Part shown: positions 1 to 64,000 of the stretch, in pieces
Layout: each line of letters begins with the position of its first letter
Numbering within the stretch: position 1 is the stretch's first letter
Assembly: GCA_029717555.1 (NCBI GenBank)
Contig: JAMDHS010000102.1
Location: 1 to 64,000 of the forward strand
DNA length: 64,000 bases
Direction: 5' to 3'
Origin: Peribolospora baueri
Lineage: Eukaryota
The notes under the pieces: generated by a model
Seen by the model: only the letters and a program-made list of their open reading frames with translations
The model's database searches: none
What the model was told of the DNA's origin: nothing
Position numbers and translations under genes: made by a program

Positions 1-1947
1 CATCGATGATCCCCGCAATGGTATTGGCAATCGTAGATTTGCCGGAGCCAGCGAGTCCGGTGATCCAAAAGACTTGGCTGCCCTGGAGATCCCGAGTCCA
101 GTTCCGGACTTGTTCCACGATTTCGGTTCGCGTGCCCGGGAGACACGACCGGCCCCGATCGTACTCGGCTAGCTCGGCACGAGGGAGGTGCTCCAGCCAT
201 TCTGCCCATTCTGTTCGGGGAGCATAAAGTCAGGATTACAATAATTAAGTAGGAACTAAGCAAGTTCTCAAGGAGACTGTGCCATGCGCAGACAGAATAC
301 ACGAACCCTTCTCTTGGTCCTCGCGTCGATGCTCGGATATTCCGGCAGCAATCTCCCGGGCGGCAGCAGCGCTCTCCATGTTGACAGCGATTTGGAACCG
401 CGCAGTGATTTTTCGAAATTGTTCCTCGCACGCAGCGATCTTGGTGCTGTCTTCAGTGCTCAAAACAACGCGAATAACACGCTCTATAGGCAGATTGCGA
501 GGCGAGTCAGCCAACGCCGCGCTCGCCGAGAGGAAGCCCGGAACTCACTCCAATAGGCCCGCTGTCCGCTCTGCTTGATTAGCATGGCGCATTCTTTCAT
601 GGCCTTGATCATGTCCCTCACTGTATCTTTCAATAGAGCGATCGTGGCCCAACGCTCGGCTTCGTTGATCCAATGGCTCATCTGCTGGATCTGGTCACCT
701 AGGCCTTTGAGTTGTTCATCCAGCTGCGCCTGCTGCCGGAGCACCTGTTGCAAGAGAGGCATCATGTCCGCACGACATTTCGTTATCAGCTGAAACAAAG
801 GTGCTCGAAGCACATTCTGCAAAGACGTACCCGGTAGGCGGCTGTGACAATGCCCCAGGCCAGCTTGGCTGCAGGGTGAAGCTGCGCGCACGACATGGCA
901 AGTCAGGAAGCGTGGTAGCGACGGCTACGCTCAATTCCCCTACCGTAAGAGCTCACATCTGCAGTGGCGTCTCCAATTTGGACGAAGCGGTCGACAAAAC
1001 CTAAGAACTTGTCGAGGGGCGCCCATTCTACGACGGCGTTGAGTTCAGAAAGATATGTGTCGACTTGGGCGGAAACTTGCACGGCCGTTTGCTCCGAAGC
1101 ATCGAACCTAGCAAAAGGCAGGCCGCTACGCTCCAAGCTTTCGAGAGCTGACGCAGTCTCGGGCACTAGGTCCACGGACTTGCCGCTCAGTCGACGAATC
1201 GAAAACTCGAGCTGGCCCTTGGCCTGGCCCCCCTCAACTAACGGATCGTCATGCAAGGATAACTGGCACATCTGCACTTGAGGATCAGCTTCAAGAAAAA
1301 AGGCCGAAGCTCGCCGAGTAATGAGAACGTGGCCCAGCGTTCGAAACTTGAGAAATGTAACGCGCTCACACTCAGGAATCTCGTCTAAGTTCAGGTCCAT
1401 GCGGACGGCACCTAAGAACTCGTGCCTTTCCGCCCTGCCTCCAGCTTGACGAAACACTCTTAGTTCTAAGCACGCATGATCGGACACCCTAAAGATCGAC
1501 AGAAGATTTGCGAGAAGCGCAAGCGGGAGTGTAGGTCAGCGATGGGAATGGCAAATGCGTGGAAGTGGAAAGAATGGCTCACGTGAGGTCAAATTCTTTA
1601 TCCCACTCAGGGACCTTGCTTTTCAAGGTCTGCGTTTCTACAGGAGCGCCTGCAGAGAACGCCTGCAGTCCGTCAAGAAAGATGCGAACAAAGGCTTCTG
1701 GTCGATGGGCGACCAAACCACTTTTCCAAACCGGAAGTCCGGTTGCGCGGCGCACTGGGAGTGAGTGAGTTTGAGAACAGAAAACAGCTCATTCGAAGGC
1801 GGAGCAGCGACGTTGAAAGCCATTCTGTGGAATGGTGCGGGGAAGAGAGAGGTCTGGATACGTACCATGGACTCTGATGGTGAGGCGGGATTGTAGCGAC
1901 ATGGATGCGGTGATCAACTCGGTCGGTCCGAGATCGTCAATAGCCAT
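1..1947 (-). CDS. Fungal NLR: N-terminal C2 domain, helical linker domain and NACHT NTPase; multi-exon, runs off the window start
   Basis: Spliced translation gives LTIRVHVRRATGLP..PEAFVRI..KVPEWDKEFDL..LELRVF..HEFLGAVRMDL (C2-like), then LHPAAKLAWGIVTAAYR, then at ~1-210 CLPGTRTEIVEQVRNW..VFWITGLAGSGKSTIANTIA (NACHT Walker A at 32-58). Start is ATG 1947 or 1902. Confidence 0.85.
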
Positions 1948-2700
1948 GGCCTCGGGGGAGTGGAAGGAGGTCAAAGTCTGCCAGTTACGCTCGTTGATGT
2001 GAAAAGGAGGAAGCCGTCTGGATGGAGGGCCGTCATCGCCTTGTTAATCGCAGCAGCAGTGCGGGGCACCACCGCCTTGACAAGGAGCCTCGTATAGCGC
2101 AACTTGGACAACGTGCACGTGCCATCGAAGTGTTGCGCACTTCCTCACGCTAGACTGGGCGATGAAGCACGTGCCGGGCGTTACCGTAATGGAAGGGCGG
2201 TGACGTGGCCGGTGTTTCTCGTTATTTCAACCATGCCTGTTGGCGTTCAGACGACGCGAAGGGCATGAAGCGGACGGTCCGCCACACCCACTCTACCTTG
2301 TATGACACCGAAGGGGCGTCGAGGTATACGGCTCTGATCTTTTCTTTTTCCTTTTACCTTTTGTGTGTGTGTGTATGTGTTTGCGTCTTGGACTTGGCCT
2401 GTGTCTCTCGATCTTTTTTATCCCTTTTTTTCTCTCTACATTGCCTAGTCTGGTGCCTTTGTGGGATCAACAAGAGACTAGGGACAGTAAGTGAAAACCT
2501 TACACCTGGCGAACAGATGAATACCGGAAAGACAAGACCGGAGAGAGAACAGCCGAACAGAAGGAAAGGCAAGTCGGAAGGAGAAACGGCGAAGCGGCAA
2601 TTGGTCGCCGAGCCCGGTTGGTTCCCTGCCGGCCGGCTGGATGAGTTCACCGCTATGACGGGGAGCGGGAGTCGAGATGGTGGTTTTTTTTTTTTTCTTT

Positions 2701-2955
2701 GACGGTGGTAACGCGCCGTCAACGCGGAGACTTTACGGGCGTACCGACGCGGGGCGACGGGAGGGAGAGCGCAGCGCTCCCGTCACAAGCAGGCGCTTGC
2801 CCTCTACCGTTACCGGTATTACACCTTGTGCGCCCTTGCTCACTAGCCCTTGAATCCTTGAACCCTTGATTTCCCTTGCCCTAGTAACCTTGTCCCTGTC
2901 ACTCTCGTCGTACACGGCACGGTAGGCACGTTCATCACACCGCGTTACCCACGTC
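2701..2955. repeat. ~255-bp segment bounded by imperfect 15-bp inverted repeats (MITE-like or element end)
   Basis: GACGGTGGTAACGCG (2701-2715) vs CGCGTTACCCACGTC (2941-2955), 13/15 complementary. Clustered CGTTAC/GTAACG hexamers and CCTTG repeats lie inside and next to it. Confidence 0.4.
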
Positions 2956-4605
2956 GTTACGCCGTTACATATACTCTAGGTGTTGATAGATACAATCGAC
3001 AGCGTCGGTCAGCTCATCGCTGACCTTTCACATAAAGTATCTTATCCCTTTTTCCAAAAGTTGCCCTGCTCTGTAAGGCACGCCTTTGCAGATTTTCACC
3101 TCTGTTAAGAGTTTGAACTCTCTAGCGTTACCTCTAACTTGTCCAAGTGGAGCGTCACTCCGCGTCTGCAGTACCGGTGATGAGAGCATACACGTGCAAA
3201 TAAAGTCTGGTCAGGTAAGGACCTCGTGTGCCAGCGGTGGTGTGCGCGACAGCCACCTACCCAGCGGCCACATTGTTCCTCTGCCCTTGAGTTTGGGAAG
3301 CCACACGTTTGCCGCAACGGTGGCCTGTCCGTCGCTGGTGTGGACCAAAACGAAATCGATATCCTGGCAAACGGCGGAAAGCACCATCTTGACGGGATCA
3401 GAGGCCAGATTCACGCATGTATGCGGTGCGAGGAGAGGCAGAGCAGACTCTTACCCTCCAGCGCAGCGCCTCGTTTGGGTAAGTGGCAGTGGCGAGGATT
3501 TCCGACGGCCTGCCCGAGGTGAACGGCATAAGGAGGGCCGCGCATGCAAAGGCGAGCCTCTCGTACATCCATCGATTCCCTTCTCGGTCCTCGATCGTCT
3601 TCCCCTCACTCGTACACGCTTCGGAAGGCGGCCGCGTCGCTCCATATGCCGGCAAAGATCGCCATGCAGTCGGAGATGGAGGGAATCGGCTTGGCCTGCA
3701 TGGCAGTCCCGAGATTGTTCTCGGGGACGACGACCGATTTCAAATATTGCGAGCCAGAGGAGATGAAGCAGAGGTTAGAGCAGCCGGGATGAGAGGCCAT
3801 AGCGGAGATGAGAAGCGGCGCACATCCAAAACTTCGGACTTGACGTGCATTGGTACCATGATGTTCGTTTGACGACGATACTGTGGCGACGGAGAGTGGC
3901 ATTTCGAACTCTAGTTGAGCGGCGATGCCGGTCGGTAACAAGACGGTGAGCCTGTGCAGGCTCACCATGGCGAAGGCGACGTGCGTCATGTGGATCAAGG
4001 TGCTCCGGCGTCATCGTTGTCACCGTCCTGTTCATTGTCCGCGCGTTCATTGTCGTACTCGGGGAGTTCCGGTCGCCTCTCGCGGCCCCCTCCAAACGTA
4101 CCGAGAGTTATAGTTTCAACGGCGGGGTAAGACAGGAAAGCCGCCGAGATGTCACGACGGCGACGGTGAGGAAGGACTGGTGGTCACGCTCAGTCCTCAT
4201 GGAGTGAGTCGTCATATGAACTTGTCCCTTGAGAGAGTCCACGAGCTCTCGTGGTTGGTTGACCTGTCGCTTCGCTCGCTTTTCCTGTAGCTTTGCGTAC
4301 CGCCTGTCAAAGCTAGTCTCGGCCTCCTCCTCGGCCACACGTTTGTTAGGACCTTGAACGAGCATGCCCCTGCTTAAATAACACGTGGCATATCCCCATG
4401 ACACGACCATACGCTTCTCCAACGACGATCTCTAACTCGATATTCCGCAACTCTTCCATGGGAATCGGAGGATGAATCAAGATTATGGTCGTCGGAGAGG
4501 TGTAGAGTACAGCGATGAGACGGGCCGATGGAAATTCGCCGAGGATGCTGTTCTACGCCTTGGCCTTGCCTTTTCCTTTCCCCTTTGCGGCCGCCTTGCC
4601 CTTTT

Positions 4606-5845
4606 TCAGAGTCGTTGGATTGGACGACTCGCCTTGAGAAGCAGCAGCAGCAGCGTCGCCTCCTTCCCCTTCCTCGTCGGCCTCCTTTGCTTTGTCGGCT
4701 GCTTTTGCCGCCTCTTGCCCTTCTGGGTGACAAGGTGGAGCGAGTGAAAGTCGCCGCGCCGGTGCTGCAGGGCTTTATTGGCCTTGGACTTGTTGTCGCC
4801 ATAAAAAAGGTCGAAGCGGTGCTCGACGATCAAATGGTTGACAAAATCGAGAGCCGTGGAGCGCTTGCGGCGGTTGCACACGGGGAAGGGGGCCACACGC
4901 GGCCAAAGTCATCGACAGACTCGAGGGGGAGGAGGTGCACGCGGACGATGTGTTCGTTGAGGCTACGGTAGTCAGTCCACCTAGTAGACAAGGGACGCGG
5001 GGCGGTTCAGAGAGCGGGCGGCGCTTATTGGGAAAGGGGGAACGAAGAAACTCACTGGGCCAAGCGGTCGTCGGCCTCGATGTCCTCCTCGGTGGCAAGG
5101 CAGTGCGGGCAGTAGCCAGGGCGGTAGACAAAACCGTAATTTTCGTCGACCTGGGTGGTGGTGGCTGTCTTGAAAAAGTCCATAATCTCCTTCTCACGAT
5201 ACCGCATGGTCCTCCCACTCCTTTGTGCCGTGGATCCTAGCGGCGGTGAAAGGAAGCTTAGGGGTCTGCGTGCACGCGTGCCGACCCGCGAGGAGGACTC
5301 TAGGACTCACCATTGGTAGCAGATATAACAGTACTCTGTCACGGTGAGAGCCACGTTGTTTCCCGCCGTAAACTCGAGATCATGGATGCGTGCGAGGTGC
5401 GACCTGAACCTGGAATTGCTGTTCACTCTCTCCTCGCAATCGGGCACGATGCAGCTGACGGTCTTGCCCTTCGAGCACTGCGCCTTGACGTAGGACGCGT
5501 GAAGGTCGCCGTGCCGAGCTTGGCTGTGAAAGTCCTTGATTTCAGCGCTGGCGACGGCACGTGGAGCCGAGGACGGGGCTGGCCTTTGACGATGGCCGCC
5601 GACTTTTTGGCGTCAAACGCCGCGGCTGCTGACAGGCGCGCGCATATATGGACGTGTTTGCGGGCGGCGACCTCATTCGAGGGCAGTACGACGCCACCAC
5701 CCTCGCCCATGTCGGTGGACTTTTTGCAGACGGTGAACGGGCATCGACGGTTCTTGAAGATAAGCTCGCCGGGATAGAAGCGCTCCACCGGCAGGTAGTC
5801 TGGGTCGAGCATTGCATCGATCTGAGCGGCGGGCAAATTGGGCAC
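4606..5845 (-). pseudogene. Decayed multi-zinc-finger protein resembling the C-terminal half of DUF3435 ('FluG/C2H2 finger domain') transposon-like proteins
   Basis: Motifs lie in shifting frames: FYPGE..RCPFTVC..RKHVHIC; CIVPDCEERVNSNSRFRSHLARIH; EYCYICYQW|IHGTKEWEDH (intron 5237-5310, in-frame stop at 5194-5196); WTDYRSLNEHIVRVH; PFPVC..DFVNHLIVEH. The family assignment rests on recalled motif order, not a search. Confidence 0.6.
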
Positions 5846-6119
5846 TGCTGCGCCGTCACGGAAGGTGACGGGTCACGAGGCTGGGATGCGATGCCCCTAG
5901 AGGCCCCAGGGCGTGGACGCCCCTTTTTTTTTCCCTCAGTGAGAGCGAGCCAAGACAGAGCACAAATGAACACGGTCGAGGTGGACAGTACGTTTTCATC
6001 GGAAGCTATCGCCATGTAACGGCGTGTGACAGGATCAGTGCGGAGACTCCGCCGCCCGCAAGGGCCGACCGACCCCTCCAAGGCCGGTCACGTGCTACCA
6101 TGTGCATAGAGACGTCGTC

Positions 6120-6244
6120 GCGGAATATCGTAGAATATCCGTCCCGCGTTAGCCATGGACGGATATCCACGGCGAACGCCGCGGACGCCGTGGACGGATA
6201 TTCTGTTATCCATCCGCGGCTAACGCCGTGGATGTATATTCCGC
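6120..6244. repeat. Nested inverted-repeat module
   Basis: GCGGAATAT 6120-6128 / ATATTCCGC 6236-6244; AGAATATCCGTCC 6132-6144 / GGACGGATATTCT 6192-6204; GCGTTAGCC 6146-6154 / GGCTAACGC 6218-6226. Confidence 0.7.
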
Positions 6245-6605
6245 AATCCAATTTCTCGATCGCGCCGCAGTCCGGAGAAGCGCGGCGGAAGCGTGGAGGC
6301 CAGTGCGGGGGCGAACTGACTACTTAAGCGGATGGGATGACACGGGTCAGGACAGTTGATGATAAGAGAGGACAGGACAGAAGACCAGGGAAGGACAGTG
6401 ACTCTTGTCTCTTGTCCTCATCCTCTTTACACCCTGACCCACAGAGAGTGAAGAGAGCAAGCGCCGGCGTAAGCGAGCGCCGCCGCGGCTCGCTCCGGGA
6501 CCAACTACCTCTCACCCACCAAGCACAAGGACAACCGCCAGGGCATCGTACATCTCCTGGCGCTCGAGGACTATCTCTCGCCCGCTTCGCTGCTCTCCTC
6601 CCACG

Positions 6606-9547
6606 ATGATGCTCTCTATTGGCGTACCATCCTCGCTCGCCGCTCGCGCTAGCAGGGGAAGCGAAGACCGTCTCCCGCCGGGTATGCTCCTCGTCTGCTG
6701 CCTCTGCGCCGCCTTCGCCACATGCTTGAGCTTCTACAGCATCTGGACGCACCTCAAAAACTACAGGAAGCCGCAATTGCAGAGACAAGTCGTTCGGTTG
6801 TTGCTGATGTGAGGCTTGCCCCGCGAGCAACGGATCAGACTGCCGGTTGCGATGCCCGCCCGGCGATGTGCCGCCGCGATGGGGAGCCCTGACCACTCCC
6901 TCTCCCCCTCTCTCTTCCTTCTTGGCTGCTTGTCTTCAGGGTGCCCATCTACGCAATTGCCTCTGTTATCTCGCTTCTCGATTTGGAGATCGCATTTTTT
7001 GTCGACCTCGTCCGCGACCTCTACGAGGTAAGTCGCCCCCTTCCTTGGCGTCCCGTTCTCCGGTGTGATGCGCGTACGGTGAAGTTGATGATCCTCCCAT
7101 CTCTCCTTGTTAGGCTTTTGTCATCTACTGCTTCTTCAACCTCCTCATCTCCTACCTGTGAGTTTTGCAGTCCTTTTTCCAAGCCCAAAGCCCGCCTCAT
7201 TGCCGTCTATTTTCCGTGCTTTGTGAACGCACGCCCCCTCCCGTTCGATCCTCCATTTAGCGGCGGCGAGCGCTCGTTGCTCATTCGCTATCACGGCCGC
7301 CCTCCCCAACCACACCTCTTTCCTGTCAACATCTTCCTTCCACCCTTGGACCTCTCCGACCCTTATACCTTCTTGGCTCTTAAGCGCGGGATCTTGCGTG
7401 AGTCACCCCCCTCTTTCTTGTTGCCAGGCCTTTGAGGATGTGTATCTCCGTTATTCTCGAGCGTCCTTTTAAGCTACGTTCCCCGCGGCGTTTTCTTCCC
7501 TTTCTCCACTCGAAATCTGCCTCCATCAGAATACGTTCAAGTGAAACCAGTGCTCGCGGTTGCCACCATTATCCTCAAGGCCTCTGACGCGTACGGCGAC
7601 GGTCGGATCGCTGTCAATAACGGATATACATGGGTTAGCTTGATTTACAGTGAGTTCGGCCTGCTTCCTCCGCTTCGGTGCCCTTGTCGTTGTTGGAGCC
7701 GCAAGGGTCGAGTGACGTCATCCCAATGCCAAAGCTCACTTGATGTCATTACTCTTCACTACTCCCCTTTGTATTCCCTCCGCATCTCAGATGCCAGCGT
7801 CTGCGTATCTCTCTACAGCCTCGCCATGTTTTGGGCATGCACCAACGAGGACCTCCAGCCTTTTCGTCCGATGCCCAAGTTTTTGTGTGTCAAGGGTGCG
7901 TCCTTTTGACCTTTCATTCGATTTGCGCTCCTCTCCAAGCCTGAACATGAGCATTTTCTTGTCGCTGTCGTGCGCTTTCTTCCGAATCGCAGGAATTATC
8001 TTCTTCTCCTTCTGGCAGGGCCTCTTTATCTCCATTCTCGTCTCTCTTGGGGCGATCAAGTCGAGTGGGCTTAGTGTCTCTCTATTATCGTGAATCCACC
8101 ACAGTGAGGCCCTTTTCAAAGCTGACCTCTCACTCCTCTCTTCGTCTTTCTTCTCTCCCACGCCACCCGTATAGTTGGCCCCGTCGAAGACGACGAGCAC
8201 CTCTCGATCGCCATCCAAGACGCGCTCATCTCCTTTGAGATGCCCTTATTCGCCTTACTCCACCTATATGCCTTCTCCTACAAGGACTACGTCGACCATT
8301 CCGCCACCTTGGTCGCTCGTCTCCCTGTCTATTACGCCTTGCGCGACGCGGTGGGTCTGTACGATGTCTTCAACGACTCGCTTACCACCATCAGAGGCAC
8401 AGGCTACGACTACCAGACGTTCGAGCCCGCTGAGGGCGTCGTCCCGCACGGCCTGGCGAGGGACAGGAGGGCCCGCGCCGGCTTGAGGTATTCCCGCGGA
8501 GGAAAGCACAAGTACTGGCTCCCTCAGCCTGTAAACGGCGTCGGCGTCGGTGAAGACTCTGCGCTGATCCCGCCCCCCGGCTCTCCCTCTTCTTCTGGAG
8601 CCGCTGGAGTGGAAGGGCCGCCCACGGTTTCCAGGGAGACATTGGCGCGGGACGTGGGCAACTTGCGCGTCGGACCGATCACCGCTGTGCGCAGGTTACT
8701 CGACGAGCGCAGGTTGGCCAGACAAGGATACGCTCCACTCTTCCCCGATCAAGCGCGGGAGGTCGTGCATGCGGACCCTGAGCTGACCAAGGACGGCGGG
8801 GAGGACGGTCGAAACCGAGGAAGGAGGACGAGCGACTCGGCCGGCGACGATGGCGCGTCGGTCACGTTCGATGACCCCCAGGACGAAGAGGAGACGTTGT
8901 ACGAGCGTTCGCGCAGGTTTGCGTATGGCGACTACGCCTATCCTAACGTCGACATCAGTCGAGAGGAGCGACAGAGGCTAGAGAGGTCCCGAGAGGACGA
9001 GGTGCTGTCTGGACGGGCGAGGCGGAAGGCGGTTGCCAGCTCGAGCGGCGTCGGCGGTGGCGCTTCTGCTGCAGTCGCTCAAAAGGGAAAGGGAAGACAA
9101 GAGGCGGACGAGGCGAGTGAGCAGGGAAGCGCCAGCACCATCGCCACCGCTATGTCCTCCAGCACCCGGCCATCTCACCTAGCTGAATCGGCCAAAGAGA
9201 CGAGGCGGGCCTTTTGGGCAGCGTGGGATGACGAAGCAGAGGAGCATGCCGGAGACTACGAGTCTTCGCCGGATGGGAAGAGCAAGGACGACCAAGGCCG
9301 AACTTTCACGGACAAGGGAGAACAACGACATGCCATCAATGGGGTATCAGGGAACAGAAATCACGCTGGTCAAGGTGGTGCCAGTAACGACTCTCGACCA
9401 TTCGACGCCGACGCGGGCGTCAACGATGATGAGGCGAGAGCGTGCGAGAACGACTCGAACGGGCCAGAGGAAGTCTCCAGCCCCTCGACGGCTTATGCTT
9501 GGCATAGAGATGACCAGGGAGACGAACAGGAGAACCCTTGGCGATGA
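6606..9547 (+). CDS. HFL1: TMEM184/OST-alpha (DUF300) family membrane protein, Hfl1-like; multi-exon
   Basis: HLKNYRKPQLQRQVVRLLLM|VPIYAI, DLVRDLYE, DPYTFLALKRGIL, FRPMPKFLCVKG IIFFSFWQ, FEMPLFALLHLYAFSYKDY; GT-AG introns. Confidence 0.88.
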
Positions 9548-11254
9548 TCAACGACGCCGTTCGCAATGGCTTCTTCTTTGGCGCATATCTCCACCTCGGC
9601 TTCTGCGCATCCTTTCCTCGCCGCTCTCGTCTCCTTTGCCCAACCTCATTTCTTCTCTTCGGCTGAGTTCTGGCTCTCCCCAGCAGTTTTTTTATTAGCC
9701 GCAGTTTTTTTCAAAACGTCCATTGTTCGAACTACATCTACAATTAGCTGTCCTCCTTTTCTCGCTCCTTCACTGTCGCATGCTTTTGCTTTCATCATAT
9801 TCGCGTACATCGTCATACGAGTGCATCGAGACATTGCGGGAATGTCCCCGGCCAGCGGGAAAGGGGAGAGGTACGGCATAACTGGCCATTACAGACTACG
9901 GAGTACATTCGGATCATGACACATAAGAGTTCGGACGTGAGCGTGCTCGAGACATGAAAATGAGACGCTGCTTAGAAGAAACTAGCATAAAGCTTAGGCG
10001 AGCACCAGAAAGGATGTGGCAACGACAGTGGAACGAGCTCTGGGTACTCCGACGTCGACCCTGGCTGGGCGTCAGACTCGTATCGGAGCCGGGCTCTCGA
10101 CGCGGACCCTCCCAACTCCACCGCCACGCCGGCCGGCTCCGGCTCCTTGCCATTCGCGCCCACCCTGCCCTTCGGCCCACGGAGATGCGTGTGCGTCTGC
10201 GGAGACGAAGGACGACAGCGGTGGGGCCAGCTTGACCTTCATGGGCTTGAAGACTGACTGAGACAGAAACATGAAATGCTTGACGTCGCCGTACCGCTTC
10301 GGCGTCTTAAAGTCTAAGCAGACCGGAACAAAAGTTTGTAAGTGCGATCCTTAAACGGGGACGACCGGAAAAAAAACGAAACCCACTGGACATAGCGAAT
10401 TGGACCGATTCAGTGGTCGACCAGAAGAATTGGCTTTGTAGTAGCACCGCCTTGGCCTGACTTCAAACTCGAAGAACCGCTAGAGGCCGCTATTTCCTGC
10501 TCTTGCAGCTCGAGCTCCCATTCGCCTTCCATGGCCGTGGCGATGGGCTGGGACGGTGGCCAGACTTGTAGCGACGGGTATTTTCTCCACGCCTCTGAGC
10601 TCTTGCATGACAGGACGGGATATACCATTGACAGCAGACGGTGAAAGTTGACGAGAGGCTCGGGCGTGCGCAGTTCTTCCCCTTCATCTATAGTCTGATC
10701 AATGACGACGGAGGAGCGGGACACCACCAGCTTCCTGAAAGTCGTCGGCTTGCCGACCGTCACGACTGAGGCTGGCGTACGCCGGGCGCAGAGTCGCTGG
10801 AATCGATACTGCAACCGGGGTCGAGGCCGGACCACATGCTTGAACGCTCCTCCGAGGCGGGCCGTCGAAGGCGATGAGGGCGGTGGGGTATCTGGAGGCA
10901 CAAAACTTGCGTTCATCGCGAGAACGTTGGACGTCGACACGAAGCGCGACCTGCGTCCGAGAGAGTTACGTTTGCTGGCCGACACCGGTCGACTGAAGGT
11001 CGGCCGGCGGAAAGCTGTGAGAACGACGAACAAGGGCGTTTCGGTCAAACCACGCAGTCGCAAGTCAAAGCGAGTCTTCTCAGGAACTCACAAGTATCCG
11101 CTTCCCCTTCTCCACGCAGACATTCGCCACTTCTCGGCGACGAGTTTGGCGAATCGACAGCCCCGATGGCTCTCTCTGCCAGCAACACCACATGCTTCCT
11201 CTCCGCCAGAGGTGACCGCGCTTTCTCGACTCGCTCCACAGTCGCACCCGTAGT

Positions 11255-14200
11255 TCAAATGAATTCGAAGAGAGGACCGATACGGCGCCGTCCCACCCGA
11301 GCGCAAGGAGAGCTGTCGATCGACGATGAGCTCATGAGGCTACCCGTGCTCGTTGACCGATTGTGCAAGCCCCTCGTGTCCGATTGAACATATCCAGATC
11401 CGATCGCTGACGGTGAGGATCCCCAGACATGGTTGTAGTGGGAAGAGAGCAATGGAGAGCGTCTCGTAATCGCGGATTCAGGAGGTGACTTTGACCGGAT
11501 GGCGAGCGGCGAAGACGCCTTCGCCTTTCGGCAGGGCGACGACAAATCCGGGCTGTACACGGTGGACGACGTGGGCGAGTCCGAGGCCGAGGAGCCGGCG
11601 GCGGCACTCTTTGCCACCAGAGAGTCCGAAGGAGACATACGGAGCCTTGCCGCCGAGGCAGGGGTGAGAATCGAGAAGAGCGAAAGGCGCATCTCCACGT
11701 CGACGTCGAAGAGCTTGTCGCCGATGGAGGGCCGATCGTAGCTTGGACGATCGTCACTCACGTCGCTGTCATATCGGCTGCGACGGCGGTCGGATTCGCC
11801 TAGTGATGCCTCTGAAAAGCCCATCTCAGATCTCCGGTCGGCTGGTGGAAAAGCGATGGAGCCCTCGGACTCGACGCGCGCAAGCATCCTGTCGCCTATT
11901 TCTGTAGCAATATTTTGAGATTCGGCCTTGTCCTTGCATTCTTCTTCGATGGGAAAAGACACCTCGGCATAAGCGGACGCTGGGCGTCTGCTGACTAGTC
12001 GCCGATGGTCCGGGCTGAAGCCAACTGACGGCTGCACGGCAGATTGCGGGCCTCGTCCAAGATCGTCCGGGATCGGCGATCCGCCCCACAGCCTCTTGGG
12101 CCTGGTGTCCGGGGTGACGGGCGGCAGTTGCGACGATACAGAGAGTATGCGTCTGACTGGGCTAGGCGCGGGTCCGCTGATGCTGCTGACGCAGCAGACA
12201 CGGTATGGCCTCGGCAGGGGCGAGGGACTGTCGTCCAAGCCGACGGACACGCTGGTCATCGCGTCGCTGTTCTCCGGTGTGCTCTCCACGTCGTAGATTT
12301 GGATCTCATCCGAGGAGCTACTCTCCTCGTCAGCGATGAAACCGCTTGAGCGACGCGTAGAGGGCTGACCAAAAGGCGGAGAAGATCCGGCAGCGCCGAA
12401 GCACGGCGTGAGAGGACGATAGAGTGGTGCGCCTGACGCCGGGTGCGAATGGGCGACGGGAGGATGATTAGTCACTGGAGGGAACGCAAAGTCCGTTCCG
12501 GCAGAGGATTGAGTCCACTCCGACACGATGGTGTGTAGGTCGTCGGGGCCAGGTTGGGAGGTGAGGGCGCCGTGGAAGAGACCGTGCAGATCGTCAGGGG
12601 CATCGCTCGTACGCGTTTCAGTACGCTGAATCTCGTCCTCCTCGCCCGCACCGTAGCCGGCCGGGAGACCATCGTGCACGGAGCGAGAGTCGGAGAGACG
12701 GTCGACGACGCTGCGCAAGCCGTCCGTCCCCTGCTCGACATCGTCCAAGTTGGTCGAGCTTAAGAACATGGACTCTGAAAGCGTACTGGCGCGGTGGACG
12801 TCAGGCGCTATGGGGCCTTCGGCGTCCCCGTTAGCGAGGCTATCGAGCGCCTCGCTGCTGCTGCCGCTCGTGGTCGTCGTGGCCCCATCAGCGACCGAAG
12901 AACGATATGCGCTCACGTCGCTGTCGCTCATCGACACTGGAAGAGAGAGAAGACTCGTCAAACCGACCTGGTCGGTGACCTGCCGCTCCGGCGTCAAGCG
13001 CAGTCCGAGCTCAGAGATGGCTGGAGACGGGTGTTCTTGCCGTGCCTGTGTCACGTCCAGCGTGAAACCGCTCCGGGGATCCGGCCGGAAGTGGGCCGGC
13101 GGTTGGGCGCGCATGAGGGGAGACGATGTCGACGCGGGTGTCGGCGCAGCCGGCTGAAATGGAGCAAGGGAAGGCTCGTCCTTGCCGGGCATATCTTCAC
13201 CGTCGCTGGCAGGGACAGAGGGCAAGGGGTACCTGGGCGGCGAGGGGGGCGGCGCACTCCAGTCGGCAAGCGCATGTTCCATAAGGCTGTCAAAGTCGGA
13301 CATGGTCGTCTCCGGGTTGAGAGCGTAAAGCGGGCCGATCGAAGGACGATGAAGAATGGAAGAGGAGACGGAGGTGTCGGAGGCCATCGATGTGACCGAG
13401 CCTTTGCCACAAGGGTGTCCGTGTCCGTGTCGCTGGTGTGGCTCCTGGTGCGACTGCCGCTGCTGCCGATGAGATGGGTCACGGCCACGCGTAGGAACAA
13501 ACGTCGGCGAGAGAAGGCTAGGAGAGGGAGGCGACTTGACCGACGCCGCCTCGAGCGTGGAGGGGGGCCGAACGCGGAGAGGGGGCGGCACAGGCTGGGA
13601 TGCGGCCGAAGGGGTGCACTCCTCCGCGGTATACCTGGGAACGGCTTTGCAGTACGAGAGACGCGACCGGCTCGGCACGGCTGTATGGGAGCGAGACGAA
13701 GCAAGGGGATCGGTCAGTGAGCGAGACGAAGCATCGGTCAGTTCAGTCAGTGACAATCCCGGCGGCGGTGAAAGACACCCACGCGTCTGTTCGGCGTCGC
13801 CCGTCCCAAGGTCCCGGGGCCCCAGAGCCGACTCTGGAGTATGCGCGGGGGAGATCGAATCCATGGACGTCCTTTCCCTTCCCGGCCTCATCTTCCCCGT
13901 ACCTCCCTGGGGCTCGTTCTCCTTCAGCCTGTCTGCAGCAGTCCAGCCACTCAGACTGCCGACTCTTAGCTTGGACACGTCGGCCTTGGTACTGAGCGTC
14001 TTCCACCACTTTGCCTTGAAATCAGGAGCGGCGGAGGGAGGGGTGGTCTTCCCGTGTTCGATAACGTCGGGAGGAGGAAGGGCTTCGGAAGAGAGGTACA
14101 CCCACGACGCCAGCCAGTCGCCTCCGTCTTCCGTCGCCTGCGCCGGCGTCGGCGTCTGCGCCTGCGCCTGGCGCTTGCCGGATGAGCCGTAGAGCCGACT

Positions 14201-15902
14201 AAAACGGCGGCCGACGGTATAGAAACGGGTCTGCGACTCTCCCCTCGACCAGGCTGGCTCGGCCTTCTTCTTCCCTCCGCCTCCGTCAGGAGACCCTCCG
14301 CCGGCGGAGGAGGTGCTGAAGCGGGACCTGAGCATCGTCGACGCGCGGCTCATGCTCATGGTCGAGCGACCCATCGAGACGGAAGGGGCCGAGCTTCGCA
14401 AGGCGCCAGCGCCCCGGTCCGGCTCGCGGGGCAAGGGCAAGCCTCGGACGAGCTTGCCCATCTTGTCCGCGAAGTCACCGTCACCATCGCCACCGCCATC
14501 CGCACCTGGGTGCTGAGCGACCGCGGGCGCGAGAACGTTCCTCAAGCTCGGCGGACAATCGGGCAGCTCTCGCATGCGCAGAGTCCGAGTCTGAGCATGA
14601 ACGGCGCGCTTGCGCAGAGTCGGCTCCGACTTTTTCCTGCTCCCCAGGCGGGAGAGACTGCGAAGCGAGGCCAAGGTGCCGAACGGCGATCCGGAACCGG
14701 AACCGGGGCCAGGGCCGGAGCCGCTTCTTCGCTCGCTCTCGCCGACCGCGGCGGGGGCCCGACGGAATAGGCGCAGCGAGCCGGAGCCGGTGCTGAAGCG
14801 AGGGGAGCGAGAAGCTTTGCTGAATGTGTTCGCCTTGTGCGTGTGCGTGTGCGTGGGCTCGGGACAGAAAGGAGGAGAACCGGCGGCGAAAGCTTGGGAG
14901 GAGGCGACGGCGCCTTTAGATCCAGGTGACGGAGACGGCGACGATGAGCCGGGCAAAAGGGCGTGGGCGTGGGTATGGGCGTCCAAAGTCTGTTGGATCG
15001 ACGCGCGCAACGCACGTCGCGGCGGCTGCAGGCCTCGTCCGACAAGGGCGGCAGCACTTTCCATCGAGGCTGCCAAAGCCCCTCTCGGCACGGACAAGTC
15101 GTCTTCATCCGGACGTTCTTCCACCCTGCCACCAGCCATCGTGTCCTTCCTCTTCCACTCCCTTTTAACCTCGCCCTCCGTCTCCGTCCTGTTCGCCATC
15201 TCCATCTCTACCTCCCAGAGCCTCTTAGCCGCATCACTCAAGAACTCGGCACGGGGAGGAAGGGAGGACGACTGGAAGGGGTACTGATGAAAGGTGAGAG
15301 AGGAGGTGCGAGGAGGCGGGGGAGGGAGCGGCTTCGTGTTGCTGCTGAGGTGTTGGATCGGACGAGGAGGCGGGTAGACGACGTGCGGCTCCGGCTCTGG
15401 CTGCAGCGCGGACAAGCTGGAGCCGGGGCCAACGCCGGGGCCGGTCGTTCCACAGCCTGCTGCCATCGGTCGCGCCCCCGCACCGCCCTCAAGGGTGACA
15501 GTGCGCGTGGGTTTGGAGGCAGACCTGGGCGAGGGAGTGGGCGTGAATTGGAAGGTGGGCTCGAGCGCGTGCCTGGCGAGGCGCGGAGAGTTGTGGCCGC
15601 CGAGAACGTGTGCGGCGCGGGTATGACGAGGGATGTGGGTGGTGGCGTCGACGTTAGTTCTGGTATTTACGTTGGTTTTGGTATTGGCGTTGGCGTGGGC
15701 GTGGACGTTGGCGTTGACGTTGGCATCGACGGCGACGGAGCTCAGCGGGACGCGGACGCGCCTGCGTACGATCACGGGTCGCTGCTTCCTGTGCGCCTCG
15801 GCGTCGACGGGCGGCTTGACGTTGTATTCCCGCGCGTCCATCTCGCTCTCCTCGGTGGTGCGCTTGTGCCGGACAGAAGGAGAATGAGAAGAAGAAGGCA
15901 TC
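11255..15902 (-). CDS. Large low-complexity Ser/Pro-rich hypothetical protein (~1550 aa), apparently intronless
   Basis: Uninterrupted 4.7-kb ORF. The first ATG gives MPSSSHSP at ~15902. No recognisable domain. Confidence 0.65.
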
Positions 15903-16917
15903 GCACGGCGGAGACTGGGATGCAGAGGAGAGAAGAAATCAAACGAGCCGAGGCTGGGCTGGGCGGAGGCAAGACGTAGAAGAGGGGCGGAGAGAAGGCG
16001 AAGAAAGCGAAGGAGGTGATCTGGGTGAAAGCGAGGCACCTGTCCTGGCCTGATCTGATCTGGTCGCAGTCTTGAAGCGTCGTCAGGCCGTCAGAGGGTT
16101 ACGGAGATAGGGGGCAGCGAAGGATGAAGGCGTGATAGGCGTGGGTGTCGTTTGTCGTGAATGAGAAGCTGGAGAGCAAAGGTCATGGGGTCATGGGCGT
16201 GCGTGGGTGTCTTTTCTTGAGTTGTCTCGTCTTGTCTCCCTCGTGGTGGGAAGAAGAGAACCGCATACACTCCACTCCTTCCTCTTAACCTCGCCTTGTT
16301 GTCGCTCGAAGCACGCGACGGCCGCGACGCGTCGAAACACGAGGCATGCCTCCTTAACCCCTGACGTGCACGCTCGCTTATCTGCTCCCATCCATTCCAT
16401 TCCCACTTATTCCCTAACCCATCTCATCCCATCCAACCACGTCTCCATCTCGTCCCGCTTCTAGCCCCCTCCACCCGTCCTCGCAGCCAGAACCAGAACG
16501 GAGCGAAAGAAGGACGACGACGCACGGACGGACGGAACGAACGAACGAACAATAAAGAAGCGTAGATCCTCCGCCCACCCGACAATTCCCCGCGGACCTG
16601 ATCAGGACCTGATTCTGATTGATCCGCCCTGACTGACCCGCCCGCTCGCACATACATACACACCATAGTAGGGTTATCACGCGCAGGACCCTAACCCTAA
16701 CCTGCTCGCTCGATCGTGCGCGCTCCTCACCACCATCCACCGCTTCGACGACAGACCGAACACACTTCACACGACCACGACGCATTCCTTCCTCGTTCCC
16801 CTCTCTTCCTTTCACTCCTCCCACTCGCCCTCTTCTCCCGTTCCTCCTCTCCGTCCTCATTCCATTCCATTCCATTCCATTCCATCCATCCATCTGCCAC
16901 TCTCGCGCCCGGCGGCC

Positions 16918-19373
16918 ATGTACGGCCGTCCACCACCCCACCGCGGCTACCCGCCTTACCAACAGCGCCCACCTCCGGGCCCCCCGCCAGGTCCACCGGG
17001 CGCGCCAGGGACGGCGACGGCGACGGGGACAGGAGCACCATGGCCATACCCTCCGCCCGGAGGACAGCCAGGCTACGGCGGTGCACCGAGGGCCGGTATC
17101 GGCGCCCCCGGCCGACCTCCTGCGCCGCCGGGTATGGGAGCGGGCGCCAGCTGGGAGGGAAGCCCTCCACCTCGTGCGCCGCCAGGGGCGATGGCCGGCG
17201 GCAGTGCATCGCCTTACGCCCCCGGCCCGGGTCCGGGTCCGAGTCCGGCGGCGCCAACCCCGAGGGCGGAGGCTTCCACGACGTTGTTCGTCGGGTCCAT
17301 CAGCGCCGGCGTCACCGATATGTGGTTGGAGAGGATATTGCAGGTGCGCGGCTTTCTCTTTGCGTGCGTGCAGTCCTTGCACTCATCGTGATTATTTTTT
17401 CCCTTTGCTCGCTCCTCCTTCAGTCATGCGGTCCGCTTCGCAAGGTCAACCGCGTCAAAGACCTCACGGGCAAGCCCAAGGCATTCGGCTTTGCAGAGTA
17501 CGAGGAGCCAGAGAGCGTCTTGCGCGCCCTCAAAGTCCTCAATGGCGTCGAGGTGCCCAGCTTGGACCCTGGCGGCGGGCAGGCGAAAAAGTTGGTCGTC
17601 AAGGCGGATGAGAAGACGAGGGTGTACTTGGATCAGTACGAGAGTGGGAGGGTGAAGGGCGAGGGCGAGGAGGAACTTGATTCCAAGGCCAGGGAGACGA
17701 TCGAGGACATCTTCAAAGAGATGGTCTCGGGCGCCGACTCGTCCGATGCCAACAAGGACGATCCGGGATACACCGTCCCTGCGCATCTGCGCGACCTCCC
17801 GCCGGAGGAGCTGCCGGAGGAGCAACGCGGGATCGTGCTGTCGGAGATTGCCATGTTCAGGGAGAGGGCGCACAAGAAGGAGCAGGAGAGAAAGAGAAAG
17901 GAGGAGGAGATGGAGAGGGAGAGGGAGAGGGAGTGGGAGATGCGCAGGAAGAGGGAGGACGCCGCTCGCAACGCCCAGGCCGCTTCGCCACCAGCCGATC
18001 GCAGAAGGCCGGCCGCCAATGGTTACGGCCACGGCCACGGCGCGGACAGCCACCTGCCGTACGGCAAGGAACAAAGCTACAACAAGCCCATGTCCTTTGT
18101 CCGAGCTGACGCCGCGGGGGGGGGACCGGTGTCGTCGATCGGCGGCGACGCCAACGCGGTGCTCGATCCGGAGCAGCAGGACGAGGAGGAGGAGAGGAGG
18201 AGGAGAGAAGCCAAGGAGAGGGAAGCCGAGGTCGCTTTGCGGGATGTGAGTCGTGAATGGGTGAATGGACCGTGCTCTTTTTTTCTTCTTCAAGCTCACA
18301 TCTATCTGCCTCGTCTCCATTCGCATCGATCGCAGCGCGAACGCCGATGGGAGGCCCGCGAGCGGTCCCGTCTCGCGGCGATAGAGCGCGAACTGGGGCG
18401 GGAGCGCGACGAAGAGGCGCGGGAGCAGCGGGAGCGACAGAGGCGACTAACCCTGCACGCCCGCTTCGATGACGACGACCCTTCGACGCTGCCCCGCGGA
18501 GCGGACTACACGTTCTACGACGACCGGCTCGCTTGGCGGGAGGTGTACGGGCCGATCCGGGCGAGGGAGAAGGAGGCGGACGAGGCGGACAAGAAGCGGG
18601 AGGAGGAAGAAGTGGAGAAGATCCGGATCGAGTCGGAGCGTTTCCTCGCCGAGCAGGCGGCCGAGATGGAGGCGCTGGCTCAGGCGCAGAGAGATGCTGG
18701 TATGCTCCTCGACGAGGGACAGCCGATCAAGCTGTCGTTCACCGCCAAGGCCGCTGGAGGTGCGGATGGCACCAAGGCTATGGTGGATCACCCGGAAGGC
18801 AAGGTGGCGATGGGCGCAGCGGCCGGGGCAGCAGCAGCGGCGGCGGGGGCAGCAGGTCAAACGGAACATGGTGCGGCCGGCGGTCGACCGGTGCTACTAG
18901 GCGAAGCAGAGGAGGAAGAAGAAGCGCTTCGGAAGAAGCTGCGCGTGTTAGTGCCTTTGGAGTATGGCGACGGATTGACGGACGAGGAGAGGGAGGAAAA
19001 ACGAAAGGACAAAGTGAGGAGGATGTGGGAGAGCGTGCCGGCTCAGGTGGACAAGCTTGCGCTTGTGCCGATTAGATGGGAGTTGGTGGATGAGGTGAGC
19101 CGCGTCTTTGTCTTTCGTGCCCGCTCAATTTCGCGCCCGCTCAACAAATATTTTCCTTTCTGCCAGAACATGATCGACAACAAATTAGCGCCGCTGGCAA
19201 ACGAAAAGATCGTAGAGTACCTGGGCGCGGAGGAAGAAGAGCTGCTCTCGTTCGTCCTCGAGCACGTTCGCGAACGCAAGGGCGCGCTCGAGCTTCGGGA
19301 CGGCCTCGAACCTGTGTTGGCCGACGAGGCGGGGCTGTTCGTCGAGGGCTTTTGGAAGAGGTGAGTGCTGTCA

Positions 19374-19408
<35 letters not shown>

Positions 19409-19512
19409 TTTCGGTGGGGTTTTATTCATTCCGTCTTGATCGTCTCGTCTCCTTCAGGCTCGTCTTCGAAACTCTGGTTGCCGCCGCGGGCATATCGGAC
19501 AGCAGCTTCTGA
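16918..19512 (+). CDS. RRM + PWI domain splicing factor (RBM25/Snu71-like U1 snRNP-associated protein); multi-exon
   Basis: Pro-rich N-terminus; RRM TLFVGSI..GKPKAFGFAEY; Glu/Arg-rich middle; PWI-like C-terminus IRWELVD..KIVEYLGAEEEEL..LEPVLADEAGLFVEGFWKR|LVFET. Confidence 0.88.
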
Positions 19513-20879
19513 CACGCCACCGGCGGCGGAGGTGGTGGTGCAAGGTCGTCGCGAGTCTATTCCCCTCCATGTGAACCGCGACCGCGCTCCGGTTATCCTT
19601 GATTCTACCCTCTCACCCCTTCTCCCATCTATCTCTCTCTCTCAAAAAAAACACCCACCACTGCTGCTCTATCGACCGGTGAGTGATCGCAAGGGCGAGA
19701 GGGAAGGCGCATGTACTTTACAATCTCATTTGCGCCTCGCAGCGAGGGCAGGAATCTCGATCTCGATCACGTTCACGGTCGACTTTGGACGAGGCGACGG
19801 CGACGACGGCGAAGGAACGGATGGGCCGAAGCAAGACAGCGAGCGAAGTCATCCATCCATCCATCCGTCGGTCGGTCGTCTGTCATCATCATCGTCGTCG
19901 TCTCTGCCCTCGGCCCAGCCCAGCCCGGCGGCTCGGTCGAGTAGTCTCAGTGAGTGATGAGCGAGCGAGCGAGCGAGCGAAGGGGCGGCCGATTGGGTTC
20001 GGTTCGGTTCGGCAGCGACACGCAACGACATGACACGACACGACATGACATGATGACGGCTAGGTACAGACACCGGGCGCGAAGGAAGCAAGTCTCGCCC
20101 CGGGCTGACCTTCTCTTTCTCATGTTCAGCCCAGTCGAGTGGGGCTTTATCAGACATCATGTTGGAATCGAGTCGAGTAGAGTCGACAGTGTGTGTGGCC
20201 AGAGGAGATTTTGTGGCTCCCCTCCGCGTTCTCGTGAGATGTCGCGTGGGTCGTGCGTGCCTGGGCGAGGGCGTACGTACGAGAAAGAGACGGCAAGAAG
20301 GCGGTGGAATGGGGGTGTGTGTATATGCGCGTAGGTACGCCGGCGTTGCGGGTCGGAGACTTTTTGTCCTCTTGTGCTCGCTTGGACGAGCACATGGAGA
20401 CGAGGGAGAGCGTCGTCATTTCATCACCGCCATACATGGTGTGAGGTGGGCGAGAGAGAGCGCAGCTAAACAGAGAGGGGAGAGATGGGCGTTGATCTCC
20501 TCCTTGTTTCTAGTCTCCTTCCCGTCACCCTCCCTTTCTTCTTGCTCTCCGTCTTCCTATCTCCCTCTGTTTTCCATCCACGGTCGTCTCCTCTTGGACG
20601 TGCGTCGCTTTGCTTTGCTTTGCTTCGCGTTGCTTCACGACTGAATGCGGTGCAGCACCCGCTGGACGGGGTAATCAGGTCAGTATACGTGTCCGCGTCA
20701 TTGTCAGTATCATTGTCAGTTCAGGCGGTGTCAGCCGGCATCGGGCAGTGTCAGCCGGGGTGAGGCAGTGAGAGAGCGCCAGCCGGCGTCGAACGCTGCT
20801 TGATCTTGGCGTTCCCACGCCGAGCCAACGCCGTCGATCCGCTCGTGGACGGACGGTTCGCGTGGTGGCGGCCTCGCGT

Positions 20880-20908
20880 GTCCGTTTGGAGGATGGAGGT
20901 TGCGGAGG

Positions 20909-20947
<39 letters not shown>

Positions 20948-21198
20948 CGTCGTCGTCGTTGTCGTCGTCGCCGTCGTCGTCGTGGCCCAGCCGGCTGTGG
21001 AGAGAAACACAAAGCAAACGGACGGAGGGACGGACGACGGATGGAGAGGAGGATAAGCGGACGGGAGGAACGGGCCGGGTGATCGACGCCGTGGGATCGA
21101 TCCGTTCGAGCGCGCCCAGATTTAGATTCTCACTCGGCGTCCATGGCGTGCAAGGTGTGGCTGCGCGGTGATGGCGATGGTGATGGTGGTGGTGGTCA

Positions 21199-21229
<31 letters not shown>

Positions 21230-21300
21230 TGTCTTCGCTATCGCTATCGCCATCTCCATCTCCATCACCACCGCCATCCCCATCCCCATCCCCATCGTCT
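20880..21300. repeat. Compound microsatellite cluster: (TTGTCG)n, (GTC)n, (GGT)n, (CCCCAT)n
   Basis: Tandem repeats directly visible at ~20911-20982 and ~21170-21295, upstream of the flippase gene. Confidence 0.9.
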
Positions 21301-21903
21301 TCGCGCCGGCCCGGACGGCTGGCTGGCTGGACGGAAGGAAGAATATTGTGTGCGACCCTGAACGAAGCTGCCCTGACGCGCCATTCATCTTTCCATCTTT
21401 CTTTCTTTCGTCCCTTCCATCATCCTCTTTCATCTTCCTTCGACTACCACCATCTTCGTATTCGTAGCCCATCTTTCTTCGTCTCCGTTTCCGTCTTCTC
21501 CATCTCCCTCTCTCCCTCTCCATCTCCATCCCGTCTCTTCTCCATCTCATCCCCCTGTCCTTCTTCCTTCTCCTCCCCCCGACCTAGGCTGGCCTACCCC
21601 TCCCCTCCGACTTACAGCCGCCTTCACCTTCTCTCTCTTGCCCAACACCACACCCCCTCCGCTTCCGGATCGAGACGAGACAGACGTAACCCCTTCTGCG
21701 CATACCCGCCCTTTTCCGGCGCACTCCCTCCTCGCAAACGTCTCACGCCCCTTTCGCCATCGCCATCACCCGTCCCTTTTCACCTCCCATTCGCTTTCGT
21801 CGTCCACCCGTCTTGCCCCGTCCCTCCCCGCGCCGCCTGGTCTCGTCAACGACGACATATCTCCTTCTCCCACCTCGCCCCCCTTTCCTAGCACCTCGCC
21901 AAC

Positions 21904-24900
21904 ATGCCTCTCTTCGGCCACGATCGTTCGTCCTCCAGCGCACGCCGCGAGTCCTACTACCCACCCCCTTCCCCCGTCTACGAGCTCGAGACGCCCGGCG
22001 GCACCCGCATCCCCTACGACCCCGATGCCCAAATCGATCCCGACCTCCAGCTCCGCGTCGTCCGCACCGCCGCCGCCTCCATCGCAGAGTCCCATCGGTC
22101 CGATGCCCGCAGGGAGGACCGCAAGGCGAGGAGGAAGCGCAAGCAGCAGGAGAGAGAGGAGAGGATGAAGAACGGAGAGCAACGCATGAGCCTTTTCCGC
22201 GGCATGAGCGTCAAGAGGATGCTCAGCACCCGCAAGGGCAAGGAGAGGGACACCTCCTTCCTCGGCGCCCTCACCGAGTCCGATGAGTATCCAGGTCCAC
22301 ACTCGACGCCCGCCGACGGCCCCTCCTCCCTCGTCGCCGACGCCCCCTATCAAGCCGTGCCCGACACCGCCGCCGCCCGGGCTCCCTACGCCGAGTCGGA
22401 CGCCGCCTCGTCCGATACCGGCCACGATCACCAACCTCCAGCCGGGCCGCCCGGCGGCGGAGGCACGACAACATTGGGCAAAAAGGCGAAAAAGGTCAAC
22501 CCAGACCTGCTCAAGCGACGAAACATCTACCTCAACGTCCCTCTTCCTCCCCATGACCTCGACCCCAAGGGAGACCCCAAGATGCGCTACCCTCGCAACA
22601 AGGTCCGCACCAGCAAGTACACCCCGCTCACCTTCTTGCCCAAGAACCTCTACGAGCAGTTCCACCGCGTCGCCAATATCTACTTCCTCGCCCTCGTCAT
22701 CCTCCAAGTCTTCTCCATCTTCGGCGCCGCCACGCCCCAGATCGCCATGCTCCCCCTCGTCGCCATCCTCGGCATCACCGCCCTCAAGGATGGCGTCGAG
22801 GACTACCGCCGACACGCGATCGACGACGGCGTCAACAACTCGGCCGTCACCAGGCTCGGCGACTGGCAAAACGTCAACCGGCCCAAGGACCGTCGGTCGT
22901 TGTTCGAAAAGATTTTTGGTCTCAACCCGCCGAACCGAGTGTCCAAGGGTGTTCGCAAGCTCAGGGAGAAGGAGGCCAGCACCGGTTCTGGCCTCACCCT
23001 CGGCCCGTCCATATCCTCCTCCGCCTCCAACTTTAGCCTCGTCAAGGACCACGCGGCGAACAGCTCGACGTACTCGGTCGACTACCCGCTCGAGGAGCTC
23101 CAGTCCGTCACCGACTCGCAGTCCTTCCACGGCCGCTCCTCCGCCGCCAGTGCCGCCAGCAGCTCCGCCCACCCTCTCGAGTCCCGTGACCGTGCGGTGC
23201 TCCAGAACATGCGCGAAGGAGTCTCGATCAACGGCTCCTTCGTCCCATCCACCGTCGGCTCTCGGTTCTCTCCCACGGGCGTCGTCGATTACGACCGCCG
23301 CACGCCCGGCACGGCCCGGTGGGAGCGGACGCTCTGGAAAAAGCTCGAGGTCGGCGATGTCGTCCTGCTGCGCGAGGACGAGCAGGTGCCGGCCGACATT
23401 GTCGTCCTCTCCACCTCGGACCCGGACGGCGCCTGCTTCGTGGAGACGAAAAACTTGGACGGCGAGACGAACCTGAAACCGCGCAAGTGCCTCAAGGCCA
23501 CCAGCTGCCTACGCTCCGAAGAAGACATCGAGCACGCCCGCTTCTACATCGACTCGGAGCCCCCGCACGCCAACCTGTATTCCTACCAGGCCCTCCTCAA
23601 ATATTCTTCTTCTTCTCCTCGCGCCTCCGCGGGCAGCGGGCGCAAAGACGACGACGAGTTTGACCAAGTCGAGCCGGTGACCATCAACGAGCTCCTCCTC
23701 CGCGGCTGCGCGCTCCGCAACACCGAGTGGGTCATCGGCCTGGTCGTGTTCACCGGCTCGAACACCAAGATCATGCTCAACCAGGGCGACACGCCGAGTA
23801 AGAGGAGCAAGATCGAAAAGGAGACCAACTTTAACGTGATCATGAACTTTGTCATCCTCCTCGCCATGTGTGTCGCCGCGGCCATTGCCGGTGGCTTTTA
23901 CGACAGCCGGGCCGACACGTCGGCGAGCTTTTACGAGCCGGACACGAACCCGTCGACGAGCAACTTTGCCAATGCGGTCGTCATCTTCGCCTCGTGCCTC
24001 ATCCTCTTCCAGAACATCGTCCCCATCTCGCTCTACATCTCCATCGAGATCGTAAAGACCATCCAGGCCTACTTCATCTACCAGGACATTGACATGTACT
24101 ACGCCCCCCTCGACCATCCGTGCGTGCCCAAGACGTGGAACATTTCCGATGATCTTGGCCAGATCGAGTATGTCTTTTCCGACAAGACCGGCACGCTCAC
24201 CCAGAACATTATGGAGTTTAAGAAATGCTCCATTCACGGAGGTGAGCCGGACGGCCCACGTTTCGACGATGACGGCGATGATGATGACGATGATGACGCT
24301 CTGCTGACCATCACCTTGCCCACCGTCTTTTTTTTGCATTCCCCCCGGTCGCGTAGTCGCCTACGGCGAAGGCATCACCGAGGCCATGGTCGGAGCTGCC
24401 AAGCGCGAAGGCAAGGACGTGGGCAACTTTAACCCCGCGGAGCAGGAAGAGCAGCTCAACCGGTTCAAGGAGGAGATGGTGGAGACGATGACCAGGTCGT
24501 ACAAGAACAGATACTTCCGACAGGACAAGCTAACCCTCATCGCCCCTTCGCTCGCCCACGACCTCAGCCCCTCTGCCACGGACACGCACCAGCGCCGTCG
24601 GATCATCGACTTTTGGCGCGCCCTCGCCCTCTGCCACACCGCCCTCACCGACCGGCCCGACTCGGGACGGCCGTTCGAGCTCGACTACAAGGCCGAGTCA
24701 CCCGACGAGGTCGCGCTCGTCGCCGCCGCGAGGGACGTTGGCTTTGTCTTTGTCAGCCGGACCAACAACGTGGTCGAGATCGAGGTTATGGGCCAGCCGG
24801 AGCGGTACACGCCGCTCCGGGTGCTCGAGTTTAACAGCACGCGCAAACGCATGTCCGTCATCGTCCGCGAACCCGACGGTCGCATCCTTATGGTCTGCAA

Positions 24901-27750
24901 GGGCGCCGACTCGGTCATCTACGAGCGCCTCGCCGACGACCACGACGTCGAGCTCAAGCAGTCCACCCAGCGCGACCTCGAGGCGTTCGCCAACGCCGGC
25001 CTGCGTACGCTGTGCATCGCGCGCAGGTACCTCTCCGAGGAGGAGTACGCCGACTGGGCGCGCATCCACGACGCGGCGTGCGCCGCGATCGACGACCGCG
25101 AGGACGAGATCGACCGCGCGAACGAGTTGGTCGAGCACGATCTCACCCTCCTCGGCGCGACGGCGCTCGAGGACAAGCTCCAAGTGGGCGTGCCGGACGC
25201 GATCGAGATGCTCCACCGGGCCGGCATCAAGCTCTGGATCCTCACTGGCGACAAGCTCCAGACGGCCATCGAGATCGGCTTCAGCTGCAACCTGCTGACG
25301 AACGACATGGAGATCATGATCATCTCCGCTGATTCCGAGGCCGCTGCACGCGCCCAGATCGAGGCGGCGTGTGACAAGATCGCTGCGGCCGGCCGGCCGG
25401 TCGTCGTCGAGGTCAACGAGGGCGGGCTCAAAGGCAAGGCGGGGAAGAAGAAAGTGCAGCGGCCGGCGCCGGCGTCGTCCTCGTCGTCGTCCGAAAAGGG
25501 TCCCTCGGCCGGCTTCGCCGTCGTCATCGATGGCGAGACCCTCCGCTACGCCCTCGACGCTGCACTCAAGCCGCTCTTCCTCGCGCTCACGACGCAGTGC
25601 GAAACGGTGGTCTGTTGCCGCGTGTCGCCGGCGCAGAAGGCGTTGACGGTCAACCTGGTCAAGGAGGGCAAGGGGGCCATGACGCTCGCCATCGGCGACG
25701 GCGCCAATGACGTCGCCATGATCCAGGAAGCCCACGTCGGCGTTGGCATCGCCGGCCTGGAGGGAGCCCAGGCGTCCATGTCGGCAGACTACGCCGTCGG
25801 TCAATTCCGCTACCTCAGCAAGCTCCTCCTCGTCCACGGACATTGGTCCTACGTGCGCATTGCCGAGATGCACTCCAACTTTTTTTACAAGAACATCATT
25901 TGGACGTTTACCATGTTTTGGTATCAGTTCTACTGCAGGTGAGAGCCTGGCCTGCGCTTCATGGTCACGTATGTGCCTGCCATTCGTTCGCTGACGCGCT
26001 CCCTCCCTTCGCGTCTTCTTCTCAGTTACGACGCAACCTATATCTACGACTATACCTACATCATGCTCTTCAACCTCATCTTCACCTCCCTCCCCGTCAT
26101 CTTGCTCGGCGCCTTGGACCAGGACCTGAGCCCTCGAGCGATCTTTGCTTGCCCGCAGATCTACAAGCGAGGCATCCTCGGCCTCGAATACACGCGCACA
26201 AAGTTCTGGTGGGCCGTCTTTGACGCCCTCTACCAGTCCGCCGTCGCCTTCTTCGTCCCCTTTTTGGTCATCTACATCCTCGGCGGTGGGCACAACCAGG
26301 ACGGGTACGACCTCAACTCGATTTGGGACTTTGGTACCACCATCGCCGCCGGCGCCATCATCACCGCCAACCTCTATGTCGGGTGAGCGAGCCGATCGGT
26401 CGGTCGGCCCTTCCGCTGCCGCCGCCGAATGACCCCCTTCGCTGATCATCCCTTCTGCGCCGCTCCCACCTGCTTCGTTTTCCAGTCTCAACACCAAGTA
26501 CTGGTCTGTCCTCATCTGGATCGTCCAAGCTTTCTCTATCCTCTCCTACTTTGTTTGGACTGCGATGTAAGTCGTCGCCACCCTCCTTCCCATTTCTCCT
26601 CCGCCGTCGCTCACCGCCGCTTACCGTCCATCTCCTCTCCCTTGTCGGCAGCTACTCGGCCTTCCCGACGTTCACCATGCAAAACGTGGTCAAGTACGTC
26701 TTCCCGTCGATCGAGTACTGGTTCTCCATCTTCCTCGTAGTCGTCATCTGTCTTGGACCTCGGTATACTGTCAAGGCCTTCAACGCCTCCTTTTTCCCCA
26801 CCGAGGTCGACAGGGTCCGCGAGGCCTGGCTCAAGGGTGACCTCAAGGAGCCCTCGATGCGCGATCCCTTCGACTCGGCCCGCGAAGGCCTTCGCAAGCC
26901 CGGTAGCCGCTCTGGTACTCCCTATCGTGACGACGCCGACGTCTATTCGGAAGTCGATCTCGAAGCGCACACCTACCCGCCACGATCCAGGCTTCATCGT
27001 GCGGCCTCGATCGACCGGGCACCGCCACCGCCGAGCGTGTCCACGACGTTGGTCGACGACTACAACCCCAGCGCATGGGACCTGCCCACTCAGAGGCGGC
27101 CTGACGCGCCCTCTGCCTTTGTCTACGGCGATCGGCCATACGATGGCGGCCCGGACGACGGTCCGGAGATGACGCAGCGCGAGCCGGGCGCGGCCATGCC
27201 CTACTACAGTTCCTCCTCCTCCTCCTCCTCCTCCTCGGGCCGGCCAGCGACGGGCGCAAGCGTAGGCAGCAGGCTAGCGGCGACGCCGGGACAGGGTTCC
27301 GAGCGCCGTCTATCCCCGTCTCCTCAGGCCGCCGCCGGTCTTCCTCAGATCCACATCCAGCGAGCCAGCGGCGCGTCGTTTGATTACGAGGGCCGCAGCA
27401 GCGTGTCCCACAGCTCTGGCGGCGCTGGCGCCATTGCCGCCGGGTCGTCGTCCTACATCGCCCAAGAATCAGCACCGCCCTCCATGACGGCTCACGCCCG
27501 TCGTAATCCCTTCGCGGCACCGCGAGACGACGACAGCTTCGATCAGGCGTTCGATGAGGCTTTCGGAGACCCGGCACGACGGCAACCGGACGCTGCATAT
27601 GGATCCGGTTTCGCGCAGGGTCATGAGCGAGCACACGTCGTCGACCTCACTGACGCGTCCTACCACACGGCCCACGGCGTCGGTGCGGACGAGCGGCGGC
27701 CATGGGACGACGAGGAAGCGGACGAGGACGCTTGGGCTCATGCACGATGA
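21904..27750 (+). CDS. DNF1: P4-type phospholipid-translocating ATPase (Dnf1/Dnf2-like flippase); multi-exon
   Basis: NKVRTSKYTPLTFLPKNLYEQF, ETKNLDGETNLK, PISLY, DKTGTLTQN (~24181), AESPDE, KGADS, LTGDK, CCRVSPAQKA, GDGANDVAMIQEA. Confidence 0.95.
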
Positions 27751-28577
27751 GTGGGAGACATGCGGGGTACGCCCATCGAGGCCCACCGAACCGCTCCCTT
27801 TCTTTCTTTTCTTGTCCTCTCCTCACACTCTCGGACGTTATTCGCTTCGCTATTCCGTTCCTCGCCCTCTTCGACATTTCTTCGTCTCTGTCCTTCCGCC
27901 CCCATCTTTTGTGCTTGCGCTCGTCTGTCTCCTCCACATCTTTTCCTCTCCCACTCCATTCCGCCCCCTTCCTTCATTCCGCCATTCTCTACCGTACCCT
28001 GTAGTTCTTCCCTCTGCTGGTCCGTACACTCAGCCGCCAACGGCGCGTGTCGACGAACTTTTCGTCATTTGCTAATTCCACAACTCCCGTTCCTCCGTGT
28101 GCTTGTGCCCCGCTCGAGCAAAGGACGTCCCAACGACCACGACGACACACCACGTGTGCTGCGTACCTGTGCGCTCATCACTCGCCCCCCCCCCTTCCAA
28201 ATGTTTGTGAGGGTACTTCCTTCCATCTTGTAGTTGCATCCGTCTGCCGTGGCCGTCTGCCCGCTAGCTACGTTAAGAGCGGAGAAACGTTGCACGAGCA
28301 GGGCGATCGCCAAGGCTCGCCTCGCCTTGTGGTCGACATCGTCGCTCGTGTTGGTGGTGTCAAGGAACGTGAAGGGTTGTCTCAGGCTCGGTTCTCGCTG
28401 ATAAGGAAGCTCTGTCGCGACAGCCGTCTACCCGTCGTCGAGCCGAAATTTGAAGTCGCAGGGGACAGAGGGTCCATCATCGCTACAAGGTACGAAAGCA
28501 GCATGGGACAACATGCGACCTCGAAACTACACTGTACTGCACTGCACGCCCCCGCACTCCCCTCCCACTTCCCCTCG

Positions 28578-30804
28578 TCACCCTTCCTCCGCTCCGAGAA
28601 GCGGCCACTGACCAAACTCAGCCTCTCCGAACCTCAACAAGCTCGTCGTGCCCTGGTCAACTATGGCAAATACCACGTTCTTCCTCCCCGCCTTGAGGGC
28701 CGGGAAAGGATTCGAACCTGGCGGGGGACGAGGGCGCTTCGAAGCGCCGGAGCCGCGTTTTGGGGCGGAGAAGATGGATATGAGGGGAAGGAAGAGGGAG
28801 GACGATAGATATCGGGACGAAGAGATATCCGTGGTGATGGCCGGTTTAGAGGCAGCGCCCCGAGACGGGGGGAGCGGCATGACGGGCACAGAGTCGAAGA
28901 GGGCCGAGAACTGGTAGATATCTGGCAGGTTCGTCGTTCGTGCGCTGCGCGGATGGAGAGTACAGGGAACCAAGTAAAAAGGCCGGGACCATCAGCGCGA
29001 GGGAAATCGTCCCCGTGCAAGAGAAAAAAAAAAGAGCACTCACTCCACGACGACGATGCGGAATTCTGGCGGCCCGGGCGCGGTCTTTTTGAAGTTCTTG
29101 CCGGGACGCCAAGCGTGATAGAAGACATCGAAGGGACCGACTTCGCCCACGCTCTTTCGATCAACTGGGCGCACCTCTCGATCGTCTTCGGCAGGCAGCT
29201 CCGGCAGGTCTTCGTTGCAGGTGGACGATGCAGAACGGAAGAGTGGTAGGCGGTGGCTCGAGGGCACGAGGCGCAAGCGAGAGAAGACTTGGTCTGCGAA
29301 AAGAAGCCGGCCATGATTAGAGATGTTTCGATGCCCATGGCGTAAAAGAACGTCAGGCCAAGCGCACTCACCATAAGATCTCCATCGACCCGGCCCGACA
29401 AGGCTTTCTCTTCGTCCACTATTTGACGTTGTCCGCACCAAGTGTTGCCACCTTTTAGCGATCCACCGCCAGAACACAACAACCCACTGCCAAGCCTTTC
29501 GTGCTGGGAACAACAGCACATCCCAAATCGTTACGAGCGGCACTGGCTCCCTGCCCTTCGGAAATTTGCTCGCTCCTAGGACGCCAAACTGAGCTCTTCC
29601 GGGTCCGGCCGCCTCCATCCTCAACCTCTCCTCCTCCTCCTTGCTCGGCATTACGGGAACAGCTACTATCGCCCCTCTGCTCGCGAGCGGATGCTCGGGC
29701 ACCCTAGCTCGGAGCACGTGGTAGCCTAGTCGGCGGAGATAGGCGTACACTTGATACCGCTCGGGCGTGAGGTCCGCCCTGTTGAGCATCTCAGCGAAGG
29801 CTTGCTGGACGGACATGGGGACGGAGGGAGACGTTTTGGATGTGGGCACGGTATCGGCAGTATCTGGTTTTGTGACCGCCGGCGCCGTATCTCCTTCGAG
29901 AGAGGATGAGGAAGATGAATCAGAGCACAAGTTCCGGTAACACTCGAGAGCCCCTCGTTCAATCAGATAAAGAGCTTCCTCGGGGAACAGCTCTAGGCGG
30001 GTGACGGACGTGGGAGGCTTGGCTTTTCCTGGAGTATCGGCGCCGTCGTCCTGGCCCTTGGTCGTGACTTCATCCTGGGCAGATGTAAGGGGCGAGGAAT
30101 AGCAAGGTGAAGATGAACTAAGGGCAGACAGGGGATAGCGGACAGGAAGGCCGGAGCTGGTGAAGGAGCCTCCCTTGACGGTGTGAATGATGGCGCGGGA
30201 AATGTTCGGATCCCAGGTGGCGATGCTGAGCGCTTTACTGGATAAACGTAAGATAGGAAGGAAGTCGACGTAAAGTAGGTATTAGCGTCCAGTGCCGACG
30301 CATACCAATTGAACATTCTTAATGGAGCGCGGCAGTCGTAGCACTCTCAGCTCACCTCGATGTCTTCCTCACCCCCCGTAAGGCGCTAAACATGGCCATC
30401 CGTGACGCCTGAAGGGAGCTTACTTGGTGCTGGTGTCCTGTGGGTTCAAAATCCTTCTCTCCCCGCTTCGGAATCACTGGCCGGTCATCGGTGGATTTGT
30501 TGACCATCCTAGTACGGTAGATGAGCCCCGGCAGTGACATCTGCGTTAGCAATAAGAGGCAACAAAGCAGATAAAAAACCACCGGCACGATACCAGCTTG
30601 TGGCACTCACTCGGCAAATCCAGCGAGCATTCGATAATCCGGGACCTCGTCTTCCTCCCCTTCGTCCCCGCTGTCTTCTCCCCCACCTCTTCTTGATTCC
30701 GATGAAGGGTCGTCCATATCCTTGTTCTCCCCCGCGGGTGTCGGTAATGATGGCACTGGACCCATCTCCTCGGCTGAAAGGCCCACTGACCCCGAGAGGG
30801 ACAT
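28578..30804 (-). CDS. SEN54: tRNA-splicing endonuclease subunit Sen54; multi-exon
   Basis: IPKRGEKDFEP, LELFPEEALYLIERGSL, YQVYAYLRRLGYHVLRA, WRPGKNFKKTAPGPPEFRIVVV, LKAGRKNVVFAIVDQG. Confidence 0.9.
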
Positions 30805-30939
30805 CGTCTGGATCTGAGCTTGTCACGCCTCCGTCTGAGCAAGGCGAGGTTATGGACGACTATCACTGATCAGCTCTGGAGCTCCGTTGGTGCAGCAAGT
30901 GCTGCGGCGACGACGTCGATCGCTGCAAAAAGATAATAT

Positions 30940-30959
30940 GTCACGTGCCTTCACGTGAC
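30940..30959. promoter_or_regulatory. Tandem CACGTG E-boxes in the short SEN54/PMI40 divergent promoter
   Basis: GTCACGTG (30940-30947) and TCACGTGAC (30951-30959). Similar GTCACGTG/CACGTGAC sites occur in other intergenic regions (~6087, ~33398, ~38389, ~60946). Function is inferred only. Confidence 0.35.
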
Positions 30960-31071
30960 GATAACCTCTATCCCACCACCTGGCCCTCAAGATGGCATAA
31001 ACGGAGGGAGGGATCTTGTTTTGCTCGTCAAGGATCAGCTGGACTTTTCTTGCGACATACCGCCTGCCATC

Positions 31072-32985
31072 ATGTCTACCGGAACAGAAGACATCGGTTC
31101 CATCTTTCAGGTTCTCTCTTTTGCGCAGTCTTACGACTGGGGCAAACTCGCCTCCAGCTCTTCCTCTCCCGCTCATGAGGATCCTTCGGAGAGCAAGGTA
31201 GCTCAATTTACGAGAGCTACTTGGGCTCAGCTCAAGAAAGATGGCTTACTCGACAAGTTGAACGAAAAGCAGAGGGATTTGGCGGATGTCAAGGCTGGGA
31301 AACCTTATGCCGAGGTGAGATGGACGTCGTCGCAAGTCTTCCAGCCACGGAGACGAACAACGAGCTCATGCTCCATTCCCCGTCTTCTCGGACGATCAAC
31401 AGCTCTGGATGGGCACACACCCCACTCTCCCTTCTCTTCTGCTTCCTTCCCTTCGCCCGCTTTACGACCATCTTGCCTCCAACCCCTCCCTGCTTGGGTC
31501 CGTGGGGAGCAGTGATAAGTTCAAGGCCGCCGGTGGAGGCAAGGGCGAGCTGCCTTTCCTTTTCAAGGTGCTCGCCATTCGAAAGGCCCTCAGCGTGCAG
31601 GCTCACCCTGATCGTGAGCTTGCCAGGAAGCTATACGAAACAAAGGGTGACATCTATAAGGGTGCGTCAGCTGGAGATGGACGTCGTATGCGACGATGAA
31701 GATGCTAAACTAACCACCTTTTCTGAACGCTCCCGCTCTCGTGCACATATCTAGACCCCAATCACAAGGTAAGCCTTTGCTGCGCATAAAACCTTTCAAG
31801 CTCATGATTCTTATATCATATTACTCGTTTTCGTCCCCATTGGAGCCTGAAATGGCGCTCGCCCTTACCCCTTTCCGTGGCTTCTGCGGCTTCCGGCCTC
31901 TTCCCGAAATTGCCTCCTACCTCTCCACGGTTCCCGAGCTACGCAGTCTTGTAGGAGACAAGTTGTCGAGCTCGTTCATTTCCGCCTCCACATCCGCCTC
32001 CGCCTCCGGTTCTAAGGCAGCTCTCAAAGAGCTCTTCGCAGCCGTCATGGAGGCTCCGGCAATCGAAGTCTCGACTCTTCTTCGTGCCCTCGTTGCCCGC
32101 TACAAGAACGCCAAGCAGGGTGAAGACACCGTGAATCCCAAGCTCGCGGCTTTGGTGGTAGAGCTGGACAAACAGTTCCCGGACGACGTGGGCGTATTTT
32201 GCGTTTTCTTGTTGAACGTCGTCGAGCTTCTGCCCGGTCAAGCTGTGTTCTTGAGAGCGAATGAGCCGCATGCTTATATTGCGGGAGGTGAGTCCACCTG
32301 TTCACACCACGCAGTCTTTTTTTTTGATGGTCTCATTTGTTTCCAGATGTGGAAGGCTCGTATTCATGCTTCTCTTCACTTTCCCTTTGCCTGTGACGCA
32401 CCCCTTTTGTCCACAGATATCATGGAGTGCATGGCCGCCTCGGGTAAGTCCAACCGTGTATCTTACCTTCGTAGGCGACTTGTTTTTGACATCTATCGTC
32501 ACGCTTGACGTTGCCTGTTCCTTGCAGACAATGTCGTTCGCGCCGGCCTCACCCCCAAGCTCCGTGATGTGCCCACGCTGGTCAACATGCTTACCTACGC
32601 TTCCGGCCCCGCGGACTCCCAAGTGATGCGGCCCGTGCCATTCTCCTCTGACTCACACCCCAACTCGTCGGCGGACCAGACCGGGGGCGGCAGGGCCAAG
32701 AGCTCACAGACGATCCTCTACGACCCTCCCATCGACGAGTTCTCCGTCCTTCTTTCGACCGTCACCCAGGGCGAGGAGGAGACTCATCGAGCGATCGACG
32801 GACCGAGCATCCTCATCGCCACCTCTGGCCGGGGCGTGCTCTGCTCGCAAGCGACCGGGAGCAAGTTCGAGCTGGACGTCCCAGGCAAGGTTTGGTTTGT
32901 TGGAGCTGGAACGGAGGTAGTGATCAAGGCCGAAAAGGAGTCAGATGAGCCGCTGGTTGTGTACAGGGCTTTCGTGGAAGTCTGA
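31072..32985 (+). CDS. PMI40: Mannose-6-phosphate isomerase (type I PMI); multi-exon with micro-exons
   Basis: QSYDWGK, KPYAE|LWMGTHP, LPFLFKVL..KALSVQAHPD, DPNHK|PEMALALTPF, FLRANEPHAY, IMECMAAS|DNVVRAGLTPK, YDPPIDEF. Confidence 0.96.
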
Positions 32986-33827
32986 AGCAGGTGGCAGATG
33001 GATGCGCTTGGGATGATTTAGGATGGCTCAACAGGATAGCAAAAAATATGTGGGCACTATGCATCATTACTGTTAGACATATTCCCAACGAGATCCACTT
33101 CACACTCCACTTGGGCACATTTTCCACATTCCCTTCACTTGGACATTCCTCTCTCACCTCTCGCACACAAATGTTTGGTTTCAGCTTGTAACGTCGAGTT
33201 TTGTTGTTGTTGCTGTAGTTCCCTCGTTCGGCGGACATTGTCTTTCCTCCTTCCTTTCCTTTCCTCCGTTTATCCCCTCGTTCTCCTACCCACCTATCTC
33301 ACTCCCATGTACGTCTGATGTCAATCCATCTCGCTTCTCCACCACTCGAGCCTCCAAAGTGTGGCCCGTGCGCGGACTCGGAGTCATATACGCGGCGGTC
33401 ACGTGTGTCGCCACCACCGCCTGGCCTTTGGCCGACGACGACGGCGATGACGACAACCATCACCATCACCACCACCACGACTCGACAGCTTCAATGACAG
33501 TCTCTTCCTCTCCCACTCGCCCTTTTACATAAGTTTTGTCTCTTCTATCCTTTCTTTGGACACTCTTTCTTCTAAATCCTCCCCTTTTCTCGCTCGGTCG
33601 ATTCCCTCTCTCATTCCCCACAGCACCTGGTCTTTGCCCTTTCGTCGTTCTCGTGCCAGCTTCTCTCCTCTCAAGCGCATTCTCTCTTCCATCTGTAGGT
33701 TACCCCTTATCTGTAGGCTACCCTCCTTTTGCAGGCTTGGCAGCACGTCTCTCTCCAGTATCCCCCTCGGCTTCAGCACACGCCCTCGTCCAGCAACCTT
33801 ATCTCTCAGTCACTCGCTCAGTACCTC

Positions 33828-35840
33828 ATGGCCTCCGTCCTCCCGAACACGTTTGCATCTCCTCCCTCCAACGACGATAAGGGATTGGGAGACTTCTCGT
33901 CTCTTTTCAACCTTCTCGGCTACAACCACAAGCCGCCGCCCTCTTCCTCGCCATCACTCCATGCGCACCCTTCCGACGGAGAAGGTGACGGGAGCGGCCT
34001 TGGCGGGCTCAATCTCTCCCTCGCCTACCTAGCCAGCGAGCTCAATGGATGCAAGACGTCGATCACATCTTTGTCCTCCGCTCCTGGCGCATCTCCGCCT
34101 CTCACTCCCGACCGCAGAGCTTCTTCTCGCCTGACCGATTCGACGAGCGACCTAGGCTCTACCAGCGAGGTGGACACCCTATTTGACAGTCCGGTTCACC
34201 CCTGTGACGCAGCGGCGCCGTTCCACGACGTTGCAATTAAGACAGAGACCGAGTCTCTGTGCGAAACGTCATACACGTCTCCCGACCTGTATTCCGCATC
34301 GCCACCTTCGCCGTGCTCGCCGACGGAGAAGAGTCTTCACGATACGCCGTCATTGGCACCGGTTCCTCCTATATTCTGGCGCAATACAGCCCGGCCTACT
34401 CAATCGCACGGTAGAAGGAGGAGGCCCTCAAAACCCACCTTGTCATCCAACTTCTTTGAACCTATGACGAACGGACGGGAAAGGAGTAGGTCCTTGCAGG
34501 TCAAGCTGGTCGAGACATTCCCCGAGATGATGGACGGCGCCAGCGGATCCCAAGGAGATGAGCCGGTGTATGTTTTCGTTGATCGTGAGTGGCTGATGCT
34601 CTTCTTAATGCCAAGCGACTTTAGGTAGCGTGTGTGCTCATGCTCTTTTTGAGCTTTTGCTCTCATCTAGACTCCAACATCCTCTGCGGCTTCCTCTCCT
34701 ACGTCAAAGAGCGAAGGCCGGACTTGTTTGAGAAGGGCGCAAGGAAGAATGGTTGTAAACGCCCGCGGGTCCGATTGGATTATCATTCGTAAGCATTCAC
34801 GGCTCTTCTCCTTTCCTCGCCTGGCTATTCGGGCTGACATTACATGCGTGCTTGTCCCATGTTTAACATTTTTTTTTCCAACCGTCAGCCTCTTCAATAT
34901 TCTCCACCGAGCACGTCCCATCGCTCGCCGAGTGCTGGTGGCCTCTTCTCCGCTCTATCAGCCTCTGGACGCCGCCTCGGACGTGTTTGGCTACGAGTGC
35001 AGCGTGTTGAAGCGGGTGCCGAAAGGTGGGGAAGTGGAGTACCGCAATTCCCCGCCTTTGGCTTCATCCTTGCCCGGATCCGCGTCTAAGAGTACCAGGA
35101 CGGACGCGGAATACGCCTCTTTTTGGAGCGATGACTCCGACGAGGAAGAGTTTCTCGGGCTTTCGACACAGCTCGTATCTGCTCGGATCCGCGAGAGCGG
35201 CGTGACATCCTTGACGACGCCGCCTCGGAGCGTCCCTGGCCGTTCTAACAGTCCTACGCATATGTACGCCGCCCCGCCTCAGTATATGGCGCGCAACAGC
35301 CCTCACAAGGCTTGGCTCCTGAGCGGCGGTAGGGAAGATGATTCGATGAACGGGCGAGTGGGGGGCGGACTGGACGGCGGTCGCGGAGGAAGGCGGTCCG
35401 GAAGAAAGGTGGGCGCCGCGAGCTGGGGCTGGAAGGAGCAAGCGGTGGACGAGCTGTTGCATCTCAAGATCTTGCAAACCCTTCTGGACGCCTCGCCTTT
35501 CTCTTCTCTCTCGCCCGGCTCCTCCGCTTTCTCCGGCCGCGCCGACTGTGTGGGCCGTCCGACCCTGCTACTGGCCACGGGGGACAGCGCACCATCGCCT
35601 TACAACTCGGAAGGCTTCTACGGATGTGCGAGGAGGGCGCTGGAGATGGGATGGAACGTTGAGATTGTGGCATGGAAGGAAGGCGGATGCGGAAGGGCTT
35701 GGGAGGCGCTGAGGACGGAGTGGGAAGGCGAGGGGGTGGAAGATGAGCGTGCGGTCGATGGCGTGGCAAAATGGGGGAGAGGCAAGATGACCATTGTGGG
35801 CTTGGAGGAATTCGCCGAGGAGCTAAGCGAGCTGGCTTGA
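33828..35840 (+). CDS. NYN/LabA-like PIN-fold nuclease domain protein with Ser/Pro-rich N-terminus; multi-exon
   Basis: VYVFVD|xSNI, KEQAVDELLHLKILQTLLD, LLLATGD, ALEMGWNVEIVAW match the acidic-motif order of NYN/DUF88 domains. Confidence 0.75.
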
Positions 35841-36429
35841 CGACTTGCGGTATGATTGTACCCTTCGGCTGGCGCGGGGATGCGGGGCATCGGATGGGGC
35901 CGGCTCGCCTCTTTGGCGAGTTGTGCTGCCCCACGTAGCGGGTAGCAGCCGTCGCCGTCTGTATACAGAATCATCTCGCATGTAGTGTAGTAGACCTTAT
36001 TTGCAGTTTAAAGCCGTGATGGCCAGAGCGAGCAACGCACATGCTTCCGATTACGCCAATTCCGGTCCAAGCACGTGCGTGTCATCGGCAAGATGTAGCG
36101 GGATGGGAACGTCGCCAGACCCGCAGAATCCATACTTCCGTCCGCACCCGGCCCCCCGCTAACTGTGGGGCACGGCCTGGATATACAGAGATTGGTGCGC
36201 GCCGGAGAAGCTACCTCCGGATTGTGGGGTGCGGGGTGGAGGGTGGGGGGACGAGAGACGTCGGGCGGGGCCCGGATACGTGCTCGGGTTGGACTTGGTG
36301 CGAGGGGCCGACGACAGCGACGAACGGATATTTAAAGGCGGGCATGGGGCACTGATATGAAATGTGGACGCTAAAGTTCCTTCCTGACTCGCGTTCACCA
36401 GCTTGGTACTTCACATAATTATCGCCAAC

Positions 36430-38300
36430 ATGGGGACTATCCAAGACCAAATCCAAGCTCTTCTTGACGAAGGAACGTCAAAGGGAAAGATGTGCGTTGA
36501 CGAGCTCGCTAGGGTACATACGGCTCGTGACGCCGCCGCTGACCTCGTCCACATCGCTCGGCCTCCACATCTCCTCGCAGCCCCGGCGTCATCCTTTACG
36601 CTGCTGACCGAAAGGGAAACGAGCTGTTTCACGGTTCCTCGGGCCCGCTCCAGGCGGGATCGTCCACCCCGCTGAGCAAAGACAGCTACTGCTGGATCGC
36701 CAGCTGCACGAAGCGTGCGTCATTCGGTGTTTCTTTTGTCATCCCTGAGATAATGAGAGCGCTGGCAGCAAACGACGTTGCGATGATCCGCACCCATTTA
36801 AACCCACTACGTCTCCCGCAGTGATCACCGCCATCGCTTGCCTCCAGCTTGTGGAACAAGGCCGGGTCTCGCTAGATGACGCCGATCAGATGGGCAAGAT
36901 CTTGCCGGAGCTGCTCAACAGCGTTGTTTATGACCATGCTTTCGACCCCAACCAAGACTTCGCCGCCGCCGCCGCTCCCAAGACGCGCCCGTTGAAGAAG
37001 CGCGCAGCCCCCACACTGAGGCAATTGCTCACTCACACCGCCGGCCAGAACTATCCTTTCTTCAACAGAGGAGGTAGGTAAAAGGATTCTTGCGGAGCGA
37101 TGGCAACGTCCCGGAGAAAGATGTGGAGAGCTCTGATTGCTTGTGCCATTATGCAGCCAAGGCATGGTGTGACGCCAATGGCATCCCTCAGCCGTTCGCC
37201 AGCAAAAAGGCAAGTCCCTCTATTCCCGCTTGTGTCTTTAAACTCCCGCCCAGCGCGATACGTCCGAACACTTATGCGGAGCATTGACCGGGTCGTCGGT
37301 GACCAACGCTTACGTGCCGACTCTCCCCTCTTTGTGGGTCCCACAGGCCTGCGTTGAGCTCCCTTTGTCATATGAACCCGGCGAGCACTGGGAGTACAGC
37401 TCTTCGATCGACTGGGCCGGGCAGGTAAGGAAGGGAAGAGGCTACGCTTGCAAATCCTGTCGAACAAAGCTGACTGAGTCGTCCTCTCATTGCCACGGCC
37501 CACAGGTCGTCGAGCGCGTTTCCGGAAAGACTTTGGATGCGTACTTCAAGGAGAACATATTCGGCCCAGTCGGCGTCCAGGGCCCCACATTCCTGCCGGA
37601 AGCTTCGGGCGTCACGAAGAAGCTGGCTTTGATGAATTTCCGCAAGCCGGATGGAGAGGTCGTGGCGGGGGAACACGCCATCGAACTGCGCGACAAGGAA
37701 ATCGAATTCCAGTACGGCGGCGCCGGGCTGTTCGCAAACTGCAAGGACTACGTGCAGGTGCTCGTCGCCCTGGTGAACGGCGGGAAGCACCCTCGGACGG
37801 GCGGACAGATCCTGAGCGAAGCTTCGATCAAAGAGCTCACGCGGCCCCAGCTGAATGAAGCCCAGGCCAGCGACTTGGACCGTACCATCCCGGCTGCCAT
37901 GCCCGAGCTCACCAACGAGATCACCCCCATGCCCGGCGCGCCAAAGCAGTGGGCTATTGGCGGCCACAAGATCCTGGATGGCATCCCTGCTATTGGTCGA
38001 AGTGGGGTGAGTGGTGAACATACAGGAACGCATTGTCCCGACATGTTCCACTGACTGACCCGCCTTGGTTTCACTCATTTGTTTTTCCATCGTGCGCCGG
38101 TCCCCACGTCCGCGAAACAGAACTCGATCTGGTGGTGTGGCATCGCGAACAACTACTGGTTTGCCGACTTTGACCACGGCTTGGCGGCGATGATCCAAAC
38201 GCAGCTGTTCCCTTTCAACGACGCCGACGTCATCGGCACGTTCGCCCAGGCCGAGGCCATCCTTCAGAAGAGCGTTGCGAAAGATGCCAAGTGCTCGTAG
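36430..38300 (+). CDS. Beta-lactamase/transpeptidase-fold serine hydrolase (class C / LovD-like family); multi-exon
   Basis: WIASCTK (SxxK), LQLVEQG, TLRQLLTHTAG, PLSYEPGEHWEYSSSIDWAG, YFKENIFGPVG, YGGAGLF, WCGIANNYWFAD. Confidence 0.92.
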
Positions 38301-39149
38301 GGCAAGAAGGCAATAAGCGGGGTAAAAGGGAGGAACATGCAGGGGGTATGAATGAATGAATGACCCTTAGCGTACAACTCGGCACAGGGTCACGTGCAGA
38401 CATGGCCAGGGGGACCGCGTCCCTGGGACCTACGTACCTACCTATCTTGTTCTCTATACGAAACAATATTACGATCTGATCCTCCTATGAAACAGTGGAT
38501 TCTGCGCGGGGCGATCGGGAGTGACGACGAGAACAGAGAGTCACACGGCTGGCCCTTAGCTTAGCATCGCTCTACTCCCACTGTCGCCGCCTTGCTACAT
38601 AGTTGCCTCCATCCAAGCGAGCGCGACCCCAGCCCGTCGTCTGTCGAGCAAGAGATTCCCTATTTCCCTACGCCCGACCTACATACAACACACCGACTAC
38701 AATATGTACTGTAAGGGTATGGGCCATTATCGACTCGTTGAATAGGGGTCCGCAGCGTCGACCATACGACATACGCCATGTGCCATGCGCCGTGTGCAGC
38801 GCTGAGCATGTCCGCCCAGGTCAACGCTCGGCGGGGGACCGGGTCGACTCCCGACTCCGATCGTCACCGCCACTGCAACAACCACCAACCACAGACCAGC
38901 TCTTTTCCTCTTTCCATCTTGCCAATGCATAGTCGACTCAACAGTCATCTCGTTCGTATCCTCGACCCTCGGCCGCTTGGTCCAGCCATGACGAGCAACG
39001 CACAAGGGGAACAACCTCTTGCTGTGGCTAATAACGCCGTGGAGGGGCACATGCAGCGCACATCCTCATCTATGCTAACCAGGCCAAAAAAAAAAAACCG
39101 TCAGCTGGCCAACTTTACGTACCTGCCTCCATGTCGTAGACGGCGATGA

Positions 39150-41840
39150 TGTGCAGCGTATCGTTGAGAATGGAGATTCGATGGCACAGGTGAGCCAACG
39201 GAAATGCGCCGACCACTTCGGTTCGTAAGACGCGTCCATCATCGAATTCACTTCGCTCGTGCAACTCGTTCAAAAACATCCCAATCAAAAAAAGATTCTT
39301 TCTTCCCGCGGTCGTCGTCGCATGCAAAGTCGTCTCGGCTGCCTATAAGGTGGGCGGGCGATCGTCGTCCACGTAATGGAAATGATGAGCGCCATATTCG
39401 CTTACAACCCGTTCGCGCCGTGTTCGACCGGCATCAGTTATTTCGAGAGCAGTCGCAGCAAGATGCCCAGATGCTTGACCTTGGCAATAGCATCTCGCAG
39501 TTGGAGGGATGGATCGACGAAGCACAGCATCTGGCCATGACGATACCCCTCAAACGCGCCTTGAAACTCATGACGGAGAAGATGTTTGAATGTGCGAGGT
39601 TCATAAACGACTGGGAACAGTCCACCTCTAAATGTGAGGTTTTCGGGAAAGAACCAAGTATGCATAGCCTGCTGACGTCGGATGTTCGTATTTTGTATTG
39701 ATTCTGGTAGGGTCTTTCTTTCGCACCGCGTTGAGCCCTCAGGCCCGCAATAAGATTTCCGGACTGAATGCAGTTTTCGCAGAGATCGGAAACGATTTTC
39801 GCACAGCCGTCCACATAAACACCGAGGCTGGTGATACCAAGATGTCGCATCTTGGCCAGACGCGCCCTCTATTGGGTACGTTGTTCTGTCGCCCAGGGCT
39901 CTCTTGAAGACTGGCCCGTGCCTAGTTTTTGCAATACTTCTGTGCTGATCTCTTGCTTTCGAAATCTCGCCTCTATATCACAGGAATCATCGATAAACTC
40001 AATCGCTCACCCGAGGCCAACTACGACAGCAGCCGGACGTGCCTCAAGGAGACTCGGGTCGAAATCTTAGATCAGGTCCAGAAGTGGGTCAGGGATCGTG
40101 ATGGCAAGCAAATCTTTTGGATCACCGGCCTCGCTGGCTCCGGCAAATCAACGATCGCCAACACGGTTGCCAAGGCCATCGACGACGGCGACGACGACCA
40201 TATCCTCGGTGCCAACTTCTTTTCAATGGCAACGCCGTCGATCGCAGCAATGCGCAGCTAGTCTTCAGCACCATCGCTTTCCGACTGGCACACGGAGATA
40301 AGATGAGTCGATTGGCGAGCGGAATCGTGTCAGCCCTGGAGAAAAATCCGGAAACTGGTCGCGGACCTATCGCCACCCAGTTTGACAAGCTCCTGGCCAC
40401 GCCTCTTAGTGCCGTATCGTCTTCCGACCTCATGCCCGTCGTCGTCGTCGTCCTTGACGCATTGGACGAGTGCACGGGACTTCTTCGCGATTTCCTCGAC
40501 GTCCTAGAGGAGAGGGTTCCATCGGTCCCAAATGTCTTCAAGCTCTTTATCACCTGTCGACCCGAGGATGAAATCATGGCGGCCACCGTCCGTGCTTTGG
40601 GCCGTTCTGTCCATCATCACGTCCTCGACACGGGTGATTCGTTAACGAAACGTGACATCGACCTTTTCGTCAACAATCGGATGAACGATCTAAACAGGCG
40701 CTGGTTGCGAGGCATCGACTGGCCCGGTAAGGCTGACCAAGATGCCCTCGTCCAACGATCACATGGCCTTTCACGAGTTCCTTCGTCACTCCGATGGCCG
40801 TCGGCCCGAGGACAAACTCAAATTGTTACTCCAGGACGGGCCGGAAAGCTCTTCTGCCGAGGCAGCTCTCGATCGGTTGTATCGAACGGTTCTTCACCGG
40901 ATCGTCGACAACCAGACGCCTTTCCTGCTCTCGGCTTATCAGCAAATCGTGGGGGCGATCGTCACGCTTCGTCAATCCCTCAGCCAAGAGGCCATTGAAT
41001 ATCTTCTACGTTCGCGCACGTCGGACGAGTCTACGGCGCGTCTTGACTACCGGGCGGTCGTCTCTCTACTTGGATCTGTCTTGCATGTTCTTGATCACCG
41101 TATGACCAAGTTCATGTCATTCACCCTTCATTCATCAACTTCCTCACCCATGAGGCTCGCTGTCAAGACAAGAGGCTCTTTATCAAACACAACGGAGCAC
41201 AATCGAAGCCTCGTCATCTCTTGTCTTAAAGTCATTGATCTCCTTCGGCGCGATATCTGCGAGATTAGCGACCCCAGCATGAGCTATCTCGAAATCGAAG
41301 GATTCGACACGCGTTAAGGCTCACATACCGGCTCACCTTCTATACGCTTGCGTCTTCTGGGCAGAACATCTGTTGCAAGTGCCAGTAGAAGATCACGACG
41401 TGTTGTCAAGTCATTCTTCTTCGACCGTCTCTTCTGGATTGAGGCTACAAGCCTGCTCGACGCCATCAACTACCGCGTTCTAGGCTTAAGAGCTTTCGAC
41501 CAGTCGTTGCGTTCAGTGAAATTAGTATCGGACTGGATCAAGGTGAGCTACATCACGATGAGCCTCTCTCCTAATGACTACTATCATGCACTGACTTGGC
41601 TCGCGATCATCCAGAAGCACGGCGCATATGACGATGGCCTCCAAGAGCTCGTTTCAGATGCTGGCCACTTCATGAACGAGTACCGGGTCCCGATCTGTAC
41701 AAACGGCCTACACATATACATCTCCGCCCTCAGCTTCACACCGCAGGAAACGTTGCTTTATTGACATTTGCCCCACGATATGAGCAAAGCATCCTGGTAT
41801 TGCGTGGGGCACCATCTCGCTGGTCCACATCCTTTACGAC
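39150..41840 (+). pseudogene. NACHT NLR pseudogene (HET-E-like), paralog of the gene at 1-1947, truncated before the C-terminal repeat domain
   Basis: CLKETRVEILDQVQKW..IFWITGLAGSGKSTIANTVA (Walker A 40127-40153), VVVVLDALDEC (Walker B ~40440-40473), LFITCRPE, LHIYISALSFTP. Frameshifts near 40225, 40770 and 41100, and a stop at 41315-41317. Confidence 0.9.
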
Positions 41841-42130
41841 AGTGAGGGCGTCGAGGGGTTCGACGACTTCCTCGATGAGTTCGTGCGCTTCATGCTAGCC
41901 TCTGCCGCCGGTCGTGCCTTCTCCCTCGAGCTGAGCAACGACAGGACCGGCAGACTGGTGAGGGAGTTTGAGCTGCCCGAGCATCGCTCCAGCGCCCTTC
42001 TCCCTCACCAGTCTGCCGGGCCTGTCGTTGCTCAGCTCGAGGGAGAAGGCACGACCGGTGGCAGAGGCTAGCATGAAGCGCACGAACTCATCGAGGAAGT
42101 CGTCGAACCCCTCGACGCCCTCACTGTCGT
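41836..42130. repeat. Long near-perfect inverted repeat (hairpin): 131-bp arms, 33-nt loop
   Basis: 41836-41966 is the reverse complement of 42000-42130 with 2 mismatches by manual comparison. Confidence 0.97.
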
Positions 42131-42792
42131 TCGGTGTGTATCCGTAGGCCTGCAGTCTTCCTTCTCGGTAACCACAACGGCAGCCTTCAGAACGATCCCG
42201 ACGCCGAGAAATTATATTCAAGGTTTTAAGGGCCCGGCTCTATCACCGGAAATCTTCACGGATGATCCCGTAGGAGCTGACAAGGTACCTGTTTGCAATT
42301 TCTTCAGTTGATCGTCGACATGGCGGGACCTTACCTACTAATTCGTGCATAATTCGATTAGAGGAACAACCAGTCGCAAACGGAGTGGAGCGCGGACCCG
42401 CGCCCGTTTCCAGTGGCAAACGGACAATGCGATCTCAGGTAGACCTAAAGAGAGCGGAAAGAGCTGGTAGAGGCGTCTTCGAAGCCGATCGTTGTGGTGC
42501 GGACACAGGCAAAAGATGGCCTTCGCGGGTCAGTGCAGGAGGCGAAGGGGAAGAGCTCGAAGGGAGAGCTGACCAGTTCCTCCTGGAGGCGAGCTGCGGC
42601 GCCCGAAATGGCCCGACTTGTCACGACATCTTATCTTATCGGATGACGGTTTGCCGAACGAACCTTCAGTCGGGCTCAAATTTCAAATTCAAATGCGGCC
42701 GCTCATCTCGACTTCCTTCTCGCGAGCGAGCGTCGTCGTCGTCGTCGTCCGCTTCGCCCGTAGACAGGGCGCCCTCGTGCTTCTCGACGCCA

Positions 42793-44205
42793 ATGAGACC
42801 TCCTGTCACGCCGCATCTCTCTCTGTCCATTTCGGCCGCCAGACAGACTTGGTTCTCTCTTCGATATCTGCCCAGCCCCATCGCAGCCCAGACCCGCCGC
42901 ATGACCGTCGACGCGACCAGCGACGCTGGCCAGCTGACGCGAGATGCGCTTTCTGAAGCGAACGCCGTCCACTCGTACAAACCGTTTCGCCCCGTCAGTC
43001 AGGTCCCCTCGAGTGAAGCCGATGGGAACGAGTCTGGCAGTTCTCGTGAAGACGACTGGGTGGACCAGTTGGAGCTCGATACGGCCATCTCGATGACGAC
43101 GTCCATCCTTCCTCGAAAACTGAAGATATTGGTGCTGTACGGAAGCCTGCGCGAAAGGTGAGCGAGCGAGCGCAGCACAGCGTCGGACGGAGGGGCCAGC
43201 GACAGACCGTCGCGCCAAATCAGCGTGGACGTGGGCGATGAGCCTGGCGCACCTCTGTGGCGTGAGCAGAAGCGACGGCGGGGGTAGGAAAAGAAGTTCT
43301 GACAGGACGCTCCTCTTGCCCGGCCGTGCCTACGTCCTCCGCCATTGCAGGTCGTACTCTCGTCTCATGGCGTATGAGGCCAGCCGAATTCTGGACCGAA
43401 TGGGCGTCGACGTTCGCGTTTTCGACCCCGCCGGCCTGCCGGTGAAGGACGACGTGAACCACGGGCATCCGAAGGTGCAAGAGCTGCGCAGCCTCAGCGG
43501 ATGGTCAGACGGGCACTTTTGGTGCAGTCCAGAGCAGCACGGCAACTTGACCGCCGTCTTCAAGAACCAAAGTGAGCCGCGAGGTCCCTTCTTTCCGCTC
43601 TGCGGGTCTTGCTCGAGAAGCGCGTTCGGAACTGCGCTCACGGTCCTCCTCGTTCATCGACGTCAGTCGACTGGATCCCTCTGTCGACCGGTTCAGTCCG
43701 CCCAACCCAAGGGCGCACCCTCGGTATCGCTCAAGTCAACGGCGGCTCGCAATCGTTCAACACCGTCAACTCACTCCGGATCCTCGGACGATGGATGCGC
43801 ATGTTCACGATCCCCAATCAGGTGGGCCGCGGCGGGCCCTCTGGAGGCCATCGGACGAACTGTCCGTCCAGCGTCCGCGTTCAGGTCCGCCAGTACGCTC
43901 GCCTCAACGTCTCTCGCGCTGACGGCGCCTTCTGTCCATCCATCTTTTTTCTTCCCCAGTCATCGCTACCCAAGGCCTGGACGCAGTTCACCCCGGAAGG
44001 ACGGCTGATGCCGAGCGACAACAGGGATAGGTTGGTGGATGTGTGCGAGGAGCTGGTCAAAGTCACCATCCTCTTGCTCCCGCACGTCCAGCTCTTAGGG
44101 GACCGATTCAGCGAGCGCAGCGAAAAGCACCTTCATGGTCGGCTGCGTTCTCAAGCGGAGAAGGAGGCGGCGCGCCCCGGCAAGGACGGAGGGAAGTCTG
44201 GATGA
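42793..44205 (+). CDS. arsH: ArsH, NADPH-dependent FMN reductase / organoarsenical oxidase; 3 introns
   Basis: [49 protein letters not shown]|x[53 protein letters not shown]. Confidence 0.95.
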
Positions 44206-44284
44206 CGTAGAAGACCGCTGTTAGATTAGACTGTCAATCGTAGATCCAGATCCCGACGAACTCGCCTGACGGAACATCTCCCGG

Positions 44285-44635
44285 CCTCCTACTACTGCTC
44301 CCTGGGAGGAAGGCTTACGACGGTGGTCCGCTCGTCGCGTTCGGTGAGTGAACGAATTCGTCGCCGGTCATGATCAGTCGGCGACGGTATCAACGAGAGC
44401 ACTCACGCAAGCCGACATCAGCGTCGCCCTCGCAGCCAGCTCCGCGGCCGCCTGCTCGTCCGCCGACTTTGTCCTCATATCGCGCTAGGCGCCGTTGGTC
44501 AGCTTGCCCACTCTGTTTCGCCTCTCTCGCGCGACGCAGAACAAGGTCCTGTCCAACTTTGTCGGGGCCGTCGTCTTCAACGCCATTTGCGTCCCTCTCA
44601 CCGCTGGCGTCGGCTTCGAGGATGGAGTCAAGCAT
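44285..44635 (+). pseudogene. Eroded C-terminal fragment of a P1B heavy-metal-transporting ATPase
   Basis: LLP..KAY..PLVAF|VGDGIN (44377-44394), then a frameshift, then ALTQADISVALAASSAAACSSADFVLISR* (in-frame stop) ..LFRLSRATQNKVLSNFVGAVVFNAICVPLTAGVG. This is the hinge and following transmembrane motif of Cu/Cd ATPases. Confidence 0.8.
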
Positions 44636-45885
44636 GTTCTCGCCCGGGAGGAAGGCGACCCGAGCGGCGACCAACGTTCTGGAGGCGTTGACGGTGCCCA
44701 CGTAAACCATCTCCCCGACCTTTTTTTTTCCCACAAGCTTGGACTCTCCCGTAAGCGAAGATTCGTCGAACTCGCCAACGGGCCCGTCCCTCGCTCGTCC
44801 GCTCGCGTCGTCCAAGGCCCGGACGGAGTCCTCGGGGCTTGACGCGAGCACAGAGTCGAGAGGAGGGGGACGCTCCAGGCGGGATGAGGACGTGGTCTGC
44901 GATGTATAAGAGATCGATGGAGACCTCCTCGCCGCGACCGTCTCTGCCGAGAACAATGCCCGTCCGCGGGCGCAAGTCGCCGAGCTTCATAGGGCGGACG
45001 CGCGGCGCGAAGCACAGAGCAAGCGCAAACGGTCGCACGGCCGCGGGCAAACCGTCGGAACCTACCATTTCGCCGGCGTACGTCTGCCGCCCATCGTCGA
45101 ATGACGCATTTGTGGGAAGTGAACGAGATCGCGCGGCGACTCGAGAGTCGCTTTACACTATACGAGGCCAAGTGTGCGGAGACTGGGCGTCTCTAATACA
45201 CCACAGGCTTGCAGTTCGTCGAGGTGGCCGTCTCGAGAAAGCCGTCGGAGGTGGCGCGCGTCCTTTTATTTTAATTTATTTTTTTCTCCTCCCCCGCAAC
45301 GGCGGGCTCACCGCCGCCGTGCCGTTTCTAGGCCGCCAACGCCTGCGCGCGCGTTCGTTCGACTGGCGTGGTCGAACGAGTCCAATTTTCTCCAAAAATG
45401 TGCGTGGCAACCCGGTGCCGGCCATCCGACTCGAGCAATGTCGGTCGGTCTGCGAGGCCGACCGACCAACGAAGCCGTGGGAGACCGCCTTTTTCTTCTC
45501 GAGAGCGACGACGAGCGCGAGCGGTTCAAGGGGGACGGAGGAAGAGCCAAAAAACTCGTCGTGACATCGCCGCCGCCATCGCCGTCGACCGTATCCGTAT
45601 CCGTATTCGCCCGGTCCCAATCCCCGTCCCGATCCACGACGACGCAGACAGACAGACGGAGGTCAACGGCGTCGCGCCCAAAGCTTTACTTAACACGAAC
45701 TGGTATTCCCGGCGCCCAAGACAAGGCAAGGCGTGGCGTGGCGTGGCGACCCGACCTTGGCCGTGGACGCCCCTTTCTTCCCCAGCAGACAGAGCGGCAG
45801 CGTGACTGAATCTACACAAGTGGAGGTGATCTCGAGATGGACAGATGAAGAGAAACGAAAAGAGGGAGGAAGAGCTAAAACGAGC

Positions 45886-47597
45886 TCAGGACTCCATTCT
45901 TCGCGGGGACGAAAAAAAAGGGAAACAAAAGTTTAGCCGGGTGGCAACTCGTCAGTCAGCGACACCACTCGTACTCACTCGTTCACACACTCCCAACCGC
46001 CCTTCAAGTTCTCCTTCCAAAGCGTGATCTTTCCGTCGCCGCAGCTGACAGCAAGGATATTACCGCTGACGCTCCAGCTAACCCTCCACACGACGTCTGC
46101 AAATCGGTTGCTCGCGTCTGGTCCAGCGGCCGCCGCGGAAGGATCAGCGACGGCGGCGGCGGCGGGGTTGGGAACGAGATAAGTCTTGTTCCAAGCGCTG
46201 GAGAGCGTGTCTTGAGTCCAGATGATCACCGTCTTGTCCTGACTGGCCGAGGCGAGGTAGGAGCGCGGGAGACCAATGTTGGGAGCAAAGGCCACGTCGC
46301 GAACCCAGTCCGTGTGGCCTTCCAGCTTGTCTACTTCTTGCCATGCTTTCGTTTCGTCACTGCGGGCGGGCGTCGGGAAGAAGAGATGGGATGGGATGGG
46401 AGGATCGGAGGAGAAAGACGATGGAAAAAGGACTCACCTAAACTCCCAGATACGGACGAGGTTATCGCAACCGGCGCTGGCGAATCGTTTGACGACCGCG
46501 ATCGACGCCTCATCGCCGGTCTGCAAGGTCTGGCCGGCCGGAGGGGCGCCACCGCCGACGCCGGTGCCTGGTGCGCCGGCGGCAGAGATGAGCGATCCTG
46601 GCACTGCGGCTGGGGCCCACGAGACGGCATTGGTGCCGATGGGGTGGGCGTTGAAGAGAGAAGCGTCCCACGTTCCGTCGTCTGGGTTGGATAGGGAGGG
46701 AGAGGGTGAGAAAAGAAGGGATACGGGAAAGCAAAAACCGACGCGACAAGCGGGTTTGGGTCATGGCGTGAAAAGAGAGAAAAAAAATCCGGACTGACCG
46801 TTAAACGTCAAGACGGACACCTTTCCGTCCGAGCTGGCGCAGGCAAGGATGGGGCCGAGCTCGTGGGGAGCCCATGCGATAGAGTTGACGGAAGCAGTAT
46901 GCAATCCGTGCTCCTTAATCCTCGTCCAAGTGCCGGACTCTCCACCGCCGGCGCTATAACTGCCATAAGCCTGGGAGGCAGCGCCACCGGAGCCGGAGCC
47001 GAGGGCGGCCGAGTCGTCTTTCCAGATGAAGACGCGGCCGTCATAGGAGCAGGAGGCGAGGATGGGTCCAAACTTGGGATGGGCCCATGCTACCTGCCAT
47101 ACTGGACCGTCGTGGCTGAAAGCGGGGCGAGTGTGGCGGTGAGAAGGGAAGCGAGAAAGGAGGGAGAAAGAGTGAGCAGCGGTGACTCACCCCTTGAGCG
47201 TGATCCCACCGCCGCTGGCGCCGGTCCTCTGGGGCTCTCCATCGACGACGTCAAAGATCTTGACGGTGCGATCGGAGGAGCAAGTGGCGAGGCGCTTGCC
47301 ATAGTGGTCGAGTTGGGCGTCATGCTGGTGGGAAGCGGCGGCAAAAGGGTGAGATGGGGGACGAGTAGGTGGAAGGAGGAGCTCGTGTGCGGTTGGGCGG
47401 ACTCACGATCATGTCCTCATGAAGCGTCTCGATGGCCCGCGCATTGTCCGACTTTGCGCCGGCGGAGGCGCCGCCGCCGGGGACAGGCACCGCTGGGGGT
47501 GCGACGGAGACCTGGAGGGGAGAGGAGAGAAGAGGGAGGGAGATGGCTGAGGGCGTGGGTGCGGCGTGCGGGTGCCTGCGATAGGCGGACTCACCAT
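45886..47597 (-). CDS. SEC13: COPII coat / nucleoporin Sec13 (WD40); multi-exon, first coding exon is the ATG alone
   Basis: [104 protein letters not shown]. Confidence 0.96.
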
Positions 47598-48841
47598 CTG
47601 GTGTGATGTGATGTGATCTGGATCTGGCTTGTCTCCTTGCTTTGCAACGGAGAGGAAGCGAGGAGAAAGAAGAAAAAAGAAAGGCGGGAAGAGGGAAGAG
47701 GGAGGAGGAGGAGAGGCTGTGCGAGGCGAATGGAGTGGAGTGAGGAGGAAGGGGAGAGGAGCGACGAAGGATAAGACGACCGGCGATCGGATCGACGACC
47801 GACTTGGGTACGCAGGAAGCGCGAAACGCGAAGGTGTGAGTGCCGGCGTGAGCGTGACATGGCACGGACCGCAGCCCCGTCTCACGCGCGCCGCAGAAGG
47901 TCCCGTGCGTGCTGCGGCAAGAGAATATAGTAGTAGCGCGTCGTTCCCTCTGTTTTTGTCTCGGTGAATGGGAATGGGGAGGTTATGGCGTCGGAATTCC
48001 CCGAAGCGTCTGAGCGGCGGTCGACGGTTGCTTCTGTTCTGTTCTGTTTTCTTCTCTTCCTTTCCCATCGCCTCCCCACCGTCGATCTGAGATCTTCTCC
48101 TCCTTCTTCTCCTTCTTTCTTTGTTTGCAATGCCAGACAGAGGCAAGCGTAGCGTCTGCCGAACATGCGTCTTCGTCTGCGCCGGCGTTGCCATCGTCGC
48201 GTTATCGGCGGTCTCCTTGCCGTCGAACTCACGCCTGCCAGAAGCTTAATCTAATCGGCCGACGCAACGCGGCGCTGTCTCGTTTTCATTTCTCTTTTCT
48301 CTTCTTTCTTCACCGTCTATCACTAACCTCGCCTTTCCGTGTCCGTCGTCGACGCATTGACCACTCACTTCCTCTTCACTCCTTTCTTTAAGCCGCCGGA
48401 GAGCCAGCGCAGCCAGCGCAGCCAGCGCAGTCGGCGTCGTCCAAGACCGTCTCTCGTCTCTCGGTCGGCTCGCTGGGATATGCGCGTCTCCATCTCCGTC
48501 TCCGCCTCGCTCGTCCGGCCACGACGTTCATGCGTTCTCCCAAGGAGAAAGGGGGCACCGGGGGTGGGAAAGCGAGGGTGAGGAAGAAGAAGGGAAGAAC
48601 GACGACCGAACGCTGTTTGTTGTTGTCTGTTGTCTGTTTTCTGTTTTCTGTTTTCTCTTGTCCCCCTGGCCGCCCTCGTTTGTTTTCCCCTCCATCGCCA
48701 ACTCGAGTCTGCTCCCAATACAAGAAGAAGCAACCGCCGGGCTCGATTCTCCCTCCCATCACCGTCACTACCGCCGTCACCATCATCATCACCATCGCCG
48801 TCACCCGCCGTCTTCTCTTACCCATCCACTCCCAATACCTC

Positions 48842-51233
48842 ATGCCCCCTCTCCAACCCTCTTCTTCTTTCTCCCACCACCTCCGCCACCGCCACCCGTC
48901 GACGGCCACCGACCCGACCGCCAACGCCGCCCGCGATCAACATCTCCTCGCCCGCCCTCGTTACCACCCGTACCGCTCCTCGTCCACCCTGGCCTATCCC
49001 TCTTCTTCTCCTTGTCCTTCTCCTCCTCCTTGTCCCTCTCCCTCGCCCTCTCTCTCGCCCTCCCTCCACGTCCGCTCCTCCTGGCTTTCTACCAGGTAGG
49101 CCTACGCCCACCGATCTCTCGGCGCCTTTTTTTCTTGTCTGCCCGCTCCTCTTCCCGCGTATTTGCCCAGCTTCTTAACTAACCCTCGATCTCTCTCTCC
49201 CAGCCAGATCCGCCGTACCAACACCGTCGACTCCACTCGCCGCCAGCTCAACCACCACTCCCGAGGCGATGGCCAACCCTCGCCGCCGTCCTCCTCTGCT
49301 TTTTCCTCCATGTGCTCCATCTGGTCGCCTAATCCCGCCGCTCCACCTAGCCCTCGCGCCCCCGCTTCGCCCGCTTTGGGTCTTCTCAACGTTCCCCCTA
49401 TGCCCACCTCCATGCGCCTCCTTCCCCTACCTTTCCCCTCGGCCCATTTCCACCGACACCGCTCCGCCCACTCCTCGTCTCCTTGCCCGCCTAACCCTAA
49501 CCACTCGCCCTACACCCGTTCCTACTGGTCCTCCCCTGGCCTCTCCCACGACTCGATACCCCATCTCTCCTCCTCCTCCTCCACTGCCTCCTCTTCTCCT
49601 CACCACACCCGTCCCTCTTCTCCCTATTCCCACCGTCGGCCCTGTTTGTCTTCCCCCGGCCCTTCCCATCCATCTCTCCCCACCCGCTCCCACGCTCCCA
49701 GCCCCGAGTCTCTGCCCTCGCCCTTTCGTCGCAACAGTGCTAGCTCCCGCGACGACATTCCACCTCACCAGCTGCCTCCGTCCGCACAGACCGCGCCCGC
49801 TTCCCAGGCCCTCCCCGGACCTTACCCTCCCCTTGACCTCCAGTACATCTACGGCTGGAGTTCTGATTCTATCCTTCCCCGATCCCGTCCCGATGATGTC
49901 CTCAGGCCCACCGACGTCGTTGAGCCGCTGGACGACGACCCAGTCGACTATGATCCGGTCGACTACGGAAATATCTTTCAAGACGCCCTCACCGAGCCTT
50001 TGAGGTCCCTCTGGGGCGACCGCGGCCAAGAGTGAGCAGTGAGCCCTTGCCTTCGTCAGCTCGTGTCCAACCCTTTCCCTCACATCCTTTTATCCCTCCA
50101 GACTCCGAGTCGCTCTCGAAGCGACATGCCTCAAAGACCGCTTTGACGGAAACGACATCTTCGTCGCTTACCGTCGCAACTATTCCACCATCGTCTGCCG
50201 CCTCCATCTGGCGCCTTCCTCTTCGACTGGCCTCTCGCCCCAGAGCGACTCGCACGGCTCCTCCGGCATCCCCGACATCTACCTCAGCCGCAAGATCCGC
50301 AACCCGTCTTCGTCAGGCAGGGTGTCATGGGCCAAGAGCAAGCTGCTCAGCTCGCCCAACTCTGACGAAGACGAACCCAAGATCATGCAGCTCGTCAAAG
50401 GATTCAGCGTCGGCTTGGACGCCTTTGTCCTAGGTCAACGCGACACCGACGGTTCTTTTCGCCGCGAAAAGACGAGGGACAAGAACGTCCCCCTCGTCAG
50501 GTACTCTTCCCTCCGCGGTGAGTCACGCCGCCTCGTCGCCGCCCGTGGGCGTAGCCTACGCTCATCTTCGCTCCTCGGGCTTCCTCCCCCCCTCCGCTCG
50601 CCGGTAGAGAATGCAGCGCCGCTCCCTCTCGAGACGGAGCCCGTCACTCCGGGAGACGAACCAGGATCCGAGGCAGTGTTCGAGCGGATTCAGTTCGTGA
50701 GCATGTCTGCTCCACTCCAAGTGGCCGTCGGTCGTCCAGCCTACCTGTGCGACGGCTGATCCATGTCGCGTGTCCTCTTCGTTCCGCCTCACAGAAATCG
50801 GCTACTCCCGGTAACGGAAAGAACAGGAAGCAGCAGCTGTGAGTCCCGTGACCTCTTTCCAGAGCTTGTCAGCCTCGACGCTCTCTCACACCTACTCTCG
50901 ACGATCGCTTCATTGCACCGCTTCGTTCGCCGGCAGCAACGCCTACCGTCTCGTTTTGTATGCCCATGTCGCTCATTGGCCTGGCGCTGAAGGAAGCGCG
51001 GGCCGCCGCGGCAGCGGCTTTGCTAGCAGGAAAGCGGGGCCGAGGGCGGATGCGATCGATACCGTGCCCATAGCGTGAGTGTCTCAGTGCTTTGTGCTCC
51101 GTGCTCTAGGGAGAGCGGACGACGTTTCCTAACCCCCCATTTTACTCGCAGTTCCATCGTCTCCAAAGGCATCGTCGTTCGCGGCCGTTCCAGGGGCCAG
51201 TATCCGCTCGACGGCTTTCGACGTCCCACGTAG
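48842..51233 (+). CDS. NDT80/PhoG-family transcription factor with Ser/Pro-rich N-terminus; about 6 exons
   Basis: Spliced motifs AYRRNY (~50165), AVFERIQF|KSATPGNGKNRKQQL|NAYRLVLYAH, IA|SIVSKGIVVRGRSRGQY. Introns 50697-50794, 50839-50936 and 51075-51151 are phase-compatible. Confidence 0.85.
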
Positions 51234-51789
51234 ACCGCCTTCTTTTCGCAGTCCACCCACCGTTGACTCGCCTCTCCGCATTCGCCGCCTCGTCCGATCA
51301 ACCTCACTCTTGGGATTTCGCTAGCTCTTCTCCCTTTCATTCCGCCAGCCTCTCCCGCTCTTTCGAGTGCTCCGAGTGCCCAGACTGCCCACCCAGACTG
51401 CCCCCCCCCCCCCCACCCATGCTTCTATTTGTCGTTCTGCTCTCCTCGCTTCCTTCCTCGCCCGCCTTTCCACCATTCATCTTTTGCCGCGCCTCGTCGA
51501 CGTGCACTCGATTTGCGGTCCGCTTCGCGTTCGATCGTCGCTGCCGCTCGCCGCTGCTTTGCTCTAACTAGGGTCGCCTCCTTCTCCAGCATGCTTCGTC
51601 TTCTCCCGCCCACTCGGGCCTTTCCCTTCGCATCCCAAGCCCGTGTCCTCGTTAGCGCTCTTCGGCGATGCCCCATCACCACCAGCGTCGCATCCATGCT
51701 AGACACAAGTTTGCCAAAGCGAAACGCCGTGTGTGTAGTCGAGTATTCCTGCAACCTGTTCCACCGCATGCTCGATCTATTCCTACCTA

Positions 51790-53526
51790 TCAAGTCATCT
51801 CGGCCAGCATGCTCTCGAGACGTAACCGCTGCTCGTGTCGATGGAGCTCGTCGATGAGATACTCCAACCCACTCCCGTCGTCCTCTGACCCCTCGAGAAC
51901 CTTTTCGAGACCCGAGAGGGAGACGCCGATGCGATGGTCCGTGATACGGTCCTGTTGCCCGGCGGGCGTATGAAGAGAGCGACGGACGGACGAGATCAAT
52001 CCATCTCCCGTTGCGTTCCTACACCTTCCTTCCTAACCCCGGAAAGCCCTCCGGACCGGGACCGGGATGCTCACCTGCGCATAATTATACGTCCGTACCT
52101 TATCACTCCGATCCATCCCCGCCACCTGACTCCTCTTCGCCGCCCGCTTCGACGCCACTTCATCTCGCATTTTACGATCTGCCAGACGCGCGCGCAGGAC
52201 GGCCCATGCTTTTGCTCGATTCTGGAGTTGGGCGGAAGGGATGGAGAGGGTGAGGACCGGCATATGTGTGTGTGTGTGGGGGTGTTCACTTACCTGATGC
52301 TGCGAGCGCGAGTCTTGCATCGAGACCGAGATGCCCGTCGGCTCGTGCGTCAGACGCACGGCCGATTCCGTTCGATTGACGTGCTGCAGGAAGAACCAGT
52401 AAGCGCGTCGCCCGCCCGACCATAGACGATGGCGATCGAGTAATGAACCTCACCTGTCCTCCGGCTCCTCGAGACCTCATGACTTCCAGCTTGACCTCCT
52501 TGGGGTCGACGTAGAAATCGTCGTTCTTGCCGTTGCCCGTCTCTTCCGACAACGGAAGGACGACCATGGCGACGGTGGACGTGTGCACCCTGCCCTGCGT
52601 CTCCGTCAGCGGCACGCGCTGGACCCGGTGCACGCCTGCCTCAAACTTGAGCTTGCCGTACGCGCCCTCGCCTTTGACCTCGAGGATGACCTCCTTGAGC
52701 GCCTCGCCCCCCGCGCTCCCTCCTCGAGCCCCTTCGGCGACGGTACGGGAAAGCGCCTCGACGGACCAGTTCCTCGGCTCCGACGCGCACCATCGCGCGT
52801 ACATGCGCGCCAGGTCTCCCACAAACAGCGCCGCCTCGTCTCCTCCTACGCCGGCTTTGAGCTCGAGGAGGGCAGAGGAAGAGTCGAGCGAAGAAGGGGC
52901 GAGGAGATGTCGTCGGAACGCCGAGCGCAGGGTCGTCAGTGAATCGCGGAGCGTCTCGGCCTCCTCGGCAGCTAGTGTGCGCATCGAAGCGTCGGGATCG
53001 GACTCGGAGAGAGCGAGCGTGGCCTCGAGTTGCTGAGATCACTTGCCGGCAAGAAAGAGGCGGGCGTCGAGTGAGACGGTGGGCGGACGAACGGAGGGAA
53101 GCTCTACAACGGTCCGCGCTCACCTCCTGCGTATCCTTCCATGCCCTCCAGGACTGATGAAGAGGCTCGAGCTCCTTGACCTGGCGTGCTCGACTTATTT
53201 GCTCTGAAGGACTGCCGTTTGGCTTTTGCCGACGGACGTGAAGCCAGAGACGTCAGCCGGCTCAGCACTTCCGATGGGACAAAATAAAAGAAAAAGAGAG
53301 GCGTCCGGCCTCTTACCTTGTCCAGTAGACTCGCCCTCTCCTCCATCATGCGGGCCACCAGGGCCACCACCTTGTCGTCCTTCTCCTCTTCAGCGCCCCG
53401 CCCGGTCGCCTTCTTGGCCGCCCAGAGGGACGAGGAGCTGGTCATCCCCCGTCGACAAGACGGGGAGAAAAAGAGAGCTGTGGCACCGCGCCGACATGCA
53501 TTTCCGGCGGTCGGGAGGACGTACAT
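51790..53526 (-). CDS. MRF1: Mitochondrial peptide chain release factor 1; multi-exon
   Basis: [40 protein letters not shown] (PxT), [42 protein letters not shown]. Confidence 0.95.
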
Positions 53527-53896
53527 GGCCGCTGGATCGTCTCGTGGGTGCGAAGCATCTCGGTGCGCCTTCACTTGGCGCTCGAGCCATCCGACCGGCT
53601 TCTTCTTGCCGCAGCAAGTCATTTTGCGCACTCGGATACTTTCAATCGTCGACGCGAGGCGTCCACGCACGACGTTCGTTCCAAGTCTGCCATCTCGGTT
53701 AGGGTGGTCGAAGGCGAGGGCGCCAGCGAGACGCAAACACGGGTCATGCAGGCGAGGCAGAATGCGCAGAGAGACAGAGAATGGAAAGACGAGCGGTGCC
53801 GACGGACCACAGGAGAGAAGGTCTTGCTGCGGCGTTAAGCGGTCCCGCTTCGACCGCGCACTGACCTCGTCGACTCCTCTCCTCTCCACTTCAGTC

Positions 53897-55482
53897 ATGT
53901 TCTTCGACCTCAACCTCCCATGGCCCACCTCCTCCAGCTTTCCCCGCGGTCCCAGCAGCTCCAAGGCCGGGGGAGGCGCTTCCGGGAAGAAGAGCAAGGC
54001 CAAAGCGCTGCCCGCTTCCCCGGCGCCGGGCGACGACGTCAAGCATGACGCGCTTGCCGCTTTGAGGTCAGAGGAGAGGGAAGAACTGGTTCAGAGCTTG
54101 GAGATGATGATTCACAGTAAGCGTCATGGCCTCCTTCGATAGCATCGACGAAGCATTCACACGAAGAGCCAGTAGAAGCTCACAGTGTCTCGTAATACGC
54201 ATTCGGCCGCTTCAGTGGGATACTCTGTCGTCGCCTTTAACCACGTCGTTCATTCGCGCTTTGACTCCTCCCGGCACCGCAACCCGTTCTCGGATGGCCC
54301 TCCATTCCCAGAAATGGACACCCGAAGTATCCCAAAGCCACATCGAAATATTCTGCAGTTGAGCAGGATGACGCTCGTCATGGACGATGGCGGCGGTGGA
54401 CACGGACTGGTGAGCTCTTCTTTCCTCGTCGCACCAGACACGCGAACTGTTCCGCCGGCCGCTCGTCGTCACCTGGAACACGCTGACTCGCTCTCCTTTG
54501 TCCTGAATTTGCGCTCGCCGTGTACCTCGCCCTGCAGGTAGCATCCAATGCGTTGGCGCTTCAATCCTACGACATTCTCGCCGTACGGCCCTTGAACGAG
54601 TCTGCCTTCCAGACCGCCTGCCTCACCCTATCTGCTCCGAAAGCCTTCGCTATCGATATCATTTCCCTCGATCTCGCCGCATCTCCCCGATTACCCTTCT
54701 ACCTCAAGCGGTCAACCGTCGGCGCGGCCATCGCAGCTGGCGTCGTCTTTGAGGTCTGCTACGGTCCAGCCGTGGGTGCCGGCTCGGGAGATGCCTGCAA
54801 AGCCGAAGGGGGCATTGGCATGGCGGCGAGGAGGAACGTCATCGCTGGTGCAAGGGAAATCATGCGCGTCACTGGCGGCAAGGGAGTCATCATTAGCAGC
54901 GAGGTGAGGCGAATGATGGAGTTCCGGGGACCATTCGATGTCATCAATATGTGAGTCTGGTTCATCGTCTAAGGCGAGGCGCGGCCAGCCATCGGTTCCC
55001 CGACGCACTGATCGACGGTTTCCTTTTCTTCGCACCGCAGGGGCACTCTATTTGGGATGAACCAAGCGCTCGCTCGAGATGCCATCTCGAAGACCTGTCG
55101 ATCGCTCGTGTACAAGGCCGGTGAGTCCTCTTCCCGTTCCAGCTATGTTACCTCCCTGCGACCTTGGTCGCTAGTCTCCATCTGAACGGTCGTCCAGAGC
55201 TAAACAACGTTCTTTTTCTGGCGCTCTTCTTCGGGTTCATGTGTTCCAATCACGGTCCCAGAGACGCGCAAAACGTATGGTGGCGTACTCGCGAACCCGG
55301 TCGTCGTCACGTCGACGATACCATCCGCCCCTTCGGCGGAAGCCGACGCCATGGCGGATGGATCGCTCTCAACCGAGGATGGAACTGCAGACGACGGCGA
55401 GGCAAAGAAGGGGAAACGTGGGGGTGAAGGGGGCGGCGGTGGCGTTCAGGGTCGCCAGGGAAAGAAGAGGAAAGTCAAGTAG
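53897..55482 (+). CDS. RPP1: RNase P/MRP subunit p30 (Rpp1/Rpp30, PHP fold); multi-exon
   Basis: MFFDLNLPWP, GYSVVAFNH, QLSRMTLV, YDILAVRP..E..FQTAC, IDIISLD, GVVFEVCYGP, GKGVIISSE..FRGPFDVIN. Confidence 0.9.
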
Positions 55483-56202
55483 GCATTAATGCTTCGCTTG
55501 CGTCTATCGCAGTGTGCCTGTGGAGCAGCCTTTGGGAGGCGCGGCCGAGTCTACCCAGATCAAAATGGAAACCGGAGATGTCTGCCTCACGACGTTGCGT
55601 TCCAGGTCTTCCTGCGTTATCCGCATCTCCTTCCCGAGTCTTACCCATTGCCGGTGCTGTTGCTGTACAATAAGAACAAGCAAATAAACGGCACGTGCTC
55701 AGTCCCAGGCCTGACCGCGCGGAGCCATCTATCTCTCGAGAAGCCGTGGCGGTTGTCGACACAAAGACTGCGTTTTAGCGTTCCTATCGACGATAGAATG
55801 AATCTTGACGAGTGATCTCGAACCGGTGCTCGTCTCCCGTTCAGCTCATTGACGCCCGGTATTTGCGCTCACATGAACAAGGAGCACGCGAACAAGACGA
55901 GCCAACGCCTCCAGAGGGAGATGAAGAAGAGCAACCAAGGGTATATTCACAATCAGATGTCATAGAACGGGGCAACAAGGGATGCGACGAGAAGGGTAGC
56001 TGTCGTCCACCAGTCCAAGCACCGTAGCGGAAGGCGAGGCGCGAGAAAGCGGGCGAAGGTGTAAGCAGCAAATGCATAAAAAAGAATGCCGAACCAAACC
56101 GAAGGGCGGCTTCCAACTGAGACGATACGAGCACGGAATGCGCGAGCGAGATATGAGTTGCGGGGAACGAGGTGAAACGATTCCGGACGCTTGCGTTCCA
56201 TC

Positions 56203-59135
56203 TCATCCGTCAAGAGGCCTCTCTCCCATCCATCCCACAAAGTCTTGAAATCCGAGTACGGCAGTGACACCGCCTGGGGCAGCAGTCTGTCGTTTCCGGT
56301 GTGCGTCCTTGTCGCGATTACCGGTCTTCTCTCCGTCGTACTCGCCGTAGTCCTCGTCCTCGTCCTCCTCATCCTCTTCCTCTCCGTACTGACGCCTGCT
56401 TTTAGATCGATCTTGCGCACCTCCAGCGACGTCGGCGCCGACACCAGCGATGGGCGCGGCCTGATCACGACCTCCTTTCCCGTCTCTTTCTCCCTCCGCG
56501 TCTGTACCAGCGCTTTCTGAGTCTTCACCGTCAATCCCCGTCCCAGAGGCGAAGCTTGCGCCTCCCGCGCTCATCGACCGAGGCAGACCAGCAGAGCCCG
56601 CAGCAGAGGTGAAGGAGCCGCCCGCAGATCCGCCTCCGCCCACTGCGGTCTCCGCACCAGGTCCAGCGCCATCTCCCGCACCTGAGACGGCGCTCATCTT
56701 CCTCCTCCTCTCGGCCAGCTTCCTTCCCTGCACGCTCAGCTCCTCTCCACCCTCCCTCCAACCGAGGAGCCGCGAGACGATAGAAGCCATATCCGCCTTC
56801 TTCTCCACGTCTGATACCCAGCTGTCCACTGTCCGCTCAAAGTCAGCACGGTTGCGGAAAGGAAGAAGGTAGCCAGCCGTGTGGTGCGGATTCTCGGCCC
56901 CACCGGAGACGGACTGCTGGTGGTGATGGTGATGATGGTGAGCCGAACCTCCGGCCTGAAGCGAATTCTGCCTAGTCCTCTGCGCCGATCCGGAAGGATC
57001 GGGGACGCCCCTGGATGACGAGGCGTTGGGAACTTGAGCCGAGGCGAGAGCGGCTTGGATCGCTCGTCGTTCTTCCTCAGCCTCTTCCCATACAAGCTCA
57101 CGAGCGGCTGAGAAGGTGCGCACGTTGTTGAGCAGAAGTATCGCGCGCAGCGTCGCGTGATCCGGCACCACAAAGCTGGTGGTCGCCCCGTTGCGGCTGT
57201 GCCCTTGGCCTCGACCGTCTGTAGGGATGACGAACGGAATGACATGCCGATGAAGAAGGGTGAGCACGGCCACAGCAGAGGAGAAGGCCGAAGGAGCAAA
57301 GATAACTCACGCGCCCAAATCGGCTCTTCCGCGTTCATAGGCGCACCGTCCTTGTACCCGTTGGAGAGCTCGGCTAGGATAGGAACGTGCTTTGGTGTGC
57401 CCAAGTTGGTGTTGGTGAGGTTCAGGAGGAGCTGAGAGGGGATGGTGCTGATCGCGTTCGGGTTGATGAACCTGACAGGAAGAGCAGAGCGTGTCAGGCC
57501 GACGTGACTCCTAACAACGCGAGAGAAGATCACGGACTCGCTACGCAACCGCACCTTCGGTACAAAACCTGATCGTAAGCCGTCTCGACGGCGCTGTAGT
57601 CAGGTCCGTCTCTGATGACCTTGGAATGGCGCGAGCGCCTCTCCGTGATCGGGTCGCCTCCCAGTCCCATACTGCTCGCGCTCGCCCCGCTGCGAATCTG
57701 CCCCATGATGACGCTCCGTGGCGGAGCGTTAGGCCCCGCCGCGAAAAGGGCGTTCAGACTTGCGCTAGGCACCTCCTTGGGTGATCCGAAGAAGACGTGG
57801 TTCGTCTCCACAAACTCGAGCGTCGCGCCCGGCCTAAGCACGCGCACGCACTCCTCGATCAGAGGGCCCCACCGGTCCTCCGGGACGCCATCGCCGAGAA
57901 AGCGCAGGTGGACAAAGTCGAAGCTAGCGTCCGGAAATGGCAGGCCTTCGAGGAAGTTGTTCACTACCCAAGTCACCCGTCTCGCCAGATCCGGATCGGA
58001 CTCGCGGAGGGGAGCGAGCGAAGGTTGGATGGGCACAAGGTCCAGCCCCATAAACTCGGAGTGAGGCCACGCCGACGCCGACTCGAGACACCACGCGCCC
58101 GTACCCGTGCCTACGTCTAGGACGCGGGCGGGTACGACGTCCGGAGAGAAGACGGGCATGCCGTGGGCGTCCTTGACGGCGTCCATTATTGAGTGCATGT
58201 TGAGGTCACTAAGTGCAAGAAATCGAAGAGCGACAAGCGTAAAAAATGTATGCGTGGCGGAGAAGTAAGGGTTCAATCAGCACGCAGCCGCCCGGTCCGA
58301 CTCTTGGAAGGTGAACGCACTTCTCCAAGTCCTCCCTTCCGTAACTCCTCCAATACGGCGCCCTCTCTCTCTCGTACCCGTGATACCTCCGAAGCTTGCT
58401 CGACTTTGTCCTTCTGTACAAGAAATAGTCCTCTTTCTCCCACCTCCTCGAGCGCTGCTGGCTTTCCTTGCTCCCGTCGGTCTTGGCGCCCCCGCCTTCG
58501 GCCTCAGACGTGGCGCTCGCCATGGCGTTGGATATTGAAGCGGCACCGAAGAGAAACGACGAGCTGATGCCTCCCGTTCCCGCGAACCTGGATCCATGCA
58601 AGGCGGGAAAAGATGGCTCGACATCAGAGAGCGCGATGCCTTGGTCTCCTCCTCTGGAGGACGCCTCCTGTCGAAGGAGACTACGTCGGTCCGGCGGAGG
58701 CGTGCAGAAGATGTACCCTTCCGAGGCGTACAGGTGGCTCTGAGGAGGTTGCTGGAGATTGGGGGGCAGAGGCATGGTGGGAGGCCACGACGGAGAGGAC
58801 GATGATTGGGGCCGACTACCGGGAGGCGATGGCGACGGGGCACCCGATTGCGGGGCCGCCCCGGACTTGCGGCCCTTCTTGTCTAGGCCGGCAGCGGAGG
58901 CCTTGGAGACCGAGGACGCGGGAGAGGTGGAGGCTGGAGTGGACAGCCATGGCGGCGGAATGAGACCGAGACGGTAAGGGAGGGGAAGCGTCTGCCAGCG
59001 CTCATCGAGTGCCTTGGAGCTGTCGCCGAGTCCACCGCCGTGACCATCTGCGCTCGGGCGCTTGGAGCCGGTCGTGGAAGAAGGATGTTCGTTGGAGGTT
59101 GCTGCTGGCAAGCCCCTCGTCGAAGGGGTCGTCAT
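56203..59135 (-). CDS. Class I SAM-dependent methyltransferase (LaeA-like/TAM domain family) with long low-complexity extensions; multi-exon
   Basis: RVLDVGTGTGAW..WPHSEFMGLDLVPIQP, NFLEGLPFPDASFDFVHLRFL..GVPEDRW..LIEECVRVLRPG. Confidence 0.85.
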
Positions 59136-59954
59136 CGTCGTCCGAGCCCTTCGAGACGGGCCAGACGGGACGAGACGGCGATGAGGGCGATTTGATCGGC
59201 AATGATCGGAGCGAGGAGCGAAGTGCCGCCCAGTCGAGCGCAGAAAGAGAAGCGAAGTAGGAGAAGCGCTAAGAAGACGGGAAGAAAGAAAAGGCGGACG
59301 AGAAGAAATGCGAAGAAGAGACAGAGGGGCGGGGTATCGGGTTGCTGGTTGGAGGGGGGCCGGTGAGCCGGGGGGGGGTGGTATATGCGCCTCTGGAGCG
59401 CGTAGGTGGGCGGCGAGCCGGCGGGTAAGCGAGAGGGGAGGATATGGAGTGCGAGACGAAGGCAGCTGGCAAACCAAACCAGACGAGGCCCTTCTCGCTG
59501 GGTGACGAGATGAAGATGAGCTGTCGTCGACGTTGTCGTCGTCGTCGTCGGCGGTGACGGGGCCTCTTTTTCGTTTGTCCCCTCTTGTGGAACCTGAGGC
59601 TGAACGAGGATTGATTATATAACCCTAACCGCTCCCTCGCCTTCCCACAGCACATCGTCCACCTTCCCTTTCCCTGTCCCTGTGTCCTCGTTCTCGTCTT
59701 CCCGATCCACCAAGCGCTCGCCAGTGCACCATGGAAAACGTAATGGGGCCAGAGGAAGCGGTGCACAGGTGCGAGTGCCGCTATTTTCCGACACCTAACC
59801 TCCCCCATGGCGTCCCGTCTTTCCTTTTGGACCACGAATCGAGCGATCGATCTCGCACATCCTGAACAAATCCTCAAATCCCTAGTAGGCAGCCATAGAA
59901 ACAAAGAGCGAGATGTAAACAGACAGCGTAGTCGTACGATTCCGCCCCATTCCT

Positions 59955-60780
59955 TTACCGCTCTTTCTTCTCCATCAGCCGCTCCTTGCCTCCAGTGACC
60001 GGCGTGCTAGGCACCTCACCCCCTCCCTCCCCCTCAAGGTTTCCTTCCTCCGGCACCGTATTCGTGCTGGCGTTCGGAGTGAGCGCTCTATCCTTGAAGA
60101 GCGGAGGGAGAAAGATGGCCGGGTGGCGGTTGTAGATGGGATAGGGTGGTACAATCGCCTGTGGGACGAAGAAAAGGGGCGAGTGAGGACGTGGGCGATG
60201 AGAGGAGCACCGTCAATTCGATCCTCCTCCGGCATGCGACGAGACACGCCACTGATATCCCGAGAGCGCCAAGAAAGGGGGAGAAGACTAACCACCAGCG
60301 CGACGGCAACCCCGACGGCAAAGACGATAAGACAAATCAACAACGACTGGAGCACGAAACCGATAGAGAAGCCAGCGACCTGCAAGCACATATGATGGAA
60401 GACAACAGGAAACAACAGCGACGCGGGAGTGAGGTCCACCAAGCACAAAGAGACGATGCAGGCCAGATCGCCGGTCGCACTCACGGCAGAGCCGATGATA
60501 ATCTGCTGTGAGAGCTTTTCGACGACCCGTTGTCCCTCGTAGTCCTGCCGGTAAGAAAGAACACGATTGATGATTGAGAGGGGCTGAAACAAACCAAGCG
60601 GGCGCAAAGGCGCAAAAGTAGCAGCAAGTCCTGCCTCGCGTCGCCTAGAAGGCTTGGCCCGGCGCCAGGACTTCGGCCGTCCATCAAGCATTGGCAATCG
60701 TAGACTGGCGTGAAGCTACTCACGATCTTGCCCTCTACCACCCTGTTCACCATATCCTTCAGTGAGTTAAAAGGGTCCAT
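59955..60780 (-). CDS. SPC1: Signal peptidase complex subunit Spc1 (SPC12/SPCS1); 4 exons
   Basis: EGKI|DYEGQRVVEKL..|VAGFSIGFVLQSL..|AIVPPYPIYNRHP. Confidence 0.9.
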
Positions 60781-61404
60781 TGCATCGGCCGAGATAGCCA
60801 GGTCGCAAGTGTTGTTGACGAAGCGACGTCGTCTGATGAATCCTAGGATGCGGAAAAAAAGAGATTAGATTCGACTCGTCCGCGGTGACGAGGAGGACGA
60901 CTCGTCCTCGGTCGCGAAACAAGCGATCTACCTTACACGTATTTGCACGTGACACAAGGCACGTGGTTTTTCAGCCGTATAGTTACGCATATTGCCCTCT
61001 TTCATCGGCCGCGGCGCGCTGTTCGATGAGTTGATGTTGCCGCCGCTCGTCCCCCGCAAGAACTCAAGAGATTCCCTTGCGGGAAGTGGAGGCCCACATG
61101 TCGAAGACGCGAGACGCCGGGAAAGGATAAAAAAACGGCGGGAAAAGTCACGGCTCACTCTACGCTGTTCTACCTTCCCGAAAGCGGTCACAGAACTCGT
61201 ACCCACCACCGCGCCTCTGCTTATGACGAAGCAGAACGCGCCCACCGGGACGGCGAAGGAGACCCAATAAGCGCTCTGAGCTCAGTTCTCTCAGCTTTTA
61301 CTCCAAATTCTCTACTCCCAGGTCCCCTGAAATCCCACTTGTCCTTTCCCCAGCGTTTCTGCATCTGGTTGTGCTTTGTTTCACACTGCACCGTGAACCG
61401 CTTC

Positions 61405-62367
61405 ATGCCTGAGTTACCTCTCCGCCCGGGTGCATTACCAACTGCGCTCACGACCACGGCAGCGCCCATATGCTCACTGCTTGCTCCGATGCCCTAGAAG
61501 AAACTTCCGTGGCGAGCTTGAGCATGGCAAGAAGCATCGACATTCAAGAAGCGTTTTGCCCGTCCTGCACCTGCAAGCCAAAAGGGGTAGCTAAGCCTAA
61601 GCAGTATCGTTTGACCGAACGGGCCCCGTTCCCGGCCGTGGTCACTCGTCGTATAGCGCCTTTGTTCACCATTGCCTTCCTCCACAGGCATGCTGCTGGC
61701 TGGAAAGGGACTCGTATTCTGGGGCGAGCGTCAGAACCGACTAATGAGACGGCGGCGAGTTCAACATCGAGCAATGGGGCGCGTGGCGTTAGCTGCTGGT
61801 GAGTTCTTGGGGATTTGTTGTGAGCAGCGGGGCGTTTTAAAGTTGTGTGAGCGGCAGGACAATTAGAGGGCCGTCGTGTGTGACGTGATGGCGACTCTTC
61901 TTCAGTTTCATTCCTCCCGGCATACCCTATGTCTGGGTGTGGATTGAGCATGATATCATGACAGGAGGCCGGCCAGCGCTTTCATGTTCACCTGGATCTC
62001 ATGGCGGAGTCAAGGGCGCTGCAGGTGACACCAAGGGTACACGCGGACGTCGACCGGACGCTCCTCTCATATGCCTCGTGGCTTTCGACCTTACCATCGG
62101 AAGGGGAGTCATGATGATGGTTGTGCTCACTATAGTGTGGCTGATCACCTTGGAGTCTCCCCAGATATCACGCTGGTCGACCACAGGGGCCTGTTGGCGC
62201 TGGCAAAGATGCTGGAGGCATCTGTATACGCTAAGGAGGCCCAGGATTTGTTGCGGAAGATCGGCATGGAGGTCCACAAGAACGGCGACGCACAGGAATG
62301 GCGATTGAAGGAGAGGAGGAGGAAAGGCGGAAAAGCCGGAGAGCAGAGAGCCACGAGGAGTATGTGA
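61405..62367 (+). CDS. Possible small multi-exon hypothetical gene
   Basis: Several splice-like signals (GTGAGT at ~61799; CTGATC..CCCCAG at ~62141-62165) and short coding-looking segments, but I could not build a consistent model. Confidence 0.3.
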
Positions 62368-62490
62368 GAGGCGCCCGGTCGAAGTCCGTATGAGACGTGG
62401 GCGCCCCGCCTTTTAGGCAAAAATCCATAGCACTGCATTGCATTGCAGCCGAGATATCTATTTGTCACAGTCACTCGTTAGAGATCACAG

Positions 62491-63548
<1,058 letters not shown>

Positions 63549-63827
63549 GGTTGCGAGTCTGCGAGTGGAGCTGAGCACGAAGAGGGAGGAGCGAAGAGAG
63601 GGGAGGAGGGTTATTGTGGGCCACGCACGGTCTCCGAAGCCTCCTCGTTGGCTGCTCACAGAGGCGCCTCCCGGTCCGCAGCCGCACCGAGCACGTGCTG
63701 AGCGGCACAGCGCGGCGAAAAGCGGAGCCATGTAGCCGCTGGTCGACGTAGCGGTTGGTACATGTAAGCCAGGTGCCTCCCTCCACCACCTCAACCGGCC
63801 TTCCCCTCTGCATACTCTTCTTGCACC

Positions 63828-63839
63828 ATGTCTTGGCAG
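63828..63839 (+). CDS. Probable first exon (MSWQ) of profilin; gene continues beyond the window
   Basis: ATG TCT TGG CAG|GTGAGT, followed by an intron with a CTGAC branch site and TTGCAG ending at 64000. MSWQ is the typical profilin N-terminus, but only 4 codons are visible. Confidence 0.55.
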
Positions 63840-64000
63840 GTGAGTTTGCTCTCGGTGGCCCCATTCCACATCAACAGTGGTTGGGTGTCTTAATTGTGCT
63901 GGACATAGCGACGGCCAGCTCGTGACGGCCCGAGCGGGCCCGGCCGCTTGTTGTTCGTGGGTCTGACGACATCTGCTTGTTTCCTTTTCCTCGATTGCAG

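What the first reader, a model, noticed from the sequence alone, without database searches (positions are those of the whole stretch)
41836..42130. Near-perfect 131-bp hairpin replaces the sensor domain of an NLR pseudogene
Seen: two 131-bp arms with only 2 mismatches and a 33-nt loop. The hairpin starts immediately after ..ILVLRGAPSRWSTSFTT, where HET-E-like NLRs normally begin their WD40 repeats. The arms read as a coding-like fragment (EGVEGFDDFLDEFVRFMLAS..) that does not look like WD40 sequence. The arms are nearly identical while the NLR upstream is heavily decayed, so the hairpin is recent or actively maintained. Inference: read-through from the pseudogene would give long dsRNA, a source of siRNA/milRNA able to target the donor gene of the arm and possibly NLR paralogs. 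Alternatively it is the scar of a fold-back or template-switch event, perhaps aided by microhomology at ACGACAGTGAGG.
Basis: partly seen in the sequence, partly recalled or inferred. Interest (0 to 1): 0.75.

Follow-up and report, generated by a model that had tools for sequence, protein, structure and literature searches.

The report
Fold-back duplication scar truncating an NLR
A real, near-perfect 131-bp inverted repeat sits where a decayed immune-type (NLR) gene should begin its WD40 domain, and it looks like the scar of a recent fold-back DNA repair or replication accident rather than a proven small-RNA gene.

Summary
The arms are 41836-41966 and 42000-42130: 131 nt, 2 mismatches, 33-nt spacer. 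It is the only long inverted repeat in the 64-kb window.

It follows a frameshifted NACHT NLR pseudogene at the point where the closest full-length relatives start their WD40 propeller.

Contigs of four public DNA runs from one study add three points:
- The arm and spacer belong to a coding-like sequence, here called D. D has about two further linear, non-hairpin copies that run on past both the spacer and the right arm. This argues against a MITE.
- D's own continuation after the spacer is CTCCCT, the reverse complement of the arm end AGGGAG. That is a 6-nt inverted microhomology with a 33-nt spacer, as in fold-back priming or template switching.
- In a roughly 2% diverged relative the NLR continues into a WD40-like start instead of the left arm, yet the right arm and its flank are present. 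The duplication therefore looks lineage-specific and recent.

Best reading: a deletion plus inverted-duplication scar. siRNA production is untested, because no RNA run, genome or long reads were available. The hairpin centre is not covered by exact contigs, so an artefact is not fully excluded. Interest is modest.

The parts
40013..41832 (+). NACHT (NPHP3_N) NLR pseudogene, P-loop to the last pre-WD40 segment ('..LVLRGAPSRWSTS')
   Evidence: Pfam NPHP3_N is split over two frames, 39926-40261 and 40102-40998. tblastn matches of Trametes NACHT-WD40 NLRs P0006-P0008 lie in frames 2, 1, 2, 3 between 40013 and 41515. There is an in-frame stop at 41315-41317. The end matches P0006 'RIGREKTWNTT' and P0008 'RVGSENAWSTT' just before their WD40 blades (by eye).
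41833..41835 (.). Left junction: TTT, assignable neither to the NLR of organism B nor to the D sequence
   Evidence: Organism B contigs follow the window to 41832 and then diverge (tables 7 and 8). The inverted repeat starts at 41836. No clear microhomology is visible.
41836..41966 (+). Left arm: a D-family fragment in sense orientation, open frame DSEGVEGFDDFLDEFVRFMLASAAGRAFSLELSNDRTGRLVRE
   Evidence: The organism A 20.6-kb contig runs without a mismatch from the NLR 30 nt into this arm, to 41865.
41961..41966 (+). AGGGAG, inner end of the arm: one half of the 6-nt inverted microhomology
   Evidence: Read. It pairs with 42000-42005.
41967..41999 (+). 33-nt spacer (loop). It is D-family sequence in sense orientation, contiguous with the left arm
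   Evidence: A paralog contig covers 41913-42005 with 3 differences in all four runs. The open frame continues as FELPEHRSSALLP.
42000..42005 (+). CTCCCT: both D's own continuation after the spacer and the first 6 nt of the right arm. This is the switch point of the fold-back
   Evidence: The paralog contig matches the window up to 42005 and then diverges (loose end 'behind 42005' in 4 of 4 runs).
42000..42130 (-). Right arm: a D-family fragment in antisense orientation
   Evidence: In organism B a 164-nt (X3) and a 151-nt (X4) contig cover 42001-42164 and 42014-42164 and overlap the flank contig that starts at 42135.
42131..42164 (-). 34 nt of further D-family sequence beyond the right arm, with no partner on the left
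   Evidence: A paralog contig at about twice base depth covers 42112-42164 with 2 differences and diverges beyond 42164. The minus-strand frame continues as EGRLQAYGYTPN.
42900..44200 (+). Downstream neighbour: NADPH-dependent FMN reductase gene. It is not part of the feature and marks the right unique flank (approximate bounds)
   Evidence: Pfam FMN_red E 2.7e-10 on ORF 43124-44008. Unique contigs of all 4 runs cover from 42112 or 42135 to 43700.

Best explanation
The hairpin is the DNA scar of one fold-back (template-switch) rearrangement in the lineage of organism A. By default it is a neutral by-product and not a gene.

A short stretch of a multi-copy coding sequence, D, lay next to the 3' part of an NLR. 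D naturally contains AGGGAG, then 33 nt, then CTCCCT. After a break or a stalled fork, a 3' end finishing in ..CTCCCT annealed to AGGGAG 33 nt upstream on the same or the nascent strand. It was then extended, copying the preceding 131 nt backwards. The other end was joined without clear homology to the NLR at 41832-41835, just where its WD40 domain began.

The net result is loss of the WD40 region and of whatever lay behind it, and gain of a 131-bp inverted duplicate around a 33-nt spacer.

Shown:
- the repeat itself;
- the two outer junctions in contigs of organism A;
- linear D paralogs;
- the 6-nt inverted microhomology;
- a different left junction in organism B.

Inferred:
- the order of events;
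- which arm is the copy;
- that the hairpin centre is physically as assembled.
For: 1. The structure is real in the sequence and far beyond chance.
2. Both outer junctions stand in contigs of runs X1 and X2 at single-copy depth, without mismatch. A 20.6-kb contig reaches 41865, and a 2243-nt contig runs on from 42112.
3. Inner junction: a contig present in 4 of 4 runs matches 41913-42005 (arm end, whole spacer and CTCCCT) and then continues with other sequence. D's natural continuation therefore supplies exactly the 6 nt that are also the reverse complement of the arm end. A blunt junction would give 6 or more such matches with a chance of about 0.0002 (my arithmetic, 1/4^6).
4. Linear paralogs also run on beyond 42164. 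The open frame continues through arm, spacer and both paralog extensions (by eye..LQGHLYLVTP before and VRFFEDDAPP after), with gene-like codon-position GC.
5. Organism B (about 2.0% substitutions in the NLR, 22 in 1082 nt; 2.1% in the right flank, 33 in 1566 nt) leaves the window after 41832 into a WD40-like start, yet has 42001-42164 joined to the same right flank.
6. Summed depth of the arm segment shared by all copies is about 4.3 times base in A (499 against 115) and about 2.8 times in B (233 against 83), one copy more in A. The tool warns that this depth is not a copy number.
7. The arms differ by 1.5% (2 of 131), less than the A-B divergence. At 42059, B carries the left-arm state, so the right arm of A mutated after the event.
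8. Precedent: in yeast, wild-type inverted duplications after a double-strand break used a 5-bp inverted repeat with a 35-bp spacer (PMC10622511, passages read).
Against: - The centre of the hairpin is not confirmed by the runs. In X1 and X2 the only contig over 41966 carries A instead of the window's G, and depth at 42059-42070 is 0. No contig shown bridges 42005/42006. This may come from contig simplification, but it leaves the fold-back junction unverified.
- All four runs are contigs, not reads, and come from one study. X1 and X2 may be the sample the window was assembled from, so they are not independent.
- What organism B has between 41832 and 42001 is unknown. An older fold-back followed by a deletion in A fits as well. 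In that version D is the NLR's own C-terminal part and the palindrome predates the A-B split.
- D has no recognisable family, so 'coding sequence' rests on frame and composition only.
- The paralog has A at the 41966 position, so the microhomology is 5 of 6 there. A 1x contig with G exists in B only.
Confidence: 0.65

Rival explanations
1. A young hairpin-RNA (hpRNA) gene. The hairpin is transcribed, by read-through from the NLR pseudogene promoter or from its own, and Dicer cuts the 131-bp dsRNA into siRNAs. These silence the D paralogs, which are about 95-97% identical to the arms. This would be a consequence of the fold-back event and does not exclude it.
For: The predicted RNA stem is near-perfect. 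The arms match expressed-looking, coding-like paralogs closely: 4 differences in 87 nt, 3 in 93 and 2 in 53. The hairpin lies downstream of a former gene on the same strand. Template switching and inverted duplication are documented routes to new hairpin RNA genes (PMC10710096, abstract read; PMC3237417, search listing only).
Against: There is no evidence of transcription, small RNAs or an RNAi machinery. The upstream gene is a multiply frameshifted pseudogene whose promoter activity is unknown. Rfam gives only sub-threshold generic miRNA-hairpin hits: the best is 49.3 bits against a gathering score of 84, and both strands score alike. There is no sign of conservation, since the left junction is absent from the nearest relative. 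The two arm mismatches show no compensatory maintenance.
Confidence: 0.12
2. An assembly or library artefact, for example an amplification chimera or a palindromic chimeric read. In this case the left D fragment and the right D fragment are not adjacent in the organism.
For: No exact contig covers the hairpin centre in the two best holder runs. At 41966 only a variant contig is present, and depth is 0 at 42059-42070. The arms lie in a repeat of about 4 copies, where assemblers err. Inverted chimeras with short microhomology are a known product of displacement amplification (recalled, not checked here).
Against: A k-mer graph cannot join sequences through a 6-nt overlap, so the 42005/42006 junction must have stood in reads. 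Traversing one repeat twice would give identical arms, yet the arms differ at 2 sites, and both differ from the paralog contigs. Both outer junctions are at full single-copy depth in X1 and X2. The spacer carries G at 41966, the local variant also seen at 1x in organism B, and not the paralog's A.
Confidence: 0.12
3. A MITE or foldback transposon inserted behind the NLR.
For: The arm sequence occurs more than twice in the genome, with depth about 4 times base. The long terminal-inverted-repeat appearance also fits.
Against: The extra copies are not hairpins. They continue past the spacer (beyond 42005) and past the right arm (beyond 42164) with other, open-frame sequence. D-derived sequence extends 34 nt beyond the right arm only, so the arm ends are not element ends. 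No target-site duplication is visible: '..catccttt' on the left against 'tcggtgtg..' on the right. The arms have the codon-position GC of a gene. No copy lies elsewhere in the 64-kb window.
Confidence: 0.03

Closest known systems
Fold-back inversions (inverted duplications) by foldback priming at short inverted repeats near a double-strand break (yeast; PMC10622511, passages read; related titles)
   Same: An inverted duplication centred on a short natural inverted repeat with its spacer kept as the loop. Here that is 6 bp with 33 nt, against 5 bp with 35 bp in wild-type yeast clones. A second junction resolves the other end.
   Different: The yeast and cancer events duplicate kilobases to whole chromosome arms and pass through dicentrics. 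Here only 131 bp remains duplicated, the event is fixed in a natural lineage, and it comes with a deletion of a gene's C-terminal domain. The break itself is inferred.
Template-switch mutations, four-point model (PMC5453318, search listing; PMC10710096, abstract and introduction read)
   Same: One replication event that writes a reverse-complement copy of nearby sequence and creates a perfect stem in a single step. The return point has microhomology.
   Different: Described template-switch mutations are mostly tens of bases and local. Here the copied stretch is about 165-170 nt, and the first switch skips an unknown and probably long ancestral interval, namely the WD40 region.
Inverted-duplication model of new MIRNA/hpRNA genes from their target genes (PMC3237417, search listing only; Drosophila hpRNA and budding-yeast palindromic siRNA loci, recalled)
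   Same: The arms are an inverted duplicate of a coding sequence that still has near-identical copies elsewhere. This is the expected first stage of such a gene.
   Different: No transcription, small RNAs or RNAi genes are shown. A 131-bp perfect stem would give heterogeneous siRNAs, not a miRNA-like product.
Fungal NACHT-WD40 NLRs of the HET-E/NWD type (closest found: Trametes proteins P0006-P0008, about 31% identity)
   Same: An NPHP3_N/NACHT module and the following helical region up to the conserved 'W-[NS]-T-[TS]' segment before the propeller.
   Different: At least 3 frameshifts and an in-frame stop. No WD40 repeat is left in the window: tblastn with three full-length relatives finds nothing beyond 41515.

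Membership tests
Fold-back / template-switch inverted duplication | Two inverted copies of one sequence around a short spacer | tested here: met
   Arms of 131 nt, 98% complementary, 33-nt spacer.
Fold-back / template-switch inverted duplication | The progenitor sequence carries a short inverted microhomology flanking the future spacer | tested here: met
   The linear paralog contig matches through the spacer to CTCCCT (42005) and then diverges, in 4 of 4 runs. CTCCCT is the reverse complement of arm end AGGGAG. Caveat: the paralog has A at 41966, giving 5 of 6. A G variant is seen at 1x in organism B.
Fold-back / template-switch inverted duplication | An unduplicated state exists in a close relative | tested here: inconclusive
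   Organism B lacks the NLR-to-arm junction and shows about 3 rather than about 4 arm copies by summed depth. Its sequence between 41832 and 42001 was not seen.
Fold-back / template-switch inverted duplication | Single molecules span arm-spacer-arm | not testable with these tools
   Only k=31-type contigs were available.
MITE / foldback transposon | Target-site duplication at the ends of the inverted repeats | tested here: not met
   The flanks differ. The family sequence runs 34 nt beyond the right arm.
MITE / foldback transposon | Several copies of the whole hairpin unit | tested here: not met
   The extra copies diverge from the hairpin after 42005 and after 42164. There are none in the window. 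The whole genome was not searchable.
hpRNA / endo-siRNA or milRNA locus | The transcript can form a long dsRNA stem | tested here: met
   -320.4 kcal/mol, z -28.8.
hpRNA / endo-siRNA or milRNA locus | The locus is transcribed and yields Dicer-sized small RNAs | not testable with these tools
   No RNA holder is listed.
hpRNA / endo-siRNA or milRNA locus | The genome encodes Dicer and Argonaute | not testable with these tools
   No genome is held. None was found among the 38 of the window's 104 long ORFs that were scanned.
Rfam miRNA families (mir-3937, MIR533 and others) | Score at or above the family's gathering threshold | tested here: not met
   Best hit 49.3 bits against 84. Both strands score alike, so these are generic hairpin hits.
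NACHT-WD40 NLR | NACHT/NPHP3_N NTPase domain | tested here: met
   PF24883, E 2.5e-8 and 7.8e-10 on two frames.
NACHT-WD40 NLR | C-terminal WD40 propeller and an intact reading frame | tested here: not met
   No WD40 match in the window behind 41515. The frames run 2, 1, 2, 3, and there is a stop at 41315-41317.
WD40 repeat (identity of the arm sequence D) | Match to a WD40 or beta-propeller profile | tested here: not met
   Pfam at E up to 10 gives 0 families for P0001 and P0002. The only link is the short motif GRLVREFELPE, shared with the repeats of WD40 protein P0004.

The most novel reading that the evidence does not exclude
A fold-back accident has just created a hairpin-RNA gene in a fungus. 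It would be transcribed from the remains of an NLR gene. Its 131-bp stem would yield siRNAs against the about 95-97% identical D paralogs, which may themselves be the C-terminal sensor regions of sister NLRs. That would be a natural, datable first step of RNAi-based control of NLR-family genes in fungi, parallel to miRNA control of NLRs in plants.
Probability: 0.08. Interest if true: 0.75.

Novelty: new member of a known kind. Interest (0 to 1): 0.3.

Why it matters
Taken as a scar, this is a clean natural example of a mechanism known mainly from yeast genetics and cancer genomes. The progenitor microhomology, both junctions and a near-ancestral relative can all be identified. It shows how an NLR can lose its sensor domain in one step. 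It also gives a rough date, because the arms are less diverged than the two sister lineages. If the hairpin were expressed, it would be a rare case of a hairpin-RNA locus caught at birth. None of this changes current understanding unless expression is shown.

Tried and rejected
- Whole-genome search for donor copies: no genome is held.
- RNA evidence: no RNA holder is listed among the 4 runs found. This says nothing about expression.
- Identity of the arm peptide:
  - The word-based search among longer proteins gave 0 hits from 113 candidates.
  - The exhaustive HMMER search of 1.84 billion representatives gave 3 hits, all weak and driven by repeats in the targets (7.9e-8 to 2.9e-6). The WD40 protein P0004 shares only GRLVREFELPE.
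  - The protein atlas gave no usable hit.
  - Pfam at E up to 10 gave 0 families.
  - The metagenome scan gave 1 locus, L001. It is a bacterial contig where the match lies in a non-coding frame of an Ig-like repeat gene, so I rejected it as chance.
  - A plasmid-collection blastn gave no match. That collection is irrelevant to a eukaryote.
- The NLR middle part (40694-41317) against longer proteins gave 0 hits at 1e-5.
- A bacterial promoter and terminator scan found nothing and is not applicable to a eukaryote.
- Rfam miRNA hits were rejected as generic hairpin scores.
- RIP as the source of the arm mismatches was rejected. One mismatch is a CpG transition and the other a transversion (by eye).
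- The parts of the hairpin without exact contig cover in X1 and X2 (around 41966 and 42059-42070) are not counted as absence.
Full report
**Observation**

The inverted repeat is as described. The arms are 41836-41966 and 42000-42130: 131 nt, 98% complementary, 33 nt apart. Read, the two mismatches are 41907(G)/42059(T) and 41946(A)/42020(G).

- As RNA the region folds at -320.4 kcal/mol, against -132.1 +/- 6.5 for shuffles (z -28.8).
- As DNA it folds at -198, against -57.7 +/- 4.1 kcal/mol (z -34.2).
- It is the only substantial inverted repeat in the 64-kb window. The one other pair is a 35-nt, 80% low-complexity match.
- blastn and tblastx of 41700-42300 against the window find no further copy.

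**Context**

The window looks like an ordinary eukaryotic, probably fungal, gene neighbourhood. It holds a P4-ATPase, Sen54, phosphomannose isomerase, SPC12 and a beta-lactamase-like gene. This rests on a Pfam scan of 38 of the 104 ORFs of 170 aa or more.

Upstream of the hairpin lies an NLR.

- NPHP3_N/NACHT (PF24883) is split between ORF 39926-40261 (E 2.5e-8) and ORF 40102-40998 (E 7.8e-10), which lie in different frames.
- The closest full-length relatives found are three Trametes NACHT+WD40 proteins at about 31% identity.
- Their tblastn matches run through frames 2, 1, 2, 3 between 40013 and 41515. That means at least three frameshifts.
- There is also an in-frame stop at 41315-41317. 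I see by eye a further shift near 41760. The gene is a pseudogene.

The window's last NLR segment, 'LVLRGAPSRWSTS' (ending at 41832), corresponds by eye to 'VQLRIGREKTWNTT' in P0006 and 'VDLRVGSENAWSTT' in P0008. Both of these are followed directly by the first WD40 blade. No WD40 match exists in the window behind 41515.

Downstream, from about 42900, lies an FMN-reductase gene.

**What the public runs add**

Four DNA runs of one study hold the stretch. X1 and X2 (organism A) hold 0.89 of the sampled words, and X3 and X4 (organism B) hold 0.41 and 0.39. All are contigs, not reads. X1 and X2 may be the window's own source. Laid on 40300-43700, they show the following.

1. In A, a 20.6-kb contig runs without mismatch to 41865, which is 30 nt into the left arm. 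A 2243-nt contig runs without mismatch from 42112 onward. Both outer junctions therefore exist at single-copy depth.
2. In all four runs a short contig at about 2 to 2.4 times base depth matches 41913-42005 with 3 differences. That stretch is the arm end, the whole spacer and CTCCCT. The contig then continues for 79 nt with other sequence.
3. In A another short contig at about 2 times base depth matches 42112-42164 with 2 differences, and diverges beyond 42164.
4. In B the NLR contig follows the window to 41832 and then continues for about 100 nt with other sequence. By eye this reads IAVMQGHADI in the NLR frame, a WD40-type start.
5. In B a contig at about 3 times base depth covers 42001-42164 (X3) or 42014-42164 (X4). 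It overlaps the unique flank contig that starts at 42135.
6. A and B differ by about 2.0% (22 of 1082) in the NLR and 2.1% (33 of 1566) in the flank.

**Reading of these facts**

The arm and spacer are part of a sequence family that I call D. D has about two further linear copies in both organisms.

- In sense orientation D reads, by eye from the loose ends..LQGHLYLVTP / EGRLQAYGYTPN / DSEGVEGFDDF..GRLVRE / FELPEHRSSALLP / VRFFEDDAPP... This is one open frame throughout.
- The codon-position GC of the arm frame (0.80/0.67/0.44) matches that of real genes in the window (0.75/0.60/0.49).
- The window therefore holds two overlapping D fragments in opposite orientation. The left one is D from the arm start to the spacer plus 6 nt (41836-42005). 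The right one is the reverse complement of D from 34 nt before the arm to the arm end (42000-42164).
- The 6 nt shared by both, CTCCCT (42000-42005), are D's own continuation after the spacer. They are also the reverse complement of the arm end AGGGAG (41961-41966).
- A natural 6-bp inverted repeat with a 33-nt spacer, used as the turning point, is the signature of foldback priming or an intra-strand template switch. A blunt join would give 6 or more matching bases only about once in 4000 cases.
- In yeast, wild-type inverted duplications induced by a break used a 5-bp inverted repeat with a 35-bp spacer (PMC10622511, passages read).
- The left junction (41833-41835, TTT) shows no clear microhomology and looks like end joining.

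**Age**

- The arms differ at 2 of 131 positions (1.5%), below the A-B divergence.
- At 42059, B carries the state of A's left arm, so A's right arm changed after the duplication.
- Summed depth of the arm segment common to all copies is about 4.3 times base in A and about 2.8 times in B. That is one arm more in A, with the tool's caveat that this depth is not a copy number.
- Together with the different left junction in B, this points to an event in A's lineage after the split.
- An alternative I cannot exclude is that D is the NLR's own C-terminal region, that the fold-back is older and shared with B, and that A only deleted the stretch between 41832 and the arm. Both versions are the same kind of event.

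**Weak points**

- In X1 and X2 no contig covers 41966 with the window's G. Only the paralog's A is there.
- Depth is 0 at 42059-42070.
- No listed piece bridges 42005/42006.
- Contig building drops minor paths, and a hairpin loop is such a path, so this does not show absence. The centre of the palindrome is nonetheless unverified.

Against an artefact:

- A 6-nt overlap cannot create a k-mer-graph join.
- The arms differ from each other and from the paralogs.
- The spacer carries the local G variant, which is also present at 1x in B.

I put an artefact at about 0.12.

**Rivals**

MITE or foldback element. I reject this reading. The extra copies are linear and run on beyond the hairpin. Family sequence extends 34 nt beyond one arm only. 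There is no target-site duplication, and the arms have coding-like composition.

Functional hpRNA or siRNA source. The stem would be an excellent Dicer substrate, and near-identical paralogs exist as potential targets. However, there is no RNA run, no genome to check for RNAi genes and no conservation. The Rfam hits are only sub-threshold generic hairpin scores on both strands. Template switching and inverted duplication are published routes to new hairpin genes (PMC10710096, abstract and introduction read; PMC5453318 and PMC3237417, listings only). The idea is therefore legitimate but untested, and I put it at about 0.1.

**What D is remains open**

D has no Pfam family and no homolog in the word-based search. 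The exhaustive search gave only three weak, repeat-driven hits. One of them is a WD40-repeat protein that shares the motif GRLVREFELPE. The LQGH in the paralog's upstream extension and this motif hint at a divergent propeller-type repeat, possibly from sister NLRs. This is a lead and not a result.

**Verdict**

This is a new instance of a known kind of rearrangement and is of modest interest. Interest would rise only if expression and small RNAs are found.

Noticed in passing
window 11-169 (- strand): A second NLR-like fragment at the very start of the window. P0006 residues 40-110 and P0007 residues 234-293 match here by tblastn (E 0.002 and 1.8e-4).
   Followed up: no
window 41320-41439: The conserved NLR motif region (..HIPAHLLYACVFWAEHL..) has summed contig depth 5 to 8 times base in all four runs. 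Diverged contigs (12 differences in 65 nt) show a multi-copy NLR family in both organisms. Organism B also holds a 6.7-kb paralog contig with replaced segments.
   Followed up: partly
window 41309, 41384-41428, 41761: Organism B carries small insertions (CG, CC, T, C, TATGAGC, CTC, A) at or near the places where the window's NLR changes frame. B's copy may therefore be less decayed, or differently decayed (table 4).
   Followed up: no
window 11258-16090 (- strand): An open frame of 1611 aa with no Pfam family at E up to 1e-5. The region has high GC, 0.64-0.67.
   Followed up: no
window 21892-27747 (+ strand): A phospholipid-translocating P4-ATPase (flippase) gene spread over three long ORFs, presumably exons. 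A separate E1-E2 ATPase fragment lies on the minus strand at 44393-44986.
   Followed up: no
window 17895-17929 / 21504-21538: A 35-nt purine-rich/pyrimidine-rich inverted pair, 80% complementary, 3.6 kb apart. It is low-complexity and probably chance.
   Followed up: no
L001 243-380: A metagenome contig matched the arm peptide only through a non-coding frame of a bacterial Ig-like repeat gene. This is a chance hit.
   Followed up: yes
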